From Myxococcota bacterium (GTDB lineage: Bacteria > Myxococcota_A > UBA9042): 64,000 nt of DNA. The position numbers and the translations under genes are program-made. A model generated the notes under the pieces. That model saw only the letters and a list, made by a program, of their open reading frames with translations, had not been told where the DNA came from and ran no database searches. The stretch lies in assembly GCA_964201005.1 (NCBI GenBank), contig CAXNCS010000003.1, forward strand, positions 71,180 through 135,179. The letters run 5' to 3'. How positions within the stretch are numbered: position 1 is the first letter of the stretch; each line of letters begins with the position of its first letter. Shown here one piece after another: positions 1-64,000 of this stretch.

Positions 1-808
1 CCTCTTCGCGGGTCAGGCGGCGGGCCATGGCAAAGCACTCGCGATCGCTGACCTGCATCACATCGTCGATCCACTGGAATTCCAGGGCGCCGCAGACCAT
101 ATCCTCGCCAATACCCTCAACTTTGTAGGTGTGGGGCTCGCCGTGGGTCTTGGTGTGGAACATGTCGTAGTAGATCGACCCCTCGGGGTCAACACCTACC
201 GTGCGCACGCGATTCGTCTGCTCTTTGATGTACTTGGCCGTGCCGCTCAACGTGCCGCCGGTGCCCAGGCCGCCGATCAGGTAGGTGAAGTTGCCGCCGG
301 TCTGCTCCCAAATCTCCGGGCCCGTGGAGCGGTAGTGCGCGTCGATGTTGAGCTTATTGTGGTACTGATTGAGCATGAACGAGCCCGGATTCTCGCGGTG
401 AATGCGCTTGGCCGTCTCGTAGTAGCTGTTGGGGTCGTCGGCCGGCACCGCAGTCGGGGTGACGATGACCTCAGCGCCAAAGGCCTTGAGCCGGTTGACC
501 TTTTCCTGGCTCATCTTGTCGGGCATGGTAAAGATGCAGCGGTAGCCTTTGACCGCCGCGGCCATCGCCACGCCCACGCCGGTGTTGCCTGAGGTATTCT
601 CAATGATCAGCCCGCCCGGCTTGAGCTTGCCGGTGCGCTCGGCCTCTTCAATGATGTGAAGGGCCATGCGGTCCTTGATCGAGCTGCCCGGGTTCATGTA
701 CTCGAGCTTGGCCAGCACTCGAGCGTCGTGGCGGCCCACCACGCGATTGAGCTGGACCAGCGGCGTGTCGCCGATCGCGTGAAGAACATTGTTAAAGATA
801 CCGCGCAT
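1..808 (-). CDS. PLP-dependent cysteine synthase / cystathionine beta-synthase family protein (N-terminal ~269 codons; rest lies beyond the left window edge)
   Basis: Absent from the ORF track because it is open at the window edge. Reverse-strand translation from ATG (complement of 806-808) reads MRGIFNNVLHAIGDTPLVQLNRVV..LEYMNPGSSIKDRMALHII..ENTSGNTGVGVAMAAAVKGYRCIFTMPDKMSQEKVNRLKAFGAEV..GGLGTGGTLSG. This gives the PLP-lysine motif (SIKDR), SGNTG and the GTGGT loop of CysK/CysM/CBS fold-type II enzymes. Confidence 0.85.
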   Translation of the reverse strand, partial: MRGIFNNVLHAIGDTPLVQLNRVVGRHDARVLAKLEYMNPGSSIKDRMALHIIEEAERTGKLKPGGLIIENTSGNTGVGVAMAAAVKGYRCIFTMPDKMSQEKVNRLKAFGAEVIVTPTAVPADDPNSYYETAKRIHRENPGSFMLNQYHNKLNIDAHYRSTGPEIWEQTGGNFTYLIGGLGTGGTLSGTAKYIKEQTNRVRTVGVDPEGSIYYDMFHTKTHGEPHTYKVEGIGEDMVCGALEFQWIDDVMQVSDRECFAMARRLTREE

Positions 809-1024
809 GGATGAACTCCGGCGAAAGGTTCGGAATGAGGCCAGGGCGGTGTTCCTGCAAAGGGCAGGCGCCGAATCGGCCCCTAAGGGGGCAAAATGAT
901 GCCCCACATGCCGAATCGCGCGCAAGTCCCAGCGAGCAGAATCCGCCGGGGTGGCGAGCCAATTCCCGGGCCCGTGCGGGGCCGCGGCATGGACGGAGCC
1001 GGCCGGCATCGCTACCCTAGGGCC

Positions 1025-2989
1025 ATGCTAGCTCGCCTCCACCGCCGTCCATTGCAGTTCCTCGCCGCGCTGATGCTCTTGGCTTTCGCGACTCCCGCGC
1101 GCGCCCATGATCTGCACCGCGATGACCAGGGCCGCGTCGTCAGCTTTGGCGATCGGCCGATCAGCGTCTACCTCAGCAGCGGCGGCGGCCCGGCCGATGT
1201 CAGCCTCGCCGCGCAAGTCAAAGCCCTGCAAGGTGCGCTGGAGGCCTGGCGAGGGGTGCCCGGGACCCACGTGGCGCTGCGGTACGGCGGGGTGGTGGCA
1301 GAGCCGGCGCGCTTTGACATCGACGTCGCCTTTGACAGCGACTTTCAAGCGGAAGCTGGCGAAGTTCTGGCCAAGACCGTGCGCAGCACCTCTAGCGATG
1401 GCAAGCTCTTGCACGCCCAAATTCTCCTCAACGGCCGCGACGTTCAGTGGACCGGGGGCTTCCTGCAACCGGGCCGTGTCGTCACCGCTGATCTGCAAGG
1501 CGTGATCACCCACCAGATCGGCCACGCCCTGGGCCTCGGCCACAGCCGCGACCGCAGCGCCACGATGTACTTTTACGGCACCAAGGCCGTGCTCCGCAGT
1601 CTGTCAGCGGATGACCAGCGCGGCCTGCGGGTGCTGTGGCCTTCGTCGCCCACGCCCACCTCAGAGGGCGGCCAGTGCGACGGCTGTGAAAGCGACGCCC
1701 ACTGCGCGCCCGGAGCCGTCTGCCTCGCTTGGCCTGATGGGGCTCGCCACTGCGCCTTGCCCTGCCAGAACCACGACGACTGCCCCACCGGCCACAGCTG
1801 CGGCAGCTACAAGGGCGGCCAAGCCTGCCTCCCCAATGACGAGCACTGCAAAGCGGACGCGGCCCGCACGGGCTTGGGCGGCAACTGCGCAAGCGATCTG
1901 GCCTGCGGCAATGGGTTTTGCCAGCCCGCTGCCCCTGTTGGCTTCTGTGCGGGCAGCTGCCAGGATTGCGGAGCGCCGGGCCAGTGCGTGCAAACCAATG
2001 TCGGCCCCTTGTGCCTACTGCGCGGACCTGGGGCCCTGGGAGATCCTTGCTGGATCCCAAGTGATTGCAAGTCCATGCTCTGCGCCCCCAGCGTCGGCGG
2101 CGGCGGGCGCTGCACCCAATCTTGCGCAACCGGCTGCCCCAGCGGCTACAGCTGTGCGGCCAACAACACCTGCGAAAAGAGCGGCGGCGCCTTGAGCCTA
2201 CCGGTGGGCTGGCCGTGTCAGAGCGGCTTTGACTGCGCCTCTGGCCTCTGCCACACCACCCCCGGCGCGCGCTTTGACAGTGTGTGCAGCGTCTCCTGCA
2301 AGTTCGCCACCGATTGCCCTTTGGGCACGGGATGTTCTATGCAGGGCGACCAGGGCTGGTGCATCCCGTCCAGCCAGTCTAGCGGTGTCGCCGGCCAGCC
2401 GTGTTCGGCCAGTGGCCAATGCTCAGGCGGCTTGCGGTGCGACAAAGGCTACCTCCCCGAGCTAGGGGCATGCCGCGTCCCCTGCGACCCCTACGCCCCT
2501 GCCCCCAGCGAATGCGCCTCGGCTGAGGTTTGCGTCGGCACCGGCCAGGGCAAGGGCGTCTGCCGACCGGCCTTGGGCGGCCAAAAAGCCTTAGGCCAGC
2601 CGTGTTCCGCCAGCGAACCTTGCCGCGATGACCTCATCTGCGCAGCCTTGGGAAGCGACTCACCGCTGTGCTTGGCGGACTGCGACCCCGCCGACAAAGC
2701 AACCTGCAGCAGCAATTGCGCCGCGCTCGCCGTTGCGCCCGACCGCGGAGTCTGCAGCACCTCCAGCGCAGCCGTGGCCGTGGAGGTTGCCCCGCTCAAC
2801 CCGCCGCCGCCCAACCTGTTTGCCAGGTCCATCGCCTTGCCGGACGTCATCCCCGCGGCGCAATGGAAATACTCCCCCAAGCCGAGCAAGGACAGCGGCG
2901 GATGCGCGGCTGGTCCCTCTGGTCATGTGGGCCTTCTCTGGGCGCTAGGGGCGCTTCTGGCCGGCCTGCGCCGGCGTCGCTCCGCCTAA
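1025..2989 (+). CDS. Secreted matrixin-like (metzincin) domain protein with Cys-rich repeat modules and a MYXO-CTERM-type tail; catalytic Glu replaced by Gln
   Basis: ORF 896-2989, with the start moved to ATG 1025 (MLARLHRRPLQFLAALMLLAFATPARA/HD reads as a signal peptide). Matrixin signature VITHQIGHALGLGHS..SATMYFY..LSADDQRGLRVLW, but the motif is HQxxH (CAG at 1514-1516). About six Cys-rich modules follow (GQPCSASGQCSGGLRC, GQPCSASEPCRDDLIC etc.), then a GGC-hydrophobic-RRRR tail. Confidence 0.8.
   Translation: MLARLHRRPLQFLAALMLLAFATPARAHDLHRDDQGRVVSFGDRPISVYLSSGGGPADVSLAAQVKALQGALEAWRGVPGTHVALRYGGVVAEPARFDIDVAFDSDFQAEAGEVLAKTVRSTSSDGKLLHAQILLNGRDVQWTGGFLQPGRVVTADLQGVITHQIGHALGLGHSRDRSATMYFYGTKAVLRSLSADDQRGLRVLWPSSPTPTSEGGQCDGCESDAHCAPGAVCLAWPDGARHCALPCQNHDDCPTGHSCGSYKGGQACLPNDEHCKADAARTGLGGNCASDLACGNGFCQPAAPVGFCAGSCQDCGAPGQCVQTNVGPLCLLRGPGALGDPCWIPSDCKSMLCAPSVGGGGRCTQSCATGCPSGYSCAANNTCEKSGGALSLPVGWPCQSGFDCASGLCHTTPGARFDSVCSVSCKFATDCPLGTGCSMQGDQGWCIPSSQSSGVAGQPCSASGQCSGGLRCDKGYLPELGACRVPCDPYAPAPSECASAEVCVGTGQGKGVCRPALGGQKALGQPCSASEPCRDDLICAALGSDSPLCLADCDPADKATCSSNCAALAVAPDRGVCSTSSAAVAVEVAPLNPPPPNLFARSIALPDVIPAAQWKYSPKPSKDSGGCAAGPSGHVGLLWALGALLAGLRRRRSA
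2897..2986 (+). other. MYXO-CTERM-type C-terminal sorting tag of the matrixin-like protein
   Basis: The last 30 residues are GGCAAGPSGHVGLLWALGALLAGLRRRRSA: Gly-Gly-Cys, a hydrophobic helix, then an Arg cluster at the extreme C-terminus. Confidence 0.7.
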
Positions 2990-3100
2990 TTCTCCAGCGC
3001 GATTCATTTGCTGCCCAGGCGCTGACCGATCGCTCGCACGGCCCGACGCTGCGGATTCGCGGCAAAACGCCGGTCCAACGTGAAGCGCTCTGTGTGTGTA

Positions 3101-3171
3101 GGCCCCTCATCGCAGGGGCTTTGCCGCGCCGCCTCCCCTGCCGGCCGAATCTTCGCGGCGGGCAGGGGAGG
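3101..3171. terminator. Two GC-rich hairpins between convergent genes (possible bidirectional terminator)
   Basis: ggcccctcatcgcaggggc(ttt) at 3101-3120. CCTCCCCTGCC (3132-3142) pairs with GGCAGGGGAGG (3161-3171). Both lie between the stop of the + gene (2989) and the stop of the - gene (3196). The T-tracts are weak. Confidence 0.35.
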
Positions 3172-3195
3172 GCGCTGGCGTCTCAGCCGTAGCGT

Positions 3196-5235
3196 CTACA
3201 GCTTTCCGTTCAGCAACTGGTCGATCACCTTGGCCATTTTGTCCGGCCGCGGCGCACCATTGTACTGGCGACCGTTGATGTACAGCGCCGGCGTGCCGCG
3301 AACGCCAGAAGCGCCGGCTTCCGCGATGTCTTTGGTCAGCTTGGCTTCGTACTTCTTGCTGTTGACGTACGCTTCGGCCTTGGCCACGTCCATGCCGATT
3401 TCCTTAGCATACTTCTTCATGTTCTCTGTCTGGGCCTTGAGCTTGCTGTCCATGTCGCCGTCATTGGGCATCATGGTCTGGTAGTTCTGGTAAATGATAT
3501 CCTCAAATTCCCAGAACTTGCCCTGCTCCTCGGCCGCCAGAGACCAGTAGTGCGCCATGCAAGCCGCCGGGTGCATGTCGCGGCTCATGCCCTTGTTGCA
3601 CTGGCTGGACAGCGGGAAGTGCTTCCACACGATCGCCACCTTGCCGCCCGAGTCCTTCTGCAACTGCTTGAGAGCCGGGTTGATCTTCGCGCAGAACGGG
3701 CACTGGAAGTCCTTGAACTCGACGATCTTGACTTTGGCGTCCCTGGGGCCCAGGTGCGGCGAGCCGTTGTAGTCAAAATCGTTGACCTTTGCCTCTAGCG
3801 GCGGCGGCGGAATGATCTCCTTGGCGCCTTCCATGGTCTTGGCGTAGACATCCTTCTTGGCCACGCCCGCCTTGACCCGCTCTTCGGCCTTGGGCAGCTC
3901 TTCGTCGATGATCTTCTTGAAGTCGTCAAACGGCCGCGCACCGCCGATCTTGCGGCCCATGATAAAGAACGCCGGCGTACCGGTCGCGGTGATCTTCTCG
4001 GCGGTGGCCATGTCTTTGGCCACGTGATCCTTGTACTTGTGCGCGGTCATGCACGCCTGCCACTTGGCCACGTCCAGGCCGACTTCCTTGGCGTGGGCCG
4101 GCAACTTCTCTGCCGCCAACTCGCCCTGGTTGCTGAACAGGCGGCCTTCCATCTCCCAGAACTTGCCCTGATCCTTGGCGCACAGCGCGGCCTCCGCAGC
4201 GCCCATGGCGTCCTTGTGAAAGTCGAGCGGCAAATTCTTAAACACGATCCGCACTTTGTCGCCGTAGTTCTTCTCCACTTCGTCCAGGGCGCCGCGGGCC
4301 TTGCTGCAGAAGGGGCACTGAAAATCGGTGAATTCCACAACGGTGATCAAAGCATCCGCCGGGCCCTTGGTCGGCTCGTCGCCGTGCAGGTCGACCTTCC
4401 AGACGGTCTTGTCGTCTTCCGGCGGCTTGCGCGGCTTGTCTGCGGCCTGACCGGCGTCTTTGGGCGGCGTACCACCTTTGAACACCAGGTCGATGATCTG
4501 CGCGCCGACGGCGGGGTTGTTCGCCCGCGCCAGCCGCTCGTGCAGCTCTTCGGCCTTGGCGCCCTTGGCGATCTCGTCATTGGCCTTCTGGATCTGCTCG
4601 TCAATGATCTTCTTGAAGTTTTCTTTGGGCTGGGCGCCAGAGACGTTCACGCCGTTGATAAAGAAGCCCGGCGTGCCGCGAACTCCAAGGGCGTTGGCTA
4701 CCTGCTGATCGCGATCGACAAAAGCGGCCACCGCCGGATCCTTGAGATCGGCTTCAAACTTGGCCATGTCCAGGCCGATCTCCTTGCCCCACTTCTTGTA
4801 GTTGTCGTCGCTCAGGTCTTTGGCATTGCTGAACAGCTTGTCGTACATTTCCCAGAACTTGCCCTGCTTGTGCGCGGCGATCGAGGCGATGGCCGAAGGG
4901 CGGGCATTGGGGTGGAAGCCCAGGGGCTGCTGCACAAAGACGATCTTGACGTCCTTGGGATAATCCTTGTGCAATTCGTCCAGCGTCGCCTTGGCGCGCG
5001 AGCAGAATGGGCACTGGAAATCGCTAATCTCAATGATGGTGACCTTGGCATCGGCCGGGCCGAGCACCGGATTGGTCAGCCCGGCCGCAGCAGCGGGCTC
5101 CTTGGGCGCTTCCGCGGGGGCCGTGACCGGAGCCGCGGGTCCGGGCGTCGGCGCCGGCTTCTTGATCAGGTAGCCGCCGACGAACGCCGCGACTGCGACG
5201 GCGACGACGGCAATGATAGTCTTGTCGTTCTTCAT
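3196..5235 (-). CDS. Membrane-anchored thiol:disulfide oxidoreductase with three tandem DsbA-like thioredoxin domains
   Basis: ORF 3196-5277, with the start moved to ATG 5235 (GAGGAA 5 nt upstream; MKNDKTIIAVVAVAVAAFVGGYLI is an N-terminal anchor). There are three repeats of the DsbA pattern, each with an FQCPFC active site plus QGKFWE and GTP(G/A)(F/L) motifs: IEISDFQCPFCSRA, VEFTDFQCPFCSKA, VEFKDFQCPFCAKI. Confidence 0.85.
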   Translation of the reverse strand: MKNDKTIIAVVAVAVAAFVGGYLIKKPAPTPGPAAPVTAPAEAPKEPAAAAGLTNPVLGPADAKVTIIEISDFQCPFCSRAKATLDELHKDYPKDVKIVFVQQPLGFHPNARPSAIASIAAHKQGKFWEMYDKLFSNAKDLSDDNYKKWGKEIGLDMAKFEADLKDPAVAAFVDRDQQVANALGVRGTPGFFINGVNVSGAQPKENFKKIIDEQIQKANDEIAKGAKAEELHERLARANNPAVGAQIIDLVFKGGTPPKDAGQAADKPRKPPEDDKTVWKVDLHGDEPTKGPADALITVVEFTDFQCPFCSKARGALDEVEKNYGDKVRIVFKNLPLDFHKDAMGAAEAALCAKDQGKFWEMEGRLFSNQGELAAEKLPAHAKEVGLDVAKWQACMTAHKYKDHVAKDMATAEKITATGTPAFFIMGRKIGGARPFDDFKKIIDEELPKAEERVKAGVAKKDVYAKTMEGAKEIIPPPPLEAKVNDFDYNGSPHLGPRDAKVKIVEFKDFQCPFCAKINPALKQLQKDSGGKVAIVWKHFPLSSQCNKGMSRDMHPAACMAHYWSLAAEEQGKFWEFEDIIYQNYQTMMPNDGDMDSKLKAQTENMKKYAKEIGMDVAKAEAYVNSKKYEAKLTKDIAEAGASGVRGTPALYINGRQYNGAPRPDKMAKVIDQLLNGKL

Positions 5236-5436
5236 GATTCCTCGGGTTCGACGCGGGGGACGCCGGCAGGTGGCCACCTGGGGCGCAAAGGGTCAGTAGT
5301 TTACCTGCACAGCAGACCCCTTGCAACGCCACCCGCCGCCAAGCTATTCCAGCGGATCCTTGGCCATGCCCTTGCGCTAACGGCCCCAAACAGGTGCAAT
5401 TGAGCCAAGCGCCCGCCGTGGCGCTGCGAGCCCGCC

Positions 5437-6393
5437 GTGTCGCTTCCCCGTATTGCCCCTGCTGTCACCGCAGCCTTGGCCACCGCCGCAGTGGCATGCC
5501 AGCCCACTGTGCCAGCCGCGCCCAGTTCAGCGGCCGCTTCCACAGCCTCGACTGCCGCCGCGCCGCTTTCTCCTGCCGATGTCCACCGCCAAGCCCTTCA
5601 ACGCGACCCCGAGCCCACCGATGAGGCCTTGCGCGATCTGCTCAGCGAACTCAAAGACCGCTTTCGCTGCAACGCCATCTCAGGCTGTCCGGTACACACG
5701 CGCATCGTCCAATACGGTTGGGCGGCAAGACCTTACTTGGAGACGCTGTTCAATAAGGCCGGCTGGCAGGCGGCCTATCGCGCGCGAACCGCCCAAATCG
5801 TCGCGGAGCTGGCCGATCCCTTGGCGGAGCCATTCTTGGTGCGCTTGCTCGAAGACCGAGACCCAGAAGCGCGCGGCCACGCGGCGGTGGGCTTGGCACG
5901 GCTGGGAGCTGTCCAACACCGCACTCGATTGCAGGAACTGCGCCACTCCGATCAGCTTTGGCAGGCTCCGGCGCGCTTGGGCGCCTTGTTCGCCCTGTGG
6001 CGCCTAGGCGATTCCGCGGCGGGCAGCGAGTTTGCCTCGGCCTTGGCGGGTCTCGCCCCGCTGCACAGCGCCGGGCCCGCACTGACGCTGGGCGCAGATC
6101 TGTGCCGCCAAACCGACGCACCGGACTGCAGCGCCGCCCTGCCGCTGATCGCCCGCCATCCCGGTTTTCAACCTAGACGCGCGGCATTGCACGCCATGAC
6201 CTCGCGTCTGCGACCCAGCTACGCCCCGGCCTTGGTCTATTTGCTTGGCGACCAAGCTCGGTCGATTCGCGATGAAGCCGAAGGCGCCCTCGTCGCCCTC
6301 ACTGGCGATCACCAGCGCTCTGGACGGCAGGCCTGGCACGAGTGGTGCAGCGCCGGTGGTTGTGCGGCTCTAACCGGCCCGCAGCAGCGGTAG
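5437..6393 (+). CDS. HEAT-like repeat protein, probable lipoprotein
   Basis: GTG start. The N-terminus SLPRIAPAVTAALATAAVAC/QPT looks like a lipoprotein signal. Repeats of HEAT/PBS-lyase type are present (LLEDRDPEARGHAAVGLARLG, LLGDQARSIRDEAEGALVALTG). Codon bias is consistent with coding. The 3' end overlaps the convergent gene by 24 nt. Confidence 0.6.
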   Translation: MSLPRIAPAVTAALATAAVACQPTVPAAPSSAAASTASTAAAPLSPADVHRQALQRDPEPTDEALRDLLSELKDRFRCNAISGCPVHTRIVQYGWAARPYLETLFNKAGWQAAYRARTAQIVAELADPLAEPFLVRLLEDRDPEARGHAAVGLARLGAVQHRTRLQELRHSDQLWQAPARLGALFALWRLGDSAAGSEFASALAGLAPLHSAGPALTLGADLCRQTDAPDCSAALPLIARHPGFQPRRAALHAMTSRLRPSYAPALVYLLGDQARSIRDEAEGALVALTGDHQRSGRQAWHEWCSAGGCAALTGPQQR

Positions 6394-7704
6394 CGTCAAG
6401 CAGCGGGGCCCGCCGCGACCGCGCGAAAGCTCAGATCCGCCCAGCGCCACCACAAAGCGCCGGCCGCCCTGCAGCAGCCACTCCGCATTGGCGATGAACT
6501 GCGCCGGCGTCAAGACCTCAAAACCGCGGCGGTTCAGCTCGCGCAAGGTCGCGGTATTGCGGCCATACAGCACAATTCTCCCGGGGGCCAGGCACACGGC
6601 GTTGGCGCCGTCCGACCACTGCTCGCGCGCCGCTGCCCGGGGGTCGCTGCCGCCGCAGGGCACCCATTCTACAGGTGAACCAGCTTCTTGGAGGGCGCGA
6701 TCGACCCCATAGGGCAGGGCACGGCCGCCGTCCAGCAGATCGATGACCCGCAGCGCTTCAGGGCCCTGCAGCGCCGGCAAATAGGCCAGGGCCAGCCCGC
6801 GGTCCACAAAGGTCATCACCGTGTCCAGGTGCATCATCGCCCGCGCCAGGGGCAGCTGCACGCCCAGGACATGGCGAAATCCTTGCCCCTGCAGGCCGCG
6901 AGCCACAGCCAGCGCACCCCGCAGAGTCGTGCGCTCGCCGATGCCGATGAGCACGGTGTCCGGCGTCACCACCAGCACGTCGCCGCCTTCTACGCAGCGA
7001 TCGTCGATCAGTTCCTCAGGGGCCAAGCCACCGGGCTGGCCGCGGTGATCGGCGCGAATGTCCAGCAGCTGTGCGCCAGCCAACCGCGGATGGTGGCGCG
7101 CTACGCAGCGGGCCAGCACACCGTCGCGCTTTCTCGCCCGCGCCCGGGGATACCCAAGTACCAACTGCTGGCCGACGACAGCCCATAAATCCCGTGCAAA
7201 CAATACGTTGGGGCAAGGTCCCCCCAGAATCTCGGCGTCGTCCCGCGGATCCAGACCGCTGAGCAAGGCCTCGCTGAGCTCGTGGGGGGCCAATTCGCCC
7301 AAGCGGCCGCGCGCCAGGCCCAGCTGACCTGGGTTCGCGCCCAGTTGCAGCTCCAGATCTAGGATTTCCTCGGTCAACGCCCCGCGCACCCCGGGCAGCT
7401 GGAGCACTTGATCCAGAAGATCGCGGAAATCCAGGCACTGGCGGTCACCGGTCGCAGCGGCAATGACCGCCTGCAACTGAGCATGCTCGCTGGCTAACTG
7501 CGGCAGCAGCACCAAGTCATCAAACAGCAGATAGTCGGGATTGGGCTGCCACTCTTCGCCTTGGGTCAATCCGCCGGTGTCGGTCTGGCGTTGGCGCAAG
7601 GCCTGAATGTGCCGCGGCACCATTGCATCCAGCTCCCGGCCGGGAGCGCAGAGGATGCAGGACTGCAACCTCCCCGTTTCGCTGCGGATCGCCGGAGCTG
7701 ACAT
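6370..7704 (-). CDS. Arginine deiminase / amidinotransferase-fold family protein
   Basis: ORF 6370-7755, with the start moved to ATG 7704 (MSAPAIRSETGRLQSCILCAPG resembles the ADI N-terminal SE.G.L..V..H.PG). The C-terminus ELSRGRGGPRCLTLPLLR matches the catalytic-Cys end motif of arginine deiminases (GGG.C.t.Pl.R). No signal peptide. The start lies 5 nt after the stop of the upstream lipoprotein gene. Confidence 0.7.
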   Translation of the reverse strand: MSAPAIRSETGRLQSCILCAPGRELDAMVPRHIQALRQRQTDTGGLTQGEEWQPNPDYLLFDDLVLLPQLASEHAQLQAVIAAATGDRQCLDFRDLLDQVLQLPGVRGALTEEILDLELQLGANPGQLGLARGRLGELAPHELSEALLSGLDPRDDAEILGGPCPNVLFARDLWAVVGQQLVLGYPRARARKRDGVLARCVARHHPRLAGAQLLDIRADHRGQPGGLAPEELIDDRCVEGGDVLVVTPDTVLIGIGERTTLRGALAVARGLQGQGFRHVLGVQLPLARAMMHLDTVMTFVDRGLALAYLPALQGPEALRVIDLLDGGRALPYGVDRALQEAGSPVEWVPCGGSDPRAAAREQWSDGANAVCLAPGRIVLYGRNTATLRELNRRGFEVLTPAQFIANAEWLLQGGRRFVVALGGSELSRGRGGPRCLTLPLLRAG

Positions 7705-7709
7705 GGCGG

Positions 7710-9704
7710 CTAAGGCCCCGGAATAGTGAACTTCACGCTCGCCTGGGGGCTCCACGCATAAGCCGAAGTCGCCTCATCATAGCCCTGGGCCTGGCCCACG
7801 ATCTCGTATTCGCCCGGCACATCCGGCAGCACTTTGGTCGACGGCGTCTGGTCGCTATTCTGCTCGCCTTCCGGGATCCAGGTGGTCGATCCGGCTGGGC
7901 GCTTGGCCACAACCCAGCGGTAATAAAAGGTCTTGTCGGCAAAGGACCCGGGGCTGGTGACGGCCATCGCCAGCTTGACCGGCGTATTCAGCGCTAGCTT
8001 GCTCGGGTCGTCCACCACACTGAGCGCCACTTCGGGCCGCGTCGGGGTGTTTGCCGTTGCCAGCGCCCCGGTCAGCACTAGCGAGCGCGACACGACTTGG
8101 CCGCCGTTGCACTGCCCTCCGCTCCAGCTGCCGGTGCAATAGAAGACATGGAGCAGATCATTCATCACCAACAGGTTCTCAGTCGCGGGCTTAAAGGCGA
8201 TCTCAATAGATGACGTGCTGTACGGCTGCACCGTGACCGGCAAGAAGTTGTTGGCGAGCGCATGGTTCTTGCTCGGGGCGCTGCACGGATCGGTGCCCTT
8301 GTAGCTCGCCGGCGCCACGCAGGCATTGACCAGCTGCAGCGGCGCACAGCCCTGGTTGGCCACAAACACCGAGCTCTTGGCCTCCACGCTGACCTTTGAC
8401 TGGCTCCACAGCTCCGGCGATGGGCCAAACTGCGGCGCCACCGGCGAAGCGCATCCCCCGGCCTCAATCGCGATAAACAGGCTGGCGCTCGGCGCTCCGG
8501 CGCTTGAGGTCGTCACCACCACCTGGGCCGGCGGCGGCGCGCCCGTAGCTGGAGCCTTATACGTCACCACCAGGCTCGCCGACTTGCCCGCCGCGGCCGA
8601 AAAGATCGACTGGGGATTGCCGGCGACATCCAGCAATTGCGCCGAGTACACCTGCGCGACCGCGTCCTTGTCAGCGGCGTTGAGCGCCTGCACTTCCACT
8701 TGCTTGAGCACCAGCGGCGGCGGGCCCGCATTGACCACTTTGCAGGTCGAGGTGGTCTTGCCGCCCTCCGAAAACACAAACGCGACCTTGCCCGTCGGGT
8801 TGCTGCAATCGACCGTAAACGTCGCCTCGGCCTCCATCTTCGCCGAGATTTTTGCCGTGACCATCGACGGCTTGGCGTTCGTCTCGACCACCAACTTCAC
8901 GTCTTCATTGTCTTTGGTCGCATCGGGCTTGTAGCGCACGCAAATTTCCAGCGACTTGCTGCCGTCCGGATTGCCCGCTGAGCCCTTGGGGGCGATTTCG
9001 TCCGATGCATTGGGCACTTTAACCAGGGTGTACTGGTCATTGCTCGGGTCAAACGACGCGCCTTGGAAGCTCAGCGCTGACGTGCCGTTGTTCAGCAGCT
9101 TAAAGCACTGCGTCGCCGGGTTGGCGCTGGTGGTGTTCACAAAGGTGTATTCGCTGGGCTGGAGCACGGGCTGCACGCCCACCGTCGCCAAGCCAAAGCA
9201 GTAGCTCAGGGCCGACTTGCTGGGGTCATTGTGCGTAACGTTCAGCTTGAGCGGCTCGGTATCGCCGCTTTCATTGGCCTTGTACTCAATTTCCAGCTTG
9301 AGGGTCGCACCGATCACCAGCGCCGCCATCTTGCCCGGGCACTTGGCGTCGTCCTTGGTCGCTCCAGAGATGACATTGAGCTTGAACTGGCTGTTCGCCT
9401 TGGTCGAGGTCCAGCTCAGGCACAGGGGCTGGTTATTGCCCGTGTCCGCGCCCGTGTTCTTGATCTCCACATACTTGCGGTAGGTCAGCTGGCCGCGCGA
9501 GTCGTCGGGCACAAACGTGCTGCACTGCCCGCCAGACGGCGGCGACTTGGCGTCGATCTTTACGTCGATGCGCGGCTCGGACTCCGCCGAATAGCCACTG
9601 CCGTCGTCGCTACAGCCGCTCGTCAGAGCCGCCATCGCCAGGGCCGCCGTGGTCAGGGTCGCCACTGCGACCGCCCGCTGAAACTGCTTTGTCATCGCCA
9701 TCAT
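7710..9704 (-). CDS. Large lipoprotein with repeated Ig-like (ASH/PapD-like, choice-of-anchor-D type) beta-sandwich domains and a C-terminal PKD-like domain
   Basis: ORF 7710-9734, with the start at ATG 9704 (GAGGA upstream). Lipobox AMAALTSG/CSDD. The sequence is beta-rich, with repeats of the pattern 'F.....C..V.N.G...L.L' and a terminal PKD-like segment (FYYRWVVAKRPAGSTTW..PDVPGEYEIVGQAQGYD..VKFTI). It resembles the N-terminal parts of the four paralogs listed below but lacks their C-terminal domain. Confidence 0.8.
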   Translation of the reverse strand: MMAMTKQFQRAVAVATLTTAALAMAALTSGCSDDGSGYSAESEPRIDVKIDAKSPPSGGQCSTFVPDDSRGQLTYRKYVEIKNTGADTGNNQPLCLSWTSTKANSQFKLNVISGATKDDAKCPGKMAALVIGATLKLEIEYKANESGDTEPLKLNVTHNDPSKSALSYCFGLATVGVQPVLQPSEYTFVNTTSANPATQCFKLLNNGTSALSFQGASFDPSNDQYTLVKVPNASDEIAPKGSAGNPDGSKSLEICVRYKPDATKDNEDVKLVVETNAKPSMVTAKISAKMEAEATFTVDCSNPTGKVAFVFSEGGKTTSTCKVVNAGPPPLVLKQVEVQALNAADKDAVAQVYSAQLLDVAGNPQSIFSAAAGKSASLVVTYKAPATGAPPPAQVVVTTSSAGAPSASLFIAIEAGGCASPVAPQFGPSPELWSQSKVSVEAKSSVFVANQGCAPLQLVNACVAPASYKGTDPCSAPSKNHALANNFLPVTVQPYSTSSIEIAFKPATENLLVMNDLLHVFYCTGSWSGGQCNGGQVVSRSLVLTGALATANTPTRPEVALSVVDDPSKLALNTPVKLAMAVTSPGSFADKTFYYRWVVAKRPAGSTTWIPEGEQNSDQTPSTKVLPDVPGEYEIVGQAQGYDEATSAYAWSPQASVKFTIPGP

Positions 9705-9769
9705 CCTAAGATCCTCGGCCGCATGGGGAACCAAAGTCCCGCAGCCTATTCGCGTCGAGCGCAGCTAAC

Positions 9770-12700
9770 TTAAGGGAAGCACAACATCTTGTAGTAAATC
9801 GACACCGTGTCGCCCTTGGCCGGCATGCACGGGCTGCCCTGGGGGAAGATGACGCTGTTCGACGCGGCGTCGTACTGGAAATTGCCCTTGGCGCACACCT
9901 GGCCCTTGACCTTGACCACGATCGTCGATTCCTCCGGCGTGCGCGTCAAGAAGAACTGCTGGGCCAAGCCAAAGGCCACATTGCCGATATCCTTAAGTAC
10001 TTGGGCAAAGCTCGTGGAGCAGATCGAGCCGATCTTGCCGCCCGTCGCCTTGGCCACTGCCAGGTAGCGATCGCCCGCCACCGCGTCGCCGCCACTGCCT
10101 TTGCAGCCGTTGCCCGCGTCGCCCACGATGGCGTGCAAGTGAAACAGACCCTTGTTGGCAAATCCTTTGATGCTGAACAAGAAATTGGTGTAATAGTTGA
10201 TATCGGCGGCGGAACCGTCTTCCTCGTCGCTCAGCACCACCACTTCAAGACCGGCGCCCTTGCGCACAAAGGTGCGGTTGGTGCCGCCGCACTTCTTAGT
10301 CGCCGGATCCTCGGCGTCGGGCACGCAGAAGCCGCCGTCGCTCTTGCAGTCCGCGTCCGCCGCACACTTCTTGCCGCTGTCGTAGACGTTGGGCAGGGTC
10401 AGGGCAGCTTCCGCCGCGCTCAGGCCCTGCTCGTCGCCGGAGCCGTTGGTGCCTTGCTTGACCATGCTCAGCAAAATTTGCGGGCCGTTGACGGTTTTGG
10501 GCGTCACCACCCGCACACCGCTTTTCTCAATCAGTTTGCCGCTCTGCTTGGCGTCGTCCATGTCGGTCGTCACCACGCCAATGTGGTAGTTGTTCTGCCA
10601 CAGGTCGGCGATCTGGGTGAACGTTCCAAAGTTCTTGGCCAAATTGTCTTGCTCTTCGCTCATAGAGCCCGAGTTGTCGACAATAAACAGCACATCCACC
10701 TGCTTGCCCACGCCCTGCACAAACTCGTCGGTGAACTCCGTCTCCAGCGTGCCTTCGCCGTTGATGGGCACGGTGAACAGCTGGCCGCCGCAGAACTCGC
10801 CCGCCCCGCAGTCGCCGTTGACGCTGCAATCCTTGCCGGTCTGCGTGCCGTCGTTCTTCATGCACGTACCGGACAGGTTGGTCCACACCAGCAGCTGGCA
10901 CTGATCCTTGCCGACATTCTGCGGACCGTACTGCACCTTGAACGTCGCGGGCTTGGCCTGAGAAATCGGATAGCCGGTCTTGGGGATGCCCGGCCAGCCC
11001 AGCGGCTGCACTTCCAGGCCGCAGCCCTGCAGCTCGAGCTTGTTGATGTAGGCCTCCGTCGTGCCCGTGTTGAACACGCTGACTTCCTTGCCCGGAGACT
11101 TGCAACCTACGGATACAACGCCAAAATCCAGCTGGCCAGGCAGCACGGACACCTGAGCCTTGCCCACCTTGGCCTCCAGATTCGGCGCCGTCGCGGCGAC
11201 CTTGGCCGGGTCGGTCAGGGCCACGTTGGGGAAGGTCTTGACTTGCCCGGTCGAGGAATCCTCAAAAGACGCCACCAGCAAGGCGCCAAATGGCGTCACT
11301 TCATTGGGTTTACCCAGCAGGAAGCCCAGGTCGTCGGGCGCCGTAAAGGTCACCAGCATCTTGCCCGTGTCGCCGGGGGCCAGCTTGAACAGCGCCGTCG
11401 ACGGCGCGGCCGCATAGAACTGCGGCGATCCGCTCTGCTTGCACTTCATCGGCCCCGGACCCAGCGGCGGCGGCAGGCCATTGCCCCCACAGGCCAGCAC
11501 GTTGACCGACTTGAACACGCACATACCGCTGCCGGTATTCTTGAAACCAATCGGAATCGTCTTGGTCGCGCCGTATGGCAGCAGGCCAAAGTTGAGGATC
11601 GGCGGCACCAGCTGCACGTTGCAGACCACGCCTTCTTTGCGCTCCGCGTACATCGGCAGCACCTTGTCTGGCGTGCCTGGGTCGGTCGAGTAAATGTGCA
11701 GGTTGGCCTGGGCCTTCATGTCGGGCGGACCTTTGGCCTCAAACTGCACCTGGAACACCGCGTACTGCCCCGGCGCCAGCGTCTCCGGCTGCGGATTGGC
11801 GGCGCTTGGACCAAAAGTCCCCGGCAGAATGCTGAATTCCCCCAGCTTGTCCTTCTCGTCGGTGATCGCCAACTTGGTCACATCCAGCGGCGCCGAGCCC
11901 TCGTTGAACAGCTCGATCTTGCGCGTGACCTTGACGCCCTTGCCCACCAGCGAAAAATCGACGTAGTCATCCGGCGTGACCAGCAGCTTGGGCGAGTTGG
12001 TCTCGGCAAAAATCGGCAAGGTCAGCGTCGGATTCACCGGGTCATTGCTCGAAAACACGATGCTGGCCACCGGGCTGCCGTTCTTGGGCACCGCTTTGTC
12101 CGCCTTGAGGGTCAGCACCATCGTCACGCCCGTCTCGCACAGCCCCGCCTGCTTGGGCGCAGCGATGTTCAGGGGCGCCGCCACGCTCAGCTTGACGTCC
12201 TTGATCAGCGAGACCGGCGACACCTCCATCTTGGCGACTTTGAGCTCGGCAAAGCCCACGTTGCACACCTTGATGTCCGCCTTGACCTCCTGACCCAGCT
12301 CAATCGCCCCCAAGTTGACCTTGGGCGGAACCACAGAAATGCGCGGCGCGATCTCATTGCCCTGGACTTCCACCTGGTACTTGCGGCCGTCAGACGACTC
12401 AAACAGCAGGTGAGACAGGTCTGAGTCGCCGCCCTTGGGCGAGTACTTCACGCTCATTTTCGCGCTATTGCCCGGCGGAATCGCTTTGGTCAGGTCCGGC
12501 AGCGCCTCGATGACAAAGTCGGGGCTTTCGTTCTTGGCCAGCTGCACTGACGTCAAAAGCAGATCCAGCGTGCCCGTATTGAGCAGCGTCAGCTCTTTGA
12601 CCGGCGTAGCGCCAGCGGCAATATTGCCAAACTCCACGGGATTTGGGTTGACCGTCAGCTGGGCCGCCGCCGCCGCCACCTTGACCGGCACCTTGAACTG

Positions 12701-13138
12701 GCGCTTGGCGTTGTCGGTGTCGTTGTTGGCGAGCACCAGGTTCAGCGACTTCGCTCCCGCCGACTTAGGCGTATAGCGCACGATGATCTTGGCTTTTCCG
12801 CCCTTGTCGAGGCTCAGGGCCTTCCAATCGACGACCTGGAACTCTTCGGTCTCCGGGGCAAAAATCGCCGAGTCCACCTTGAGGGTCCCAGAAGTACCCG
12901 CGTGCGAAATGGTCAGCTCGCGATCGCTGCTCTGGCCCACTGGCAGATCGGTAAACAGCAATTGGGCCGGCGACACGCCGATGCGGATGTCGTCCTCAAT
13001 GCAGAATCCGCCGGAGCAGGTCTGGGTATTGCCGTTGCCCGCGCTGCCCGTGCCGGAGTCGGCGGTGTCCGAGCAATGGGCCAGCGGCAGCGCAAGCAGC
13101 GCCGTCAGAATCGCAGCGATGTGGGGTTGGCGCACCAT
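9770..13138 (-). CDS. 1122-aa lipoprotein: ~8 Ig-like beta-sandwich repeats followed by a C-terminal von Willebrand A (vWA) domain
   Basis: ORF 9770-13693, with the start moved to ATG 13138 (GGAGGA 6 nt upstream; MVRQPHIAAILTALLALPLAH/CSD is a lipoprotein signal). Repeats include PVEFGNIAAGATPVKELTLLNTGTLDLLLTSVQL, KVNLGAIELGQEVKADIKVCNVGFAELKV and LDFGVVSVGCKSPGKEVSVFNTGTTEAYI. The vWA MIDAS motif is VDVLFIVDNSGSMSEEQ, with later VVTTD and VVVLSDEEDGS. Confidence 0.85.
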   Translation of the reverse strand: MVRQPHIAAILTALLALPLAHCSDTADSGTGSAGNGNTQTCSGGFCIEDDIRIGVSPAQLLFTDLPVGQSSDRELTISHAGTSGTLKVDSAIFAPETEEFQVVDWKALSLDKGGKAKIIVRYTPKSAGAKSLNLVLANNDTDNAKRQFKVPVKVAAAAAQLTVNPNPVEFGNIAAGATPVKELTLLNTGTLDLLLTSVQLAKNESPDFVIEALPDLTKAIPPGNSAKMSVKYSPKGGDSDLSHLLFESSDGRKYQVEVQGNEIAPRISVVPPKVNLGAIELGQEVKADIKVCNVGFAELKVAKMEVSPVSLIKDVKLSVAAPLNIAAPKQAGLCETGVTMVLTLKADKAVPKNGSPVASIVFSSNDPVNPTLTLPIFAETNSPKLLVTPDDYVDFSLVGKGVKVTRKIELFNEGSAPLDVTKLAITDEKDKLGEFSILPGTFGPSAANPQPETLAPGQYAVFQVQFEAKGPPDMKAQANLHIYSTDPGTPDKVLPMYAERKEGVVCNVQLVPPILNFGLLPYGATKTIPIGFKNTGSGMCVFKSVNVLACGGNGLPPPLGPGPMKCKQSGSPQFYAAAPSTALFKLAPGDTGKMLVTFTAPDDLGFLLGKPNEVTPFGALLVASFEDSSTGQVKTFPNVALTDPAKVAATAPNLEAKVGKAQVSVLPGQLDFGVVSVGCKSPGKEVSVFNTGTTEAYINKLELQGCGLEVQPLGWPGIPKTGYPISQAKPATFKVQYGPQNVGKDQCQLLVWTNLSGTCMKNDGTQTGKDCSVNGDCGAGEFCGGQLFTVPINGEGTLETEFTDEFVQGVGKQVDVLFIVDNSGSMSEEQDNLAKNFGTFTQIADLWQNNYHIGVVTTDMDDAKQSGKLIEKSGVRVVTPKTVNGPQILLSMVKQGTNGSGDEQGLSAAEAALTLPNVYDSGKKCAADADCKSDGGFCVPDAEDPATKKCGGTNRTFVRKGAGLEVVVLSDEEDGSAADINYYTNFLFSIKGFANKGLFHLHAIVGDAGNGCKGSGGDAVAGDRYLAVAKATGGKIGSICSTSFAQVLKDIGNVAFGLAQQFFLTRTPEESTIVVKVKGQVCAKGNFQYDAASNSVIFPQGSPCMPAKGDTVSIYYKMLCFP

Positions 13139-13281
13139 CGTCGTCCTCCAATTAGGGCAGCGCTGGGCGATCCAGCGGTCCGGAGATTCCGCGCGGCATT
13201 GCGCAGAGGTCGACCGGACAGGGGCTATGTCATCGCACTGCACAGGCGCGCAGGGCACGGGACCGCGACCGGCCCCTTGGC

Positions 13282-15459
13282 TCAGTCCAGCGCGGGCGTC
13301 GGGTACTTCTTGGTGATGAAGTGCCCAGGCGTCCCAGGAACCTTGAGCGCGGCTTCGATGTCGGCTTGCGGCCAGGAGACCCGTGCCACGTACCACATGT
13401 CGCCCTTGCTCAAGTTGGACGAAGTCACCTCGTACTGCAGCGTGCCGTAAATGTACACGCGCACGGTGGCTACGGAGACGCCTAGACCAAAGTCGTTGTA
13501 ATAATGCACGCCCACCGCATAGGTGCGGCCTTCTTCCGGCAGGGTGAGGTTCAGGTTTTCCGGGCCGGCGCCGTCGGTATCGTCGCGATCGAGGCTCGGA
13601 TCGTCGTCCATGTTGGGGTCGTAGCTGCCCCACTCCACCGTGTTGCCGTTGCCGCAGTTGAACCAGAAGCAGTCGTACTGGCCGGCGAACCACGGATCGG
13701 GCTTGCCGTCGCCGTCATAGTCCTGGCCCGCGGCAAACTGGTGGGCAAAGTGCAGGTCCAGGTCCGTGCCGACGCCCGGGCCCGTATCGCTCTCGTCCTT
13801 GTCGCCCGGGGTCTTCCAAAGCAATTCCACGTGGATCGCTTGGTCCGGGATCACCTTGACCACCTTGGTGGCCGGGGCGCACGACTTCTTGCCGCTGGCG
13901 TCATACACATGCAGGCGGAAGGTGTACTCGCCGGCGATGTTGGGCTGGAAGGTCACGGCGCCGGCCTTGTTGTTGGGGGTAAACAGCGCCACGGAGCCCT
14001 TGGCCTGGTCGACTTCCCACTCATACTGGCCAATCGTCGAGCCGGTGGCGTAGCTCTGCTTGCCGTCCAAATGCAGCACGGTTTGCGGCGTCACCGTGTC
14101 ACCTTCGGCGATGGTGATGATCGGCGTCGGGCAATCGGCAGAAGCGCCGTAGCCTTCCAGCTTGACCGTGGTGCCGCCGCTCGCGGTGTTGGCGTTGAGC
14201 ACGAGATCGGCGCTGTCGAGCGTCACGCTGCCGTTGGGCTTGGTGGGCGACAGTTTGTCGGGCTGGTACGTCAACTCCAGGGTCGCCACGCCGTTGACGG
14301 GCAGCTTGAGCGGCGCCTGATCGGTCGGAGCCTTGCCGCCGGTCTGGGTCAGCGACTCCCACTTGACGGCAAAGTTGCCAGAAGCCGTGGTCGGATCGGT
14401 GCCGATCTCGATCTTCTTGATCTCCAGGGCCTCATCGCCACAGCTCTTGATCTGCAGCGCCTGCACCTTGGTCTGCCCCAGCTGGGTCGGGCCAAACACC
14501 ACCGTCTTGGGCGATACCAGCAGGCACGGTCCGGTCGAATTGACCTTGACCGGCACGCGCTTGATACCCACGCCGTTGGCCACAAGGCTGGGATCATTGG
14601 TAGAAAGCAGCATCTCCACAGAGCGCGGCTTGTCATCCTTGGCGCTGTAGAGCAGAGAGAAGGGCACCACATCGCCGGCCTTGAGCGAAAGCGGCGGGTT
14701 CTGCGCCAGCATGCCGCCGGTGGGATACTCCTTGCCCTGCAGCACCAGCTTGAACAGGTCCTTGTCCAGCGAGCTGAGATCAATAGAAGAAATCAGCAGT
14801 TCACCATTGCCCACGTTGAGCAAGGAGCCATCGACGACGGGATTGGAACCCACGCTGACAAAGCCAAAGTCCATGACCTCAGGCTGCACCGAGATCTTGG
14901 CTTGGCCGGCGGCGGTCTGGAACTTCTGCTTCCAAATCTCGTTCTTCTTCAGGTCGTTGCTGTAGACCACCAAGGTGGCGGTGCGGTTGGCCTGGTCTGC
15001 GGGGCGCTTGAACGACACCAGCACCGTAACCGCGGTGATGTCGCCCTTGCCGGCCGGAGAAATCGCAGGAAACTTGGCCTGATCGCAAGGCACTTCCTGG
15101 CCGCCGATGATCGCCGCACAGCCAAACGCCGGGCTCTCCTCGCCGGGCGCGCCTTGGTACTCCAGGGCCACCTTGCTGACCACCAGGTCGCCCACCGAGC
15201 CGGAATTGCTGACCACCAAAGCTTTTTCGAGCTTTGCCCCCACGGCCATGCCGCCGGCGTTGATCGCGATCGTGCCGCTGTTGTTCAGCACCTTGCCGGA
15301 GTCTTTGACGGCGATGGTCTGGTTGCTCTCCAGCGTGAAACCACCGCCCCCTGTGCCCCCGGTGCCGCCAGTTCCTGTGCCATTGTCCGTGGATGAGCAG
15401 GCGGCCCAGGTCAACGCCAGTGCGGCGATTAGCAGGGGGCTGCGGGTCGAGCGAATCAT
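13282..15459 (-). CDS. Ig-repeat lipoprotein, paralog 1 of the family with the conserved 'DLDLH / DDTDG.GPEN / VGVHYW' C-terminal domain
   Basis: ORF 13282-15537, with the start moved to ATG 15459 (GGAGGA upstream; MIRSTRSPLLIAALALTWAA/CSS lipobox, then a Gly/Thr linker). It has Ig-like repeats (VMDFGFVSVGSNPVVDGSLLNVGNGELLI; VVFGPTQLGQTKVQALQIKSCGDEALEI) and a PKD-like segment (GQYEWEVDQAKGS..PNIAGEYTFRLHVYD). The C-terminal domain reads IHVELLWKTPGD..GTDLDLHFAH..DGDGKPDPWF..DDPSLDRDDTDGAGPENLN..YAVGVHYYND..VRVYIYG..GDMWYVARVSWP. Confidence 0.85.
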   Translation of the reverse strand: MIRSTRSPLLIAALALTWAACSSTDNGTGTGGTGGTGGGGFTLESNQTIAVKDSGKVLNNSGTIAINAGGMAVGAKLEKALVVSNSGSVGDLVVSKVALEYQGAPGEESPAFGCAAIIGGQEVPCDQAKFPAISPAGKGDITAVTVLVSFKRPADQANRTATLVVYSNDLKKNEIWKQKFQTAAGQAKISVQPEVMDFGFVSVGSNPVVDGSLLNVGNGELLISSIDLSSLDKDLFKLVLQGKEYPTGGMLAQNPPLSLKAGDVVPFSLLYSAKDDKPRSVEMLLSTNDPSLVANGVGIKRVPVKVNSTGPCLLVSPKTVVFGPTQLGQTKVQALQIKSCGDEALEIKKIEIGTDPTTASGNFAVKWESLTQTGGKAPTDQAPLKLPVNGVATLELTYQPDKLSPTKPNGSVTLDSADLVLNANTASGGTTVKLEGYGASADCPTPIITIAEGDTVTPQTVLHLDGKQSYATGSTIGQYEWEVDQAKGSVALFTPNNKAGAVTFQPNIAGEYTFRLHVYDASGKKSCAPATKVVKVIPDQAIHVELLWKTPGDKDESDTGPGVGTDLDLHFAHQFAAGQDYDGDGKPDPWFAGQYDCFWFNCGNGNTVEWGSYDPNMDDDPSLDRDDTDGAGPENLNLTLPEEGRTYAVGVHYYNDFGLGVSVATVRVYIYGTLQYEVTSSNLSKGDMWYVARVSWPQADIEAALKVPGTPGHFITKKYPTPALD

Positions 15460-15737
15460 CCTTTCCTCCGGGCCGTGCACGGTGCGCGCATGAGGCGCCT
15501 GATGAGGCAGCTTGCGCGCGAATTCAACCAGGCGCACCTAAGGCGGTCGCCCGAGCAACGCTGCAGTCTGCCAAGGACTGCCCCACCGCGCAACCTCATT
15601 CTGCGTTCAAGGGCCGCCGGTGGGGACGGCCGTGTGCCAGCCGGTCCTGCGCGGCTTCAGCGGAGCCCAAAACGCCGCACGCCCCGCCGAATCCGCAGAT
15701 CCGCGCGAGGCGTGCGCTTGGGGCTGTGGCGCCGCGG

Positions 15738-15998
15738 TTACTTGAGCAGGCGCTCTTTGGCCGTCTCAATCATCGCCGGGCGAAACGACTTCTTGAGCTT
15801 GAGCAGCTTGTCAAACTTGGCGCGCTGCCGCGATTCCATGTGCAGGGCCGCCGGCTTCTTGACGTCGCCGTCGATCAACTGGTCGCTAAAGTCGTAGAAC
15901 TTGGCCTTTTCTTCGGCCGCGGCGGGGCTGCTGTAGCCCACCGTCAAACCAGACAGGGCCAGGCTTGCCAGGGCCACTACAGCGAGGACTTTCTTCAT
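15738..15998 (-). CDS. Small (86 aa) secreted protein of unknown function
   Basis: This is the in-frame tail of ORF 15738-16349. ATG 15998 gives MKKVLAVVALASLALSGLTVGYSSPAAA/EEKAKFYDFSDQLIDGDVKKPAALHMESRQRAKFDKLLKLKKSFRPAMIETAKERLLK. It has a clean signal peptide, GGAG upstream and good GC3 bias. It sits directly after the TPR gene block. Confidence 0.6.
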   Translation of the reverse strand: MKKVLAVVALASLALSGLTVGYSSPAAAEEKAKFYDFSDQLIDGDVKKPAALHMESRQRAKFDKLLKLKKSFRPAMIETAKERLLK

Positions 15999-16107
15999 GG
16001 TGGGACTCCGCGGTCTGCAGAGGGGCCTCATTGCCCCCCAGGCTCTGTTGAAACTACAAGCTTCGCTGTGGCGGCGCAAGCACAAAAGTGCACTGCCGTT
16101 GGACGGT

Positions 16108-18165
16108 CTACTTGGGCGTCGGCTGCGGATCCTTGGCCTGGCCTTCCAGGGTCTTGGCCGCCTCGATTTCCTGAATGCGCGAAACGATCGCCACGAGCGC
16201 CTTCCACTTGCCGTCGGCTTCGTCGCTCTTCTTGATGAGCTCGTTCTTCTTTGCTGCCCAGTCCGGCGTCGCCTTCTTGGGTGCGCCGCTCGCCTTGATG
16301 AGCACCAGCGTCGCCGGCCAATCGGCTCCGGGCTTCTTGAGCGCAACATGGGCCTTCAGTTGCTCGCGCAGGGCATCGCGCTCGGCCTTGAGCTTGTCGG
16401 CCTTGCCCTGAGCCTCGGCGGGATCGGTGTCCATGGCCTCGCGCAGGTACTGCTTCCACAGGGCCACGGCCTTGTCAGAATTGTTAAAGTACTTGTAGTT
16501 CATGATCGCCAGACGCACCAAGATGGCGTAGCGCTTGGGATCCTTGGCCAGCACCTTGTCGTAGTATTCCGCGGCCTTCTGTGGATTGCGCAGGCCTTCC
16601 ATGGTCAGGGCATAGCCGGTGATCGCCTCCAAGTTGCCCGGCTCCAGGGCCAGCGCCTCTTTGTAGACCTTGTCGGCATCGCGGTAGTTCAAATATTCTA
16701 GGTAGATGGCGCCCAGATTGAGTCGCGCCGACACGGAACCGGCGTTGAGCTGCACCGCGTTCTTGAGCGCCACCACCGCGCGCGGCAGGTCGCCCAGCAG
16801 CACGTAGGTCATGCCCAGGTTACCCCACGCTTCCGGGTTGGCGGGGTCGATGGCGAGCACCTTCTCCTCCAAAATCCACCGGGCGATATCGTAGCGGCCC
16901 TGCTTGAGGTTGATCAGACCGCGGACATTCAGCGCAATCGTGTCTTCGCGGTTGACGCGCAAAGCCTTTTGCAGAAACTGCTCGGCGAGCTTGAAGTCGT
17001 CCGCAGCCAGCCAATAGACGGCGAGCGCCACGTTGTTCATGGCGTTGTCCGGGTCTTGGCCCAGGATCGAGTCGCAGATGCCCTTGGCTTGATCGCGCAA
17101 ACCTTTGGCTTTGTCCGCTTCGCCGGCTTCCGCCAGACGGTTGGCCTGGGCGAGCATGGAGCGGGCGATGTACGCCTGGGCCGACAGCTGCAGGCCGCGC
17201 TCGCGATCGTCCTTGGGCTCAATCAGCTTGGCGGCTTCGTACGACTTGCGCGCTTCGTCGTATTTGCCCAGGCGCTCATAAGCCATGCCAGCGTTGAAGT
17301 AGGCTTCATAGAAGCGCTTATCCAGGTCCGCGGCGCGCTGAAACTCGACCGCAGCGCTCTGGTAGTCCGGGCCGCACTTGCTGCAACGACCGTCCGCGGC
17401 CTTACACGCGCTGGGGCAACCGTACGCCGTGCACTTGCCGCTGCCCAGGTCGATGTACTCGCCCACTTTGCACGGGCCAGCGCCTTCGCTGCTGTTGGAG
17501 GTGAGTTCCTGCTCCGTGCATTCGCGGGTAGCGAGCTCGCAGCCTTCAGAGCCGGGCTTGCACCGCACAAACTTAAAGCTCGGCGCGCCAGCCACTGCAC
17601 CGGCGTCGGCGGCGGGCGGGGCTTCGACCTTCTTCATCCAGTCGCCACACCACTTGTTGCGCCCGGCCGCGTCCATGACTTTCTTGTCGCAAGCCTTGGT
17701 GTCCAGCTCGCACGCCAGATCGCGCGTGCCGTCCTTCCACGGTTCGCACGGCACCTCAACGTCCTTCTCGACTTCCTCTTCCTTGCCCTCGTCGTTCTTG
17801 ACCTTTTCCTTCTTCTTCTCCGTGCGCACGTACTTGGCGCAGCGGTCCAGCACGCAGGAATCGGGGCTCTCAATCGCCACCGAGGCGCAGGTATTGGGGC
17901 CGACGCGCGCGCAGCTCTTGCCCAGCGAGACAAAGCCCGCGGCGCAGCACTGGCCGTCATCCAATATCTGATAAGGATTGCACTTAGGCACCTTGCGCAG
18001 CGCCGACTGCAGGCCAGAGCGCATCGCATCCTGGGCCTTGTCGTCGATGCCGGGCAGGTATTCTTGGGCGTAGGCGCTCGCGGTCGCCACCGTGGTGAGC
18101 ATCAGCCCCAGCAGGGCCGACGCCAGCTTGGGACCGCTTGCGAACTTCTTGAAAGTCGTGGTCAT
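16108..18165 (-). CDS. Secreted protein with an N-terminal Cys-rich region and multiple TPR repeats
   Basis: ORF 16108-18186, with the start moved to ATG 18165 (AGGAGA upstream; MTTTFKKFASGPKLASALLGLMLTTVATASAYA/QE is a signal peptide). More than 20 Cys occur in the first ~260 aa. TPR units follow (YFNAGMAYERLGKYDEARKSYEAAKLIEP; WGNLGMTYVLLGDLPRAVVALKNAVQLN; EAITGYALTMEGLRNPQKAAEYYDKVLAKDP), then a charged C-terminal tail. Confidence 0.85.
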   Translation of the reverse strand: MTTTFKKFASGPKLASALLGLMLTTVATASAYAQEYLPGIDDKAQDAMRSGLQSALRKVPKCNPYQILDDGQCCAAGFVSLGKSCARVGPNTCASVAIESPDSCVLDRCAKYVRTEKKKEKVKNDEGKEEEVEKDVEVPCEPWKDGTRDLACELDTKACDKKVMDAAGRNKWCGDWMKKVEAPPAADAGAVAGAPSFKFVRCKPGSEGCELATRECTEQELTSNSSEGAGPCKVGEYIDLGSGKCTAYGCPSACKAADGRCSKCGPDYQSAAVEFQRAADLDKRFYEAYFNAGMAYERLGKYDEARKSYEAAKLIEPKDDRERGLQLSAQAYIARSMLAQANRLAEAGEADKAKGLRDQAKGICDSILGQDPDNAMNNVALAVYWLAADDFKLAEQFLQKALRVNREDTIALNVRGLINLKQGRYDIARWILEEKVLAIDPANPEAWGNLGMTYVLLGDLPRAVVALKNAVQLNAGSVSARLNLGAIYLEYLNYRDADKVYKEALALEPGNLEAITGYALTMEGLRNPQKAAEYYDKVLAKDPKRYAILVRLAIMNYKYFNNSDKAVALWKQYLREAMDTDPAEAQGKADKLKAERDALREQLKAHVALKKPGADWPATLVLIKASGAPKKATPDWAAKKNELIKKSDEADGKWKALVAIVSRIQEIEAAKTLEGQAKDPQPTPK

Positions 18166-18189
18166 GGCTGGGATTCTCCTGTGCAAGGG

Positions 18190-21100
18190 CTACTTGGCGT
18201 CGGCCTTGGGCTTGTAGGAAACGGTAAACTTGCCGCGGCGCACGCTGGTGACGAACGCTGCAGAAGTGGCCGGGTCCGAAGACTCGTTGGCCGACACAGT
18301 CGCGGCTGCCTTGGGCAGGTTGGGGTCTTTTTCCACCGTCGGGTACGCGTCCGGATTGACCTTGTACGCGTAATCGCCAGCTTCTTTGGACCACTTGTTG
18401 TACACGCCCAAGTTGTGGGCGATGTTGATGGCGCTCTTGAGCGCGGTGACGGACTGCTCTTCGATCGGCGTCGCCAGCTTCTCGATTTCCAGCTTGTAGG
18501 CGTCTTCCAGCTCGGCGTTGCCGACGATCTGCGGCGGAACCGGAGCGTTGAACAGGTCTTCCTTGAACTTGAAGTACAGCAAACCGATGCGGAAGGCCGC
18601 CGCTGCCGCGTACGCCTTACCGCCGCCGGCAGAGGCCTTTTCAACCACGTCAAAGTAGCGACCTTCGGCCTTCTTGAGCGCCTCGGCCTTCTTTTGCAGC
18701 ATCGGCAGCAGGCCCTTCATGTTCTTGACGCTCTTGAGGGTCAGGACGTCGAAGTCGTCAAAGTCGTACTCGGTGCGATAGAACAGCGCTTGCGCCACAT
18801 AGAACGTCGCCTTGCCGCCCTTGCCGTCGGGCTTCTCATAAGCCTTGGCTGCGGAGTCGGCGGCGGAAATGGCGTCCTTGCGGTTCTTGCCGGCGTCGGC
18901 CAAGCGCAGTTGCTCGGTCTTGCGGCCCAGTGCCTCTACGTGCAGGTCCGGGCGGGCAGGGTACTTGCTGACCACCGCGGCGTAGGAGCCGGCGGCGAGC
19001 TTGGCGCCTTCCACGCCCATTTTCTCGTAGACGTGGCCCTTCTCCATCTCGGCATCGGCGACCAGGCCCTTGAGGCGCTTGGTATTCTCGTCGTCGCCCT
19101 TGAGCGCGTTGGCCACGCCGATGAACTTGTCATACGCCGCCGCCGCACCGCGGTAGTCCTGGAGCGCCGCGAGGATCTGGCCGGCGTTGATCAGCGCCTG
19201 GGCTGCATCGGCGTTGTCGCGGAACTTGGCCATGTCCAAGAAGGCGTCGGCCGCTTCGCGGAAGCTGGTCATCGCCTCATAGAGCATACCGACCTGGAAC
19301 TTGGCCTCGGGGGCGATCTTGGACTTGGGGAACTCCTTGACCACGCGCTCAAACGTGTCGATGGCGACCTTGTCGTCCTTCTGGTCGATGTAGAGCATGG
19401 CCTTGTTGTACAGAGCAATCGCCGCCAACTCCGGCTCTTCGCTCTTGAATTCGCGCAGAATGGTGTCGTACTTGGCATGTGCGCCTTCGTAGTCCTTCTT
19501 CTCCGCCAGCTGGATGGCCTGTTCGGCGACCGAAACTGCAATGTACTTCCGCAGATCCTTGGTCTCGAGCACGATGCGGCTCTTGCGCTTGAGCATCAGC
19601 CGCGCCCACTCTTCGATCTTGACCCAGTCCTTCTGGCGCGCGTAGATGTCGATCAAGCTGCGCACAGCGATCTCAGCGACTTTGTTGTCTTCCTGGTACT
19701 TGTAGACGCGCTCGTAGCCGCTGATGGCCTCACTGTACTGGCCGCGGTCATAGAAGGCCGAGGCGGCGAGGTACATGATCTCCGGGACCATCTTGCCCTT
19801 GCCGCACTGCTTCTTCTTGCCGCCGGTGCAGTCAACTTTGGCCTTCTCCATCAACTCGACGTACTTGTCGGCCGCCTTGACGTACGACACTTCGAGCGGG
19901 TGCAATTCCTGGCGCTTCTTGGGTACCTGGGCGGCCTTGATCTGCTCTTCCGTCAGGTCGGCCTTCTTGTCTTTCTTGACGACGGTGACCTTGACGCCGC
20001 CGCCTTCCACCGTGTCGACCAGCGGCGAGCAGTCAGCCCGCTCTTCCCAGGCCTGCTTCTTGTCGTTGTAGCACGCCTTGGTGTTGCGCATCAGGTTTTC
20101 CGTAGCGTAAATCACGCCCAACGCGGCGTCTTCGACGTACTCGCCACTCGGGTCCAGCTCGATGACGCGCTCGTAGGCGACGCGAGCTCGGTTGAAGTCC
20201 TTGAGCTGGTCGTACAACAATTCCGCATAGTAGAAGTTGACGATGTACGCCTTCTTGCTGTCCGGATAGCGGCGGATGAACTCTTTGTAGTCGTCCGCAG
20301 CCTTGTTGTAGTAGGGCAGCGACTTGGCCGAGTCCTTGGTCTCGTCGTCGGTCTTCTGGGCCAACTGGTGGTAGTAGTTGGAGATGTACAGCAGGTAGTT
20401 CTCGCCGTTGCGCTGGGCCTTGTCGCGGGCCTCTTCAGACTTGGCGTCCTTGCGCTGCTTCATGGCCGACAGCCACGGCGAGGTGCGGTCATCCGTGAAC
20501 GCCAAGAACTTGCGCATCGCCGCTTCGATGTCCGGGAACGCTCCGAGCTTCTTGTAGATGTCGACAATCTGCTCGTGCCACTCGACGCAGCGCGGATCGG
20601 TCGGCTTGCTCTCGATAAAGTGCGTGTGCAGGTCAACCGCGTCTTTGTCTTTGTCGATCGACACGTAGATTTCGCCCAACTTGTACATGCGTTCCCAGGC
20701 CTTGGCCTCGCCTTCGACCGAGATGAAGTACTCCTTGGCCTTGGGCCAGGCGCCGTCGAGCTCGGCATAGGCCTGCACAAGGTCTTTGAGCGCCTGATCG
20801 CGGAACTCGATCTTGCCCTTGTCGCCTTCCTTGCTGATTTCCTTGACCACCGCCTGGAAGGTCTCGATCGTCCGCTGGAATTCGCGCAAGTTGTAGTACA
20901 CCCAACCGAGCTTGTAGAGCGCGTAGTTGTACATCGCCGCATTCTTGAAATTCTGCGTGATCTTCTCGTAGTTCATCTTGGCGAGGGTCAGGTTGTTCGC
21001 CTCAAAGAAGTGCTCGGCCAGCGCCAAGTGGGCTTGCGGGATGAGCGGGCTCGTCTGGAACTTCTGAATCAGCTGATTGAGGTACTGCACGCCCTTTTGC

Positions 21101-21759
21101 GACAGCACTTTGTCGCCCAGCGCCTTGCCCTGCTGCATGCACGCCTTGCCCACGCGGTACAGAATCTCTGAGAGGCGCGGGTAGTTGGGGTACTGCTGCA
21201 ACACCTTCTCGTAATACGAGATCGACTGCTGATAATTCTCCACTGGCTGTACCGGCTTCTCTTTGAGGATGCCTTTCTCAAACTGCTCCATCTTGCGGTC
21301 GTAGTCCGAGCGCTCGAGCAGATAGAGGAACTTGGTCTCTTCCCACCACGCCTCCGCCATGCGGAAGTAGTAGTCGGGGGCGTTGGGATCGCGCGGATTG
21401 CGCGCCAGCAGATCTTCCAGCGTCTTGATCGTCCGCACGCGAATCTTGGACTTTTCCTGCTGCAGCGCCCGCTCTTTGGGGGTAAAGCCCAGCTGGTCGA
21501 GCCGATCGGCGGTGAAGGAGCCTTTCTGCAGGGCATCCTCATCGCGCTTGGGCTTGGCCACTTCGACTTTCTTCTCTTCCTCCACCAGCGAGGTCTTCTT
21601 TTCGACCTTCTTGGTGGCGGCGCCGGCCTCGACGTCTTCTTCCTGGGCCCAAGCGGCCGCGCCACCGGCGACGACGCCCAAAGTGGTGACGAGGGCTACC
21701 AAGCGTCGCCACGGGCGCGAGGCTCCCGAGACGCTGCGCTGCAAGCTGGATTCACGCAT
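18190..21759 (-). CDS. 1189-aa secreted all-TPR protein (size and position of GltD/AgmU-NfsD-type proteins)
   Basis: Signal peptide MRESSLQRSVSGASRPWRRLVALVTTLGVVAGGAAAWA/QEE, then a charged K/E linker, then TPR-like helical repeats throughout (e.g. YALYKLGWVYYNLREFQRTIETFQAVV; YYAELLYDQLKDFNRARVAYERVIELDP; LYNKAMLYIDQKDDKVAIDTFERVVKEFP). Its stop lies 24 nt before the next gene's start. Confidence 0.85.
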   Translation of the reverse strand: MRESSLQRSVSGASRPWRRLVALVTTLGVVAGGAAAWAQEEDVEAGAATKKVEKKTSLVEEEKKVEVAKPKRDEDALQKGSFTADRLDQLGFTPKERALQQEKSKIRVRTIKTLEDLLARNPRDPNAPDYYFRMAEAWWEETKFLYLLERSDYDRKMEQFEKGILKEKPVQPVENYQQSISYYEKVLQQYPNYPRLSEILYRVGKACMQQGKALGDKVLSQKGVQYLNQLIQKFQTSPLIPQAHLALAEHFFEANNLTLAKMNYEKITQNFKNAAMYNYALYKLGWVYYNLREFQRTIETFQAVVKEISKEGDKGKIEFRDQALKDLVQAYAELDGAWPKAKEYFISVEGEAKAWERMYKLGEIYVSIDKDKDAVDLHTHFIESKPTDPRCVEWHEQIVDIYKKLGAFPDIEAAMRKFLAFTDDRTSPWLSAMKQRKDAKSEEARDKAQRNGENYLLYISNYYHQLAQKTDDETKDSAKSLPYYNKAADDYKEFIRRYPDSKKAYIVNFYYAELLYDQLKDFNRARVAYERVIELDPSGEYVEDAALGVIYATENLMRNTKACYNDKKQAWEERADCSPLVDTVEGGGVKVTVVKKDKKADLTEEQIKAAQVPKKRQELHPLEVSYVKAADKYVELMEKAKVDCTGGKKKQCGKGKMVPEIMYLAASAFYDRGQYSEAISGYERVYKYQEDNKVAEIAVRSLIDIYARQKDWVKIEEWARLMLKRKSRIVLETKDLRKYIAVSVAEQAIQLAEKKDYEGAHAKYDTILREFKSEEPELAAIALYNKAMLYIDQKDDKVAIDTFERVVKEFPKSKIAPEAKFQVGMLYEAMTSFREAADAFLDMAKFRDNADAAQALINAGQILAALQDYRGAAAAYDKFIGVANALKGDDENTKRLKGLVADAEMEKGHVYEKMGVEGAKLAAGSYAAVVSKYPARPDLHVEALGRKTEQLRLADAGKNRKDAISAADSAAKAYEKPDGKGGKATFYVAQALFYRTEYDFDDFDVLTLKSVKNMKGLLPMLQKKAEALKKAEGRYFDVVEKASAGGGKAYAAAAAFRIGLLYFKFKEDLFNAPVPPQIVGNAELEDAYKLEIEKLATPIEEQSVTALKSAINIAHNLGVYNKWSKEAGDYAYKVNPDAYPTVEKDPNLPKAAATVSANESSDPATSAAFVTSVRRGKFTVSYKPKADAK

Positions 21760-21857
21760 AGCGATACCTTTGCTGGGGGGAATGGGAGCGGCGCTCTGGC
21801 TGCGGGCGGCTCAGCGCTGGCCCACTTTGGCGGCGATCCCCATGCGGGGTCACGAAC

Positions 21858-23783
21858 TCAGTTGCCGACCGCGGGGGCCGAACTGGTCTTGCACTTGGAC
21901 TTGAGGAACGAGCGGTAGGCGCCGATCTCGTCTTTCCAGAATTCACCTTCAAACGGCCACTGCATGGCGTCCGAGCCGGCGATCGCCACCGGGCCTTCCT
22001 TGGCCACCGCCTCGCCTTCAGCCGCCGACTTGCCGGCCTGCTCGTCTTCGATCGCCTGCAGGCGGATTTCGTCGAGGTCGAGGCGCAGCTGGGCGAGCTT
22101 ATCCTGATAGGTATCCAGGTCTTTGGCCGCCTGACGCAAGGTCTGCTGGATGACCACACCGGCCTCAGAAATGCGCTCCGTCTTGCGCTGGCCGAGCTTG
22201 GCGAGCATCTCCTGACCAAAGGCGCCGAGCTGCTGCAGGTTGGCCTTGACCACCCGCTCCTCTTTCTCGATCTGCTTGATCGTGTTGTAAAGGTTGTAGA
22301 ATTCGACATTCATCAGCACGGGCGACTGCAGCTGCCGCGGCAATCCGCCGCCCTGCTTGGGCTTGTTCACCGTGGCCAAGAAGGCGTTGTAGAACTCTTC
22401 CGGCTTGCGCGAGCGCTTGAGGAAGTCGCGCAGCGGCGGGGCGAGGACGATCACCCGCTCCTCAAACATCTTCATGGCCTCTTCCGCCTCCGCCGACAGG
22501 CACAGGTTGACGTACGCCGTCGCCTCCAAGATCCACAGCTCCGGGTAGAAGTGGTGGGCAAAGTAGGGGCTGTGCAAGGCGTGAAAGGTACCCAGGGCCC
22601 GCGAGGTGTCGCCTTTGAGGAAGTAGGTCCAGCCGCTCTCATAGAACGCGGTCGCCAGCTTGGGCGAGTTCTTGCTGATCTTCTTGTAGTAGTAGATCGC
22701 CGCGTCGTACTGCTGAATATCGTACGCCAAACGCGCTAGAGCCAGATAGGCCAGATCGACCACCGGCCGGCCATCCGCTTGGGTCTCCGCGGCGAGCACG
22801 GCTTTCTGGAACGCCTCGGCGGCGGCCTTGACTTGGGCACCGGCGAGGCGATCTTCGGCGTTGTCCGGAATCTCCATCAGGCCAAGCAGATACTGGGCGC
22901 GACCATAGTCCAGGCCCTTGTCCGATACCTTCTCCAGGTAGGGGCGCGCGGCATCTTTGACGCCAAAGTCGTTGAGCGCTTCGCCTACAAAGTAGTAGAA
23001 GCCGTCTTGAAACCCCGCGTCAAAGGTATTGACCGACAGCTTGGTCAGTTCTTCAAGCTCCGGCGGGCGATAGATGATCTGCTTGCGCAGGTCGCGCAGC
23101 TGTTGGAACGCGGTGGTAAAGAACATCTTGTCTGAGCCGGCGCGCACCACGTCAAGCAGCGTATCCGCAGCCGACTGAATCAGCCCCGCGCGGGCCAAGG
23201 CGTTGGCGATGCCGTACTTGGCGACGTAGGCCTCGTTGCTGTCCGGAGCGAATGGGATGCCGCCAACGCCGTCTTCGACGAACTTGGTGAACACCTGCAC
23301 GGCTTTGACGAACTCGCCAGAGTTGGCGTAGTCCTGGCCCTGCTTGAGGATCTTGCCGGCAAAGGCCTTGCGCTGGCCCTCTTCGCGGCGCTTCTGCTCT
23401 TCCGCCAACCGCACCGACTCTTCGCGCAGCCGGGCCTCTTCGGCGGCCATCTCGGCGGCGGTCAGCACTTTTTCGGCGGGCTTGTCCACCGGCTTGTCCG
23501 CCGGCTTGGGCGCGGTGCCGGCGCCAGTCGACAGCATGAAGCGGATGAGCTTGTCCGTCGCGCCGCGGCGCTTGAGCTCCATGATCTCCTTGGGCGCCAG
23601 GGCAAACTTGCTGCCGTCCTTGGTGATCTTCTTGATGATCTGATCGTCGGTCGCTTCAGCTTCCAACAGGGCATACACCTGGTCCAGGCTGATGGCCCAA
23701 GCGGGAACGGCCTGACTCGCGGAGACGAGCAGGGCAGCGGCCATGGCCCAAGAGCCCAAGCGGCGGCGGTGGTGAAGGTGCAT
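21858..23783 (-). CDS. 641-aa secreted TPR / coiled-coil protein
   Basis: GGAGGAACC precedes ATG 23783. Signal peptide MHLHHRRRLGSWAMAAALLVSASQAVPAWA/IS. A small N-terminal helical module is followed by a P/A/K linker, TPR-like repeats (RAQYLLGLMEIPDN.., YLALARLAYDIQQYDAAIYYYKKI) and a C-terminal coiled coil (LDTYQDKLAQLRLDLDEIRLQAIEDEQ). Confidence 0.8.
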   Translation of the reverse strand: MHLHHRRRLGSWAMAAALLVSASQAVPAWAISLDQVYALLEAEATDDQIIKKITKDGSKFALAPKEIMELKRRGATDKLIRFMLSTGAGTAPKPADKPVDKPAEKVLTAAEMAAEEARLREESVRLAEEQKRREEGQRKAFAGKILKQGQDYANSGEFVKAVQVFTKFVEDGVGGIPFAPDSNEAYVAKYGIANALARAGLIQSAADTLLDVVRAGSDKMFFTTAFQQLRDLRKQIIYRPPELEELTKLSVNTFDAGFQDGFYYFVGEALNDFGVKDAARPYLEKVSDKGLDYGRAQYLLGLMEIPDNAEDRLAGAQVKAAAEAFQKAVLAAETQADGRPVVDLAYLALARLAYDIQQYDAAIYYYKKISKNSPKLATAFYESGWTYFLKGDTSRALGTFHALHSPYFAHHFYPELWILEATAYVNLCLSAEAEEAMKMFEERVIVLAPPLRDFLKRSRKPEEFYNAFLATVNKPKQGGGLPRQLQSPVLMNVEFYNLYNTIKQIEKEERVVKANLQQLGAFGQEMLAKLGQRKTERISEAGVVIQQTLRQAAKDLDTYQDKLAQLRLDLDEIRLQAIEDEQAGKSAAEGEAVAKEGPVAIAGSDAMQWPFEGEFWKDEIGAYRSFLKSKCKTSSAPAVGN

Positions 23784-23890
23784 GGTTCCTCCGCGGTGCG
23801 GTGCGGTGTGCGGGCTGGCGGTCTAGCGCGGACCCACTGAGTCAATTGCAGAAAAGCGGTGCTTCTACCCAAAGCCCCCGTACGTCCAGG

Positions 23891-24856
23891 CTATTCCGCC
23901 GGGGCGGTGAACCAGGTCAGCGAAACGGTGACAGAAACCGGCTTGGACAAACCGGCTGAGGCGTCGTTCTTCACGTCGTCAAAGGCCGGGTAGTAGAGCT
24001 GCTGGATGTTGGCGCGCAGGGCCCAGCGCTCGGCGATGTAGAACTGCAGGTAGGTGCCCACTGAGCCAGCGGCATCAAAGCGGTACGCTGGTTCGATTAC
24101 GCCTTTCTTGGTCACACGGGTGTAAACGCCGCCGATGCCAAAGCTCAGCGCTGCGTCAAACTCGTTGAGGCCCGTGCCAAAAAAGCTGAACTTACCGTGC
24201 ATCAAGTTCCAGTCGACGCCCGCCGTCGTGTAGGCCTGCAGCGTCTGCGGCAACCGCACGTTCAGCTCAAAGCCGTCGGGGCGCTTCGACTGCAGCTTGT
24301 CGCGCAAGGATGTCGGCTGATCGTAGGTGTAGGCACCCTGGACGTGCAGCGCAAGGTCTTCAGAGAAATAGTAATTGTAGCCCACGCCGCCGGTGATGTA
24401 GGTCCAGAAGTCGTCGTTGGGCACCACGCCGCCCAAGAAGGAGACGCTGTGGCGGCCTTCCTTGATGACCGCGCGCTTCTGGATCACTTTGATGTCGCGG
24501 CGCTTGGCCCACTCCATCCGCGCTCCAGGGGGCACCGCGTCGTCGCCGACACCGTAGATGTCTTGGTCGCCGGTTTCGCCCATGAGGTCAGGGGCTTTGC
24601 CTTTGTCCCCGCCCTTGTCCGCTGCCGGCTTTGGCTCGGCTTTTGGCGTTTCAGCTGCGGGGTCCTTGGCGGCGTCGGCGACTGGCGCTTCGGCCGGGGC
24701 TGTTGGATCCGCTGGCTTTTCCGCCGGGGTCTCTTGGGCCAGGGCCGGTACGGCGGCCAGGGCAGTCGCGCCCAACCACGCCGCCAGGCTCAGGCGCCCA
24801 ACCAGTGCGGATCGCCAAGAGCGCCGGGACAGGGGAGAAAGGAAGAAACTGCGCAT
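23891..24856 (-). CDS. Outer-membrane beta-barrel-type protein (321 aa) with a Pro/Ala/Lys-rich N-terminal linker; paralog of 25026-25769
   Basis: ORF 23891-24958, with the start moved to ATG 24856 (MRSFFLSPLSRRSWRSALVGRLSLAAWLGATALAAVPALA/QE). After the linker, amphipathic beta-strand patterning is shared with the neighbouring gene: FLGGVVPNDDFWTYITGGVGYNYYFSEDLALHVQ, NLMHGKFSFFG..FDAALSFGIGGVY, GTYLQFYIAERWALRANIQQLYYP. Confidence 0.7.
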   Translation of the reverse strand: MRSFFLSPLSRRSWRSALVGRLSLAAWLGATALAAVPALAQETPAEKPADPTAPAEAPVADAAKDPAAETPKAEPKPAADKGGDKGKAPDLMGETGDQDIYGVGDDAVPPGARMEWAKRRDIKVIQKRAVIKEGRHSVSFLGGVVPNDDFWTYITGGVGYNYYFSEDLALHVQGAYTYDQPTSLRDKLQSKRPDGFELNVRLPQTLQAYTTAGVDWNLMHGKFSFFGTGLNEFDAALSFGIGGVYTRVTKKGVIEPAYRFDAAGSVGTYLQFYIAERWALRANIQQLYYPAFDDVKNDASAGLSKPVSVTVSLTWFTAPAE

Positions 24857-25025
24857 TTCGAACCTCAGCAGCCGCGGCGGGCCGCCCTCTTGGCAGGGAC
24901 CTTGGGGAGCTGCGGCCGACCTCTGCAGGTGAGTCGCGGCGCTTTGGGGTCCCGTCAACCGCTCGTCTCGCGCCGGTAGGGCGGCTTGCGGCGGCGCATG
25001 GTGAAGTCGCCCGGAGGGCGGATTT

Positions 25026-25769
25026 CTACTTGCTCAAGTAGGCAAGACCGAGGGTGAACTCGGCCGGAGCCAGGAACGAGATATTGTCCTGCGGCTTGTA
25101 CAGGTACTGGCTGTATCCGAGCTGGACGTTGAGAAACCGCGACAGATAGAAGCGGAAGCCAATGCCCCAGTGCCCGCCGACCTTGATGGCATTGACGGGC
25201 TCCTTGTTGCCGCGCGACTCGTCAACGTCGACGTTGATCACGCCCACGCCGCCCGAGAAGTTCACGTCAAAGCTGGTCAGCTTCTTGTCAAAGATGCCCC
25301 ACTTGCCGTGAAAGGGCGTGTAGACCAGGTCCAGCGCGCTCGTCCAGTTCATCTTGGGCGCGGCCTGGGCGCCCCGGGTCAGGACGTTGCAGCTGCCGCC
25401 GCTCGCTGGCACGCACTTGAGGAAGGTGAGGATGTTGGAATCCTCGGCCATGAGGTACTGGAAGCCGCCCTGCAAGGCCAGGGTGTCCGCCAGGTAGTAC
25501 GCCACCCGACCGCCCGCCGTGTAGAACAGGTAAAAGTTGTCGTTGGGGATGGTGCCGAGCTGCACCGAGCCTTCAAAGCCGCCCTTGCGCTCGTAGAGCG
25601 GGTTGGTCAGCGACGGCACGGCCTGGTCGACGTTCCAATACTTGCCCAGCTCGCGATCGATCGGCTCGGCAGATTCTGCCGCCATGGCGGAACTCGCCAG
25701 CGCCCAGGCAGAAACCGTGATCAGGGCTGTCGCGATGGTGCGGCGCAGCGCCCGGTGCATCCAATTCAT
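25026..25769 (-). CDS. Outer-membrane beta-barrel-type protein (247 aa); paralog of 23891-24856
   Basis: GGGAGGAACAGAGG precedes ATG 25769. Signal peptide MNWMHRALRRTIATALITVSAWALASSAMA/AE. Alternating beta-strand patterning: VQLGTIPNDNFYLFYTAGGRVAYYLADTLALQG, YTPFHGKWGIFDKKLTSFDVNFSGGVGVINV, HWGIGFRFYLSRFLNVQLGYSQYLYKP, EFTLGLAYL. Confidence 0.7.
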   Translation of the reverse strand: MNWMHRALRRTIATALITVSAWALASSAMAAESAEPIDRELGKYWNVDQAVPSLTNPLYERKGGFEGSVQLGTIPNDNFYLFYTAGGRVAYYLADTLALQGGFQYLMAEDSNILTFLKCVPASGGSCNVLTRGAQAAPKMNWTSALDLVYTPFHGKWGIFDKKLTSFDVNFSGGVGVINVDVDESRGNKEPVNAIKVGGHWGIGFRFYLSRFLNVQLGYSQYLYKPQDNISFLAPAEFTLGLAYLSK

Positions 25770-25938
25770 CCTCTGTTCCTCCCGCGCGACTCCAGGGGTG
25801 GGGTCGCAGGTGCCGCCTCGCCGCGGCGATCTCTGGCGGTCTGTGGCGCCGGCAGCCCGTCGCTAGGCGGGGGCAGGGCATCGGCAATTCACTTCAGCGG
25901 TTCAGACCTCTCGCTCTACCCAGTTCCGCTTGCCAAAA

Positions 25939-27930
25939 TCAGCCCTTGCAGACGCCGTCGCACTTGCCGTCGGCTTTGCACGTCCCGCCGCAGCACTTGC
26001 CCTTGCCGTCCGCGCCACAGGGCAGCAGATCCGGCGACGGGTCCGCCACGCACTCGCCCGCGGGGCTGCAGTGGTTGGCTCCGCAGGGATCGCTGCCGCC
26101 GCAGTCGGCGTCGCTGGCGCAGGACAAGTGGAAGATCATGCGGCGATCGCGTGAACCGTCCTGGGTGAACTGCCACTCTTTCTCGTTCTTGAACACTTCT
26201 TTGAGGCTGCTAAACACCGTGGACTGCATGGTCATTTTGCCGCGCATGGCGGTGACGGCGCCCTTCTTGACCGAATCGTCTTTGAAGCGATTGTCCATAA
26301 AGCCAACGCGCCAGTTGCCGGCCAGGGTGTAGCGCACCATGGCGATCGAGCGGCTCATGGCGTCTTGGAACGGGGTCGGGTCCTTGTTGTTCATGTCCAA
26401 GGTGTTGATGAACTGATAGGTGCCTTCCGTGCGGCAAGCGAGGTCCTGCAGAAACGCGTCCGGCTGCGGGTGGGTCTTGGACTGCACTTGGACGACGTGG
26501 AGGCGCACCGGGAACTTGTCGTCGTGCATGACCTGCAGCAACGCCTTGTAATCGGTGGTGATCATTGCGCACTGCTTGCGGCAGTCGCCGCCCTTGCCAA
26601 CCTTGGGATCGACAAATTGGTACAGGTCCGAATAGGTGCAGCTGTCCGGGCCGTCGGTCAGAAGAACGATGTGCCGAGGCGCGCCCGCTCCCAGGTCTTT
26701 GTCGCGCAGGAAGGTGTACGCCGTGTTCAGGGCCTCATACACCGGCGATCGCCCCGTGGCGGCCTCGCGGATGCGCTCTTCCAGACCCAGGCGGTTCTGC
26801 GCCTTGACCTTGTCGGAGCTGCCAAAGCACTTCACCATCTGCTCAGGCTGAGAAAGATTGGCAAAAGAGTCATTGGCAAAGGACGGATCGGCGGCGCACT
26901 GATAGTTGCCCTTGTTGCCGTCCGGGTCGACCAGATCTTTGCAGTCCGCGTTGCTGATGCAGGACTTGGTCGTGACCTCGTTGACGGTGCCGTCGGTGTA
27001 CTGGCAGCGCAGGTCGTCGGTGCACGCCACGCGCACGCCGTCGTTGCTCTCGTCGTAGTACATCGTCAGCACGCGATCGCGGGGATTGAGCGTATCGATG
27101 AGCTGTTGGGCGCCAGCGACGAGCACGCTGTAGCGGTCCGACGAGCACTCCGGGAATGAATCGGGCGTCCACTTGCCGGGCATATCCTCAATGAACTTGC
27201 TGGCCGTGGTGCAGTCGCCGGTGTCGGTGTAGACAAAGCCGTCTGTCGATCCGCTGTGGTCCACGAGGATCGCGACGTTCTGGAAAGTTTCCTTGCGATC
27301 GGGGTCGCACCGATCCGGGGCAACCGCCTTGTATTTAAGGGCCTTGCCCGTACCGCCGGAGCCTTCAGCCGAAGTGCTGCACGTCGCCGGATCTTGGATC
27401 CCAGCGCGCGGCTCATAGCAGCCCAAGTCGAGCTCAAAGTTCGCGGGCGAGATCGTCTGAAGCGCCGGATCGGTGGTGACCGGCTGCTGCTCGATGCGAT
27501 CGCCATCGCGAATGCCCAGATCGACGTCGCCCTCGCACTTGGGGCTCGTGACCTTGAGCTCGGTCGACACGAGGTTGACCGTCAGCTCGACGCCGTTCGC
27601 TTCCAGTACCGGTTCTCCGTCAGCCAGTGGCGCGCCGCAAACCCGGGTCACCGTCTTCGTCTGGGCGTTGACGAACGCCGGAAAGGCCGAGACGACTTGG
27701 ACTTTGTCGAAGATCAAGTTGTCCAGGCCAAAACGCGCGGTCGAGTCGCAGCTCGACAGGCCGCCGGTGATCAACCAAGCGGTGCCAAGGAGCGCGCTCG
27801 CGATCGTCGCCGGGACCCCAAGGCGTCCGCGCGGCTGTCGCGGTGCGGAATCTTGGCCTTGATCTGGGCGGCGCTTAGGGAATTGGGCCTGCGCGTTGGA
27901 ATCGACCTGCGGCTGGGACTGGATGGGCAT
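25939..27930 (-). CDS. 663-aa lipoprotein with a vWA domain and a Cys-rich C-terminal module
   Basis: GAGAGG lies upstream of ATG 27930. Lipobox LITGGLSS/CDS after a charged N-region. The vWA MIDAS-type motif is NVAILVDHSGSTDG, with later RHIVLLTDGPDSC. About 40 Cys overall. The C-terminus reads CASDADCGGSDPCGANHCSPAGECVADPSPDLLPCGADGKGKCCGGTCKADGKCDGVCKG. Confidence 0.85.
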   Translation of the reverse strand: MPIQSQPQVDSNAQAQFPKRRPDQGQDSAPRQPRGRLGVPATIASALLGTAWLITGGLSSCDSTARFGLDNLIFDKVQVVSAFPAFVNAQTKTVTRVCGAPLADGEPVLEANGVELTVNLVSTELKVTSPKCEGDVDLGIRDGDRIEQQPVTTDPALQTISPANFELDLGCYEPRAGIQDPATCSTSAEGSGGTGKALKYKAVAPDRCDPDRKETFQNVAILVDHSGSTDGFVYTDTGDCTTASKFIEDMPGKWTPDSFPECSSDRYSVLVAGAQQLIDTLNPRDRVLTMYYDESNDGVRVACTDDLRCQYTDGTVNEVTTKSCISNADCKDLVDPDGNKGNYQCAADPSFANDSFANLSQPEQMVKCFGSSDKVKAQNRLGLEERIREAATGRSPVYEALNTAYTFLRDKDLGAGAPRHIVLLTDGPDSCTYSDLYQFVDPKVGKGGDCRKQCAMITTDYKALLQVMHDDKFPVRLHVVQVQSKTHPQPDAFLQDLACRTEGTYQFINTLDMNNKDPTPFQDAMSRSIAMVRYTLAGNWRVGFMDNRFKDDSVKKGAVTAMRGKMTMQSTVFSSLKEVFKNEKEWQFTQDGSRDRRMIFHLSCASDADCGGSDPCGANHCSPAGECVADPSPDLLPCGADGKGKCCGGTCKADGKCDGVCKG

Positions 27931-28287
27931 GGGCCTCTCGCATGGATTCGCCCGGCATGGGCGAAGGACATGCGCGGGTTGCTTCGCTTTCTTCTGGGCA
28001 GTGGCGGCTCAAATAGAGCGTCTACCCAGTGGCAGCTGCGCAATCCTGAAGGGCCGGTCGGCTTTTCTCCGGCGCGCGCCATGAGGGCGGTGCTGGGTAA
28101 GCTCTTGGCGAATCAGGGGGTTATCCCGCGTCTCCCCTGCGCCGGCACCAGGACCGGAACGCTCGGGAGCAAGCAATAGTTCCCGCGCCATCGCGGCAAG
28201 TCAAGCTGATCCCCCTCACAAAGGGCGGCAAAGTCTCCAGGGCCTCTTACCGACCCGCCGATCTACCCCGATGGGCGCAAATCGACA

Positions 28288-28316
28288 TTGACTGTCCATT
28301 GGCGTCTCGGTACATT
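28288..28316 (+). promoter_or_regulatory. Candidate sigma70-type promoter for the three-gene lipoprotein paralog operon
   Basis: TTGACT (28288-28293), a 17-nt spacer, then TACATT (28311-28316), about 70 nt upstream of ATG 28387 in the 455-bp divergent intergenic region. This is a motif match only. Confidence 0.3.
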
Positions 28317-28386
28317 TGTGTGTTCGGGCAAGCCCGTTTTGCAGCCGTCCTGCCACCGCGTCTCTTTCGCCCTCCAGGAGCCCTCG

Positions 28387-30789
28387 ATGACGTCCTCTCT
28401 CTCCCTGCGGACCTCCACCCCGGTTCGATTTCGGGATGTGCTTGCTGGATCGGCGACGACGCTGCGGGCGACGCTGCTCGTGGGCGCTTCGCTGGTTGCA
28501 GCAGCGTGCAGCGACCCTGCGACCGGCACGAACACCGGCACGGGGGCCTCTGCGTGCCTCAACGGCGTGACCGCGGACTGCCGGCCGATCGCCGACATCA
28601 AGTCCGAGACGGCCAACATTGGCCAGGTCAATTCGGAGCAAAGCAAGCTCAGCGGCAACCTGGTCCTGGACGTCGGCGGCGTGGCCCTCAAGGAAAAGTC
28701 GTACCGCACGGTGACCTTGAGCAACTCGGGGAACGTCATTCTTCCGGCTGGTTACAAGATCCGCTCGGTCAGGATGCAGTACGACGCGCAAAATCCGGAA
28801 GAGACCGACATCAAGGCGTTGGAGTGCTGGGACGTATCCGAGACCGTGCCGTGCGACAAGCTCGACAAGGTTTGGAAGACCGTGGCGCCCAAGGGCTACA
28901 CCATCAAGGACGCCGACAAGAGCTGGATGACTTCCGGTGAGTCGTTCGTCATCAAGTACACGGCATTCGACAACAAGGTGCGCACCGGAACTGTGCTGGT
29001 CGAGCTCCAGGGGATCTCCGCGCAGGTGCTGACCTTCTCGATCAACATCAGCACCAAGGCCGGTTCGCCCAAGGCCAATCTCCTTCCGCCGTCGGTCAAC
29101 TACCCCTACGTCAAGCCCAAAGAGTGCGCTACCGAAGTGGTCAAGATGGCCAACACCGGCGACGCCGTGCTCAACATCAGCCAGATCAACCTCTCGGGCG
29201 TCGACAAGTCCTTCCAGATGCGCCTGGTCAAGCCGGAAGACCTCGATACCGAGTGGCACGAAGGCGGGGCGATGTGGACTCTGCCGGCGCCGCTGTCGAT
29301 CAAGCCGTCGAACAGCGCCGACTTTGAGGTCAAGTTCTGCCCGGCCGACGACAAGAAGAAGCAGGGCCAGATCAAGTTCATCGGCAACGACTCTTCGGCT
29401 CCCTCGCTCACGGTGCAGGCCAACAGCTCGGTCCCTTGCATCCAGGTGCTGCCGCCGACGATGAATTTTGGCGGCGCTATCCCGGGTTCTGAGAGCCCGA
29501 TGGATCTGACCATCAAGAATTGCGGCTCTCAGGAGCTGGTGGTGACGGACTTTGTGCTGACCGAGGACACCCAAGACGCCAACCAAGAGTTCTTTATCGA
29601 CCAAACCCCGCTCGCGGCGACCGGCAAAGTCAAAGCGCCGCCGCCGATTTCGGTTGAAAATCCGCTGGTTTTGGGGATCAATGAGCTTGCTGTGGTGACG
29701 GTGAAGTACGCGCCGGCCGACATCTCCAAGGAGAATACCCCCGACACCGGCGAGATTACCGTGGTGTCGAGCGCGTATATCCAGCCCAAGGTGAAGTTGT
29801 CGGGTATCGGCGTCGAGCAGACCTGCCCCATCGCCAAGGTCAAGGTGGCTGAGGGCGAAGAGGTGGTGCCGCAGACCAACTTGCACCTCAACGGCTCTAG
29901 CTCGCTGGCCCCCGGCGGCGGCACCATCAAGAAGTACAAGTGGACGGTCAAGCAGCCGACGGGCTCGAACCAGCCGTTGCTGCCAAGCGCGACTTTTCCC
30001 AACCCCACCTTGCAGGCCAACACGGCGGGCGAGTACGAGTTCTGCCTAGAGGTGTGGGACCAGAACGACGTCAAGTCGTGCGTGCCCGCGTGCACCACCG
30101 TGCTGGTGATCCCCAACAATGCGATCCACGTGGAATTGCTCTGGGATACGCCTTCCGACCCCGACCAGACCGACACGGGCCCGGCCGCTGGCGCCGACCT
30201 CGACCTGCACTTTGCCCATCCGCTGGCTGCGGCCCTCGACATCGACTGCGACAAGTCGGGCGATCCTTGGTTCAGCAACCCCTGGGACGCGTTCTGGTTC
30301 AACCCCAATCCGGCCTGGGGCGCGGCGCCGATCAGCGACGATCCCAGCCTGGACTTGGACGACACGGACGGTGCGGGCCCAGAAAACCTGAACATCGAAG
30401 AGTCGGAAGGCTCGCTGGAAGACCCGGTCTCGTACTCGGTGGGCGTGCACTACTGGAACGACCACGGCTACGGCACCTCCTATGGCACGGTGTCGATCTA
30501 CTTGCAGGGCGGCCTGGCGCTGCAGTTCACCAAGGTCAAGTTGGACCCGCTGGACATGTGGTACGTGGGCAAGCTGAACTGGCCCAACACCATGAGCGGT
30601 GGCCCCAAGAAGCCGTTTGACACCTGCTACCAGACCGGTGCGCCCTTGGTGGCGGACGGCGGCAAGTGCGCATCTGGCCAGAGCGCGATGTGGCAGCCCA
30701 AGGGCGAGTGGTGCGTGACCAAGTGCTATGAAGACAAAGCGTTTGTCCAGTCCGTCGGTGGCGCGGCGGCGGCTTCCTGCAAGAAGTGA
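28387..30789 (+). CDS. Ig-repeat lipoprotein, paralog 2 (conserved C-terminal 'DLDLH / DDTDG.GPEN / VGVHYW' domain plus an extra Cys-containing tail)
   Basis: ORF 28288-30789, with the start moved to ATG 28387 (AGGAG upstream; ..LLVGASLVAAA/CSD lipobox). It has Ig-like repeats (MNFGGAIPGSESPMDLTIKNCGSQELVV) and a PKD-like segment (KKYKWTVKQPTGS..ANTAGEYEFCLEVWD). The C-terminal domain reads IHVELLWDTPSDPDQTDTGPAAGADLDLHFAHP..SGDPWF..DDPSLDLDDTDGAGPENLN..YSVGVHYWNDHGYG..VSIYLQG..DMWYVGKLNWP. Confidence 0.85.
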   Translation: MTSSLSLRTSTPVRFRDVLAGSATTLRATLLVGASLVAAACSDPATGTNTGTGASACLNGVTADCRPIADIKSETANIGQVNSEQSKLSGNLVLDVGGVALKEKSYRTVTLSNSGNVILPAGYKIRSVRMQYDAQNPEETDIKALECWDVSETVPCDKLDKVWKTVAPKGYTIKDADKSWMTSGESFVIKYTAFDNKVRTGTVLVELQGISAQVLTFSINISTKAGSPKANLLPPSVNYPYVKPKECATEVVKMANTGDAVLNISQINLSGVDKSFQMRLVKPEDLDTEWHEGGAMWTLPAPLSIKPSNSADFEVKFCPADDKKKQGQIKFIGNDSSAPSLTVQANSSVPCIQVLPPTMNFGGAIPGSESPMDLTIKNCGSQELVVTDFVLTEDTQDANQEFFIDQTPLAATGKVKAPPPISVENPLVLGINELAVVTVKYAPADISKENTPDTGEITVVSSAYIQPKVKLSGIGVEQTCPIAKVKVAEGEEVVPQTNLHLNGSSSLAPGGGTIKKYKWTVKQPTGSNQPLLPSATFPNPTLQANTAGEYEFCLEVWDQNDVKSCVPACTTVLVIPNNAIHVELLWDTPSDPDQTDTGPAAGADLDLHFAHPLAAALDIDCDKSGDPWFSNPWDAFWFNPNPAWGAAPISDDPSLDLDDTDGAGPENLNIEESEGSLEDPVSYSVGVHYWNDHGYGTSYGTVSIYLQGGLALQFTKVKLDPLDMWYVGKLNWPNTMSGGPKKPFDTCYQTGAPLVADGGKCASGQSAMWQPKGEWCVTKCYEDKAFVQSVGGAAAASCKK

Positions 30790-30981
30790 CCCCGCGGCAT
30801 GGGATCGCGCGGTCTGCCAGTTCTAGGGCGTCACCAGGCGATCCGCGGTCTTGAGAAGAGACAATCCGTTCGATTTGTTGTGCGGGCCTCGCCGCGAAAC
30901 CGCATCGGTGATCTCGGCGACCCACTTAGCAGCGCAAGGGGCAGCCTCAAGCCGTACAGGCGGTCGCCCCGAGGATAGGCC

Positions 30982-33342
30982 ATGAGCGACAGCCTCTTTC
31001 AGCCGCGCCCCGCCCTCAAGGGTCGGAAAGCGTCGGGTTTGACAGGTTTTTTGCGGATTGCCGCCGCAGTAACCCTGTGGGCGGGCCTCAGCAGCTGCAG
31101 CGACGGGACGGACAACGGCGGCGCAGACGCGGCCACCAGCGCCGACGGCAGCAAGGTCAAGTGCAGCTTTGACAACGCCCAGGTCGGCATCGATCGTTCG
31201 GCGCAGTTTGCGGTCAATCTGTATGGCGGCGCGGCGGTCGATGAGGCCAAGCCGATCGCCATCAACAGCGGCACCATTGCGGTGGGGGCGACGGCCGATA
31301 TCTCGCTGGAAATCAAGAATACCGCCAACCTGGCCAGTGCCGCCGAACTGCTGGTGAGCAAGATCAACGTCGTCTACAGCGGCGACGACGGGGCCTTTGA
31401 CTGCCTCGTAGCCGACAAGGACGGCAAGGCGTTGATGGCCGACGGAAAGACGGTGGCGTGCAGCGGATACGATTTTGGCTCGATTGTCCCCGCGGGCTTT
31501 GACCCGGCGTGCGTGAGCAAGGCAGCGAGCACTGCTGGGCGATTCCTCATTCGCTTCAAGAAGATCGACAGCACCGCCCGCTCGGCCAAGGTGGTGGTCG
31601 TGGCCAGCGGCGATACCAGCCGGACCACGGTGACGCTGCAATTGGAGGCCAAGGCCGGCAAGGCCACCATCAATGTGAGTCCAGATCCGCTAGATTTTGG
31701 CGTGGTTGGCGTGGACGGCCCGGGCAAGGCCCAGCAGCTGAACGTGACCAACATCGGCGATGCCGACCTGGAGCTGAGCGGGGTGCAATGGAGCGTGAGC
31801 GACGCCTCATTCACCATGGAAATCGGCGGCCAAACGGTCAAGGGCAATGCCGACGGCAAATTTGCCCCGCCCCTGGTCGTGCCCGCCAAGAAGTCGCTGG
31901 CGGCGAGCATCACTTTTGATCCCGTGGACGACAAAGGCCGCGAGACCACCGTGACCTTCCTGCACAGCGCCACAAGCGGCAAGGCCAGTGCGCTGCTCAA
32001 AGGCAACCTGGAAGTGCCGTGCGTGCTCGTCAAGCCCGAGAAGAAGCTCGACCTGGGCATCGTTTACGTGGGCCAGACGGCGACCAAGAATGTGGTGCTG
32101 GAGAATTGCGGGACGGTCGAAGTTGAGGTGTCTGGCCTGAGCCTCAGCGAGGATGAGCAAAGCGTTTTTGGCTTTGGCGGCAACTTGATCGCGCCGACGC
32201 CGACCTCGCCCATCAAGATCGCCAAGAACGGTAAGGCGACCGTGCCGGTGACCTGCGCGCCGCCGAGTGAGAACAAGACGCCGCAGGGCGAGCAGAAGCC
32301 CTTTACCGCCAAGCTGAACCTCAGCGACAATACGACAAAGCCCAATAAAGTGGTGGATGTGCAGTGCTATGGCACCGCGGCGACGTGCCCAACGGCGGTG
32401 ATTGTGCCGGACCCGGGCGAGCAGATCGAGCCGCAGCAGAAGCTCTGCCTCAAGGGCTCCAGCTCGTTTGCCGCACCGGGAAAGCAGGTCAAAAAGTACA
32501 AGTGGAAGCTGCTGAGCGCGCCCAAGGGTGCGACAGCCCTCAAGTTTGCCCCCAATGATGTGTCGGCGGATGTCTGCTTTGGCACGGACACCGTCAATCC
32601 CAAGACCGGTGCGACCGAGCTGAGCGTGAATATCGCCGGCGAATACGTATTTGAGTTGCAGGTTTGGGATGATGTGGGGACGGAGTCGTGCAAAGTGAGC
32701 CAGATGCCGGTGTTGGTGATCCCGAGCATGGGGCTGCACATCGAGCTGCTGTGGGATACCCCGGCGGATGAGGAAAAGGACACGGGGCCCACCGCCGACG
32801 GCAGCGACCTGGACTTGCACCTGGTGCACCCCATGGCGTACGACGCAAAAACCTGTGACGCGACCACGACAAAGGCGTGTCAGCCGGATCTGGACAAGGA
32901 CGGCAAGACCGACCCGTGGTTCAATTCGGTGTACGACTGCTACTGGTACAACAACACCAATCAGTGGGGCAGCACGTCGTCGGCGGATAATCCAGGGCTC
33001 GACTTGGACGATACCAACGGCTGGGGCCCAGAGAACATGAACATGCAGGCGCCAGAAGACGGCCTAAAGTACGGCGTGGGTGTGCATTATTGGGACAAGC
33101 ACGGCCTTGCTCCGGACGACACCACCGCCACGGTCAACATTTACGTCCTCGGCATGCTCAAGGGGACATTCACCCAGATGATGCACGAATGCGACATGTG
33201 GTGGGTCAAGCAGGTTGCGTGGCCCACTGGCGATCTCCTTGATTTTGGCGGAGCGAGCACCACGGCGACGGGCAAGGTGACCCCCAAATACTGGAGCATT
33301 CTGGGCAGCACACTGGGTGGCGTCTGCAGCAAGCCCAAATAG
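30982..33342 (+). CDS. Ig-repeat lipoprotein, paralog 3 (same C-terminal domain)
   Basis: GAGGA precedes ATG 30982. Lipobox TLWAGLSS/CSDG. Ig-like repeats (LDFGVVGVDGPGKAQQLNVTNIGDADLEL; LDLGIVYVGQTATKNVVLENCGTVEVEV) and a PKD-like segment (KKYKWKLLSAPKG..NIAGEYVFELQVWD). The C-terminal domain reads LHIELLWDTPADEEKDTGP..GSDLDLHLVHP..DLDKDGKTDPWF..DNPGLDLDDTNGWGPENMN..YGVGVHYWDKHG..VNIYVLG..CDMWWVKQVAWP. Confidence 0.85.
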   Translation: MSDSLFQPRPALKGRKASGLTGFLRIAAAVTLWAGLSSCSDGTDNGGADAATSADGSKVKCSFDNAQVGIDRSAQFAVNLYGGAAVDEAKPIAINSGTIAVGATADISLEIKNTANLASAAELLVSKINVVYSGDDGAFDCLVADKDGKALMADGKTVACSGYDFGSIVPAGFDPACVSKAASTAGRFLIRFKKIDSTARSAKVVVVASGDTSRTTVTLQLEAKAGKATINVSPDPLDFGVVGVDGPGKAQQLNVTNIGDADLELSGVQWSVSDASFTMEIGGQTVKGNADGKFAPPLVVPAKKSLAASITFDPVDDKGRETTVTFLHSATSGKASALLKGNLEVPCVLVKPEKKLDLGIVYVGQTATKNVVLENCGTVEVEVSGLSLSEDEQSVFGFGGNLIAPTPTSPIKIAKNGKATVPVTCAPPSENKTPQGEQKPFTAKLNLSDNTTKPNKVVDVQCYGTAATCPTAVIVPDPGEQIEPQQKLCLKGSSSFAAPGKQVKKYKWKLLSAPKGATALKFAPNDVSADVCFGTDTVNPKTGATELSVNIAGEYVFELQVWDDVGTESCKVSQMPVLVIPSMGLHIELLWDTPADEEKDTGPTADGSDLDLHLVHPMAYDAKTCDATTTKACQPDLDKDGKTDPWFNSVYDCYWYNNTNQWGSTSSADNPGLDLDDTNGWGPENMNMQAPEDGLKYGVGVHYWDKHGLAPDDTTATVNIYVLGMLKGTFTQMMHECDMWWVKQVAWPTGDLLDFGGASTTATGKVTPKYWSILGSTLGGVCSKPK

Positions 33343-33351
33343 GATCAGCAC

Positions 33352-35574
33352 ATGGCCAAGAAGATCGTTCGGCGCGGCGGTTGGGGCAGGGCGGTCGGCG
33401 GTCTGGCCGTCGCGGCGCTCTTAGCAGGCCTTCTGGGCTGTGGAGAGGAGGCCGAAAATCCTTCCGGAGCCTGTAGCGCAAGCACAAGCATCGATAGGTC
33501 GGCGGCGCTGGCGGTCCGGGACAGTGCGGGCTCAGCGGCAGTTGGGCAATACGACTTTGATGTCTCGGCCCTGGGTGTTGGGGCGGTCAAGGAGTTTAGC
33601 TTTCAGATCGCCAATACTGCAGCCGCGGTGGCGGCGCTTCCGCTCCGGGTCAAGTCTGCGCAAATACAGGAATTTGACAACGCCGGGCAGCCCATCGCCG
33701 CCAGCCAGTTTGCCTGCGTCGGGCCTGGGGACAAACCCTGTGACCAAGCGAAGTGGCCCGAGGTGGTTCCGGCCGGCTTCGATCCCGCGTGTGCGGAGGC
33801 CGGAGCTGTCAATTCAGCCGCCTTTAAGGTGCGCTATTCCCGGCCGGCGGCACCAGCCGTGCGCTCGGCTCAATTGACTTTGGTCTTTGAGGGTGACGTC
33901 AAACAAGGGGCGACTCCGGTGGTCCTCAAGTTCGGCGCCCGGCTCGGCTCGCCAAAACTCAGCTGTAATCCGCCTGGTTACGATTTTGGCAAGGTCAACT
34001 TGGCCGATGCCGCGTCCACGACCGTGGTTTGTGCCAACACCGGCAAGGCTGAAGCGGTGATCACCCAGGCCAAAATGCTGGGCTCCCTTCCTCTGCTCGC
34101 AAAACTCGGCGGCCACGTGGTGCAAGCGGCTGCCGCGCTCCCGGAAGGTACCCAGGTTGTGGTGCCCGCCGGTTCGACCCTGCCGATCAATGTCTGGTTT
34201 GAGAAACTGCCCAATGAGCAAAAAATGGAGGCCATCCTGCGGCTCGGCACCAATGACCCGACCAAACCGCAGGTGGACCTGAGCTTTACGGTGAATGCGA
34301 CCGGGCCGTGTCTTTCGGCAACGCCTGCGAGCCTGGATTTTGGCGAGCAGCCGCCGGGGGTCCAGGTCAAGAAAGAGGTGCAGATCAAGTCGTGCGGCAC
34401 AGAGGATCTGAAGATCAGTTCGGTTGTCATCGGTGGCGCCGCCGAGCAGGGCTTTGGCGTCTCGCTGGCGACCACTTGCTTTGACGGCAAGGCGCCGACC
34501 GCGGACGCGCCATTGCTCATCCCCAAGGGCGAATCGTGCTCATTATTCGTCACCTACACCGCGCCTCAGCTGGGGGCCGTCAGTGTGGGCTCCTTGGAGA
34601 TCGACAGCTCAGCGGGCAAGAAGAGCGTGGCACTTCAAGGCGCTGGGGCTGCAAGTGTGGCGTGCCCCAAGGCCTGTATGTCTCTGCAGATCAAGGGGGG
34701 CGGGCCGATCAAAGGCGCGGTGGTGCCGCAGACGGAGGTGCAGCTCGACGCCAGCTGCTCGACGCCGGCCAATCAGCCAATCGCCAAGTGGAAGTGGAGT
34801 GTTCAGCAGCCCGCAGGAAGCTACTCCGTACTTGCGCCTTCGGATGCGGCCAAGGCCCCGACATTTCAGCCTAATATTGCAGGAAAGTACACATTTTCGC
34901 TCGAGATCGCCGACGAAATCGGCACCCCCGGCTGTGCGGCTGCGAACTACGAGCTGATGGTCATTCCGGACGACAAATTGCACGTCGAACTGACATGGGA
35001 CACTGCGGCCGACGGCAACAAGACCGATGTGGGCGACAAGGATGGCAAGCTAACCGATGGTAAATACGCCGGATCAGACATGGATCTGCACCTCGCGCAT
35101 CCGGACGCCCTGGACCAGCCCGGACAGGCCGATCTCGACAAGGATGGCTCGCCGGAACCGTGGAACGCCACCTGTTACGATTGTTTTGTGCTCAACACCC
35201 TGCCGCAATGGGGCGATCTGAGCGACTACGACGACGACGCCACCCTGGATCGCGACGACAAGGACGGCTGGGGGCCAGAGAACATCAATCTTTTCTTGCC
35301 GGAACCGGCAGTTCAGTACTTTGTAGGCGTCTATTACTGGTCGGCGAACGGCTTTGGCAAGTCGACACCCACGGTGCGGATCTACTTGGACGGGCAGTCT
35401 TCGCCGTTTGTGGTCAAGACCGGGCCGCTGATGGCGCAAGGCGAGCTTTGGTGTGCCGGCCGGGTGAGCTGGAAGCCGAGCGCGGTGATTCCTTGCAAGA
35501 ATGCAGATGCACAAGGAAATTTGCTGCACAAGGCCGTGCCGCTGCCGTCGCCCGCTGCCCTGAAGTGCAAGTAG
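33352..35574 (+). CDS. Ig-repeat lipoprotein, paralog 4 (same C-terminal domain)
   Basis: ATG 33352 lies 9 nt after the previous stop, with AGGA upstream. Lipobox LLAGLLG/CGEE. Ig-like repeats (YDFGKVNLADAASTTVVCANTGKAEAVI; LDFGEQPPGVQVKKEVQIKSCGTEDLKI) and a PKD-like segment (AKWKWSVQQPAGS..PNIAGKYTFSLEIAD). The C-terminal domain reads LHVELTWDTAADGNKTD..GSDMDLHLAHP..DLDKDGSPEPW..DDDATLDRDDKDGWGPENIN..YFVGVYYWSANGFG..VRIYLDG..GELWCAGRVSWKP. Confidence 0.85.
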   Translation: MAKKIVRRGGWGRAVGGLAVAALLAGLLGCGEEAENPSGACSASTSIDRSAALAVRDSAGSAAVGQYDFDVSALGVGAVKEFSFQIANTAAAVAALPLRVKSAQIQEFDNAGQPIAASQFACVGPGDKPCDQAKWPEVVPAGFDPACAEAGAVNSAAFKVRYSRPAAPAVRSAQLTLVFEGDVKQGATPVVLKFGARLGSPKLSCNPPGYDFGKVNLADAASTTVVCANTGKAEAVITQAKMLGSLPLLAKLGGHVVQAAAALPEGTQVVVPAGSTLPINVWFEKLPNEQKMEAILRLGTNDPTKPQVDLSFTVNATGPCLSATPASLDFGEQPPGVQVKKEVQIKSCGTEDLKISSVVIGGAAEQGFGVSLATTCFDGKAPTADAPLLIPKGESCSLFVTYTAPQLGAVSVGSLEIDSSAGKKSVALQGAGAASVACPKACMSLQIKGGGPIKGAVVPQTEVQLDASCSTPANQPIAKWKWSVQQPAGSYSVLAPSDAAKAPTFQPNIAGKYTFSLEIADEIGTPGCAAANYELMVIPDDKLHVELTWDTAADGNKTDVGDKDGKLTDGKYAGSDMDLHLAHPDALDQPGQADLDKDGSPEPWNATCYDCFVLNTLPQWGDLSDYDDDATLDRDDKDGWGPENINLFLPEPAVQYFVGVYYWSANGFGKSTPTVRIYLDGQSSPFVVKTGPLMAQGELWCAGRVSWKPSAVIPCKNADAQGNLLHKAVPLPSPAALKCK

Positions 35575-35917
35575 GGCCAGTTACGCCAGAAAGCGCACTC
35601 TGAGCCGGTGGGCGGGCTTGCAAGGAGGGATGAGCTGGCGTAGACTCTGTCTCCCTTCCCGGGGTTGGCTCTGCGCTGACTTTCCCAGGGGGCCCTGGCA
35701 CCCGCGCCGGTGCCAGTGAAAGCTATCCGATGGCCGAGCTCCTCTCACCGGGGGCAAGGCCGGACAATCCGACCCCTACGGGCCTGCAATGCAAGCAGGC
35801 GACTGCTCCCACACGGCGTGGGCAGGCGCCTGCGAAATTCGCGCCGAACGTCACAGCCCGACGCGCGAGCCAATTGTAGCCATTCCCAGCAGCAGCAACT
35901 GCAGCCGAGGCAGCGTT

Positions 35918-36196
35918 ATGACCAAGTCCGACCTGATTGAAGTCGTCGCCCAGAAGGCCAGCCTGACCAAAGACAAGGCCGGCACCGTCGTCAACGCCAT
36001 CTTTGAACTGATGGTCGACGCGATGAAGAGCGACGAGCGCATTGAAATCCGCAACTTCGGCAACTTCACCGTGCGCAAGTACCCGCCGTACGTGGGCCGT
36101 AACCCCAAGTCGGGCAACCCGGTTCAGGTCGCTGAGAAGCGCATGCCGTTCTTCAAGGTCGGCCTCGAGCTGAAGAACCGCGTCGACGGCAAGTAA
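35918..36196 (+). CDS. ihfB: HU/IHF-family DNA-bending protein, integration host factor beta-like
   Basis: In-frame ATG 35918 within ORF 35789-36196 (GAGG upstream). MTKSDLIEVVAQKASLTKDKAGTVVNAIFELMVDAMKSDERIEIRNFGNFTVRKYPPYVGRNPKSGNPVQVAEKRMPFFKVGLELKNRVDG matches the IHF-beta pattern (MTKSELIE.., RIEIRGFGSF.., GRNPKTG.., .PHFKPGKELR.RV). Confidence 0.85.
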   Translation: MTKSDLIEVVAQKASLTKDKAGTVVNAIFELMVDAMKSDERIEIRNFGNFTVRKYPPYVGRNPKSGNPVQVAEKRMPFFKVGLELKNRVDGK

Positions 36197-36317
36197 GGGC
36201 TCCCCCGAGTTTGTCTCGGGTAGAGTTCCTATGCTGGCCCACGTCTCGCTGCTGCGGAGAACTCCGTTTGCACTGGGGCGTGTAGGTCAGTGCCGGGCCA
36301 CGGCTCGTTGAGTTGTT

Positions 36318-36380
36318 CCGCGACCGCGCGGGCTGGCCGGGTCCCCAGGACCACCAGCCCAGCGCGGTCGCGGCGTTTTT
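36318..36380 (+). terminator. Rho-independent terminator after the IHF-like gene
   Basis: CCGCGACCGCGC-GGGCTGG .. CCAGCCC-A-GCGCGGTCGCGG forms a long GC-rich stem and is followed by CGTTTTTCG. Confidence 0.7.
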
Positions 36381-36416
36381 CGCCGATCGTTGCGATTGGC
36401 CGTTCCAAGAGGTCGC

Positions 36417-37862
36417 ATGTCCTCCTCCGCCCAAGCCACCACCTCAGAAACCGCCTCGACCGGCGCGACCGATGCAGATCGCGCGGCGCCGATTGGCTCT
36501 CCGCACCTGCCGATCGCCCTGCCGGGGCTGCCGGTGGCGCGGATTTGCGACATTGCCCAGTTTGAAGGTCAGCGCGTGCAGATTCGCGGCTGGCTGTACA
36601 ATCGCCGCAGCAAGGGCAAGCTCCACTTTCTGCAAGTCCGCGACGGCTCGGGGATTATCCAAGCTGTGATGTTCAAGGGCGACGTCGACGAAGCCACCTT
36701 TGTCCAAGCGGATCACTTGAGCCAAGAGAGCTCGATGCTCGTCAGCGGCACGGTGCGCAAGGATGAGCGCTCGGCCATTGGCTTTGAGCTCGCGTGTGAC
36801 GGCCTAGTGCTCGTCAAGGCTGCCGACCCCGACTACCCGATCTCGCCAAAAGACCACGGCGTAGCATTTCTAATGGATCACAGGCACTTGTGGCTTCGGT
36901 CGCGGCGCCAGGCGGCGATCATCCGGGTGCGGGCGCGCATCATCAAGTCGATCCGCGACTTTTTTGACAGCCGCGGCTTTGTGCTGATGGACACTCCGAT
37001 CTTTACGCCCAACGCCTGTGAAGGCACCTCGACGCTGTTTGAGACCGAATACCACGGCCAAATGGCTTATCTGAGTCAGTCGGGGCAGCTCTACAACGAA
37101 GCCAACGCGATGGCGCTGGGCAAGGTGTACGCCTTTGGCCCGACTTTCCGCGCGGAGAAATCCAAGACCCGCAGGCATTTGACCGAGTTCTGGATGGTCG
37201 AGCCGGAGGCGGCTTACCTGGACCTGGACGGGGTGATGGAGCTGTCGGAGGACCTGCTGTGCACGATCGCCGCCGAAGTGCTGCGCGATTGCCAGGTCGA
37301 GCTCGACACGATTGACAGCATTCGCTCTGAGGCGGAAGAGCAGAAGCAACTGCTGCCGCGGCGCGAGGCGTTGGCGCGGATTCACAAGCCGTTTCCGCGC
37401 ATCGACCACCACGAAGCGGTGCGGCAGCTGCAGGCGATGGGCTCGGACATCACCTTTGCCGACGACCTGGGCGCCGATGACGAGACGCTGCTGACCCAGC
37501 AGTATCCGACGCCGATCTTTGTCAGTCGCTATCCCGCGGAAGTAAAGGCCTTCTACATGAAGCGCGATCCGGCTGAGCCTGAGCGCTCGCTGTCGGTCGA
37601 TATGTTGGCGCCAGAGGGCTACGGCGAGATCGTCGGCGGCGGCCAGCGCGAAGACGACTATGAGACGCTGCTGGCGGCCATTCGCAAGCACGGTCTGCCG
37701 CTGGAGTCGTTTGACTGGTACCTGGATCTGCGCAAGTTCGGCTCCGTGCCCCACGGCGGCTTTGGCTTGGGCGTGGAGCGCACGGTGGCCTGGGTGTGTG
37801 GTCTGCCGCATGTCCGCGAGACAATTCCGTTTGCTCGCATGATGGACCGGCTGCGACCGTAA
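36417..37862 (+). CDS. asnS: Asparaginyl-tRNA synthetase (class IIb)
   Basis: ORF 36390-37862, with the likely start at ATG 36417. It has an OB-fold N-terminus ([31 protein letters not shown]) and class II motifs [21 protein letters not shown] and [28 protein letters not shown]. The FRAE.S.T.RHL.EFWM.E signature is typical of AsnRS rather than AspRS. Confidence 0.85.
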
Positions 37863-37969
37863 CCGCGGCTCAGAGGGACGAACCGCGTCCCGGCAGAAGG
37901 CTCCCGAATCTGCGCCAAAGCGGTGGCCGCAGGCGCGATCAAAGTCGCGGGTTTGGGCGCCAGAGAAGT

Positions 37970-37998
37970 TTGACAGCGAATGCGCCGCAAGTTACGTT
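37970..37998 (+). promoter_or_regulatory. Candidate sigma70-type promoter upstream of the PP2C gene
   Basis: TTGACA (37970-37975), a 17-nt spacer, then TACGTT (37993-37998). This is a motif match only and the -10 element is weak. Confidence 0.25.
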
Positions 37999-38086
37999 CC
38001 AGCGAAGGTTCTGCGTTCCGCACCTGCGGCCCGTGGGCGGGTGGGACGGCGGACAGCGACCCAGCGCGGGTTGCCGAGGCGAGGGC

Positions 38087-39022
38087 ATGGTCAATCATAA
38101 GAAGCAGACCTCGCGCGATCCAGCCCGACCGGCGGCGGCGCGGGCTTCGGCGGGAAAAGCGCGCTTGCGCCTCGAAGTCCATGGGATGACCGATGTCGGC
38201 CTGGTCCGGGATGGCAATGAGGACGCCCTTTTGCTCCTCGGCGGCGAGCACTTGTTTGTCGTCGCCGACGGCATGGGCGGTCACTCCGCCGGTGAGGTGG
38301 CCTCCGCCTACACCATTGAAAGCATGAAAGCTTTCTACGAAAATCCCGATCTGACCAAGAGGGTGAAGGCGGCCTATCTGCGGGCTCGCAAGGCCAAGAA
38401 GGAAATTCCGCAGTCTGAGGCGTCGATGCAGGCCTTCCGGCTCAAGAAAGCCGTGGAGAGCGCCAACCTGACCGTGTTCCAATTGGCTCAGCAGCACGAG
38501 CAGTTGCGCGACATGGGCACGACGGTCGTGGCCGCCTATGTCAACGGCTCCAAGCTGCACGTGGCCAACGTCGGCGACAGCCGCATGTACCGCCTGCGGG
38601 CCGGCAAGCTGCACCAGTTGACCGAAGACCACTCGTTGCTGAATGAATACATCAAGATGAACCTGCTAGCGCCCGAGGAGATCGAGGCATTTCCGTACAA
38701 GAACGTGATTGTGCGGGCCTTGGGGCTACAGGAGGCGGTCGCGGTCGACATCTTTGGCTACACCGTCCGCTCCGGCGATCAATACCTGCTTTGCAGCGAT
38801 GGCCTGACCGATCTGGTGCGGGACGCTGAAATCCGCGCGGTGCTCGACAATGCGCCGACCGCTGCGGCGGCCTGTCACCGGCTCACGGAGCTGGCCAAAG
38901 CCCGCGGCGGGCATGACAATATCACCACGCTGCTGGTGCGGGCCCATCCCAATGACTGGGCGCCTCTGCCACCGCCGCCGCCGAGCATCGGGCCGCCCAG
39001 TGGTCCTGCGCCCACCGACTGA
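38087..39022 (+). CDS. PP2C-family Ser/Thr protein phosphatase
   Basis: In-frame ATG 38087 within ORF 37796-39022 (GAGG upstream). PP2C motifs: GLVRDGNEDA, FVVADGMGGHSAGEVAS, GTTVVAAYV, VANVGDSRMYRL, LLCSDGLTD, GGHDNITTLLVRA. It ends in a Pro-rich tail. The start could instead be the downstream MTDVG. Confidence 0.85.
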   Translation: MVNHKKQTSRDPARPAAARASAGKARLRLEVHGMTDVGLVRDGNEDALLLLGGEHLFVVADGMGGHSAGEVASAYTIESMKAFYENPDLTKRVKAAYLRARKAKKEIPQSEASMQAFRLKKAVESANLTVFQLAQQHEQLRDMGTTVVAAYVNGSKLHVANVGDSRMYRLRAGKLHQLTEDHSLLNEYIKMNLLAPEEIEAFPYKNVIVRALGLQEAVAVDIFGYTVRSGDQYLLCSDGLTDLVRDAEIRAVLDNAPTAAAACHRLTELAKARGGHDNITTLLVRAHPNDWAPLPPPPPSIGPPSGPAPTD

Positions 39023-39121
39023 TCGCGTCTGCCCGCGCATTGGCTGTGCCGCCGGAACAATCACCGCGGCCGGCCGCCGGGTAACGACTTCGCCGCATCG
39101 CCGCGGCGTCAGAGAAAATCC

Positions 39122-40156
39122 ATGGAAACCAAGAAGTACAGGGTGGCAGTGCTGGGAGCTACCGGCGCGGTCGGCCGAGAAATGCTCAACGTGCTGGACG
39201 AGTTGCGCTTGCCCGTCAGCGAGGTCATCGCTCTTGCATCGGCGCGCTCGGAAGGCGAAGAGGTCGAGTTTGGCCGGCGGACCCTCAAGGTCAAGCTCGC
39301 GAGACCAGAGGCTTTTGACGGCGTGGACATCGTGCTGGCCTCTGCGGGCTCGGCGGTGTCCAAGCTGCTCTTGCCTGAGGCCGCCAAACGCGGCGCGCTG
39401 TGCATCGACAATTCCAGCGCCTTTCGCATGGTTCCAGAAGTGCCGCTGGTGGTTCCTGAGGTCAATCCCGAAGCGATGATCCGCCACAACGGCATTATCG
39501 CCAACCCCAATTGCTCGACCATCCAGTTGGTGGTGGCGCTCAAGCCGCTGCACGACGCGGCTGGGCTGCGCAAAGTCGTGGTGACGACTTACCAATCGAC
39601 TTCCGGCGCCGGCAAGAAGGGCATGGATGAGCTGCACGATCAGACGGTCGCCCTGCTGAACAGCCGGCCCTTTGAGGTCGAGGTGCACCACGCGCGCATC
39701 GCCTTCAACGTCGTGCCGCACATTGGCGCCGCGGGCGCGGACGGCTATACCGAAGAGGAGCTCAAGCTCCTGTACGAAACCCGCAAGATCATGGGGTTGC
39801 CAGATTTGCTGGTGAGCCCGACGGCGGTGCGCGTGCCGGTGTTTGCCTGCCACAGCGAGTCGGTGCTGTGCGAGTTTGACCGGCCGATGTCGCCCGAACT
39901 GGCCCGGGAACTCTTGGGCAAAGCGCCAGGCGTCAAGGTTGTGGACGATCTGGCGCAGAAGCAGTACCCGATGCCGATGGATGTCGCTGGCACCGATGAG
40001 GTGTATGTGGGCAGAATCCGTCGGGATCTTGCGAGTCCGCTGGGGCTGGCGATGTGGGTGGTGGCCGACAACCTGCGCAAGGGTGCGGCGACCAACGCGG
40101 TGCAGATTGCCCAGCTGGCGATCAAGGCCGGCTTGGTTCACGGCGCGCGCAGTTAG
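39122..40156 (+). CDS. asd: Aspartate-semialdehyde dehydrogenase
   Basis: YRVAVLGATGAVGREMLNVL (NAD(P)-binding), IIANPNCSTIQLVVALKPLH (active-site Cys), VTTYQSTSGAGKKGMDEL, RVPVFACHSESV. The 344-aa length is typical. Confidence 0.9.
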   Translation: METKKYRVAVLGATGAVGREMLNVLDELRLPVSEVIALASARSEGEEVEFGRRTLKVKLARPEAFDGVDIVLASAGSAVSKLLLPEAAKRGALCIDNSSAFRMVPEVPLVVPEVNPEAMIRHNGIIANPNCSTIQLVVALKPLHDAAGLRKVVVTTYQSTSGAGKKGMDELHDQTVALLNSRPFEVEVHHARIAFNVVPHIGAAGADGYTEEELKLLYETRKIMGLPDLLVSPTAVRVPVFACHSESVLCEFDRPMSPELARELLGKAPGVKVVDDLAQKQYPMPMDVAGTDEVYVGRIRRDLASPLGLAMWVVADNLRKGAATNAVQIAQLAIKAGLVHGARS

Positions 40157-40357
40157 CCGAGGCGCTTGCCAAAATGGCACACCATGGCCCCGCAGCCGGC
40201 GCAAGCTGTGCCTCTGCGTCTGCGCGGGCCGGAGCTGCTCCGGGAACAATCGACCGGGGCAACGGGGTTTGCGAAGGGCACGCGGTTGGCACGGCCCGTG
40301 CATCCTCGCATAGAGACGGCGGGACTTCTGCAAACGCGCCGCCGCGGAGTTTCTAGG

Positions 40358-42124
40358 ATGCTGCAGCCGCTCCACCGTCGTGTGCTCCTGATTTCGTCCC
40401 TGCTTGTGGCCCTGATGGCCGCGCTCGGGGCGTCCGCGTATGCCGTGCCCACTGTGCAGATCCTCAAGATCGAAGCGGCCACGGGATCGGATTGGACGCC
40501 GCCTACGCATTTTGGCCTGGGTCCATCGACGCCCGGGGCCACGGACGACGTCCACTACATCAACAAAGCGGACTGTAAGGCGGTGATTGCCGCGACAAAT
40601 CCGCGGGTCAAGGTGTCGTGGACTTGGTCGCCGTCTCTGGTGCTGGGCACCACGTACACGGGGATCACCAAAGTGGCGCCGCGCGGCAAGAGCTGTACGG
40701 AGACCGCGCTCCAAGAGACCGACACCGCTACGGCGTGCATTGTCGGCGCGGAGGTCACCTACCAGATCGGCAAGACCTACACCTTTGAGGTCGACGTGCG
40801 CGATCTGATTGGCACGGAGACCACTTGCGAGGAGAAGGTTGAGCAAGACGCCTTCTTGTACCTGCTGGTCAACGATCAGGCGTCTGTGGGCGTCAACCAG
40901 GCGGTGGTGGCGTTTAAGTCGCGGATCACCGTGGACTTGGCCGGGCCCGTCGCGCCGACGATCTCAAGTGTGACCCCGGGTGGCGAGAATCTGCGCGTGG
41001 TGTGGAGCCACGCCGACGAGTCGGTGGTTTCCGGCAGCTACGTGTACTGGGCGGAATTGTCCTTTGATTCCTCGCAGGTGACCAGTGGTGCCGTCAAGGT
41101 CAGCAAGTCGGATCTGCTCACGTCTACCAGCCACCAGATCACCGGGCTGACCAACGGCAAGCTCTACTATGTGGGCGTGGTGTCGGTGGACAGCCATGAC
41201 AACGAGTCCGACTACTCTAAGCTGATCACTGGCACGCCGATCGAAGTGCTGGACGGCTGGCAGTACTACAAGGGCGAGGGCGGTGCGGACGAAGGCGGGT
41301 TTGCCCCGTGCAGCGCCGGTCGCACCCCTGCCTCGCTGAGCTGGGCTCTGGGGCTGCTGGCGGTTGGGCTGGTCGTGGCCCTGCGCCGCCGCCGTCCATT
41401 TGGTTTGGGCGCGCTGGGGGTGGTCGGACTGCTTGCGCTGGGTGCGCTGGTGCCGCAGCCGGTCCAGGCCGCGTCGCCGCTGACCAGCAGCATGGACGTG
41501 CGCGTGACCCGCTACCAGCCGGCGATCGACTCCGCGTTCAGCGGCAAGGCCAAGCCCTATGCCGACGTATTTGGCGATTCCGCCTGGCAGTTTGGCATGA
41601 GCTACGATACCCGCCTGTGGGATCGCTTTGGCACTCTTTCTGCGGGTTTTGGCCTCAACTACTGGTCCAAAGAGGGCAAAGGCGTGGTCAAGGCCACCGG
41701 CGAAGCGAGCGGCGACACCACTTCGCTGCAGGTCATGCCGCTGTCTCTCGACCTGGTGTACCGCTTTGACCCCCTGGCCGAGCGCTGGGGCATTCCGTTT
41801 GTCCCCTACGCCAAGCTGGGGCTGATGTACAACGTTTGGTGGATGCGCAACGGCATCGACGAGATTGCCACCACCACCAGCAGCGACGGCACCAAGCAAG
41901 AGGCGCTGGGGGCCACAGGCGGCTGGCACGGCACCTTGGGCCTGCGCTTTATGCTCGACGTGTTGGAGCCGCAGTCCCAGCGCAGCTTTGACATTGAGAT
42001 GGGCGTCAACCACAGCTACTTGTTTGCCGAATACCAGATGATGACCGCGGACGACTTTGGTTCGGGCAAGAGCATGGTGTTGTCCGACGACTTGTTTGTG
42101 TTTGGGCTGGCCTTTGACCTCTGA
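40358..42124 (+). CDS. Composite envelope protein: signal peptide, unknown domain, FN3-like domain, internal MYXO-CTERM-like tag, second signal-like segment, then a C-terminal beta-barrel-type domain
   Basis: ORF 40166-42124, with the start moved to ATG 40358 (GGAG upstream; MLQPLHRRVLLISSLLVALMAALGASAYA/VP). FN3-like segment: PVAPTISSVTPGGENLRVVWSH..LTNGKLYYVGVVSVDSHDNES. Then GGFAPCSAGRTPASLSWALGLLAVGLVVALRRRR (nt 41294-41395), then PFGLGALGVVGLLALGALVPQPVQA/AS. About 210 aa with barrel-like alternating strands follow, ending LFVFGLAFDL. Confidence 0.75.
   Translation: MLQPLHRRVLLISSLLVALMAALGASAYAVPTVQILKIEAATGSDWTPPTHFGLGPSTPGATDDVHYINKADCKAVIAATNPRVKVSWTWSPSLVLGTTYTGITKVAPRGKSCTETALQETDTATACIVGAEVTYQIGKTYTFEVDVRDLIGTETTCEEKVEQDAFLYLLVNDQASVGVNQAVVAFKSRITVDLAGPVAPTISSVTPGGENLRVVWSHADESVVSGSYVYWAELSFDSSQVTSGAVKVSKSDLLTSTSHQITGLTNGKLYYVGVVSVDSHDNESDYSKLITGTPIEVLDGWQYYKGEGGADEGGFAPCSAGRTPASLSWALGLLAVGLVVALRRRRPFGLGALGVVGLLALGALVPQPVQAASPLTSSMDVRVTRYQPAIDSAFSGKAKPYADVFGDSAWQFGMSYDTRLWDRFGTLSAGFGLNYWSKEGKGVVKATGEASGDTTSLQVMPLSLDLVYRFDPLAERWGIPFVPYAKLGLMYNVWWMRNGIDEIATTTSSDGTKQEALGATGGWHGTLGLRFMLDVLEPQSQRSFDIEMGVNHSYLFAEYQMMTADDFGSGKSMVLSDDLFVFGLAFDL
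41294..41395 (+). other. Internal MYXO-CTERM-like segment (Gly-x-x-x-Cys, hydrophobic helix, RRRR) in the middle of an ORF
   Basis: GGFAPCSAGRTPASLSWALGLLAVGLVVALRRRR has the same architecture as the genuine C-terminal tag at 2897-2986, but here about 240 further codons follow with no stop codon. Confidence 0.55.
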
Positions 42125-42137
42125 GATCCCAAGGCCC

Positions 42138-43019
42138 ATGGCCGATCCGACCAGCGCTCAAGACTGGGGCCGCCAGCGCAGCTTGCTGATGTGGGTGCAG
42201 TTTGAAGGCGCGGGTTTTGCCGGCTTTCAGCGCCAGCAGGGCGGCATTCGCACCGTCGGCGGCACCATTGAACAGATGTGGCGCGAACAGTTTGGCGAGG
42301 AAGTGTGGGCCCGATCGTCTAGCCGCACGGACGCAGGGGTGCACGCCCGGCGCATGCCGGTGCTCATTCGCACCAACCTGGCGCTTGCCGCGCGCGGGGC
42401 AATGCTCGGCCTGAACACTCGGCTGCCAGAGGACCTCAAGGTGCTCTCCGCAGAGGACGTGCCGACCGATGCCGACATCCGCGCCGACGCCGTGGGCAAG
42501 CGCTACCTGTATCGCATTCAGGAAGGTCCTGTAATTCTGCCCCTTTGGCGCGGCCACACCTGGCACGTGCGCGGGCCGCTGGACTTGGAGGCCATGCAAC
42601 AGGGGGCGGCGATGCTCCGCGGGGTCCACGATTTTGCCGCGTTTCGCTCGCAGCACTGCGGGTCGGCGACCACGCTGCGCGATCTCCACCTGGTGGCGGT
42701 GAGCGAGGTGCTGCGCGAGGGACCGTGCCGGGTCCTGCAGGTTGAAGTCGACGGCAACGCCTTCTTGCACAACATGGTGCGGATTATCGCCGGCACGCTG
42801 GTGGATCTGGGGCGCAGGCGGCGCAAACTGGCCGATTTGCAGCGGGCCCTGCAGCTGGGCGATCGCAGAGCCGCGGGACAGACCGCGCCGCCCCACGGCC
42901 TGCAGCTGGACGATGTGTACTTTGGCCCATGGGGCCAGCGCTTGGGCACGGATTACAAGGCGATTTTGGCGCACATGGATGCCGATCGCGCTCGCCGGGC
43001 CGCAGAAGCGCCTCAGTAG
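42138..43019 (+). CDS. truA: tRNA pseudouridine(38-40) synthase TruA
   Basis: In-frame ATG 42138 within ORF 42057-43019. FEGAGFAGFQRQ, SSSRTDAGVHARRM (catalytic Asp), DFAAFRS, NAFLHNMVRIIAGTLVDLG. The 3' end overlaps the convergent gene by 7 nt. Confidence 0.9.
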   Translation: MADPTSAQDWGRQRSLLMWVQFEGAGFAGFQRQQGGIRTVGGTIEQMWREQFGEEVWARSSSRTDAGVHARRMPVLIRTNLALAARGAMLGLNTRLPEDLKVLSAEDVPTDADIRADAVGKRYLYRIQEGPVILPLWRGHTWHVRGPLDLEAMQQGAAMLRGVHDFAAFRSQHCGSATTLRDLHLVAVSEVLREGPCRVLQVEVDGNAFLHNMVRIIAGTLVDLGRRRRKLADLQRALQLGDRRAAGQTAPPHGLQLDDVYFGPWGQRLGTDYKAILAHMDADRARRAAEAPQ

Positions 43020-44062
43020 ATGCAGGCGAACTTGCCGGTGCTTCCGTCCCAGCCGCACTTGACCGCGCCCACATCCAGGCATTTGACAAAGCTCAGTTTT
43101 CCGCTGTTGCAGTAGACCCACGTGTCGCCGCTGCACTGGCCTTGGGCGGGGAACGTGGTGGCGCTGCAGCTGCCGCCGGCGACCGGGGTGCAAGCCGTTA
43201 CGTCGCACTTCCAGCCCTCCGGGCAGGTGCCGCAGGGCTCGCCGCAGCCGTTGGTGCCGCAGACCATCTTCTTGCCGGTGTCCGTCACGCAAGCGCTGTC
43301 GCACTGTTTGACCACGCAGGTGTGGCTGTTCTTGACCGGATCCCAGCCGCACGTCAGGTTGTTGAGGTTGGGGGGCGCCGCGCAGTCCTTGGCGATTTTC
43401 TGAGCGCTTGCGCCGCTGCCGCTGCAGGTGAGCAAGATGTCGCCCTCGCACGAGCCCTTCTGCGGGTCGATGCCTTTGCACGGGCTGGCCTTGCACTGGT
43501 CGACATCGCAGAAATCGCCAACGCCGCAGCCGCCGCAGGACACGCCGCAGCCGTTGTCGCCGCACTGCTTGCCGGTGCAACTGCCTTTGCAGTCGGGCGT
43601 GTAGCATTTGCCGTCGGCGGCGCACTGCTTGTCTCCGTCGCAGGTGCCGCACTGGCCGCCGCAGCCGTCGGGACCGCAGATCTTGCCTGTGCACTGCTTT
43701 TCGCAGAATCCTTTGCAGGCGCTGCCGTCTTCGGCGCAGAATTCGCCGGATTTGCAGAAGCCGCACACCGAACCGCAGCCGTTGGGCCCGCAGACTTTGC
43801 CTTTGCACTGCGGGGTGCAGGGGCCCGTGTCGGCTTTGGCCGTATCCGCACCGTTGCTGTCGGCTGGCGGGGCAGCGGTATCCAGGGCGTCGTCGGCAGC
43901 GTCGGTCGCGACGGTGTCGGCTAGGTTTTCCGAGACCTCGGCCGCATCGACCACCGCATCGGCGGAGCCGCTCTTGGCGGGCTTTTCTGCGGCGACACAA
44001 CCACCTAGGCCAGCTACGCCGACCAGGACTAGCGCTGCGCCCCACCGTGTCCACCCGTTCAT
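43013..44062 (-). CDS. Cys-repeat lipoprotein (349 aa)
   Basis: ORF 43013-44434, with the start moved to ATG 44062 (MNGWTRWGAALVLVGVAGLGG/CVAA lipobox). There are four copies of the C.GK.CG..GCG..CG.C module (CKGKVCGPNGCGSVCGFC; CTGKICGPDGCGGQCGTC; CTGKQCGDNGCGVSCGGC; KKMVCGTNGCGEPCGTC). There are also two copies of a C.GD...C.SG..C..CGWD..C module. Confidence 0.8.
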   Translation of the reverse strand: MNGWTRWGAALVLVGVAGLGGCVAAEKPAKSGSADAVVDAAEVSENLADTVATDAADDALDTAAPPADSNGADTAKADTGPCTPQCKGKVCGPNGCGSVCGFCKSGEFCAEDGSACKGFCEKQCTGKICGPDGCGGQCGTCDGDKQCAADGKCYTPDCKGSCTGKQCGDNGCGVSCGGCGVGDFCDVDQCKASPCKGIDPQKGSCEGDILLTCSGSGASAQKIAKDCAAPPNLNNLTCGWDPVKNSHTCVVKQCDSACVTDTGKKMVCGTNGCGEPCGTCPEGWKCDVTACTPVAGGSCSATTFPAQGQCSGDTWVYCNSGKLSFVKCLDVGAVKCGWDGSTGKFACIY

Positions 44063-44396
44063 GCATCCCCCTGAGCGGTTAGGCCGCACCGCCAATTCTA
44101 CCGGGCTTCCAGGGCCTGTACAGGGCAGAGGCGAATTTGTCCCGGGTTTGCCGGTCTTGCCAAAATGGCACGCACTGCCGCCGCGTCTGCCGATTGTGCT
44201 GCCAGTGCGGCGTGTCGCTGGGCAGGGTTGAAGGGGCAAAATCTCTGGATCCGCATAGTTGTCGCCGCAGCTCGCTGGCACGGGTTTTGCTCCATTGCAG
44301 GGGTGGAATGGGCGAGGCCACTGGCGCGTTGGCGCCACCGACCTCAAACGGTCGCGGTCGGGCCCAGCACGGGCGTTTGCGGTCCGCAGGAGAGCG

Positions 44397-45416
44397 ATGG
44401 AGACGCTGCTAAAGCGACACTTCTGGGCCATCAATCTGGCAGCGCTGGCGGCGATTGCCTATTTTGCCGCGGGCTCCGTCAACGCCTTGATCGGCCTGCA
44501 GTTGTCCAAGGCGTCGCGGCCGGATGACAAGAGCCAGGTGGTCGCTTCGGCCGACGAGTCGCCGCTGACCAAGAAGCTCCGCGACGGCCGCCTCCGCGAA
44601 GAATCGGGCGCCGTCATGGCGGGTCGCCGGCCGTTTTGGCAGGAAGAGCCCGCGCCGCCGGAGCCGCCGCCAGAAGAGCTGCCGCCGGAGGGCGCAGGCG
44701 GCCCAGAGACGCCACCGGAGCCCAGTTTTGATCCGACCACGCTGCCGATCAAGCTCCTGGGCACCATGGTGGTGGCGCCGGAGACTTGGTCGTCCGCCAG
44801 CGTCGAGGTCGAGAGGACCAGCCAGAAGATCGTCAACGTGGGCATGGAGTTGCTGGGCGGGCAGGCGACGGTCTACGCGATTCGCCGCAACTACTTGGTG
44901 CTCAAAGAGGGCGACAAGCTCACGGTGGCCAAACTGTTTGCCGACGAAGCCCAGCAAGCCGCAGGCGGGGCGCCGCTGGCGCCGGGTGCAGCCGTACCGG
45001 TACCTGGGGCGGGTCGCGCACCCGGAGCGCCGGTCCGGCCAACGCCAGCTGCGATGGCGGGCGGGGTTGATCCGCCGGGCGTCAAGAAAGTCGGCGACGG
45101 CGTGTACAACCTCGAGCGCGGCAATGTCAACGAGAAGCTCAAGGATGTCACCACTTTGGGTACGCAGGTGCGCATTGTGCCCAATTACCGCGGCGGCAAG
45201 TACGAGGGATTTCGCATGATCGGCATGGGCGGCGGCAGCCTGTTTAGCGACATCGGCTTCCTCAACGGCGACATCGTCCAAGCGATCAACGGCGAGCGCA
45301 TCGACAGCCCCAACAAAGCCCTGGCCCTGTATGAAGCGCTCAAGAACAAAGCCCGCTTGACCGTGCTGATCGAGCGCGACGGCCAGCCCAAGACCCTTCG
45401 CTACACCATCCGCTAG
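44397..45416 (+). CDS. gspC: Type II secretion system protein GspC-like (TM anchor, Pro-rich linker, C-terminal PDZ)
   Basis: In-frame ATG 44397 (AGGAG upstream) within ORF 44259-45416. It has the TM helix FWAINLAALAAIAYFAAGSVNALIG and a PDZ-like end (GFRMIGMGGGSLFSDIGFLNGDIVQAINGERIDSPNKALALYEALKN). It sits immediately upstream of the secretin gene. Confidence 0.65.
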   Translation: METLLKRHFWAINLAALAAIAYFAAGSVNALIGLQLSKASRPDDKSQVVASADESPLTKKLRDGRLREESGAVMAGRRPFWQEEPAPPEPPPEELPPEGAGGPETPPEPSFDPTTLPIKLLGTMVVAPETWSSASVEVERTSQKIVNVGMELLGGQATVYAIRRNYLVLKEGDKLTVAKLFADEAQQAAGGAPLAPGAAVPVPGAGRAPGAPVRPTPAAMAGGVDPPGVKKVGDGVYNLERGNVNEKLKDVTTLGTQVRIVPNYRGGKYEGFRMIGMGGGSLFSDIGFLNGDIVQAINGERIDSPNKALALYEALKNKARLTVLIERDGQPKTLRYTIR

Positions 45417-45418
45417 CC

Positions 45419-48406
45419 GTGCGGCCGTCGCGCCGCGCAGCCACGCAGCAGTTTCGAATTCCAGACCAGACGGAGCACGCTTTGAGGACTCCCCATCATC
45501 GACAGCATCTCAGCCTTCGGGCTTACCTGACCGCGGTCCTGACCCTGGCGCTGGCCAGTTGGGCGACGCCCGCGTTGGCGCAGGAGGCCGGCAGTCCAGA
45601 AGCAGGCGGCCGAGGGCCCGGAGGCGCCGCGGCTGCCCCTGGGGCCGAGCGCAGCGGCGAGCGGGCTATCCCGGTGACGGGCGGGGCCGGCAAGCTCTCC
45701 AAGAAGCCCAAGACCGGCGAGATCAAGGCCGGCGGAAGCGGATCTGGGGTGCTCAAGCGCAAGCCGGGGGCCAAGCTGGACCCGGAGTACGATCCGGCCG
45801 CGGCGAGCCGTAGGGCCAAAGAAGGCGAGGAGCCCGCTGCGGCAGAACCGCGCACGCCCGGCCGCGGAGCCGAAGTGCCGCCGCCGGCTTCGCCTGGCAG
45901 TCCGCCGTCCAGCGATGAGCTCAAGAAGCTCGACGACGTGATGACCGTCAAGAACAACTTTACGGATATCAAGTGCAAGCGCCTGCCGCTGTCGGCCAAA
46001 GTGTCGGTCGACTTCCAGGATGCGCCGCTCGAGATCGTCACCAAGATGATGTCCTGCTGGCTGGACCGGAACTTTGCCGTGATGACGCAAAAGCGCGGCG
46101 GCAAGGTGACGATTTTGTCGCCGCAGCCGGTCACCGTGTACGAGGCCTACCGGGCTTTTCTTTCGAGCTTGGCGGTCAACGGCCTGACAGTGACCAAGAA
46201 GGGCCAGTTTTACCACATCGTCGATACGCCTGACGCGCGCAGCTCTGGCGCCCCGGTCATCGGCACACGGGGAAACGTCCCCGATGAAGACAACGTGGTC
46301 ACCCGGCTCATCCGCCTGCGGCACATCGACGCCAAGGACGCGGAAGCGGTGGTGGGCAAGTTCAAGTCCAAGACCGGCGACGTGTTTCTATACGCCCCGA
46401 CCAACACGCTGATCGTCACGGACATGGCCAGCAGCATTCGGACGATCATCAAGCTCCTCAACGAGATTGACGCGCCTCTGGGTGCCGACCGCATCTTTAT
46501 TCGCCCCGTGCAGCACATGGACGCCAGCGAGTTGGTCGAGAAGATCAACGCGGTGTTTGGCGAGGGCGGCGGCGGCGGCGGCCCGGCTCGGGGTGGCGCG
46601 GCGCCAGGCGGGGCCAACGCGGGTTCGCCCAGCTCGGCGGCCAAGGTCACCTTGACCAAAGTGGTGGCCGACGACCGCAGCAACCAGCTCATCATCATCG
46701 CCACGCGCTCCAACTACCTCAAAGTAGATGCATTGGTCCGCAAGCTCGACATGCCGATCCCCGGCGAAGGCGCCATCCACATCCACCATTTGGAGAATGC
46801 CGACGCCGAAGACGTGGCCCAGACCCTCTCTTCGCTCACTGGCGGCGGCGGCGCAGCGCGCTCGACCAAGGGCAGCAAGAGCACCGGCAGCAAATCCGCA
46901 GGCGCCAAGAGCGGCGGCGGCGCGGCGAGCCTTTTTCAGGGCGATGTGAAGATCACCGCTCATAAGGCCACGAATGCTCTGGTTATTGAGTCTAGCCTCA
47001 AGGACTATTTGAGCCTGCAGAAGGTCATTGGCGAGCTCGATCGCCGCCGCAAGCAGGTGTACGTAGAAGCGGTGGTGATGGAGATTTCGACCTCCAAGAA
47101 GCGCAACACCCAGCTGGCCGGCTCGGCGGGCACGGTGTTTGACATCGGCGGCGACCAAGTGCCGTTGCTGTTTGGCCTGGGCGGCTTGGGCATGTCGGGC
47201 GTGTCGCTCCAGCAGCTCAATTCCGGTGGCTTTGCCGCCGGTCTGCAAGGCCCTCTGCTCAACGTCAACGCGGGCAATACCGGCTCGAGCTCGGTGGCCA
47301 CCGGCGTGACCCTGTCGATCCCCGCGTTTGGCTTTCTGATTCAGGCGATTCAGGAGAATAGCGACGTCAACGTGCTGTCGACCCCGCACATCCTGACCCT
47401 GAACAATGAGGACGCGGAAATCACCGTGGGCCGCAAAATCCCCTATCGGTCCCAGAGCATGGGCAGCGGTCTTGGCGGTCTTAGCGGCCTAGGCTCCCTG
47501 GGTTCCAGTGCCCTGGGCTCGCTCGGCGGTTTGGGGGCGTTGGGCGGCATGATGGGCGGCATGATGGGCGGCATGGTGCAGTTCCTTGACGTCGACCTGA
47601 CCCTGAAGATCACCCCGCAAATCAACGAGTCGGACTTCATCAAGCTCAAGATTGAGCAGCAGCTCGACGAGGTGGAAGGGATCGATCCCAACCTCGGGCC
47701 GACAACGTCCAAGCGCAAAGTCAACAATACCGTGGTGGTGCGCGATCAGCAGCCGGTGGTGATCGGCGGCCTGGTCACGGATCGCGAGTCGACCGGCGTG
47801 GCCAAGGTGCCGATTCTGGGCGACCTGCCGCTGATCGGCATGCTGTTCCGCAAGTCGACCAAGACGATTGAGAAGAAGAACCTGATGCTCATCGTGGTGC
47901 CGCACATCATCAAGGATCCCAGCGATCTGGAGAAGATGCACGAAAACAAGATGGAGCAGATTCGCCAGTTTGCAGACGAGTTGGCCACCAAGCAGAAGGA
48001 GTACCAGGGCAAGGTCGACTACCGCAAGAAGAAGGGCTTCTTGGAGACGGTGTTTCAGGAGGTCGACAAGGCGGCCCAAGAGCGCAAGCTGATGGAAAAG
48101 GCCTACTTTGACAACCAGGATGTCGACAAGGTCGGTTCGCCGGAGAGCCACGATCTGCACTACGACCCGAGCAAGGGCAAGGATGCAGGCAAGGCCCCCA
48201 GCAAGGGCAAGAAGGCTGAAAAGCCGGCGCCTGAGGACGACGACGACGGCCCCGCGGTCGAAGTGATCGACCTGCCGGAAGACGACAAGGCCGAGGAAGA
48301 AGCCAAGGACGCGCCTGCAGAAAAGAAGGCATCGGCCAAGAGCGGCGAGAAGAAGCCGGCGGACAAGAAGGACGACGCCAAGGACAGCAAGAAGGGTGAT
48401 AAGTGA
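45419..48406 (+). CDS. gspD: Type II secretion system secretin GspD, with long disordered N- and C-terminal extensions
   Basis: GTG 45419 lies 2 nt after the gspC stop. An alternative start is TTG 45482, preceded by GGAG. Signal peptide ..LTAVLTLALASWATPALA/QE. N-domains: DFQDAPLEIVTKMMS, LIRLRHIDAKDAEAVV, NTLIVTDMASSIRTIIKLLNEID. Secretin core: VLSTPHILTLNNEDAEITVG, VVVRDQQPVVIGGLV, KVPILGDLPLIGMLFR..NLMLIVVPHII. Confidence 0.9.
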   Translation: MRPSRRAATQQFRIPDQTEHALRTPHHRQHLSLRAYLTAVLTLALASWATPALAQEAGSPEAGGRGPGGAAAAPGAERSGERAIPVTGGAGKLSKKPKTGEIKAGGSGSGVLKRKPGAKLDPEYDPAAASRRAKEGEEPAAAEPRTPGRGAEVPPPASPGSPPSSDELKKLDDVMTVKNNFTDIKCKRLPLSAKVSVDFQDAPLEIVTKMMSCWLDRNFAVMTQKRGGKVTILSPQPVTVYEAYRAFLSSLAVNGLTVTKKGQFYHIVDTPDARSSGAPVIGTRGNVPDEDNVVTRLIRLRHIDAKDAEAVVGKFKSKTGDVFLYAPTNTLIVTDMASSIRTIIKLLNEIDAPLGADRIFIRPVQHMDASELVEKINAVFGEGGGGGGPARGGAAPGGANAGSPSSAAKVTLTKVVADDRSNQLIIIATRSNYLKVDALVRKLDMPIPGEGAIHIHHLENADAEDVAQTLSSLTGGGGAARSTKGSKSTGSKSAGAKSGGGAASLFQGDVKITAHKATNALVIESSLKDYLSLQKVIGELDRRRKQVYVEAVVMEISTSKKRNTQLAGSAGTVFDIGGDQVPLLFGLGGLGMSGVSLQQLNSGGFAAGLQGPLLNVNAGNTGSSSVATGVTLSIPAFGFLIQAIQENSDVNVLSTPHILTLNNEDAEITVGRKIPYRSQSMGSGLGGLSGLGSLGSSALGSLGGLGALGGMMGGMMGGMVQFLDVDLTLKITPQINESDFIKLKIEQQLDEVEGIDPNLGPTTSKRKVNNTVVVRDQQPVVIGGLVTDRESTGVAKVPILGDLPLIGMLFRKSTKTIEKKNLMLIVVPHIIKDPSDLEKMHENKMEQIRQFADELATKQKEYQGKVDYRKKKGFLETVFQEVDKAAQERKLMEKAYFDNQDVDKVGSPESHDLHYDPSKGKDAGKAPSKGKKAEKPAPEDDDDGPAVEVIDLPEDDKAEEEAKDAPAEKKASAKSGEKKPADKKDDAKDSKKGDK

Positions 48407-50160
48407 TGGCGGCTGTCGCGACCAAGCAGTTGAGCAGCATTGATGCGCGGCCCATCGGCCAGATCCTGATTGCGCGCGGCTATACCAGTGACGAACACGT
48501 CAAGGTGGCGCTGCAGACGCAAAACGATCGGGGCGGACTGCTGGGGGAGCTGCTTGTGCAGCAGAACGGCGCGACCAAGCTACAGGTGCTAGAGGCCCTG
48601 GGCGCGCAGTTTGGCCTGCCCGTGACCGCCAAAATCGACGAAGACAGCATTGACGTCGCCTTGGTGGGGCCGCTGTCGATTTCGTATGCCCGCGAGGCCG
48701 AGGTGCTGCCGATCGGCAAGGAGCACGGCGTGCTGACCGTGGCGGTGTCGAATCCGCTGTCGCTCGGCGCCCTGGACGACCTGCGGGTGCTGTTTGGCGG
48801 CGTGCGCATAGAGCCGGTGCTGGTGACCCAGGAAGTGCTCAACGCGGCGATCAACTATAGTTTTGACCGCCGTGCCCGCGCCGATCAGGTCGTCGACGAC
48901 ATGGAGAAGGGCGAGAGCGGCGTGGCCGACATCGCCATGGAGTTGGAAGACGCGGCCAAAGACATCCTGGATGAGGACGACGAAGCGCCGATCATCCGCT
49001 TGGTCAATTCCGTACTCAACCAGGCGGCCAAGGAGAAGGTCAGCGACGTCCACATCGAGCCGATGGAGAAGTACGTGATGGTGCGCTTCCGCAAGGACGG
49101 CGTGCTCAAGGAAGTGGTCAAGACCTCTAAGAAATTTCAGCCTTCGATCACCAGCCGCGTCAAGATCATGGGCGGCCTGAACATTGCCGAGAAGCGCCTG
49201 CCCCAGGACGGCCGCATCCGCATCAAGGTGGCGGGGCGCGACATCGACCTGCGCCTTTCGACCATCCCCACGGCCCACGGCGAGCGCATCGTGATGCGTT
49301 TGCTCGACAAGACCTCGACGACCTTGGACCTCAAAGTGCTGGGTATGCGCGAGTCGATCCGCACGGCGATTGACCAGATTGTCCACAAGCCCAACGGGAT
49401 TTTCCTTTGCACCGGCCCCACCGGCTCCGGCAAGACCACCACGCTGTATTCAGCGCTGATGACGATCAACAAGCCGGATATCAACATCTTGACCATTGAG
49501 GACCCGGTCGAATACCAGCTGGAGGGGATCGGCCAGATGCAGGTCAACCCCAAGATCGACTTCACCTTTGCCCGCGGTCTGCGCGCCACGCTGCGCCAGG
49601 ATCCGGACGTGGTGCTGGTGGGCGAAATCCGCGACCTGGAAACTGCTGAAATCGCTGTGCAAGCCGCGCTCACCGGCCACTTGGTGCTGAGCACGGTCCA
49701 CACCAATGACGCCGCCTCCACCTACACCCGTATGATCGACATGGGGGTGGAGCCGTTCCTGCTTTCCTCTTCGATCGCCGGGATTTTGGCCCAGCGGCTT
49801 ATCCGCAAGCTGTGCAAAGACTGCCGGTTGCCGCACATCCCCACCGATCTGGAGCTCGAACAGCTGGGCCTGGAGCGCAAGGACCCCAAGGTGCAGCGGG
49901 CGACCTTCTATCGCGCCAAGGGCTGTCCGCAGTGCTCCATGTCGGGCTATGCGGGGCGATCGGGTTTGCACGAACTGATGATTCCTACGGAAGAAATCAA
50001 GCGCCTGGTGGTGGCGCGGGCCGACGCGAGCACGATCAAGAAGGCCGCGGTAGCCCAGGGGATGGAGACGCTGCTGATGGATGGCGCGGCCAAGTGCATG
50101 GTCGGCGACACCACCGTGGAAGAAGTGATGCGCATCGCCAACGCGGACGAGGAAGACTAG
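48406..50160 (+). CDS. gspE: Type II secretion ATPase GspE
   Basis: ATG 48406 overlaps the gspD stop (TGATG); the track starts 3 nt earlier at a GTG. It has an N-terminal GspE-N/MshEN-type domain, Walker A GPTGSGKTT, LRQDPDVVLVGEIRD, the His box TGHLVLSTVHTND and a tetracysteine CKDC..CPQC. Confidence 0.92.
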   Translation: MAAVATKQLSSIDARPIGQILIARGYTSDEHVKVALQTQNDRGGLLGELLVQQNGATKLQVLEALGAQFGLPVTAKIDEDSIDVALVGPLSISYAREAEVLPIGKEHGVLTVAVSNPLSLGALDDLRVLFGGVRIEPVLVTQEVLNAAINYSFDRRARADQVVDDMEKGESGVADIAMELEDAAKDILDEDDEAPIIRLVNSVLNQAAKEKVSDVHIEPMEKYVMVRFRKDGVLKEVVKTSKKFQPSITSRVKIMGGLNIAEKRLPQDGRIRIKVAGRDIDLRLSTIPTAHGERIVMRLLDKTSTTLDLKVLGMRESIRTAIDQIVHKPNGIFLCTGPTGSGKTTTLYSALMTINKPDINILTIEDPVEYQLEGIGQMQVNPKIDFTFARGLRATLRQDPDVVLVGEIRDLETAEIAVQAALTGHLVLSTVHTNDAASTYTRMIDMGVEPFLLSSSIAGILAQRLIRKLCKDCRLPHIPTDLELEQLGLERKDPKVQRATFYRAKGCPQCSMSGYAGRSGLHELMIPTEEIKRLVVARADASTIKKAAVAQGMETLLMDGAAKCMVGDTTVEEVMRIANADEED

Positions 50161-50163
50161 CCC

Positions 50164-51432
50164 ATGCCGGTTTACGAATATGTCGGCAAGGATACCGCGG
50201 GTCGCAGCGTCAAAGGATCGCTGGACGTCGACGGCGTGCGCGCGCTCAAGTCCGCCCTCCGTCGGCAGAACATCTTCTTGACCGAGTATCGCGAGGCCAA
50301 TGCCCGCGGCGCGCAGAAAGGCGCCAAGATCAAGGCCGGTGTCCAGCAGAAGTCTGGGTCGCGCGATGTCGAAGTCGGTGAGATGTTTACGCGGATCACC
50401 CCGCAGGAGATCTCAGAGACGACCCGGCAGCTTGCCACCCTCCTCAAGGCCACGGTGCCGCTGGTCGAGGCGCTGGCAGCGACGGTCGAGCAGGTAGAAA
50501 ACCCCAAGCTCAAGCGGGTGTTGGCCCAGGTCCGCACCGATGTCAATGAGGGTGCGCCGTTCTGGCGGGCTCTGGCGGTGCACGACAAGATCTTTGAGTC
50601 CACCTACTACAACATGATCCGCGCGGGCGAGTCGTCGGGCAACCTCGACGCGGTGATGATGCGCTTGGCCGATTTTACCGAGTCGCAGGTCAAGCTCCGC
50701 AACAAGATCGTGGGCGCGATGACCTATCCGGTGATCATGCTGATCATCTCGCTGCTCATCGTCATGGGCATGATGCTGTTTGTGGTCCCCAGTATCACCG
50801 CGATGTTCAAGGACTTGGGCGCAGATCTGCCGTTCATCACCAAGCTGCTGATCGGTATGTCGGAAGGCCTGGCGAATTTCTGGTGGCTGGGCGTGCTGAT
50901 CCTGGTGGGCGCCTGGCAGGCCTTTAAGCGCTGGAAGAACTCGGAGAGCGGTGCGGAGTCTTGGGACCGCGCGCTGCTCAAAGTGCCCGTTCTGGGCGAC
51001 TTGCTGCGAAAAATCGCCATTGCCCGGTTTTCAAGGACTTTGGGTACGCTGCTGCAGGCCGGCGTGCCGCTGCTGACGGCGATGGAGATTGTCGAGAATG
51101 TCGTGGCCAATCGGGTGTTGACCAAGGTGTTGACGGAAGCGCGCAACGCCATTCGCGAAGGCGACAGCATTGCCGGGCCGCTCAAGCGCTCCGGGCAGTT
51201 TCCATCGATGGTTGTGCACATGATCGCCATTGGCGAGCGCTCTGGCGAGCTGGAGAACATGCTGACCAACGTCTCAGAGAGCTATGAAAATCAAGTCGAT
51301 ACTCGGGTGGCGGCGCTGACCAGCCTGCTAGAGCCGCTGATGATCGTCTTTATGGGCATCGTGGTGGGCTTTTTGGTCGCGGCGATCTTGCTGCCGATGA
51401 TGAAGCTTACCCAAGCCGTACAACAGGGATAA
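50164..51432 (+). CDS. gspF: Type II secretion inner-membrane platform protein GspF
   Basis: 422 aa with a duplicated GspF/PilC domain (TRQLATLLKATVPLVEALA; FSRTLGTLLQAGVPLLTAMEIV), three TM segments and the C-terminus LLPMMKL. Confidence 0.9.
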   Translation: MPVYEYVGKDTAGRSVKGSLDVDGVRALKSALRRQNIFLTEYREANARGAQKGAKIKAGVQQKSGSRDVEVGEMFTRITPQEISETTRQLATLLKATVPLVEALAATVEQVENPKLKRVLAQVRTDVNEGAPFWRALAVHDKIFESTYYNMIRAGESSGNLDAVMMRLADFTESQVKLRNKIVGAMTYPVIMLIISLLIVMGMMLFVVPSITAMFKDLGADLPFITKLLIGMSEGLANFWWLGVLILVGAWQAFKRWKNSESGAESWDRALLKVPVLGDLLRKIAIARFSRTLGTLLQAGVPLLTAMEIVENVVANRVLTKVLTEARNAIREGDSIAGPLKRSGQFPSMVVHMIAIGERSGELENMLTNVSESYENQVDTRVAALTSLLEPLMIVFMGIVVGFLVAAILLPMMKLTQAVQQG

Positions 51433-51456
51433 ACGCTTATGCAATTGGAGGATACG

Positions 51457-51882
51457 ATGCGCAAGTTGGAGCTGCGGAACCTGGATCAGATCGCCATCGC
51501 CGCTGGCCGTCAGGGCGAGCGCGGCATGACCCTGATCGAGATCATGGTGGTGATTGTCATTATCGGCGTGCTGGGCTCGGCGCTCGCTTACGGCGTGTTT
51601 GGCATGCTCGGCGATGCTCGGGCGGACGCGGCGCGGGCCCAAGTCGCGACGGTGGGCGGCGTAGTTGAGGCGTATGAGGCGCGCAACGGCGACTTCCCGG
51701 CGTCCCTGGCCGAGCTGACCGAGGGCAAGAATCCCAAGCTCAAGCCGGATAACCTCAAGGATCCGTGGAAGCAGGAACTCAACTACCAGGCGAGCGGCGA
51801 CGGCTTTACCCTCTGCTCCAACGGCCAGGACAAGAAGAGCGGCGGCGAAGACGACGTTTGCTACGGCGGCAAGGGCCGTTAG
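51457..51882 (+). CDS. gspG: Major pseudopilin GspG
   Basis: ATG 51457 is preceded by GGAGGA; the track ORF starts at 51439. Prepilin leader and cleavage motif ..GERG/MTLIEIMVVIVIIGVLG (Glu at +5). GspG-type C-terminus: DPWKQELNYQASGDGFTLCSNGQDKKSGGEDDV. Confidence 0.9.
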   Translation: MRKLELRNLDQIAIAAGRQGERGMTLIEIMVVIVIIGVLGSALAYGVFGMLGDARADAARAQVATVGGVVEAYEARNGDFPASLAELTEGKNPKLKPDNLKDPWKQELNYQASGDGFTLCSNGQDKKSGGEDDVCYGGKGR

Positions 51883-52541
51883 TGACGCCACGCCTGCCAG
51901 TACGCCCGCTGCCTCAGGTCGGAATTCGCCGATCTCAGCTGGGTTTTACCCTCATCGAGCTGGTGGCCGTGGTGGTGATCATCGCGGTGGTCACGGCGGC
52001 GGTGGCAGCGGGAGTGCAGAATGTCCGCGGTGCGTCGGTGCAGGCGGAGGCGGGCAAGCTCGCGGCGGCGGTGCGCTACTTGTACAACCTTGCGGTGGTA
52101 TCGGGGCGCAACCAGCGGCTGGTGATCGACATGGATTCGCAGAGTTGGTGGGCAGAGGAACAGGCGTCCAACGACCCGTGCGAAGCGTTTCTGCTGCCGG
52201 GCGAAGAGGGCGACGAGCCGGAGGACGGCAAAGAAGGGCCAGACGGACAGCGCGCGGCCAAGGGCGGTTTTGAGGCGACCAAGTCGCAGCTGCTGCAAAA
52301 AACCTCGCTGGAGAAGGGGATTACCTTCCTTGGCGCCATGACCAGCCACGACAACCAGCCGCTGGAAAAAGGTCAGGCCTACGTCTACTTCTTCCCCAAC
52401 GGCACGACCGAGCAGGCGCTGATCCAGCTGCAGGGCCGCGAAGACGACGTGATGACGGTGGAGGTGATGGCGCTCCAGGGCGCAGCGCGGATTCACGGGG
52501 ACAAAGTTGAGCTGGACACGCTAGCGCGAGAGAAGGAGTAG
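51882..52541 (+). CDS. gspH: Minor pseudopilin GspH-like
   Basis: GTG 51882 overlaps the gspG stop (TAGTG), in frame with ORF 51765-52541. Prepilin motif RRSQLG/FTLIELVAVVVIIAVV. It is in the fourth position, after gspG. Confidence 0.7.
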   Translation: MTPRLPVRPLPQVGIRRSQLGFTLIELVAVVVIIAVVTAAVAAGVQNVRGASVQAEAGKLAAAVRYLYNLAVVSGRNQRLVIDMDSQSWWAEEQASNDPCEAFLLPGEEGDEPEDGKEGPDGQRAAKGGFEATKSQLLQKTSLEKGITFLGAMTSHDNQPLEKGQAYVYFFPNGTTEQALIQLQGREDDVMTVEVMALQGAARIHGDKVELDTLAREKE

Positions 52542-52544
52542 AGA

Positions 52545-53447
52545 GTGCACAGGCGGCGGCCCCAGGCGGGCTTTACCTTGCTGGAAGTGATGGTGGCGAT
52601 GGCGCTTTTGGCCTTCGCGCTCACCATTATTACCGGCTCGGCGTCGTCGTCGGCCACGTATTCCAAGCGCGTGTATCGCTCGACGGTGGCGGCGCTGCTG
52701 CTCCGCGGGACCATCTTGGACATCGAGGAGAAGTACCGCAAAGACGGCTTTCCGACCAATGACCAAACGGGCAAAGACTGCGAATTGCCCAAGATGTACG
52801 CCAAGCAGTTCAAGTGCCAATACGATCTGATCGGCCTGAATCTGGACGACGGCTCGATCGCCGACATGAGCACCAACGCCCAGACGCTGCTGGCTAAAGC
52901 CCAGGAAACCTTGGCCCAATCGGGTGCGATGGACAAGCTGAGCGGCGGTGGTGCAGACGGCGGCGCCAAGCCCAAGGCGACCGATTTGGGCAATGCGGCG
53001 CAGACCGCCCAGTCGGCTGGACTCGACCTCGGCTCGCTGGCCAAGGGCGCCGATCTCATGCAGCTGCTTCAGGTAATTCTGCTTTCTGGCGATCAGGGTC
53101 TCAACCTGCTGCAACTCTGCGACATCAACATCAGCGTGCTGCAGATGTCCATGGGGCTGATGATCGGCGAGCTGCTGCCGCGGGTGCTCAAGCGGGCCTC
53201 TGACCGCACGCGCAAGATCGTCGTGCACCTGTCTTGGAAAGACGAAGAGCGCAACCAGCGGACCCTGGAGATGGAGACTTTTACCACCGCGGTTAGCCAG
53301 GAAGAGGCGGAGGCAATTCGCCAGATGAAGACGCAGGAGAAGATCCAAAACGCCATGGACCCGACCGGTGGCGCAGGTCCCGCGGGCCTTCCCGGCGTGC
53401 CCGGTCTTGGACTGCCCGGCTTGCGCGCGCCGACGGGGGGCCGATGA
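52545..53447 (+). CDS. gspI: Minor pseudopilin GspI-like, unusually long (300 aa)
   Basis: GTG 52545 is preceded by AAGGAG. Prepilin motif PQAG/FTLLEVMVAMALLAFAL. It carries an extra ~170 aa of low-complexity and helical sequence compared with what I expect for GspI. Confidence 0.65.
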   Translation: MHRRRPQAGFTLLEVMVAMALLAFALTIITGSASSSATYSKRVYRSTVAALLLRGTILDIEEKYRKDGFPTNDQTGKDCELPKMYAKQFKCQYDLIGLNLDDGSIADMSTNAQTLLAKAQETLAQSGAMDKLSGGGADGGAKPKATDLGNAAQTAQSAGLDLGSLAKGADLMQLLQVILLSGDQGLNLLQLCDINISVLQMSMGLMIGELLPRVLKRASDRTRKIVVHLSWKDEERNQRTLEMETFTTAVSQEEAEAIRQMKTQEKIQNAMDPTGGAGPAGLPGVPGLGLPGLRAPTGGR

Positions 53448-54343
53448 ATTTGCGGCGCGCCGGCTTCACCATGGTCGAGATTCTGGTGGGAGTGGCCCTG
53501 TTGGCCATGCTCGGCTTGATCTTGGCGGTGTCGACCAGCTCGCTGATGGGCTCGATTCGCGATACCCGCATTCTGCAAGAGTATTATCACACGGCGCGCG
53601 TCGCCTTGGGCCGCATGGAGCGCGAGGTGGCGATGGCCTATCTCAGCAAGCACCAGAGCGAGCGCCGCACCACCAAGACGGTATTTCTGGGCAAAACCAA
53701 CAGCTTGACCTTTACCACCACCGGTCACCGCCGCATGGTCCGCGGCGCCCGCGAGAGCGACGAGGCCGTGGTCGAGTTCAAGGTGGAGCGCGACAGCCGC
53801 ACGGGCGACAACGTGCTGATCCGCAGAGAGAAGCCCATCATCGATGACTCCCCGTATAAGGGAGGGCGCAAGCAGATCCTGGCGCGCGGCGTCAAGAAGC
53901 TGAGTTTTGCCTACTGGGACATGGACAAGGAATCCTGGCAGGCCGACTGGAAGGTGGAGATCGACAACGTCAAAGAAGAAGAGATGAAAAAGGCCCAGAC
54001 GGCAGCGGGGGTGACGGCGGCGACGGGCAATTTGGCCTTGGGCAAGGCGCTGGCCGGGGCCCAGCAGGAGGCGACCCACGGCCCCCAGGATTACTGGCTG
54101 CCGGCGCGGGTGCGCATGACCCTGACCTTGGAGACGGAGGATGGCGAGCTGGCCTTTGAGACCCAAACGCGGGTGCGGCTGATGCAACCGCTGGACTTGG
54201 GCGGCATTCATGTGCCCAAAGCCTTTGAGAATACGCTGAATCCCTATGCCGCGATGCCGGCCCAGACACCGTCTAGCTTTGTCTTGCCCACCCAAGGTGG
54301 CATGCCGGCGACTGGCGGCGGGCTATTGGGAGGTGGGCGATGA
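53444..54343 (+). CDS. gspJ: Minor pseudopilin GspJ-like
   Basis: ATGA overlap with the previous gene. Prepilin motif RRAG/FTMVEILVGVALLAMLG. The size and position fit GspJ. Confidence 0.7.
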   Translation: MNLRRAGFTMVEILVGVALLAMLGLILAVSTSSLMGSIRDTRILQEYYHTARVALGRMEREVAMAYLSKHQSERRTTKTVFLGKTNSLTFTTTGHRRMVRGARESDEAVVEFKVERDSRTGDNVLIRREKPIIDDSPYKGGRKQILARGVKKLSFAYWDMDKESWQADWKVEIDNVKEEEMKKAQTAAGVTAATGNLALGKALAGAQQEATHGPQDYWLPARVRMTLTLETEDGELAFETQTRVRLMQPLDLGGIHVPKAFENTLNPYAAMPAQTPSSFVLPTQGGMPATGGGLLGGGR

Positions 54344-55614
54344 CCGTTGCGCCGCAGACAAAGAGCAGCCGCTGGAGCGCTGCGTGGGCCGCCGCTCAGC
54401 GGGCCGTGGGCGAAGGGGCGGCGGGTCCGTCGGATCGCCAGCGCGGTGTCGCACTTCTCCTTGCAGTCTCAGCGATTGCCATTTTGACAATTTTCTCGCT
54501 CGAGTTCACATATACCTCCAGAGTGTCTGTGCGCACGGCCACTTACGTCGAGGCCGAGGTCGAAGCGCACCTGCACGCGCGCGCCGCGGTCGAATTGGCG
54601 GCCATGGTGATCGGCTCGACCGACATTATCGAGTCGATCATCAACAAATACGCGTCGATGATGGGAGGCCGCAAGCCGACGATCAACACCAGCAATTACG
54701 CCTGCGAATTCGTCAACGCCTTCTGCCGCGGCGAGATGACGCTGATGGGCCTGCAACTGGTCAACCTGGAAGGACATCCCGCTGTAGGCCTCAAGCGCGG
54801 CAGCTGCGGGTGTACCTCAACGGACGACGACGGTCGGGTCAACATCAACCGCGTGGGCGACCTGAACCAGAAACAGGCGGTGTTCGATACGCTGTACAAG
54901 CTCCTGGAGCGCAATGCCGGCGTGACTCAAGTGGGCGATCTGGATAAGGATATGGCGCAGTTGGCCCTCAACATCATCGATTGGGCGGACAAAGATCAGA
55001 GCAAGACCGACATTGATCCGGGCTCGCGCAAACTAGTAGAGGGCTCCGGGGCCGAGGGCGGCAGCTATGCCCGCGGCGGTCTCAAGGTCAAAGACGCACC
55101 TTACGACACGACGGAAGAGGTGCGGCTGGTAGAGGGCATGACCGACCAGCTGTGGTGCAAACTCAAAGACCAGCTCACCGTCTACAATACCGACAAATTG
55201 AACGTCAATTCCGCGCCGATCGAGGTGATCAAGGCGCTGGTCTGCAAGAATTTGGCCAATCCCGCCAATGAGCCGGTGGCCTGTGCCCGAGGCTTTGCCC
55301 AGAATCAGTTTGTACCGGTCAATGTCGCCGGGCAGTACATCGAAGTGTGTCGGGCCTTGAAGAAGATGGTGTTTTCGCCGCCTTTTGCCAACGCCGGGCG
55401 CTTTGCCCAGTTCTTTGACAAGCTCGGCACGGTTTTGCCGCCCGACTACGCCCAGGTGTTGCAGGTCAACCAGCAGCGCATGCTCGACGATGTCGGCACC
55501 AGCGGTAAGATCGTGCGCATTCAAGCTTTTGGCACTTCGGGCAAGGTGCAAAAACGCATCACTGCGCTGCTGGACACCACCAGTCAGCGCTACGTCTACT
55601 GGAGAGAGGACTAG
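54340..55614 (+). CDS. gspK: Minor pseudopilin GspK-like
   Basis: ATGA overlap with the previous gene. It has the GspK-type leader QRGVALLLAVSAIAILTIF (no Glu+5). Helix-hairpin-helix-like LNVNSAPIEVIKALV. 424 aa. Confidence 0.75.
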   Translation: MTVAPQTKSSRWSAAWAAAQRAVGEGAAGPSDRQRGVALLLAVSAIAILTIFSLEFTYTSRVSVRTATYVEAEVEAHLHARAAVELAAMVIGSTDIIESIINKYASMMGGRKPTINTSNYACEFVNAFCRGEMTLMGLQLVNLEGHPAVGLKRGSCGCTSTDDDGRVNINRVGDLNQKQAVFDTLYKLLERNAGVTQVGDLDKDMAQLALNIIDWADKDQSKTDIDPGSRKLVEGSGAEGGSYARGGLKVKDAPYDTTEEVRLVEGMTDQLWCKLKDQLTVYNTDKLNVNSAPIEVIKALVCKNLANPANEPVACARGFAQNQFVPVNVAGQYIEVCRALKKMVFSPPFANAGRFAQFFDKLGTVLPPDYAQVLQVNQQRMLDDVGTSGKIVRIQAFGTSGKVQKRITALLDTTSQRYVYWRED

Positions 55615-57672
55615 ATGGCCCACCGCATTCTCGGTTTGGACATCGGCAGGACGGCGGTGCGCCTGGCGATCGTCGACAAATCCCTGCGTCAGGCGGCGCT
55701 GGCCGGCTTTGACCAGCAGGCTGTCGTTGAGGCCGCAGCCCCTGCAGAGGGCGAAGGGGTAAAGCACGACCGCCACGCAGCGTTTTCTCCGGGCCAACAA
55801 GAGGCGGTTCGGCTGTTGCTCGCGCGCAACTTGCGCCCAGACGATGTGCTTTCCGTCGCTCTTCCGTCGCTGCAATGCATGCACCGGACCCTGTCGTTCC
55901 CGTTTAAGGATGACAAGGCGATCGCCGACGCGGTGGGCTTTGAGCTGGAGAACCACATTCCGACCCCGCTAGCCGATGTGGTGGTCGATTTTGTGCGCAT
56001 CGGCGAAAAAGACGGCCAGACCGAGGTGTTGGCCCTAGCCGCTCCCCGCACAGAGGTGATTCGCTATCTGGACGGCTACAAGGCCATGGGCATCGAGGCC
56101 CGCCGCCTGGGCCTGCAGAGCTTGGCGTACAGCGCGCTAATTCGGCATTTGCCAGAAGAAAAGACCGGCGTGACGCTGCTGGTAGACATCGGCTCGCGGG
56201 CAACGGAAGTCCTCGCGGCGCTGGACGGCAAGCCGCAGATGCTGCGCTCCTTTGCTTTTGGCGCAGAGACGGCGGCGGAGTTGTTCGCCAGTCAAGTCAC
56301 CAGCGATCTGCCGGCCGGACAGTTGTTGCAGCAACACGCTCTGCTCCTTCCAGACGATGTTTTGGAAAGTACGCAGGAAAGGGCCGTTGCCGAGGCGACC
56401 CGGCTGGCCCTACAACCTCTGCTGCGCGAGCTTCGCTTGACGCTCTCCGGCTGGTTGCGCCGCGCCCATCGCCGCCCCGATCGCGTGCTGGTCACCGGTG
56501 GCCTAGCCCAGTTGAACGGACTCGCTGAATACCTGGAGCGCTGCCTCGACTTGCCGGTGCGCCACGTTCGCCTCGGGGACATGCCCGACGTGCGCGTGGC
56601 AGAAGCCAGCCAACTGGGGGACAGCGCCGCGTTGGCCGTCGCCCTGGCCTTGGGCGCTGGCGAGGCAATTCCTGAGGGCGACGTCGATTTTCGCCAGGGC
56701 GATCTGGCCTATGAAGGCGACTTCAAGATCCTGCGCCAGCGCCTTCCTCTGCTCGCAGCCTTTGTGATCATTGCCTTGTGCCTCATGGGCATCCGCGCCA
56801 GCTTGAACTACCGGGCCTTGGTCACCGAGCAAGAGCAGCAGCGGGGGACCTTGCAGGTGCTGGCCAAGCAGCTGACGGGCAAGGCCTCCACCGATTTTGA
56901 CGCGGTCAAGACCGAGCTTGAGCGGCCGATCGCTTTGGATATCGCGAGCTTCTATCCGGAATTGTCTGCGTTTCGCGCCTTGGAGGAAGTGTCCAACATC
57001 ATCGACAAGGTCACGGAGCCGCCGGATTTCAAGACGCCAGGTGGTCCAGAAGAAGCCGCGGCGCCGCAACCGTCGACCGATCCGGCCAACCTTCCACCGG
57101 CACAGTTTCGAGGTGTTCCAGATTTGGGGGGCCGTCCGCTCGAGGGGATGCGCGCCGTTCGCGCCCGCCGGGCTGCGGGCCGCTCTGACAGCGAAGAGGA
57201 CACGCCACCGGCGTCTGTGCCGCCCATGGCCCCCGGGGCCCCAGGCGGCGACGTTCCTGCGGATCCCGCAGCCGCCATGCGCGCTGCAGCCGCAGGCCGC
57301 GCCGGGCCGTCTGGCGCAGCGCCTGCGGAAGATGGGGCGGCAGCCGGCGGGGACGCGCCCAAGGGTGAGTTCTCTGGCCACCAGATTGAACTTTCCTCTG
57401 TGCAAATCGACCGAGGCCACGCCACCCTTCGAGGCGACGCCGACACGCAGGACGCGCTGTTGGCCTTGCAGCAAGCGGTCGACGCCCATCGCTGCTTTGG
57501 CAAGGTCAAGTCGTCATCCGACCGCATCACCTTTGAACGCCACAACGACTGGTTCAAGTTCACCCTCGAGTTCGAGATTGCCTGCCCCTCTGCCGCCGCC
57601 AAAGCCGCAGAGCAGGGCAAGGACGCCAAAGGCGCCGCCAAGGGCAGCAAGGCTGACAGCGAAGAAGAGTAG
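55615..57672 (+). CDS. gspL: GspL-like assembly protein with an actin/PilM-like cytoplasmic domain, one TM helix and a long Pro/Ala-rich periplasmic region
   Basis: ATG follows directly after the gspK stop. ILGLDIGRTAVRLAIVD and TLLVDIGSRATEVLAAL are actin-fold phosphate motifs. The TM helix is LLAAFVIIALCLMGI. It is in the position between gspK and gspM. Confidence 0.65.
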   Translation: MAHRILGLDIGRTAVRLAIVDKSLRQAALAGFDQQAVVEAAAPAEGEGVKHDRHAAFSPGQQEAVRLLLARNLRPDDVLSVALPSLQCMHRTLSFPFKDDKAIADAVGFELENHIPTPLADVVVDFVRIGEKDGQTEVLALAAPRTEVIRYLDGYKAMGIEARRLGLQSLAYSALIRHLPEEKTGVTLLVDIGSRATEVLAALDGKPQMLRSFAFGAETAAELFASQVTSDLPAGQLLQQHALLLPDDVLESTQERAVAEATRLALQPLLRELRLTLSGWLRRAHRRPDRVLVTGGLAQLNGLAEYLERCLDLPVRHVRLGDMPDVRVAEASQLGDSAALAVALALGAGEAIPEGDVDFRQGDLAYEGDFKILRQRLPLLAAFVIIALCLMGIRASLNYRALVTEQEQQRGTLQVLAKQLTGKASTDFDAVKTELERPIALDIASFYPELSAFRALEEVSNIIDKVTEPPDFKTPGGPEEAAAPQPSTDPANLPPAQFRGVPDLGGRPLEGMRAVRARRAAGRSDSEEDTPPASVPPMAPGAPGGDVPADPAAAMRAAAAGRAGPSGAAPAEDGAAAGGDAPKGEFSGHQIELSSVQIDRGHATLRGDADTQDALLALQQAVDAHRCFGKVKSSSDRITFERHNDWFKFTLEFEIACPSAAAKAAEQGKDAKGAAKGSKADSEEE

Positions 57673-57718
57673 GGCCCCGCCGACCACCGCGCCCGCCCTA
57701 GGATGAGAGGAGCAGAAG

Positions 57719-58387
57719 ATGACCGTGGCCCTATCAAAATTGACACGCCTTTCCGCCGCTTTTGAGCGGCTCAGCGACCGCGAGCGCAAGATCGTGCTGG
57801 CCGGTTCGGCGCTGGTGGTGCTGGCGGGCCTGGTCCTGGCGGCCCTGCTCGTGTCGCGGCGGGTCAACGCGATGGAAGAAGAGGTCGTGGCCAGCGAGCA
57901 AGCTTTGGCCGACATCGTCGCGGCTGGTCCTGCCTATCTACGCATGCGCGAAGATGAAAAGGCCGTAGCTGACCAGCTGGAGCGGGCGTCCAAGGAGCCG
58001 CTCCAAGCCGCCGTGCTGGGGATTGCCAAGGCGATCGCCTACGACCGTCAAGACCAGGACGGTGCGGTGATCAATGAGAAGCTGGCGGATGTCATCAAGT
58101 TCTCTAATGCCTCCGACATCTTGGCCGAGCTGACCACCAAGACCAAGAAAGTGGCCAAGAAGAAGACCAAGAAGAAGGGCGGCAAAGAAGTGTTCCTGTC
58201 GACGATCGACGCGGTGTTTGAGAACGTCCCCGATGAGGCGATCTTCCGCTTTATGGCCAAGTTGGAGACGCACCCGGAGCCGATGTTTGGCCTCAACGTC
58301 GACATCAACCGCAGCGGCAACGGCAACGAACAAATGCGGGCGACCATCAAGATCGGCCAGTTCCGCTACGGCCAGCTGGAGGAGTAG
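57719..58387 (+). CDS. gspM: GspM-like protein
   Basis: GAGGAG lies upstream of the start. Short cytoplasmic N-terminus, a single TM helix (IVLAGSALVVLAGLVLAALLV) and a ~170-aa periplasmic domain. The position fits GspM. Confidence 0.6.
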   Translation: MTVALSKLTRLSAAFERLSDRERKIVLAGSALVVLAGLVLAALLVSRRVNAMEEEVVASEQALADIVAAGPAYLRMREDEKAVADQLERASKEPLQAAVLGIAKAIAYDRQDQDGAVINEKLADVIKFSNASDILAELTTKTKKVAKKKTKKKGGKEVFLSTIDAVFENVPDEAIFRFMAKLETHPEPMFGLNVDINRSGNGNEQMRATIKIGQFRYGQLEE

Positions 58388-58390
58388 GCG

Positions 58391-59932
58391 ATGCAGCGCT
58401 TCTGGGAACACCCGCGGTTCATCGCCGCCCTACAATACGCCGGCTACACGATGTTTTTCGTGTTGGCCGTGCTCTTGGCTTTTCCATGGACCTTCCCGTC
58501 GCGGCAAGTGCGCACGTTTATTGCAAAGCAGGCGAGAGCTCAGGGCTATCCTTTGCACATGGACGACGTCCAGTTGCGCGGCATTGGCGGTTTGGAGATC
58601 GCCGGCCTGCGGCTGACCCTGCCCGGCAAGCCCGGCGAGCCCCAGCCTGGCGGTGGTTCATCGGCGGCTCTGCCCGAAGTCGAGTTCAAGATCGACAGAA
58701 TATCCGCCAAAGTCGCGGTGTTGCCGCTGTTGTTTGGCAAGACGGTCGATGTCCGCTTTGACATTGAAGCAGGCGGCGGTGCCATCAGCGAAGGCCGTGT
58801 CGTGCGCAAGGGCGAGGTGTTTGACATTGAAATCGGCAAGATCGAAGGCATGGACCTGGGCGACTCCGGCCTCGGCGGCCGGGCCCTGGGAACGCAGACC
58901 AAATTGCTGGGCCAAATCGACGGTTCCCTGGCCGGCAAGCTCCAGGTTCACTACGGCGGCACCAGCGACGATCTGAAGGGATCGGTCGACCTGGAACTCG
59001 CCGACGCGATCCTGAAATCCCCCGAATTGTCCATGCAAGGCGGCCTCAAGTTCACCGATTTGGCGATGGGCACCCTGACCCTCAAGGTCAAGATGGGCCT
59101 CAAGCAAAGCATGGCGGCGCTGGCTGCCGAGCGGGGCGCCGAAAAGGCCACGGTGATTCACATCGAGCAGCTTCAGGCCGAGGGCGAGCAGCTGGAGCTG
59201 ATCACTGCGGAAAACTCACACATCCTGATTCCGCCAGGAAAATCGGGGTGGAAGGCGGCGTCTATGCAGCTGCACTTTGCCTTTCACATCGTCGACAAGC
59301 CGCAAAAGAAGAAGGGCGGCAAAGACGGCGAGAAGGCCGGCGACGATGCGGAGGAAGGCGGCGAAAAGCCTGTGTCGGACCGGCTCAAGTGGACTTCTCT
59401 GCTCAGCATGGCCGGAAACAAGCTCAAGCCGTTTGAGCGCGGCGGCTATATCGGCATGACCTGTACCGGACCTCTGTCGCGGCCACAGTGCAACCCTGCG
59501 ATTCCGCAAGTGACGATTGGTGGACGCGGCACCGTCAAGCTTGAGGGCGGGCCGGCCCCAGCGGGTGCAGCCCCGGCGCCAGCGTCTGCCGATCCTGCGG
59601 CCGCACCGGGCTCACCGCCGCCCAATGTTGAGTTCCGCCCCGTGGCGCGCCCTGAGCCGCCTCCAGTGGCCGTACCTGCGCCGGCCCCAGAGCCTGCGCC
59701 AGTGCCGGAGCCGCAAGCGCAACCGCAGCCAGAACAACGGCCAGCCGAAGGCCAGGCGCCGGGCAGAGCGCCGAGGCAGGACGCGCCGCCGGAAAAACCG
59801 GAGGAGTATCAGGCACCAGCGGGCCAGCCGCGCGAACCTGGCGAGGGCGGCGAGCGCGGCCAAGGCGAGCGTCCGCCGGCGGATCCGCCCCCCGAGGGCG
59901 AAGCGCCGCCTCCAGCCGAACAGCCAGAATAG
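58391..59932 (+). CDS. gspN: GspN-like protein with a Pro-rich C-terminal tail
   Basis: The N-terminal TM helix (YAGYTMFFVLAVLLAFPWTFP) is followed by LRGIGGLEIAGLRLTLPG.. and repeated beta-rich segments typical of GspN/AsmA-like folds. The last ~125 aa are P/A/E/Q-rich. This is the last gene of the cluster. Confidence 0.6.
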   Translation: MQRFWEHPRFIAALQYAGYTMFFVLAVLLAFPWTFPSRQVRTFIAKQARAQGYPLHMDDVQLRGIGGLEIAGLRLTLPGKPGEPQPGGGSSAALPEVEFKIDRISAKVAVLPLLFGKTVDVRFDIEAGGGAISEGRVVRKGEVFDIEIGKIEGMDLGDSGLGGRALGTQTKLLGQIDGSLAGKLQVHYGGTSDDLKGSVDLELADAILKSPELSMQGGLKFTDLAMGTLTLKVKMGLKQSMAALAAERGAEKATVIHIEQLQAEGEQLELITAENSHILIPPGKSGWKAASMQLHFAFHIVDKPQKKKGGKDGEKAGDDAEEGGEKPVSDRLKWTSLLSMAGNKLKPFERGGYIGMTCTGPLSRPQCNPAIPQVTIGGRGTVKLEGGPAPAGAAPAPASADPAAAPGSPPPNVEFRPVARPEPPPVAVPAPAPEPAPVPEPQAQPQPEQRPAEGQAPGRAPRQDAPPEKPEEYQAPAGQPREPGEGGERGQGERPPADPPPEGEAPPPAEQPE

Positions 59933-60100
59933 GCTGCGTTCGACCGCGGTGGGGCGCGCCGCCGAGAAGGGCTCGCTGGCCTGCATCGCGCTGCCGGGGA
60001 GATCGCCAATTTCGCCGATGGCGAGGGGCGGCGGTACCCGGACCTTCGAGCGATAGACCTGGTTTTGTCGGGCCCTAAGTGCGGGGCCTGCATTTTGTCC

Positions 60101-60128
60101 TTGACCTCGCGCCGCTGGTGGGTATCCT
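60101..60128 (+). promoter_or_regulatory. Candidate sigma70-type promoter upstream of the small ORF
   Basis: TTGACC (60101-60106), a 16-nt spacer, then TATCCT (60123-60128), about 50 nt upstream of ATG 60178. This is a motif match only. Confidence 0.25.
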
Positions 60129-60177
60129 CCGCCCGCCGATAGCCGCACCCCCTTGTGTGCGCCCGCAGGATGCCAAG

Positions 60178-60462
60178 ATGTCGACGTTGTTGCCTGCCTC
60201 TGTACTCGACGATAGCGGCCGCCCGCACCGCCTCAGCGACTTCTTCCGCTGCGCCCATCGCAACCGAAACCTGGCCTTGTCCGTCTGCCTGGACGACTAC
60301 ATGAATGCCAATGCCTTGCGCGTCAAGTCGATGGTCTGCTTTGAATGCGGCCAGGGCGGCCTGAACCGCGAGTCGTTTGCCGCCGACGCCGATACCGAGG
60401 GCTTGCTGGACCAGGAAATCTGGGCTCGCCTCATTTCGGACATGAAAGACCCGGAAGGTTAG
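60178..60462 (+). CDS. Hypothetical small protein (94 aa) with four Cys
   Basis: In-frame ATG 60178 (AGGA upstream) within ORF 60079-60462. GC3-rich codon usage. Sequence MSTLLPASVLDDSGRPHRLSDFFRCAHRNRNLALSVCLDDYMNANALRVKSMVCFECGQGGL.. I recognised no family. Confidence 0.4.
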   Translation: MSTLLPASVLDDSGRPHRLSDFFRCAHRNRNLALSVCLDDYMNANALRVKSMVCFECGQGGLNRESFAADADTEGLLDQEIWARLISDMKDPEG

Positions 60463-60914
60463 CGCGCCTGGCCGTTGCGCCCCAACCGGCATCCCCTCGC
60501 GGGTTCGCCCGGCGCCGTTGGGTAGCTCTCCACTTGGCCTTCGCCCCCACAGATACGGCTCGCGCCCAACGGGATCAGGCGGCTCCGTCGCTGCTCTGCG
60601 ACTCTCGCTAGTTGTCGAGTTGTTGCAGGACTGCTCCTTAGGGGCATTCTGCAACGCAGTGCGCCTTGCCAGAGCGGCGAACGGCGTGGTATCGTCGGGG
60701 GCTGCGCAGAGCTAGACACGAGCCCGGCGCGTCAGGGCAGGAGCGGAAATACCGCTGCTCCCCCCTCAGCTGCACAGCCCGACCTCCGTCGCGGCGCCGC
60801 AGACCACCCGCAGGAGCGCTTGCGACGGAATTGCCTTCCGTTGCAGCGCCCTACAAGAGCGACAGGCCGGCCGAGTCGGACGCGACCCGCCGCCGCAAGA
60901 AGCCCCGGAGAAGC

Positions 60915-62981
60915 ATGGCCACGGGCATTACCAGCGCCTACCCCCAGCAGTTTGGTCGCTATATCCTCACGGCAAAGATCGCCATGGGCGGTATGGCCGA
61001 GATTTTCCGCGCCAAAAGCGTCGGCGCTGAGGGTTTTGAGAAGGCCGTCGTCATCAAGCGCATCCTGCCGCACTTCAGCGAGGATGAAGGCTTTGTGACG
61101 ATGTTCAAGGACGAGGCCAAGGTCGCTTCGCACCTGAACCACGCCAATGTCGTTCAGATTTTCGATTTCGATGAAGTCGACAACCTGTTCTACATCGCTA
61201 TGGAGTACGTCGAGGGGCGCGACCTCAAGCGCGTGCTCGATCAGGGCGCCAAGCTCGGCAAGCCGTTGTCGATCGCTCAGGCGGTCTACATCATGATCGA
61301 GGCCAGCAAAGGTCTTGATTACGCGCACAAACGCATCGTCGACGGCCAGCCGCTCAGCATCATTCACCGCGACGTATCGCCGCACAACGTGATGGTGTCC
61401 TTCAACGGCGAAGTCAAGATCATGGACTTCGGCATTGCCAAGGCCGCGGCGCGCTCGACCAAGACGCGCGTCGGCACGGTCAAGGGCAAGTGCGCCTACA
61501 TGTCGCCTGAGCAGGCCCGCGGCCGCAATCTCGACCCGCGATCGGACCTGTTTGCCCTGGGCGTGTGCATGTGGGAGATGCTCACCGGCAAACGGCTTTT
61601 TGTCGGCGACTCTGACTTTGAGACGCTGAACAACGTGCTCAAGGCCGAAGTGCCGCCGCCGTCCGAACTCAACCCCGAAGTGCCCAAGGAGCTCGACGCG
61701 ATCGTGCTGCGGTCGCTCGCTCGCGAAGTCGACGATCGGCAAAAAGACGTCGGCGCGTTCGTGAACGAACTGAATCGCTGGTTCTTCTCTGCAGTTCCGG
61801 ATCCAGAAGCCGTCAACATGAACGGCTACATGCACGATCTGTTTGGCGACGAGATCGCTCAGCTCCGCCAGGATGCCGCCGGCGAAGCCCAGATGCTCGA
61901 CCAAGCGCGCAAGGGCAACACCTTGGGTGGCCAGCGCAAGCCCGGCACCGGATCGCAGCCTGCGGCCCACACCCCGGACGACGAGCGCACCATGGCCCTG
62001 CCAGGCGGCGCGGCCTCGCACATGGACAGCGACCGCACCATGGCGCTGCCCGACGCGATGGCTCAGCTGCGCGGCAAGAGCCAGGTGGCGATCGCCGCCG
62101 CTCCGGTCGCTCCAGTCAAGAAGTCCAACGCCGGGCTCTTTGCCGGCATCGGCGTCGTGCTCGCTGCAGCGATCGGCATCGGCGCGTACGTCGCCACCAA
62201 AGGCAAAGAGCCGCCCCCCGTGGCTGCTGTGGCCCCGGCGGCGCCGGCTGAGAAGCCCAAGTTCAAGATCACGGTCAAGGCCGCAGGTGCAGCCAAGATC
62301 TATGTCGACGGCAAGGTCGCTTGCATGGGCAAGGACGAGTGCGACGAGACGGTTGAAGCCGGCGAACACAAAGTCATGGCCGAAAACGCCGACGGCAAGG
62401 GCGTCGACCAAAAAGTCGACATGACGGCCGATCAGGTCGTGACGCTGACCGTTCCCGCGGTGGAGAAGAAGCCCGAAAACGCCCCTCAGGTGGTCGCGTC
62501 CGCCAATTTCTTCGTCAAAGTCCTGCCCGACAACGCGATCGTCACGGTCAACGGTCAGGCGGTGCAGCTCGTCGGCGGCTCTGGCAAGATCGCCAATGCC
62601 AAGATCGGCGACGCCTTGAAGATCGAGGTCAAGGCGGAAGGGCACAAGACCGAAGTCATCGACAAGATGGCCATGAAGGACGGCGAGATCTTTGAGGTCA
62701 AGCTGGAGAAAGACAAGCCGGCCCAGGCTGCAAGCGCCGGCGGTGACACCAAGCCCAAAGAAGCTGCGCCGGCAGGTCCGGGCAAGCTCAAGATCTCCGC
62801 TAAGCCCTGGGCCAAGATCCAGATTAAGGGCAAGGACTACGGTCTGACCCCCCAGGAAGTGACCCTGCCCGCCGGCAAGTACACGGTAACGCTCGTCAAG
62901 GGCACGGTTCAGAAGACCGCTTCGGTCGCTGTGAAGGCCGGCGGCAGCGCCTCGGTCTCGGTCGACATGAACGAGCCGTAA
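60915..62981 (+). CDS. Membrane Ser/Thr protein kinase with a C-terminal PEGA-type domain region
   Basis: ORF 60666-62981, with the start moved to ATG 60915 (GGAG upstream). Hanks kinase motifs: GGMAEIF, VVIKRI (Lys), HRDVSPHNVMV, DFGIAK, YMSPEQ. A disordered linker is followed by the TM helix LFAGIGVVLAAAIGIGAYVA and extracytoplasmic beta repeats ending KISAKPWAKIQIKGKDYGLTPQEVTLPAGKYTVTLVKG (PEGA-like). Confidence 0.88.
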   Translation: MATGITSAYPQQFGRYILTAKIAMGGMAEIFRAKSVGAEGFEKAVVIKRILPHFSEDEGFVTMFKDEAKVASHLNHANVVQIFDFDEVDNLFYIAMEYVEGRDLKRVLDQGAKLGKPLSIAQAVYIMIEASKGLDYAHKRIVDGQPLSIIHRDVSPHNVMVSFNGEVKIMDFGIAKAAARSTKTRVGTVKGKCAYMSPEQARGRNLDPRSDLFALGVCMWEMLTGKRLFVGDSDFETLNNVLKAEVPPPSELNPEVPKELDAIVLRSLAREVDDRQKDVGAFVNELNRWFFSAVPDPEAVNMNGYMHDLFGDEIAQLRQDAAGEAQMLDQARKGNTLGGQRKPGTGSQPAAHTPDDERTMALPGGAASHMDSDRTMALPDAMAQLRGKSQVAIAAAPVAPVKKSNAGLFAGIGVVLAAAIGIGAYVATKGKEPPPVAAVAPAAPAEKPKFKITVKAAGAAKIYVDGKVACMGKDECDETVEAGEHKVMAENADGKGVDQKVDMTADQVVTLTVPAVEKKPENAPQVVASANFFVKVLPDNAIVTVNGQAVQLVGGSGKIANAKIGDALKIEVKAEGHKTEVIDKMAMKDGEIFEVKLEKDKPAQAASAGGDTKPKEAAPAGPGKLKISAKPWAKIQIKGKDYGLTPQEVTLPAGKYTVTLVKGTVQKTASVAVKAGGSASVSVDMNEP

Positions 62982-63052
62982 GGTGGGCGACCCGACTTGC
63001 AGCCAGGCGGTCCAGAAAAACACCGCTGCGGCAAAAAAACTGGGTCAGACGC

Positions 63053-63081
63053 TTGACGGCTACCCCGACCTCCTCTAAGAT
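63053..63081 (+). promoter_or_regulatory. Candidate sigma70-type promoter for the tRNA-Gly genes
   Basis: TTGACG (63053-63058), a 17-nt spacer, then TAAGAT (63076-63081), about 85 nt upstream of the first tRNA. Confidence 0.35.
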
Positions 63082-63166
63082 GCCCTCGCTTCCGACGGAC
63101 GACGTTGGGGGCAACCAGCAGGCGACCCGCGCGGACGCCCTGGATCCCGGGCTTCGGTCCGGTACC

Positions 63167-63238
63167 GCGGGAATAGCTCAGCGGTAGAGCGCGACCTTGC
63201 CAAGGTCGATGTCGCGGGTTCAAATCCCGTTTCCCGCT
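63167..63238 (+). tRNA. tRNA-Gly (anticodon GCC), copy 1; CCA not encoded
   Basis: GCGGGAA-TA-GCTC-AGCGGTA-GAGC-G-CGACC-TTGCCAA-GGTCG-ATGTC-GCGGG-TTCAAAT-CCCGT-TTCCCGC-T folds as a canonical cloverleaf. The anticodon loop TTGCCAA gives GCC. It closely resembles the E. coli tRNA-Gly(GCC) acceptor and D arm. It is followed by CCC, not CCA. Confidence 0.95.
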
Positions 63239-63273
63239 CCCTCCTTCTGGCCTGTTGGCAGAAGGCACCAGAT

Positions 63274-63308
63274 CAAAGGGGTCCCCCGGGGCCCCTTTGG
63301 CGCTTTTG
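63274..63308 (+). terminator. Rho-independent terminator after tRNA-Gly copy 1
   Basis: CAAAGGGGTCCCCCGGGGCCCCTTTG forms a ~10-bp GC-rich stem and is followed by GCGCTTTTGTG. Confidence 0.75.
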
Positions 63309-63369
63309 TGAGACCCCTTCTCGGCTTGCCGGGTCAGGGGAACTGCGGCGGCTTCAGCGCCGTCGCGCC

Positions 63370-63444
63370 GCGGGAATAGCTCAGCGGTAGAGCGCGACCT
63401 TGCCAAGGTCGATGTCGCGGGTTCAAATCCCGTTTCCCGCTCCA
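63370..63444 (+). tRNA. tRNA-Gly (anticodon GCC), copy 2; CCA encoded
   Basis: The 72-nt body is identical to copy 1 and is followed by an encoded CCA (63442-63444). Confidence 0.95.
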
Positions 63445-63478
63445 ACAGCCGAACCAACAGCGGCTGGTTGCAGCAAAT

Positions 63479-63514
63479 CAAAGGGGTCCCTCGGGGCCCC
63501 TTTGGCGTTTTTGG
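63479..63514 (+). terminator. Rho-independent terminator after tRNA-Gly copy 2
   Basis: CAAAGGGGTCCCTCGGGGCCCCTTTG stem followed by GCGTTTTTGG. It is near-identical to the hairpin after copy 1. Confidence 0.75.
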
Positions 63515-64000
63515 ACCGCTCGCGGGCCGGCCGGCCGGGCCTCTTTGGGGGCGGCGGAAGTGCGCATTTCTGGCCATCGCCGTCGCGAACGGTTGCGAAG
63601 CGCAAGACCCTTTGTTAGCCTTCAACGGGGTGTTGTTCCTCGGTCACGAGATCAGCCCTCCTTCCCCCAAGACCAAGGGCTGCGAGCCCTGGGTCGATCC
63701 GCGTGCCAGCCGCGCCTCCCCCCGCGCAAGGTCACGAACAGACAGAAGAACGCAGGTTGGGCCGCGGCCCTGTGGACTCCGGACCCACAGATGCGCGCGA
63801 CCTGCCGGACGTCGCGGCCGATCCACCGCGGATTTCGCCTGCGTCCCCCCCCAAGCGGGTATCGGCAAGCCCGAGCTGTCCCCCACAGCGCGTGCCCACG
63901 CCGCCCCCGGCTGCCCCATCGCGTCGCGTCGACCCCGTGTCGGCGTCGGCCCGGCACAGCTGTACGGCGCGTATGCGCCAGCTTGCGCGTCCGTTGCACC

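Follow-up and report, generated by a model that had tools for sequence, protein, structure and literature searches.

A conserved Glt/Nfs-type operon of outer-membrane and periplasmic genes headed by a vWA lipoprotein gene in an uncultured freshwater myxobacterium

An uncultured freshwater myxobacterium carries the outer-membrane and periplasmic half of a Glt/Nfs machine of the Myxococcus type, in a conserved layout that was previously undescribed. In the window, which is the whole 64-kb stretch of DNA that was analysed, seven co-directional genes occupy the minus strand from 27930 to 15738, with gaps of 169, 169, 107, 98, 24 and 109 nt between them and third-position GC values of 0.79-0.88. 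The initial annotation had described seven minus-strand genes with short gaps; all of its ORFs were recovered, and the gaps indeed range from 24 to 169 nt. The module order, with a lipoprotein gene at the head followed by two barrel genes and then C, D, E and F, recurs in at least 83 loci of three deep clades, namely freshwater MAGs (clade I), a second MAG clade (clade II) and the Bradymonadales (clade III). The block singled out by the initial annotation is thus syntenic across relatives, and an arrangement found in 83 related loci is far from chance. In the scan of the genome collection, the best 80 of 410 GltD-like loci were examined, and none of these 80 came from Myxococcus. Among the matches listed for the GltD-, GltC- and head-like proteins in homology searches, all were from uncultured relatives.

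The comparison with Glt proteins was made through the curated NCBIfam Glt models and through a classical A-B-C-D-E-F-G-H cluster in another Myxococcota genome (GCA_023150875.1, locus L087), which was reached by a distant GltD match. The block is colinear gene for gene with this cluster, in which F is followed by GltG (380 bits) and CglE/GltH (NF033755, 91.8 bits, above the cut-off of 70). Two outer-membrane beta-barrel proteins follow the head lipoprotein: barrel 1 of 247 aa (25026..25769, minus strand), which is of the GltA/GltB type, and barrel 2 of 321 aa (23891..24856, minus strand). Both exceeded the TIGR04565 cut-off of 60 bits (71.9 and 69.5 bits, respectively), and barrel 1 was also matched by Pfam OMP_b-brl. 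Because the barrels match each other with 27% identity (E=2e-12), they are paralogues, and their initial assignment as a paralogous pair of the GltA/B type is upheld. Barrel 2 has a long Pro/Ala/Lys-rich linker at its N-terminus. A tblastn comparison of the barrel region of the window with the L087 barrel pair gave an E of about 1e-5, with matches that fall within barrel 2; barrel 1 is tied to the L087 barrels because it is a paralogue of barrel 2 and because the L087 pair also belongs to the TIGR04565 family.

The next protein (641 aa; 21858..23783, minus strand) is a GltC/NfsC-like periplasmic TPR protein. It matched NF033756 (gliding_GltC) with E=6.4e-52 and 177 bits, compared to 29 bits for the next-best model; since the equivalog cut-off is 450 bits, we claim homology and not orthology to M. 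xanthus GltC. Its identity with the GltC of L087 was 25% (E=5e-37). The GltD/NfsD-like periplasmic TPR scaffold (1189 aa; 18190..21759, minus strand) has a signal peptide and repeats of the TPR_6/YbgF type. No model named after GltD appeared in the NCBIfam outputs, and the similarity of this protein to GltD/NfsD, on which the initial reading had depended, was checked through the L087 D protein and found to extend across 1122 aa (25.6% identity, E=3e-59). The D protein of Bradymonas sediminis, encoded in a cluster with GltJ, matched with 27% identity (E=1e-124), and the N-terminal third is the best conserved part of the family. The GltE-like TPR protein (685 aa; 16108..18165, minus strand) is recognised by its conserved position and its match to L087 GltE (E=1e-18); its match to NF033758 (E=9e-18) is unspecific, because generic TPR models score as high or higher. 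It contains 21 Cys, and its N-terminus is extended by about 250 Cys-rich residues that are specific to the clade. The last protein, a GltF/CglF-like secreted protein of 86 aa (15738..15998, minus strand), was matched solely by NF033764 (gliding_CglF; E=5.5e-11, 42 bits against a cut-off of 90), and a gltF-like gene stands after E in nearly all loci compared. Because all matches to the Glt models lay below the NCBIfam equivalog cut-offs, the proteins are distant relatives of the M. xanthus proteins, not their orthologues. The NCBIfam matches and the colinearity with L087 nevertheless agree with the scaffold of Glt/Nfs type in Nfs-like order that had been proposed initially. Annotation pipelines call the whole system just "TPR" or "hypothetical".

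The gene at the head of the block (25939..27930, minus strand) encodes a MIDAS/vWA outer-membrane lipoprotein of 663 aa. Its lipobox is GGLSSC, with C61 as the lipidation Cys, and its MIDAS site (DHSGS...TDG, i.e. D224-x-S226-x-S228 ... D426) is intact; across 34 homologues, the residues of both motifs vary little or not at all. The protein is built of a beta-sandwich, a vWA domain and a Cys-rich tail, and has 29 Cys (4.4%). A search by Foldseek with its AlphaFold2 model (pLDDT 82, pTM 0.85) matched vWA domains, e.g. those of RrgA, integrin I-domain and TRAP. The call of a vWA/MIDAS lipoprotein in the initial annotation is therefore sound. The family is small, comprising just 234 representative clusters among 1.84 billion proteins, and the three clades have head proteins that are homologous to one another (hhalign probability 98-100%). 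The MIDAS motif is retained in 46 of the 53 head proteins of clades I and II, and the head gene adjoins the barrel genes in 56 of the 57 loci with room for it. None of the NCBIfam models matched the head protein, even at E<=10, and no model named after CglB was among the outputs of the scan. The M. xanthus adhesin CglB, which is loaded by GltA/B/H/K/C, is a lipoprotein of 416 aa that combines a beta-rich domain with a MIDAS vWA domain; its N-terminal beta-strand is predicted to insert between GltA and GltB. Both proteins are thus Cys-rich MIDAS/vWA lipoproteins with a beta-rich domain and nearly the same Cys content (4.4% vs 4.1%), but the head protein is longer and has no sequence match to annotated models. 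We regard it as CglB-like in architecture and as an analogue only, for homology to CglB could not be shown by sequence. We also considered the head protein as a fusion of GltK and CglB, for which the search of the NCBIfam models gave no support.

Further surface-type lipoproteins are encoded on both sides of the module, making seven lipoprotein genes when the head is included. Downstream of gltF and on the same strand are ds1 (13282..15459, minus), a 725-aa lipoprotein with a chain of Ig-like domains (choice-of-anchor D/ASH/PKD matches) and an acidic C-terminal domain; ds2 (9770..13138, minus), a lipoprotein of 1122 aa with three choice-of-anchor D domains that ends in a MIDAS vWA domain (DNSGS); and ds3 (7710..9734, minus), a lipoprotein of about 665 aa with weak Ig-like signals (DUF1573/choice-of-anchor D). 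The initial annotation had stated that Ig-repeat lipoproteins occupy the slots of GltG and GltH, and this holds, the genes after F encoding lipoproteins of the choice-of-anchor D/ASH/PKD type. In addition to these three downstream genes, three paralogues of ds1 lie divergently upstream (28387-35574, plus strand): up1 (28387..30789, plus), up2 (30982..33342, plus; 786 aa) and up3 (33352..35574, plus; 740 aa), all of them lipoproteins. Protein ds2 scored 133.7 bits against NF012200, and matched NF052240, the model of the Bdellovibrio MIDAS adhesins, with E=5e-14. Its match to the CglD model NF033765 covers model positions 640-875 only, i.e. the vWA region (E=2e-10, 39 bits against a cut-off of 400); a full-length CglD match with the COMP-like Ca-binding repeats was not seen for ds2, the N-terminal half of which is Ig-like of the choice-of-anchor D type.

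These genes remain linked to the module in clades I and II, at differing positions. An orthologue of ds1 follows gltF in 21 of the 22 clade I loci and stands upstream of the head gene in 17 of the 30 clade II loci; ds3 follows ds2 in clade I loci, and up1 is kept upstream of the head gene in 13 of 16 clade I loci. Taken together, the module has Ig-type and CglD-like MIDAS lipoprotein genes beside it in 21 of the 22 loci of clade I and in about half of those of clade II, and none was found at the Bradymonadales loci. The dedicated set of vWA and beta-sandwich surface proteins suggested by the initial annotation is therefore strongly linked in clade I, partly in clade II (17/30) and absent in the Bradymonadales. 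When flanking ORFs were clustered for extra conserved components, only housekeeping synteny within sub-clades and an alternative acidic-repeat lipoprotein appeared.

The energising parts of the known machines were searched for as well. No MotA/TolQ/ExbB, ExbD/TolR or GltG/J gene was found in the 64-kb window by HMMs run over six frames, with the positive controls passing, which agrees with the initial statement that the window has no AglRQS/TolQR-type motor gene. The motor HMMs (MotA/ExbB and ExbD) were built from E. coli proteins alone and recovered the positive control L089 with E=5e-15 and 4e-6; apart from L089, neither the window nor any of the 88 further loci gave a motor gene. A tblastn search with E. 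coli TolQ/TolR had missed this control and was for that reason discarded in favour of the HMMs. The linker HMM, made from the AgmX/PglI tail, recovered its controls, all clade III loci and L052, and found no GltG/J tail in the window or at any clade I locus. Within 10 kb, neither GltG/J nor motor genes were found at the clade I loci or at 41 of the 42 clade II loci, the exception being L052, where a gene with a GltG/J tail follows gltF at a distance of about 1 kb. With respect to the remaining Glt components, no window protein matched GltH/CglE (NF033755), no small ORF inside the block was left over for a GltK/CglC small lipoprotein, and GltK or GltH/CglE genes were not found within 10 kb at clade I loci or, except for L052, at clade II loci. 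A 218-aa gene upstream of the Bradymonadales head gene was dropped as a GltK candidate, because its product has no signal peptide.

The initial annotation had argued from the lack of a motor gene that the block is a distinct variant. This argument is weak, because M. xanthus, Anaeromyxobacter and Bradymonas likewise have an unlinked motor, and its absence from the window says little. In 10 of 10 Bradymonadales loci, a GltJ-like gene (E=5.5e-46) stands directly after gltF, and this, together with L052, indicates that the family still uses such a linker. Because relatives keep GltJ-like genes beside gltF, the motor and the TonB-like linker are most likely encoded in trans, and a motor-less system is not demonstrated by these data. 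The ancestral "core complex" has been described as a Group B operon, gltC-D-E-G with aglRQS (Luciano 2011); a single operon of scaffold and motor was absent in the window and was seen in L089.

On balance, we think it probable that the block is the outer-membrane and periplasmic module of a trans-envelope machine of the Agl-Glt/Nfs type, in a lineage-specific layout, with the motor and linker elsewhere and adhesion as the output. In such a machine, two paired barrels of the GltA/B type would sit in the outer membrane, the GltC-like protein would dock beneath them, and the 1189-aa GltD-like protein would form a periplasmic pillar to which the GltE-like and GltF-like proteins are attached. The barrels may hold and expose the head lipoprotein, in the role of the adhesin CglB, and the neighbouring Ig-chain proteins and the CglD-like MIDAS protein would be further surface adhesins that work with this platform. 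A TolQR-like motor and a TonB-like linker of the GltG/J kind, with genes at other sites of the genome, would supply force or energy. We infer that the output is regulated surface adhesion, most likely for gliding or for attaching to particles or prey. Against a motility reading we counted that the organisms concerned are lake plankton that has not been cultured. Moreover, two paralogous M. xanthus clusters, G4 and G5, play no part in motility, and thus homology does not fix the function.

The block could instead be a Glt paralogue without a motility role that handles other surface material, like Nfs with its spore-coat polysaccharide or like G4/G5, while the true gliding genes, if any, are elsewhere. 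Its genes run A-B-C-D-E-F as they do in nfsA-F, Myxococcota often possess several Glt-like clusters that differ in function (G3-G5 in M. xanthus and four in Haliangium), and there were 410 GltD-like loci in the genome collection, the best 80 of which were examined. We nevertheless consider this unlikely. The Nfs and G4/G5 clusters each carry a GltG homologue and have no adhesin genes, polysaccharide-export or sporulation genes were not found near the block, and the partners conserved beside it are lipoproteins of the MIDAS and Ig adhesin type, comparable to CglB and CglD of the gliding system. A reading in which the cluster serves envelope maintenance, as a generic set of TPR proteins and an outer-membrane protein of the Tol-Pal/YbgF or BamD kind that is unrelated to Glt, could draw on the 1189-aa protein, which is above the YbgF cut-off over several repeats (125.8 bits), and on BamD-type TPR matches. 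These reflect TPR similarity at the level of repeats only, whereas the GltC and CglF matches are specific and the genes are colinear one by one with a cluster bearing GltG and CglE; this reading is effectively refuted and has hardly any probability left.

The lack of GltG/J and motor genes in the window, and in the 10 kb around every clade I locus and 41 of the 42 clade II loci, would also fit a scaffold that in these two clades is uncoupled from GltG/J and from an AglRQS-type motor, and that only inserts, exposes or retains vWA and Ig-chain lipoproteins for static adhesion. Seven lipoprotein genes surround the module, their linkage is conserved despite the differing positions in clades I and II, and a role of the ancestral core in protein secretion was raised as a speculation in the CglB preprint. 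Against this, none of the proteins known to connect the TonB-like GltG/J with the outer membrane (GltD, E, F and C) has been lost, and all of them are conserved, as is the N-terminal third of GltD in particular; GltJ-like genes are present in cis in the sister clade Bradymonadales and in L052, and an unlinked motor is the norm in Myxococcota. We hold such autonomous display to be improbable. Still more doubtful is the extended proposal that planktonic freshwater Myxococcota uncoupled the Glt scaffold from its TonB-like linkers and proton motor and repurposed it to load and display MIDAS and Ig lipoprotein adhesins; if true, a motility machine would have given rise to a novel type of system for adhesion and for exposing surface lipoproteins.

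In M. xanthus, cglB and cglD, gltKBAC, gltD-J and the motor genes are scattered, and decades of genetics were needed to connect them. Here, a single operon unites platform, scaffold and a dedicated vWA lipoprotein in at least 83 loci of three deep and mostly uncultured clades, often with adjoining candidate adhesin genes. This supports the adhesin lipoprotein as an integral and possibly ancestral part of the Glt outer-membrane module. It also delimits a compact module, lacking GltK and GltH, that would lend itself to heterologous reconstitution, and nominates new families of candidate cargo or adhesin proteins. Bradymonas sediminis offers a cultured entry point to the system.

Compared to the Agl-Glt machine of M. 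xanthus, which consists of G1 (gltD-J), G2 (gltKBAC), aglRQS and the adhesins CglB and CglD, the block has in common the paired barrels, a GltC-type protein, a GltD-type protein of about 1190 aa, a probable GltE counterpart and a small protein of the GltF type, as well as a Cys-rich MIDAS/vWA lipoprotein and a second, large MIDAS lipoprotein, ds2, the vWA region of which resembles that of CglD. The M. xanthus genes are spread over at least five loci, whereas those of the block are all in one operon, which lacks GltK, GltH, GltG, GltJ, GltI and a motor in cis. In addition, ds2 has Ig-like domains in place of the COMP-like Ca-binding repeats of CglD, and the GltE-like protein of the block has a Cys-rich extension, unlike that of M. 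xanthus. The order barrel, barrel, C, D, E, F is identical in the Nfs spore-coat machine (nfsA-H) and in L087; these go on with GltG, which has an FHA domain and a TonB-like tail, and with GltH/CglE, and have no head lipoprotein, whereas in the block adhesin-type lipoproteins take the place of G and H and a vWA lipoprotein gene comes first.

In Anaeromyxobacter, the merged cluster is gltK-B-A-C-D-E-F-G-H (Luciano et al. 2011, Table S3). As in the block, outer-membrane (G2) and periplasmic (G1) genes are fused co-directionally, the barrel genes come after a lipoprotein gene and no motor gene is linked to them. However, the gene in first position there encodes the small lipoprotein GltK (139-172 aa) instead of a 663-aa vWA candidate adhesin, and G, H, I and J are found downstream, which is not the case in the block. 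The Bradymonadales (Bradymonas sediminis and Lujinxingia; L005, L078-L085) are like the block in having a homologous head (hhalign 98%), the barrels and C-F in an operon. They differ in that the MIDAS of their head protein is degenerate (ENSGG) and that a GltJ-like gene with a ZnR/TonB tail, lacking in the block, comes after gltF. Finally, Bd0875 and Bd1483 of Bdellovibrio (NF052240) share with ds2 a lipobox, a beta-rich domain and a MIDAS domain, but they are far smaller, and the role shown for them is in prey invasion, not in gliding. Judging by its locus tag, Bd1483 probably lies two genes from the glt/agl cluster Bd1474-1481.

All seven minus-strand ORFs of the initial annotation were found again with the same boundaries, and they had a third-position G+C of 0.79-0.88 in a window of ~63% G+C and intergenic gaps of 24-169 nt. 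The head gene (25939-27930, -) showed only a weak VWA_3 match in the family scan. Barrel 1 (25026-25769, -) and barrel 2 (23891-24856, -) matched TIGR04565, a Myxococcota-centred outer-membrane barrel domain, with 71.9 and 69.5 bits (cut-off 60) and are paralogous to each other (27% identity, E=2e-12). The GltC-like gene (21858-23783, -) matched NF033756 (E=6.4e-52, 177 bits; runner-up model 29 bits), the GltD-like gene (18190-21759, -) encodes many TPR_6/YbgF-type repeats, the GltE-like gene (16108-18165, -) matched the GltE model at E=9e-18, with other TPR models scoring similarly, and the sole match of the GltF-like gene (15738-15998, -) was CglF (=GltF; E=5.5e-11). Because all the Glt matches were below the NCBIfam equivalog cut-offs, the module proteins are distant homologues. 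A 1400-aa antisense ORF across gltD and gltE (16969-21171, +) was rejected as a high-G+C artefact and is not a gene.

The Glt assignment was anchored by outgroup loci. In L087, which carries the next more distant GltD match (P0096), a barrel-barrel-C-D-E-F-G-H cluster was found, with 283 bits for GltC, 136 for GltE, 64 for CglF, 380 for GltG and 91.8 for CglE/GltH (above cut-off). From the barrels to F its gene order is identical to that of the window, with E values of 3e-59 for D (25.6% identity over 1122 aa), 5e-37 for C, 1e-18 for E, 3e-6 for F and about 1e-5 for the barrels. D and the barrels were the proteins on whose similarity the initial annotation had made its proposal depend. In L088, a further outgroup, C-D-E-F-GltG precedes the gene for a giant GltI-like TPR protein, and L089, a 'core complex', has MotA/ExbB and two ExbD genes in cis. 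The proposed Glt/Nfs-like periplasmic and outer-membrane scaffold is thus borne out by the NF033756, TIGR04565 and CglF matches and by the colinearity with L087. Comparison with L087-L089 shows that the head lipoprotein is specific to clades I-III.

Apart from Bradymonas sediminis, the sources of GltD-like homologues were almost all uncultured Myxococcota. When one genome per species was scanned, 410 GltD-like loci emerged and the best 80 were retained; a tblastn map and counts defined three clades. Over the D gene, one locus, in a Myxococcota MAG from Lake Mendota, shares 100% identity with the window, and its closest relatives among the best 80 of 410 were other lake and groundwater MAGs. 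Clade I (31 loci, at least 54% identity to the window GltD) has the divergent lipoprotein genes up2 and up1, then head-barrel-barrel-C-D-E-F(-F2)-ds1-ds2-ds3; 21/22 loci have an Ig lipoprotein after F, and 21/22 have ds2. Clade II (42 loci, 34-40%) has ds2 and ds1 (divergent, 14-17/30), then head-barrel-barrel-C-D-E-F and unrelated genes. Clade III (Bradymonadales; 10 loci, 27-29%) has head-barrel-barrel-C-D-E-F followed by a GltJ-like gene (NF033761, E=5.5e-46). Where the locus had room, the head gene adjoined the barrels in 19/19, 32/33 and 5/5 loci of clades I, II and III, and the GltC, GltE and CglF matches were similar across the clades.

Some details varied among the loci. The barrel order appeared swapped between clade I and clades II/III by best-hit assignment (L003, L005 and others against window 23891-25769). 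F2, a second gltF-like gene of ~82 aa after gltF, occurs in L001 (16034-16282), L012, L014, L025, L028 and L042; the window has a single copy. The window GltE-like protein (21 Cys) carries a Cys-rich N-terminal extension of ~250 aa, and those of clades II/III (456-514 aa) and M. xanthus GltE (471 aa) are ~170-230 aa shorter, which is the size of the extension. In one clade II sub-branch, a ~790-aa lipoprotein gene upstream of the head gene (L039, 1125-3488; also L037, L041, L049, L050, L070 and L077) replaces the Ig-type lipoproteins; its acidic double-disulfide DDDGDG repeats (NF033662, 52 bits) recall the Ca-binding repeats of CglD.

A lipobox (GGLSSC, C61), 29 cysteines (4.4%) and the motif VDHSGS...TDG characterise the head protein; across 34 aligned homologues, C61, D224, S228 and D426 were invariant and S226 nearly so. 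Its AlphaFold2 model (pLDDT 82, pTM 0.85) consists of a disordered tether (1-69), a beta-sandwich (74-202), a Rossmann-type domain (~218-535), a C-terminal beta region and a Cys-rich tail. Foldseek matched it to vWA domains from adhesins and integrins, among them RrgA, TRAP and the integrin CR3 I-domain (TM 0.63 over the target). CglB is a lipoprotein that combines a beta-rich domain with a MIDAS vWA domain and contains 4.1% Cys (PMC9946355), and the head protein is of the same kind in architecture only: no NCBIfam model matched it even at E<=10. Run against 1.84 billion proteins, the head-family profile found only 234 representative clusters, so the family is small and lineage-restricted; its members are unnamed or 'hypothetical' in their sources. 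The three head families are homologous to one another (hhalign probability 100%, 98.2% and 99.4%). Of the head proteins, 20/23 in clade I and 26/30 in clade II keep the MIDAS DxSxS, which is degenerate (ENSGG) in Bradymonadales.

Every gene listed after gltF encodes a lipoprotein: ds1 (13282-15459, -), a chain of Ig-like choice-of-anchor D/ASH/PKD domains; ds2 (9770-13138, -; 1122 aa), with three choice-of-anchor D domains and a C-terminal MIDAS vWA (DNSGS) that matched at E=5e-14 to the Bdellovibrio MIDAS adhesin model and at E=2e-10 to the vWA part of CglD; and ds3 (7710-9734, -). Upstream lie three divergent ds1-paralogue lipoprotein genes, up1-up3 (28387-35574, +). Weak OS_HP2 (seleno)protein domain matches (NF041425) were seen inside ds2 and up3 (9770-13693; 33352-35574). 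The minus-strand run holding the Cys-rich lipoprotein genes ends with a gene (3196-5277, -) for a 693-aa protein of three tandem DsbA/thioredoxin modules (NF041057, Rcas_1661-family thioredoxin-like (seleno)lipoprotein, 256 bits), which could be a disulfide catalyst for these lipoproteins. Apart from these genes, the window carries housekeeping functions and a complete type II secretion cluster (44259-59932, +; gspC, D, E, F, H, I, J, K, PilM-like L and N), with gspG probably in the gap 51432-51765. One ORF (40166-42124, +) joins an MXAN_2561-family domain to an MXAN_2562-family outer-membrane beta-barrel, two separate families in NCBIfam, and a lipoprotein of Cys-rich CGxxGCG-type repeats (43013-~44050, -) had no match in the family scan.

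The best-supported reading is that the module is the outer-membrane and periplasmic part of a Glt-type machine whose adhesin cargo is encoded in cis. Searches by tblastn with E. coli TolQ/TolR were insensitive in a later control and were set aside. Motor HMMs built solely from E. coli TolQ+ExbB and TolR+ExbD detected the motor genes of the control L089 (E=5.5e-15 and 4e-6) and gave zero matches in the six-frame window translation or the other 88 related loci, in agreement with the earlier statement that the window lacks a motor gene. A linker HMM for the GltG/GltJ C-terminal tail (AgmX/PglI) was positive on the controls, on every Bradymonadales locus and on a single clade II locus, and matched nothing in the window or clade I; the CglE/GltH model, positive on the L087 protein, matched zero window proteins. 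With ds1-ds3 after gltF, the GltG/GltH slots are indeed filled by lipoproteins, as had been suggested. The clade II exception, L052, is the only locus of that clade with a GltG/J-type gene (16460-18256, +; ~1 kb downstream of gltF), which may be a relic of ancestral linkage.

These empty searches would also suit an autonomous display platform for static adhesion, which we consider unlikely. The energising parts (motor and linker) are most likely encoded in trans: none of GltC, D, E and F has been lost, a GltJ-like gene comes after gltF in the sister clade (Bradymonadales) and in L052, and the motor is usually unlinked in Myxococcota. Paralogues do exist in M. xanthus, namely nfsA-H and G4 and G5 of unknown role (PMC3169522), and a non-motility paralogue with another, Nfs-like task seems to us about as improbable as the platform in view of the adhesin-type lipoproteins beside the module. 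We favor, with moderate confidence, adhesion or gliding powered by a motor in trans. The stronger suggestion, that this variant is distinct and hard-wired to surface proteins of its own, is right about the conserved linkage and unproven about independence from a motor.

In M. xanthus, the Glt genes are dispersed over the G1, G2 and M1 clusters (Luciano et al. 2011, PMC3169522); in the model for this species, CglB is held by GltA/B/H/K with GltC, and GltD is a pillar bound by the TonB-like tails of GltG and GltJ (PMC11761067). According to the same paper, Anaeromyxobacter has a merged K-B-A-C-D-E-F-G-H cluster, and Haliangium and Bdellovibrio have several variant clusters. In the searched portion of its Table S3, an unlinked motor is common and every gltF cluster includes a gltG homologue, the one exception being the Bdellovibrio Bd3598-3601 fragment. 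We found no published account of a vWA lipoprotein gene at the head of a Glt operon, or of such an operon linked to Ig/CglD-like lipoproteins. The MIDAS lipoprotein adhesin Bd1483 (PMC11003981) is two locus tags from the glt/agl cluster Bd1474-1481 listed in PMC3169522, a proximity unmentioned in the searched text of the Bd1483 paper; this position suggests that adhesins are linked to Glt clusters more generally. Both the components of Glt systems and their modular evolution are already known, and the vWA-headed layout and the head-protein family are previously undescribed and widespread in uncultured lineages.

Follow-up and report, generated by a model that had tools for sequence, protein, structure and literature searches.

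A cysteine-rich vWA-fold lipoprotein genetically linked to a Glt/Nfs-type envelope module in uncultured Myxococcota: a candidate CglB-like adhesin-plus-platform arrangement

In Myxococcus xanthus, the link between the lipoprotein CglB (MXAN_3060) and GltABHK has been established by biochemistry only, and both cglB and cglD are reported not to be clustered with the gliding genes. The jelly-roll accessory domain of CglB matches XD3 of phage TSP4 (7RFV), and GltK is also called CglC (MXAN_2538). CglB is a Cys-rich vWA lipoprotein that is recruited and shielded by GltABHK (PMC9946355, PMC11761067). CglD, which is beta-integrin-like, and the Bdellovibrio MIDAS adhesins of the Bd0875 family are vWA/MIDAS lipoproteins of moving contact sites (10.1101/2023.10.19.562135; PMC11003981). 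Here, we describe a gene for a Cys-rich lipoprotein with a vWA fold, located in a 64,000-nucleotide stretch of Myxococcota DNA (hereafter the window) and followed by genes of Glt/Nfs type. By analogy with CglB-GltABHK, we lean towards the reading that it encodes an adhesin-type vWA lipoprotein which is co-transcribed and works with a Glt/Nfs-type envelope module. The gene and its neighbours are as follows.

25939..27930, minus strand: first gene of the block, encoding the Cys-rich vWA lipoprotein of 663 aa (ATG-start open reading frame; 34 or more homologues; AlphaFold2 model)
25026..25769, minus strand: outer-membrane beta-barrel 1, 247 aa (TIGR04565 OMP_myx_plus, 71.9 bits against a cut-off of 60; syntenic in 42 of 51 loci)
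23891..24958, minus strand: outer-membrane beta-barrel 2, 355 aa, the barrel being residues 177-350 (TIGR04565, 69.2 bits)
21858..23783, minus strand: GltC/NfsC-like TPR protein, 641 aa (NF033756 gliding_GltC, E 6.4e-52, 146-620 of 622)
18190..21759, minus strand: GltD/NfsD-like TPR protein, 1189 aa (assigned by size and position)
16108..18186, minus strand: GltE/NfsE-like TPR protein, 692 aa (NF033758 gliding_GltE, E 9.2e-18)
15738..15998, minus strand: GltF/CglF-like small secreted protein, 86 aa (NF033764 gliding_CglF, E 5.5e-11, profile 25-87 of 88)
13282..15537, minus strand: Ig-like/PKD/choice-of-anchor-D lipoprotein, 751 aa (its paralogues are the three plus-strand proteins below)
9770..13693, minus strand: CglD-like or MIDAS-adhesin-like large protein, up to 1307 aa (NF033765, NF052240)
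28288..35574, plus strand: three paralogous Ig-like/PKD/choice-of-anchor-D (lipo)proteins of 833, 786 and 740 aa, divergently transcribed

The initial annotation had placed the lipoprotein gene first in its block with two barrel genes next, and both barrels indeed score above the TIGR04565 cut-off. A gap of 169 bp separates the vWA gene from the gene for the 247-aa barrel, and one of 67 bp separates the latter from the gene for the 355-aa barrel; gaps within the block measure 3-169 bp, and a promoter and terminator scan found no minus-strand terminator-like sites between the block genes. The neighbours proved to be of Glt/Nfs type, although the GltC, GltE and GltF/CglF matches all fall below the equivalog cut-offs and thus denote homologues, not orthologues, by the NCBI standard. 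The 1189-aa protein gave multiple generic YbgF/BamD-type TPR matches only, and its position is conserved among loci. In the Nfs order, GltD is the gene after GltC (PMC3858216). As judged from profile matches, the downstream genes form a collinear Glt/Nfs-type A-F module, with the GltD slot filled by size and position. The product of 9770..13693 matches NF033765 gliding_CglD at E 2.2e-10 (CglD 640-875) and the NF052240 MIDAS adhesin model at E 5e-14; the true start of this gene is probably downstream of its overlap with the preceding gene. The only Glt-type genes seen in the 64-kb window and in the 10-kb flanks of the loci are A-F homologues. A gliding function can only be inferred, since no GltG (TonB-like), GltH, GltI, GltJ, GltK or AglRQS/TolQR motor genes occur in the 64-kb window; such genes may lie at other places in the genome, as they do in M. 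xanthus. The rest of the window instead holds housekeeping genes and a T2SS cluster, which is complete (45419-59932) and lies 17.5 kb from the lipoprotein gene, beyond housekeeping genes.

Linkage of the vWA gene to barrels is conserved. One or two barrel genes lie directly downstream of it in 42 of the 51 testable loci, all of them in uncultured Myxococcota MAGs, which refutes the possibility, raised at the outset, that homologues are never linked to barrels. The linkage persists at 24-28% identity, there with a single barrel, and the second barrel is found only in closer loci; the paired barrels of the initial annotation are therefore borne out as conserved neighbours, but not as a universal pair. 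Nine loci hold unlinked vWA paralogues. Most loci also keep the divergent Ig-like/PKD paralogues upstream of the vWA gene, and the GltF/CglF-like gene, recognizable by KFYDFSDQLID, follows the GltE-like gene in distant loci too. Across 21 loci, mean identity to the window is lowest for the vWA protein (39%), intermediate for the barrels (49-53%) and highest for GltC/D/E (58-65%), the ranking one would expect of exposed as opposed to periplasmic parts; vWA identity is correlated with that of the barrels and of GltC (Spearman 0.82-0.84). The family is small and unnamed, with 234 representatives among 1.84 billion proteins, and a genome scan found it in MAGs only, with none in cultured genomes, cultured Myxococcales included. 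The hosts are planktonic-lake MAGs.

Within the lipoprotein, the following parts can be delimited.

27748..27822, minus strand: signal-peptide h-region and lipobox, residues 37-61 (LSSC, lipidated Cys61), read from the sequence
27286..27747, minus strand: conserved N-terminal beta-rich domain, residues 62-215 (modelled alone, pLDDT 82.7)
26326..27285, minus strand: vWA domain, residues ~216-535 (Foldseek against PDB and viral libraries; weak Pfam VWA_3/VWA_2/VWA)
27247..27261, minus strand: MIDAS DxSxS, D224-H-S226-G-S228 (C-terminal end of beta1 in the model)
26746..26748, minus strand: Ser395 at the MIDAS Thr position, G-R-S-P (profile-to-TRAP alignment, family GR[STA]P on TRAP GRT)
26653..26655, minus strand: Asp426 (LLTDGPD), the invariant MIDAS Asp (end of beta4)
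25942..26124, minus strand: Cys-rich C-terminal tail, residues 603-663, 11 Cys (from the sequence; no Pfam match)

The sequence features that had first drawn attention to this protein are all present. Its lipobox, G56-G-L-S-S-C61, is preceded by a hydrophobic stretch (residues 37-57); Cys61 is invariant in 34 of 34 homologues, and the pattern C-D-S-T-A-[KR]-F is conserved from this lipidated residue onward, with Asp at +2 in 28 of the 34. The motif VDHSGSTDG occupies V223-231, with D224 and S228 retained in all 34 homologues and the S226 column made up of 31 Ser and 3 Thr. The 29 Cys residues account for 4.8% of the mature chain, as compared with 0.2-3.0% in 15 other window proteins, and the 11 Cys of the last 61 residues are nearly all invariant among homologues. 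The pairs C240/C262 (15 of 16 sequences) and C303/C368 (21 of 21) are variable, each being gained or lost jointly, which is the behaviour of disulfide partners. Taken together, the 28 Cys after the lipid Cys and the two co-varying pairs point to an oxidising, extracytoplasmic location, and the co-variation points to intramolecular disulfides, which a protein of this high Cys content is predicted to form. Because the lipobox, the DxSxS motif, the Cys residues and the gene position are kept in homologues, chance is ruled out as their source.

Structure prediction confirmed the proposed vWA fold. The AlphaFold2 model (pLDDT 82.7, pTM 0.85) gave a clear vWA fold in Foldseek, with 71 PDB matches at E<=1e-3, every one vWA, and matches to the viral fold library were likewise vWA only. 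The PDB matches include TRAP gliding adhesins, integrin I domains and integrin CR3 1JLM, the template used for CglB, as well as TFIIH p44, Rpn10 and Sec23/24. The Pfam gathering threshold was not reached, the best match, VWA_3, scoring 19.4 bits where 27 are required, so that membership of the vWA superfamily is assigned on the predicted fold, not on Pfam. In the model, the DxSxS and TDG elements occupy their canonical places where beta1 and beta4 end, and the domain carries Cys-rich insertions at 236-263, 301-370 and 431-460. The best PDB sequence match is a TRAP vWA domain (E 0.012), with the MIDAS Thr and Asp motifs aligned. At the Thr position this protein has Ser, distant homologues have Thr or Ser, and 25 of 34 close homologues have Ala, owing to which metal-dependent binding may be weakened or lost across much of the family. 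The N-terminal domain, modelled alone, had no PDB match at E<=1e-3, and the PDB fold search did not recover in it a beta-jelly-roll of the CglB type; Pfam found no match on the N- and C-terminal parts.

It is possible, if unlikely, that the protein is a true CglB orthologue, much diverged and enlarged by an N-terminal domain and a Cys tail, whose gene stayed beside the platform genes and moved away from them in Myxococcus. It has the same kit as CglB, namely a lipobox, a vWA domain bearing DxSxS...D, additional beta-rich parts and a Cys content of about 4-5% (PMC9946355); its gene occurs together with those for Glt-type barrels and GltC; and 76 further profile-search matches (E 1e-30 to 1e-3) could include CglB. 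Against this, no CglB-named protein is among the matches listed in the homologue searches seeded with this protein, with a 79-sequence profile and with an Anaeromyxobacteraceae relative, or in an exhaustive profile search. All matches of the homologue searches come from MAGs and are named either hypothetical or, generically, 'vWA domain-containing'; the 79-sequence profile did not extend the homologue list, and the cluster names of the relatives are uninformative. NCBIfam gave no match for the protein at E<=10, nor for ten distant relatives. The restriction of the family to MAGs, never cultured Myxococcales, and the N-terminal domain lacking both a PDB fold match and the reported jelly-roll of CglB speak against orthology as well. 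Short forms of ~420-440 aa from the exhaustive search, considered as CglB-sized bridges, turned out to be truncated fragments with the same architecture as the family. A relationship with the CglD-like 1307-aa neighbour was likewise rejected, as BLASTP was not significant and only short C-x-x-D-x-DC motifs are common to the two. The CglB-like arrangement proposed in the initial annotation thus stands as regards sequence features, fold, Glt/Nfs-type neighbours and linkage, but NCBIfam, the homologue searches and the exhaustive profile search gave, among the matches listed, no sequence link to CglB or to another named gliding adhesin. In function and arrangement, the evidence suggests an adhesin-plus-platform module resembling that of CglB, while membership of the CglB family is not established.

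In such a module, the protein would be secreted, lipid-anchored and disulfide-stabilised, with a vWA (integrin I-domain-like) ligand-binding domain as its core, and its partners would be one or two OMP_myx_plus barrels and the periplasmic GltC, GltD, GltE and GltF homologues. The lipoprotein would reach the outer membrane, where the barrel platform would hold or present it, as GltABHK does CglB. The vWA face would bind an external ligand, such as the substratum, a polymer or another cell, probably via a metal-dependent site, and the periplasmic TPR proteins would relay to it force or movement made elsewhere. In E. coli, Asp at +2 retains lipoproteins in the inner membrane, and its presence after the lipidated Cys here counts against placement in the outer membrane. 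In M. xanthus, it is Lys at +2, not Asp, that serves inner-membrane retention (PMC3222651). As a rather doubtful extension of this model, the protein might be a single-chain stand-in for the GltK-CglB pair, its lipid-anchored N-terminal domain, of a putatively novel fold, docking on the barrel(s) like GltK and its vWA-Cys part acting as the adhesin. If so, adhesin, platform and transducer would be combined in a single minimal and self-contained operon, which has just one barrel in the deepest relatives. This operon would predate or parallel the dispersed Myxococcus arrangement and could be a reduced model for the passage of force across the outer membrane.

We consider it improbable that the protein is instead a periplasm-facing structural lipoprotein in the GltK slot, its vWA domain serving contacts inside the machine and not adhesion outside it. 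Its gene is placed exactly at the gltK position, 5' of the barrels, gltK being first in gltK-gltB-gltA-gltC (PMC3169522), and there is no separate GltK-like gene; most close homologues carry Ala in place of the MIDAS Thr, and vWA domains often act in complex assembly, as in the TFIIH p44, Rpn10 and Sec23/24 fold matches. On the other hand, no other component of the module evolves as fast as this protein, and its very high disulfide load, with variable Cys-rich insertions round the vWA core, is as in exposed adhesins. The unlinked extra paralogues in the same genomes are typical of adhesin repertoires, and a recent model puts even GltK on the external face (PMC11761067).

We assign a similarly low probability to the reading that the module does not serve motility but, in the manner of Nfs, transports or organises something at the surface, such as a polysaccharide or coat, with the lipoprotein as a polymer-binding cargo adaptor. 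The order barrel-barrel-C-D-E-F is collinear with nfsA-F and not with the glt genes, whose clusters are split; as in Nfs, paralogues of I, J and K are missing nearby (PMC3858216). Moreover, the window is without motor or cytoplasmic gliding genes, and the lake hosts are planktonic. However, Nfs has no known vWA partner, G and H homologues do not follow F here as they do in nfs, and the CglD-like adhesin and several Ig-like lipoproteins of the block fit adhesion better. It is highly improbable that the protein is a free-standing adhesin exported to the surface by the nearby T2SS as an Asp+2 'Lol-avoidance' lipoprotein (cf. pullulanase), its barrel linkage reflecting co-regulation only, for although C-D-S-T-A follows the lipid Cys in 28 of 34 homologues, the T2SS cluster is complete and CglB arrives at the surface independently of Glt (PMC9946355), that cluster is 17.5 kb off, past housekeeping genes, and retention in M. 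xanthus depends on Lys, not Asp, at +2 (PMC3222651).

The conserved gene order provides independent evolutionary evidence, from about 40 loci and down to ~25% identity, that associates Glt-type barrels and GltC-F with a Cys-rich vWA lipoprotein, with a CglD-like protein in the same cluster, and it supports the adhesin-plus-platform principle as a general design. The loci also delimit an unannotated protein family of ~234 representatives, and extend Glt/Nfs-type machinery to abundant uncultured freshwater Myxococcota. The simpler versions, with one barrel and collinear A-F genes but lacking K, may lend themselves more readily to reconstitution in studies of how small barrels hold and expose a lipoprotein.

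CglB is among the known systems closest to the protein described here. Both are lipoproteins of outer-membrane type with a vWA domain bearing DxSxS...D and extra beta-rich parts, both are Cys-rich (4.1% in CglB, 4.8% here) and disulfide-dependent, the latter predicted in our case (PMC9946355, PMC11761067), and OMP barrels and GltC are functional partners of the one and gene neighbours of the other. As the initial annotation had stated, our protein is larger, having 663 aa, whereas CglB has 416 aa and 17 Cys (PMC9946355). Our protein adds a ~150-aa N-terminal domain without known fold and the 61-aa Cys-rich tail; its vWA domain has large Cys-rich insertions and, in place of the MIDAS Thr, a Ser, for which most close homologues have Ala; and it is encoded directly upstream of the barrels, whereas CglB is encoded elsewhere, and comes from uncultured lineages only. 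GltK is also a lipoprotein, its gene lies just 5' of those for the barrels and GltC, and its mature form of ~150 aa matches the N-terminal domain in size (PMC3169522), a likeness of size and position; GltK itself has 170 aa and no vWA domain. The M. xanthus nfsA-H genes form one collinear cluster of barrel, barrel, C, D, E and F, as in our block (PMC3858216); unlike it, Nfs has G and H, lacks a vWA lipoprotein and a CglD-like gene, and serves spore-coat assembly. CglD and the Bd0875 family resemble our protein in being vWA lipoproteins with a MIDAS-type motif, but NF033765 and NF052240 match the 1307-aa neighbour and not the protein itself, on which NF052240 gave no match at E<=10. Apicomplexan TRAP and integrin alpha-I, finally, are its best vWA matches at the sequence level (TRAP, E 0.012) and at the fold level; they are adhesins that pass motor force during gliding, and differ from it as eukaryotic transmembrane proteins with a full DxSxS...T...D MIDAS and 9-13% identity.

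The best-supported reading of the vWA lipoprotein gene, the first gene of a minus-strand block, is that it encodes a lipid-anchored, disulfide-rich vWA adhesin belonging to a Glt/Nfs-type envelope module. The block and the genes divergent from it are arranged as follows.

25939-27930, minus strand: vWA lipoprotein, ATG start, 663 aa
27286-27747, minus strand: N-terminal domain of this protein, residues 62-215, modelled alone with pLDDT 82.7
directly 3' of the vWA gene, minus strand: outer-membrane barrel 1, 247 aa, above the TIGR04565 OMP_myx_plus cut-off
after barrel 1, minus strand: outer-membrane barrel 2, 355 aa, above the same cut-off
after barrel 2, minus strand: GltC homologue (NF033756, E 6.4e-52, nearly the full model covered)
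after the GltC homologue, minus strand: TPR protein in the GltD position, 1189 aa
after the TPR gene, minus strand: GltE homologue (E 9.2e-18)
15738-15998, minus strand: secreted GltF/CglF homologue, 86 aa (gliding_CglF, E 5.5e-11)
13282-15537, minus strand: Ig-like/PKD lipoprotein, next in the block
9770-13693, minus strand: large choice-of-anchor-D/Ig protein, CglD-like, its C-terminal part matching CglD (E 2e-10) and a Bdellovibrio MIDAS-adhesin model (E 5e-14)
7710-9734, minus strand: second Ig-like lipoprotein, following the CglD-like gene
28288-35574, plus strand: three paralogous Ig-like (lipo)proteins, divergent from the vWA gene

The same-strand genes 3' of the vWA gene are separated by gaps of 3-169 bp, and a terminator scan found no minus-strand terminator-like site between the genes of the block. 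Both barrels exceed the family cut-off. The placement of the lipoprotein directly before two barrels in the initial annotation holds, and the GltF/CglF homologue is a gene that ORF lists with a 200-aa cut-off miss. Five paralogous Ig-like/PKD/choice-of-anchor-D proteins of ~670-830 aa, with 1-3% Cys and in most cases a lipobox, flank the module. Genes resembling AglRQS/TolQR, GltG, GltH, GltI, GltJ or GltK were not found within the 64-kb window, the remainder of which consists of housekeeping genes, a T2SS cluster and a kinase. Also on the plus strand are a PP2C phosphatase (37796-39022), a PEGA-domain Ser/Thr kinase (60666-62981), and a matrixin-type metalloprotease (896-2989) weakly similar to the myxosortase-dependent MXAN_2677/2678 family.

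The lipoprotein begins with a poorly conserved leader of 36 residues. The hydrophobic segment behind it runs into a standard lipobox, G-G-L-S-S-C61; each of the 34 aligned homologues has Cys61, and the stretch D-S-T-A-[K/R]-F just after it is conserved too. The chain carries the motif V-D224-H-S-G-S228-T-D-G and 29 cysteines, or 4.8% of the mature protein as against 0.2-3.0% in 15 other window proteins; 11 of these lie in the final 61 residues, a tail with no Pfam match. Cys columns are almost all invariant, and the cysteines of two variable pairs, C240/C262 and C303/C368, are gained and lost jointly (in 15/16 and 21/21 sequences, respectively), which is the signature of disulfide partners. 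Lipobox, motif, high Cys content and Cys-rich C-terminus had all been pointed out initially, and are conserved across homologues, so that they are not chance features. A three-domain DsbA/thioredoxin-like lipoprotein (3196-5277, minus strand; Rcas_1661 family, 256 bits), a homologue of which is encoded 5 kb 5' of the vWA gene in one further locus (L005), is a candidate disulfide-forming helper for the many local Cys-rich secreted proteins.

Pfam vWA matches to the protein stay below threshold (VWA_3, 16.5-19.4 bits against a cut-off of 27), and NCBIfam gives no match even at E<=10. The vWA fold is nevertheless borne out by structure prediction, as an AlphaFold2 model from the 34-sequence alignment is confident (pLDDT 82.7, pTM 0.85), disordered only at residues 1-66, and all 71 Foldseek matches in the PDB at E<=1e-3 are vWA domains. 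These include Catenulispora vWA 4FX5, TFIIH p44/Ssl1, Rpn10, Plasmodium TRAP, integrin I domains such as 1JLM, CaV alpha2delta and ITIH1, with TM-scores of 0.6-0.72 when normalised on the isolated vWA domains; a viral fold library likewise returned vWA proteins only. In the model, DxSxS closes strand 218-224 and T-D426-G closes strand 419-425, the canonical MIDAS positions. The family profile picks TRAP among PDB sequences (E 0.012), aligning G-R-[S/T/A]-P-L-W with G-R-T-N-L, whose T is the MIDAS Thr, and TDGPD with TDGiPD. At this Thr position the protein studied has Ser395, 25 of 34 close homologues have Ala, and distant relatives carry Thr or Ser; by alignment, therefore, one of the five MIDAS ligands varies and the other four are conserved. 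The vWA core is interrupted by insertions at 236-263, 301-370 (Cys-rich) and 431-460; nowhere is the mature protein less conserved than in the first two of these three. The N-terminal domain, which is conserved, matches no PDB fold at E<=1e-3 and nothing in Pfam; as modelled, it is possibly a new fold, or else a domain that is incomplete without the C-terminal strands.

This is a small family: in 1.84 billion representative proteins, an exhaustive profile search that stayed clear of generic vWA proteins collected 234 members at E<=1e-3. Those members that carry a name are all called 'hypothetical' or 'vWA domain-containing' and come from uncultured Myxococcota or 'Deltaproteobacteria'. A one-genome-per-species scan yielded 56 loci, all in MAGs, many from lakes (Mendota, Erken, Baikal, Zurich), with one Lake Mendota Myxococcota relative 98% identical, and no family locus in cultured myxobacteria. 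Window proteins were mapped by tblastn onto these loci, 51 of which have enough downstream sequence; in 42 of the 51, one or more barrel genes lie immediately 3' of the vWA gene, followed by GltC-, GltD- and GltE-like genes as far as the contig reaches, so that the linkage noted in the window recurs. The divergent Ig-like trio is kept upstream in most loci. Linkage persists in relatives at only 24-28% identity, which have only one barrel, after GltE a GltF-like gene (bearing, like the 86-aa gene of the window, the KFYDFSDQLID motif), and CglD-like and Ig-like genes divergent upstream. A single barrel precedes the GltC-like gene in L040, L043-L048, L051-L053, L055 and L056, and a large CglD-like protein is encoded upstream of the vWA gene in L040, L043-L048, L053 and L055. 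As these deeper relatives have one barrel, the two-barrel state of the window looks like a later duplication, which the vWA-barrel linkage predates. The nine unlinked copies (L002, L011, with two in tandem, L022, L031, L032, L034, L042, L049 and L050) are additional to another copy in the same MAG, L050 excepted; that other copy is barrel-linked or, in the case of L042, cut off by a contig end. Several unlinked copies bear an extra N-terminal Cys-rich segment ahead of the conserved part. Over 21 two-barrel loci the vWA protein has a mean identity of 39% to the window, the barrels 49-53% and GltC/D/E 58-65%, following the order from most to least exposed; where the barrels and GltC have diverged more, so has the vWA protein (Spearman 0.82-0.84).

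By analogy with CglB and GltABHK (PMC9946355, PMC11761067), the barrel platform would hold and present the lipoprotein at the surface, with the GltC-F homologues beneath. Fold, lipobox, neighbouring genes and linkage are established by the data; location, binding to the barrels, metal dependence and a link to motility we infer. It is possible that the protein plays a GltK-like structural role, or is GltK plus CglB in a single chain, since its gene occupies the gltK position of M. xanthus and a separate gltK-like gene is absent from the window. A non-motility surface-transport role is also possible, as the collinear A-F order and the absence of I, J and K recall Nfs. The protein may also reach the surface through the T2SS, whose complete cluster (45419-59932, plus strand; GspD secretin, GspE, GspF, pseudopilins, T2SS-J/K and a PilM/GspL-like protein) lies 17.5 kb from its gene; the mature N-terminus C-D-S-T-A has the conserved Asp +2, which is also found in T2SS-dependent surface lipoproteins such as pullulanase. 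In E. coli, Asp +2 directs a lipoprotein to the inner membrane; in M. xanthus it does not, and Lys +2 does so instead (PMC3222651). Simple identity with CglB is opposed by the sequence searches, the larger architecture and the variable MIDAS Thr.

For a lipid-anchored vWA adhesin within a Glt/Nfs-type module, the principle of a vWA lipoprotein adhesin with barrel platform and TPR transducers is already known; the protein family and its linked, reduced architecture are not, and we found no literature description of a vWA lipoprotein clustered with Glt-type genes. None of the hosts is in culture, and the main claims about function are inferences; the linkage backs the adhesin-platform model with independent evidence from genomes, and the reduced modules offer simpler systems to study. 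The CglB-like reading of the initial annotation stands as to vWA fold, lipobox and barrel linkage; an indirect comparison, via searches of the family and NCBIfam, turned up no relationship in sequence to CglB, the MIDAS Thr varies among homologues, and the protein is built larger, a novel N-terminal domain included. In cultured Myxococcales, cglB co-occurs with Agl-Glt genes (PMC9946355), and cglD is described as unclustered with gliding genes in every complete genome. By contrast, in the loci studied, which span a wide range of uncultured Myxococcota, Glt-type genes form a physical cluster with a vWA lipoprotein gene and a gene for a CglD-like protein. The barrel-barrel-C-D-E-F order is collinear both with gltBA-C/gltD-F of M. 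xanthus (PMC3169522) and with nfsA-F (PMC3858216), and the module, like Nfs, is without I, J and K as far as the window reaches.

Follow-up and report, generated by a model that had tools for sequence, protein, structure and literature searches.

Gene content of the locus

The 64 kb window, meaning the whole stretch of DNA that was analysed, comes from a clade of uncultured, mostly freshwater (lake-dwelling) Myxococcota and carries on its reverse strand a block of genes of the Glt/Nfs type. The first gene of the block (25939-27930, - strand) encodes a conserved 663 aa lipoprotein with a VWA-like region and a Cys-rich tail; its MIDAS motif is intact (DHSGS, from residue 224), the match to VWA_3 is weak (E 0.009), and it occupies the position of gltK in Myxococcus xanthus. 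It was not equated with CglB, as it has no NCBIfam match, and no protein of the window resembled the NCBIfam models of CglB or GltK at E<=0.01 or E<=0.1. Two outer-membrane beta-barrels follow on the same strand, one GltB/NfsB-like (25026-25769) and the other GltA/NfsA-like (23891-24958), scoring 71.9 and 69.2 bits respectively against TIGR04565 (OMP_myx_plus, cut-off 60). Beyond them lie the genes for a GltC homolog, a TPR protein (21858-23783; NF033756 gliding_GltC, E 6e-52, 177 bits, below the equivalog cut-off of 450), a large GltD-like TPR protein of 1189 aa (18190-21759), assigned from its size, TPR content and position, and a GltE-like TPR protein (16108-18186; NF033758 gliding_GltE, E 9e-18, below cut-off). 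The last is a small secreted protein of ~86 aa with a CglF-like C-terminus (15738-15998; NF033764 gliding_CglF, E 4e-10, below cut-off), and a small gene is present at the same place in two related loci (L001 and L002).

Paired barrels of the GltA/B type, GltC and the large TPR proteins GltD and GltE together identify the block as Glt/Nfs-type. Among the larger open reading frames scanned in the window, none corresponded to aglRQS, gltG or gltJ, which may lie elsewhere in the genome, and equivalents of NfsG or NfsH were likewise not seen in the window. With motor and inner-membrane Glt genes lacking from the window, the block may serve a motility machine, or instead an Nfs-like or other transport machine. 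A + strand reading frame opposite gltD and gltE (16969-21171, 1400 aa) matched no family and was taken to be an antisense artefact of high GC content. A GspN-containing type II secretion system (T2SS) is also encoded nearby (44259-59932).

Lipoprotein genes bracket the block on both sides, as had been claimed in an earlier note made from the sequence. On one side P1 (28387-30789, 800 aa), P2 (30982-33342, 786 aa) and P3 (33352-35574, 740 aa) form a + strand triplet divergent from the first gene of the block, with only 10 bases between P2 and P3. On the other, P4 (13282-15459, 725 aa), P6 (9770-13138, 1122 aa) and P5 (7710-9704, 664 aa), all on the - strand, extend the string of glt genes with short gaps, the CglF-like gene sitting between gltE and P4. 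Scans with Rfam and for tRNA genes revealed no feature within or near the genes, and scans for promoters and terminators gave no excess over the shuffled expectation.

Architecture of the lipoproteins

P1-P4, whose reading frames are all present at these coordinates, are full-length paralogs: in an all-against-all BLASTP comparison they align along their entire length at 29-35% identity (E 2e-62 to 2e-102). Their common layout consists of a lipobox, a flexible tether, three Ig-like domains of the ASH/HYDIN type, a PKD domain and a C-terminal beta-sandwich of ~190 aa, here termed the CTD. In P4 the signal peptide and tether (15331-15459) are followed by the Ig-like domains D1 (14905-15330), D2 (14530-14904) and D3 (14140-14529), and then by the PKD domain (13846-14139) and the CTD (13285-13845); the CTDs of P1, P2 and P3 lie at about 30094-30786, 32704-33339 and 34948-35571.

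Each signal peptide ends in a lipobox Cys (by inspection, AAAC, LSSC, LLGC and WAAC in P1-P4), which at position 21 is invariant in an alignment of 22 paralogs and orthologs. The residue at +2 is Ser, Gly or Ala in these 22 sequences and never Lys, which at that position is the signature of lipoproteins of the M. xanthus inner membrane (PMC3222651). The mature N-termini of the six lipoproteins begin C-SSTDNGTG, C-SDGTDNGG, C-SDDGSGYS, C-SDTADSGT, C-SDPATGTN and C-GEEAENPS. The proteins contain between 9 and 25 Cys residues, including conserved pairs, which fits an oxidising compartment.

The HYDIN/CFA65/VesB-like Ig model (PF22544, gathering score 25.5) is matched above threshold by all four paralogs, with 32.1, 33.8, 31.9 and 27.9 bits for P1-P4, and Cep192_D4 and ASH matches in Pfam are sub-threshold. 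The choice-of-anchor D model (NF012200, cut-off 45 bits) is exceeded by P2 (53.5), P3 (59.2) and P6 (135.3), with P1 (32.1), P4 (34.7) and P5 (30.9) scoring beneath it. Similarly, the K319L-like PKD model (PF22352, cut-off 27 bits) is exceeded by P1 (33.1), P3 (29.8) and P4 (33.6), and P2 falls marginally under (25.6). An AlphaFold model of full-length P4 (mean pLDDT 79.7) consists of beta structure throughout, with a disordered tether leading to five domains, and its best matches in the PDB, as found by Foldseek, are Ig arrays of the ASH/Hydin type (E 1e-21); the lipobox, Ig and PKD assignments of the earlier note were thus upheld, and the repeats are Ig-like when modelled. The resemblance, which extends to superposition on the ASH arrays of the ciliary central pair, is one of fold class and not of function, the ciliary proteins being cytoplasmic and eukaryotic. 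None of P1-P4 matched an NCBIfam gliding-protein model at E<=0.1.

P5 and P6 share the stalk and lack the CTD, as the note had also proposed: in profile comparisons each aligns in a single collinear register that runs from the lipobox across the Ig domains, with a probability of 99.1% for P6 (E 6e-19) and 95.5% for P5 (E 1e-8). The relationship of P5 is remote, this protein giving no BLASTP match to the other lipoproteins at E<=1e-3, and its C-terminal half is Cys-rich and ends in a PKD-like segment. In P6 the choice-of-anchor D Ig domains number five or more, and a putative VWA domain at the C-terminus contains an unbroken DxSxS MIDAS motif (DNSGS, from residue 821). The VWA region weakly matches the CglD model at E 2e-10 (39 bits, against an equivalog cut-off of 400), and there is a weak match to a Bdellovibrio MIDAS adhesin (E 3e-14); the paper describing the Bd0875 MIDAS adhesin draws no connection to Ig-stalk lipoproteins.

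The C-terminal domain

A tblastn search of the window with the CTD of P4 recovered exactly four copies, those of P1-P3 being 43-52% identical to that of P4, with 51 invariant columns, in keeping with the conserved C-terminal domain described in the earlier note. Each contains a loop of the DxDxDG type (DxDxDGxxDPW, for instance DYDGDGKPDPW or DLDKDGKTDPW) with a weak FG-GAP match, and the domain is taken to be an acidic, probably Ca2+-binding beta-sandwich. No model in Pfam or NCBIfam describes it, the CTD alone returning nothing relevant at E<=10. When the four CTDs and eight diverse family members were compared with Pfam DUF2135 (PF09906, 48 positions), there was again no match at E<=10, E. 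coli YfaP scoring 66 bits as a control in the same run. By contrast, pairwise hhalign comparisons of the CTD with YfaP gave probabilities of 81% (71 columns) and 85% (111 columns), at E 7e-6 to 1e-5, with the alignment reaching the C-terminus of YfaP. The two share the pattern hxhxLxWDT...DLDLH...LDxDxTxGxGPE...YxVxVxYY, and one P4 ortholog is labelled 'YfaP family protein' by NCBI. They differ in that the CTD has an insert of ~35 residues that carries the DxDxDG loop, and in that CTD genes stand in a Glt context, whereas YfaP belongs to an alpha-2-macroglobulin operon. The CTD thus appears to be a remote relative of YfaP/DUF2135. In the literature, DUF2135 is mentioned in no paper, and those on 'YfaP' assign it no function.

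A model of the CTD (pLDDT 73.6) found no usable structural match in the PDB by Foldseek (best E 0.04, TM 0.32), and a profile search of PDB sequences produced geopilin matches at chance level only, such that neither sequence nor structure gave a significant match to anything of known function. The PKD-CTD pair may resemble the PKD and collagen-binding (PPC-type) modules of clostridial collagenases, a likeness that is not claimed here.

The CTD family comprises 3,556 clusters at E<=1e-3, or 753 at E<=1e-30. The domain is always C-terminal, behind variable N-termini, and in some members the PKD-CTD pair follows very different fronts, such as extra PKD and dockerin-like repeats, or belongs to proteins of just 350-400 aa. 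Stand-alone copies exist, some among housekeeping genes, and one full-length member is located among genes for PriA and an amidohydrolase.

Conservation of the Glt linkage

Close orthologs were obtained by protein search and contig look-up. These form four clades, one for each of P1-P4, each represented in several species-level metagenome-assembled genomes (MAGs); those of P2 are P0184-P0190. An exact look-up of P2 in public assemblies retrieved no record, and a metagenome scan with P2 peptides yielded 99 pattern matches, none of them related. The order P1-P2-P3 is kept across at least eight genomes, and the same MAGs have additional P1-like copies at other places (L067 and L072 are examples).

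All 25 P4-ortholog loci with an upstream flank have the gene order gltC-D-E-(F)-P4-P6-P5, P5 following P6 in conserved fashion, and all five triplet loci with a flank have the VWA-barrel-barrel-gltC-gltD genes running divergently from the triplet. A second arrangement, found in eight more distant loci, has a single family copy divergent from the same block, followed by P6. The functional tie to the Glt/Nfs-like block put forward in the earlier note is supported by this linkage in 25/25 and 5/5 loci. Of the outcome that would have told against that note, a widespread family with no preferential linkage to such genes, half is seen: the CTD family is widespread and some of its members stand alone, but the orthologs of P1-P4 are consistently Glt-linked. 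Related loci flanked by 8 kb or more in each direction numbered 32, of which seven had neither Glt genes nor P6, and five had P6 only. Furthermore, a block of ~40 kb is syntenic as a whole, including unrelated genes for a triple-DsbA lipoprotein, an ADI-like protein, a PP2C phosphatase and an MXAN_2561/2562-like protein, and adjacency alone is consequently weak evidence within the closest clade.

Selection and age of the family

Ratios of dN/dS were calculated from ortholog pairs, the 29-35% identity between paralogs implying saturated synonymous sites. Purifying selection acts on all four genes, with dN/dS of 0.09-0.21: 0.21 for P1 (against L084), 0.09-0.14 for P2 and 0.12 for P3, the ratios against L084 being approximate since dS is about 1-1.6. 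These values lie in the range of those of the VWA protein, P5, P6 and the barrels, and are two to three times above those of GltC/D/E (0.06) and asnS (0.04), as expected for peripheral machine parts. Identity rises along the protein, from 25% between paralogs and 36% between orthologs in the membrane-proximal D1 to 44% and 71% in the distal CTD, a gradient which suggests that the head meets a conserved partner or ligand.

The earlier note had seen in the genes a family that was amplified locally and is diverging, with interchangeable cargo or adhesins among its examples of function; a recent amplification of this kind would recall loci of contingency or antigenic variation. The tandem arrangement of three same-strand paralogs, with P2 and P3 almost abutting, and the evolution of the proteins at a faster rate than the core Glt genes are consistent with recent amplification. 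However, the modest pairwise identity, with no near-identical stretches at the protein level, the separate ortholog clade of each copy, the conserved order of the triplet and the low dN/dS make such a cassette extremely unlikely. The four CTD copies are ancient and individually conserved, and therefore non-redundant; they behave as old components and not as interchangeable ones.

A candidate distal module of a Glt-type machine

Our tentative preference is to regard P1-P4 as outer-membrane-anchored accessory parts that belong to the distal adhesion/connector module of a Glt-type trans-envelope machine. Each would be held, in all likelihood in the outer membrane, by a lipid on the Cys at its N-terminus, from which a tether of ~20 residues rich in Gly, Ser, Thr and Asp would lead to a rod of three Ig-like domains bearing the conserved head, composed of the PKD domain and the putatively Ca2+-binding beta-sandwich with its remote relationship to YfaP/DUF2135. 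P5 and P6 would present other heads on the same stalk, that of P6 being the CglD-like VWA/MIDAS adhesion domain, and these six lipoproteins, along with the VWA lipoprotein heading gltB-gltA-gltC, would constitute the distal adhesion/coupling module. Within it, the four CTD copies might form one heteromeric assembly or recognise distinct ligands. We infer that P1-P4 reside in the outer membrane, are exposed at the surface, bind Ca2+ and contribute to adhesion or to the coupling of force, and they may plausibly be the adhesins or matrix components that the earlier note suggested. A functional analogy, and no more, is provided by SprB and RemA of gliding Bacteroidota, where several paralogous, rod-like, beta-rich surface proteins serve one gliding machine; these depend on the unrelated T9SS/Gld machinery, have no lipid anchor and are far larger.

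In M. xanthus, the surface-exposed VWA lipoproteins CglB and CglD couple the Glt machine to the substratum, CglD in a Ca2+-dependent manner (PMC9946355; bioRxiv 10.1101/2023.10.19.562135). Like the integrin-beta-like adhesin CglD, a large Glt-tied lipoprotein with DxDxDG Ca2+ motifs and a VWA/MIDAS domain, the proteins described here include one DxDxDG loop in each CTD of P1-P4 and a VWA region in P6 that matches the CglD model. Unlike CglD, P1-P4 have neither a VWA domain nor an array of COMP-like repeats, their Ig-PKD-CTD layout is not found in it, and the features in question are distributed over six stalk-sharing proteins. CglB and GltK are likewise lipoproteins of the outer membrane that are co-encoded with GltA/B/C or act on them, but are far smaller, at about 42 kDa and about 17.5 kDa, compared with the 725-800 residues of P1-P4.

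Rather less probable is that P1-P4 are periplasmic struts and not adhesins, the Ig rod (~18-20 nm when extended) spanning the periplasm and the PKD-CTD head docking on GltC/D/E or peptidoglycan, in place of missing platform parts of the GltK or GltH type. The tip of an adhesin is often its most variable part, and that the distal CTD is the most conserved part of P1-P4 counts against adhesion, being what would be expected of a head that binds conserved machine parts. Moreover, no gene of the GltK or GltH type could be made out in the block, P4 lies within the co-directional string gltC-D-E-F, outer-membrane lipoproteins face the periplasm by default, and GltK itself is a periplasm-facing outer-membrane lipoprotein required for the platform (PMC9946355). 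Such a location sits less easily with the adhesion domain of the stalk sibling P6, which resembles that of the surface-exposed CglD, and with evolution faster than that of the periplasmic Glt proteins. Choice-of-anchor D, PKD and VWA/MIDAS domains, going by general knowledge and the meaning of the NCBIfam name, are also typical of cell-surface or extracellular proteins. It is unlikely that P1-P4 are independent of Glt, as surface lipoproteins that bind particles or polymers or as a coat component of planktonic Myxococcota, placed near glt genes by inherited synteny or common regulation. The size of the CTD family with its differing fronts, the stand-alone and extra P1-like copies, and the synteny of the entire 40 kb neighbourhood, unrelated genes included, all accord with independence; the linkage of every flanked ortholog locus argues against it, as do the continuation of the glt string by P4-P6-P5 on the same strand and the survival of adjacency through rearrangement, P4 being downstream of gltE-F in one arrangement and the single copy divergent from the VWA gene in the other.

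The nfsA-H genes form a single operon, and the glt genes of M. xanthus are split into the G1 and G2 clusters; the contiguous A-B-C-D-E-F order on one strand would be closer to the former, and this comparison, with the absence of motor genes nearby, could make the lipoproteins accessories or cargo of a spore-coat assembly machine of the Nfs type. We consider this very improbable, given that the best NCBIfam matches are to models of the CglF, GltC and GltE type, that no counterparts of NfsG/H were seen in the window, and that the VWA/MIDAS lipoproteins (the 663 aa protein and P6) have their parallels in CglB and CglD, which are gliding adhesins. A distinctly unlikely extension of the adhesion reading is that the six stalk-sharing proteins and the VWA lipoprotein form an unrecognised surface 'foot', replacing CglB, CglD and GltK and exported via the neighbouring T2SS. 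This lead arises because Gly, Ser, Asp and Asn abound in the mature N-termini, as they do in the sorting motif of T2SS/GspN-dependent surface lipoproteins in Acinetobacter, Burkholderia and Shewanella (PMC12802150); in M. xanthus, the route by which CglB reaches the surface has yet to be established (PMC9946355).

What is understood of Glt-type gliding machines comes almost solely from M. xanthus, where outer coupling relies on CglB, CglD and GltK. Here, a clade of uncultured Myxococcota combines the conserved core of GltA-F with lipoproteins of another set, six of which share one Ig-like stalk with three kinds of head, four carrying a domain that is absent from domain libraries yet present in more than 3,500 clusters. 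Were these surface proteins unrelated to the machine, they would represent an ordinary conserved gene family; were they a T2SS-exported foot, they would reveal how gliding adhesins can be exported and would define a head domain of the Ca2+ type that is both new and widespread. If they form the distal module that we favour, they would show how the adhesive end of such a machine can be swapped in evolution, provide in the PKD and CTD a tractable module for structural and Ca2+-binding work, and serve as candidate markers by which Glt-type systems could be traced in metagenomes.

A family of lipoproteins with a common stalk

Three consecutive forward-strand genes, P1 (28387-30789), P2 (30982-33342) and P3 (33352-35574), and one reverse-strand gene, P4 (13282-15459), are all present as ORFs in the window, in which G+C content is 60-67%. 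Their products align pairwise over their full lengths with 29-35% identity (BLASTP; E 2e-62 to 2e-102), and each begins with a signal peptide and lipobox. Across the four paralogs and 18 aligned P4 orthologs the lipobox cysteine is unchanged, and residue +2 is Ser, Gly or Ala in these sequences, never the Lys that marks inner-membrane lipoproteins in Myxococcus xanthus (PMC3222651). HYDIN/VesB-type Ig domains scored above the Pfam threshold in all four paralogs and a K319L-like PKD domain in three, with that in P2 being marginal; P2 and P3 also passed the NCBIfam choice-of-anchor D model. These similarities, together with a shared C-terminal domain (CTD), confirm the common architecture ascribed to the four genes in the earlier note.

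An AlphaFold2 model of P4, generated from 22 sequences (mean pLDDT 79.7), predicts an all-beta fold consisting of a disordered signal peptide and tether (residues 1-43), three stalk domains, D1 (44-185), D2 (186-310) and D3 (311-440), the PKD domain (441-538) and the CTD (539-725), thereby supplying a domain count for P4. The best PDB matches of this model were ASH/Hydin-type Ig-domain arrays of ciliary central-pair proteins, with E values down to 1e-20, and the repeats are therefore Ig-like when modelled, as had been supposed.

Two further reverse-strand lipoproteins, P6 (9770-13138) and P5 (7710-9704), had been thought to have only the repeat region in common with the others, and in profile comparison both align collinearly with P4, starting at the lipobox and continuing across the Ig domains (probabilities of 99.1% and 95.5%, respectively). 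Beyond the stalk, P6 has further choice-of-anchor D domains and a putative C-terminal VWA domain in which the MIDAS motif is intact, weakly matching CglD and a Bdellovibrio MIDAS adhesin; the C-terminal part of P5 is different and Cys-rich. Judged by sequence, P1-P6 thus appear to comprise a wider family of one stalk and three heads. Among the paralogs, identity is 25% in D1, the stalk domain nearest the membrane, and rises to 44% in the CTD; among P4 orthologs the rise between these two domains is from 36% to 71%.

The C-terminal domain

The CTD is an unannotated head domain, present in exactly four copies in the window, in which the last ~190 residues of the paralogs align with 51 invariant columns. 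It matched no Pfam or NCBIfam model even at E <= 10 and no PDB sequence, and a separate model of the domain (pLDDT 73.6) was without a significant structural neighbour. One ortholog has been named 'YfaP family protein' by NCBI, and profile comparison of the CTD with Escherichia coli YfaP, the function of which is unknown in the literature, gave a probability of 81-85% (E about 1e-5), the two having in common the pattern LxLxWDT / DLDLH / LDxDxTxGxGPE / YxVxVxYY. As the short Pfam DUF2135 model matches YfaP but not the CTD family, the domain is treated as a putative, remote YfaP-like beta-sandwich. Unlike YfaP, the CTD contains an extra ~35-residue insert with DYDGDGKPDPW or DLDKDGKTDPW, a DxDxDG-type loop similar to Ca2+ motifs found in CglD and COMP.

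Gene content of the locus

The block between P4 and P1, which resembles the Glt gliding genes of M. xanthus, lies on the reverse strand. The product of its first gene (25939-27930), which sits in the place of gltK, is a lipoprotein of 663 aa that has a VWA-like region, the MIDAS sequence DHSGS and a Cys-rich C-terminal tail; its sole family match is a weak one to VWA_3. Next come two barrels that exceed the OMP_myx_plus cut-off, followed by a GltC homolog (E 6e-52), a 1189-aa TPR protein that is GltD-like by size and position, a GltE-like TPR protein and a small CglF-like protein. P4, P6 and P5 continue on the same strand after the CglF-like gene, and P1-P3 diverge from the gene for the 663-aa lipoprotein, such that the family does bracket the block on both sides, as first described. 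AglRQS, GltG and GltJ were not found among the scanned window ORFs. A forward-strand 1400-aa ORF (16969-21171), antisense to gltD/gltE and without a family match, was rejected as a typical spurious high-GC ORF; many similar antisense ORFs occur across the window.

Directly after P5 lies a divergent arginine-deiminase/amidinotransferase-family gene (6370-7755, reverse strand; 217 bits, cut-off 414), found in the same place in 21 related loci, which may belong to the gene string itself or modify its products. Two more genes are conserved beside P5 in 23-25 loci: one for a HEAT-repeat protein (5437-6393, forward strand) and one (3196-5277, reverse strand) for a lipoprotein-like protein of 693 aa that contains three DsbA/thioredoxin modules (Rcas_1661 family, 256 bits). 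With 9-25 cysteines each, P1-P6 would be well served by an enzyme dedicated to disulfide formation.

On the other side, P3 is followed by a small forward-strand gene for an HU/IHF-like DNA-binding protein (about 35918-36196), found also in the Logan contig L084, then by asnS and by forward-strand genes for a PP2C-type Ser/Thr phosphatase (37796-39022) and a fused MXAN_2561/MXAN_2562-like outer-membrane barrel protein (40166-42124); in 6-8 related loci the last two are likewise found 3' of the triplet. Next is a type II secretion system (T2SS) gene cluster that looks complete (44259-59932, forward strand), encoding GspC, D, E, F, a PilM-like GspL candidate and GspN. A Ser/Thr kinase gene (60666-62981) and two tandem forward-strand tRNA-Gly(GCC) genes of equal Rfam score (63167-63240 and 63370-63444) lie beyond it.

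Conservation and evolution

A profile of the four CTDs searched against 1.84 billion proteins retrieved 3,556 representative clusters at E <= 1e-3, of which 753 also pass E <= 1e-30; in these the CTD is always C-terminal and the preceding parts vary greatly in length; all named relatives are 'hypothetical proteins' of uncultured Myxococcota or Deltaproteobacteria MAGs. When a single genome was scanned for each species, 287 encoded relatives were identified, and the window proteins were compared by tblastn with the best 80 of these loci. Almost all belong to MAGs of uncultured Myxococcota or 'Deltaproteobacteria', many of them of lake origin (Erken, Baikal and Mendota, among others); for instance, the P4 side of the window has 98-100% protein identity to a 16-kb Lake Mendota Myxococcota contig (L003, JBIKTV010000085). 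Several MAG records (L012, L013, L017, L022, L030, L055, L062 and L072) are titled 'Klebsiella pneumoniae' or 'uncultured Enterobacteriaceae'; these hold a Myxococcota-type Glt cluster with 45-69% protein identity to the window, and their taxonomic labels look wrong.

Among these best 80 of 287 loci, a P4 ortholog was found in 31 species-level genomes, with gltC/gltD/gltE directly upstream in all 25 having an upstream flank and P6-P5 downstream. The P1-P2-P3 triplet retains its order in seven genomes and L084, and the VWA gene, both barrels, gltC and gltD are on the other strand in 5/5 triplet loci with upstream flank. Both sides of the cluster were found in window-like form on two contigs (L031/L054 and L030/L055). 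In eight more distant genomes, a single copy (two in L061) diverges from VWA-barrel-barrel-gltC-gltD and precedes a P6-like gene. Full-length P6, in some cases together with P5, comes after a family member in six loci where Glt genes are absent within 10 kb; the remainder, mostly short contigs, have neither Glt genes nor P6. Where at least 8 kb was available on both sides (n = 32), 20 loci had Glt genes and P6, five P6 only and seven neither. One full-length member sits among PriA, amidohydrolase and hydantoinase genes. The earlier note had envisaged that the family might prove widespread and lack preferential linkage to TPR/barrel genes: widespread it is, but the P4 and triplet ortholog loci with upstream flank are without exception Glt-linked.

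Neighbour-joining analysis of the PKD-CTD region places P1, P2, P3 and P4 in separate clades, each including several MAGs. Rather than products of a recent amplification, the copies are old, individually conserved paralogs. Further CTD-bearing tandem pairs, apart from or additional to Glt-linked copies (L067 3868-6318, L048 6169-10558 and L061 6083-10513), and at least six copies in MAG GY13CH_bin.24 indicate that family size differs between lineages.

All copies of P1-P6 are under purifying selection. Relative to L084 (73-77% identical), dN/dS was 0.21 for P1, 0.14 for P2 and 0.12 for P3, ratios that are approximate because dS is near saturation; P2 gave 0.09 relative to the related locus L085, and P4, P6 and P5 gave 0.12, 0.16 and 0.21 relative to another, L004. 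Reference values were about 0.06 for GltC/D/E, 0.04 for asnS, 0.16 for the VWA gene and 0.11-0.18 for the barrels. P1-P6 therefore evolve like other peripheral parts, faster than the periplasmic core.

Possible roles of the cluster

The functional tie to the Glt-like block originally suggested is favoured by an adjacency that outlasts a change of arrangement, although the stand-alone members and the synteny of the whole 40-kb neighbourhood counsel caution. In M. xanthus, the best comparison, the VWA lipoprotein CglB sits on the outer-membrane platform of Glt proteins (GltA/B/H/K/C; PMC9946355), and CglD, a VWA and Ca2+-binding lipoprotein, stabilises adhesion sites (bioRxiv 10.1101/2023.10.19.562135); both are surface-exposed (PMC9946355; bioRxiv 10.1101/2023.10.19.562135). 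The 663-aa lipoprotein may be the counterpart of CglB in this lineage. The main rival to an adhesion or coupling role would be an inward-facing strut from the outer membrane to GltC/D/E.

The route by which CglB reaches the surface is unknown (PMC9946355). T2SS with GspN carry lipoproteins to the surface in Acinetobacter and Klebsiella, and probably in Burkholderia and Shewanella, the exported proteins having a Gly/Ser- or Asn/Asp-rich stretch right after the cysteine (PMC12802150). The GspN-containing T2SS of the window is 9-24 kb away, starting 9 kb downstream of the triplet, and the starts of the six lipoproteins, C-S-[SD] in five and C-GEEAENPS in one, are rich in Gly, Asp, Asn, Ser and Thr. 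Surface export of P1-P6 by this system stays speculative, as Gly/Ser/Asp-rich tethers are also common among ordinary outer-membrane lipoproteins.

The feature is real and conserved, and the locus is a Glt-type cluster with an undescribed accessory lipoprotein set. Inferring function from context and architecture only, and by analogy with CglB and CglD on the Glt platform, P1-P6 and the 663-aa protein are read as a distal module for adhesion or coupling in the machine of this lineage; the CTD would be its conserved, probably Ca2+-dependent, head.
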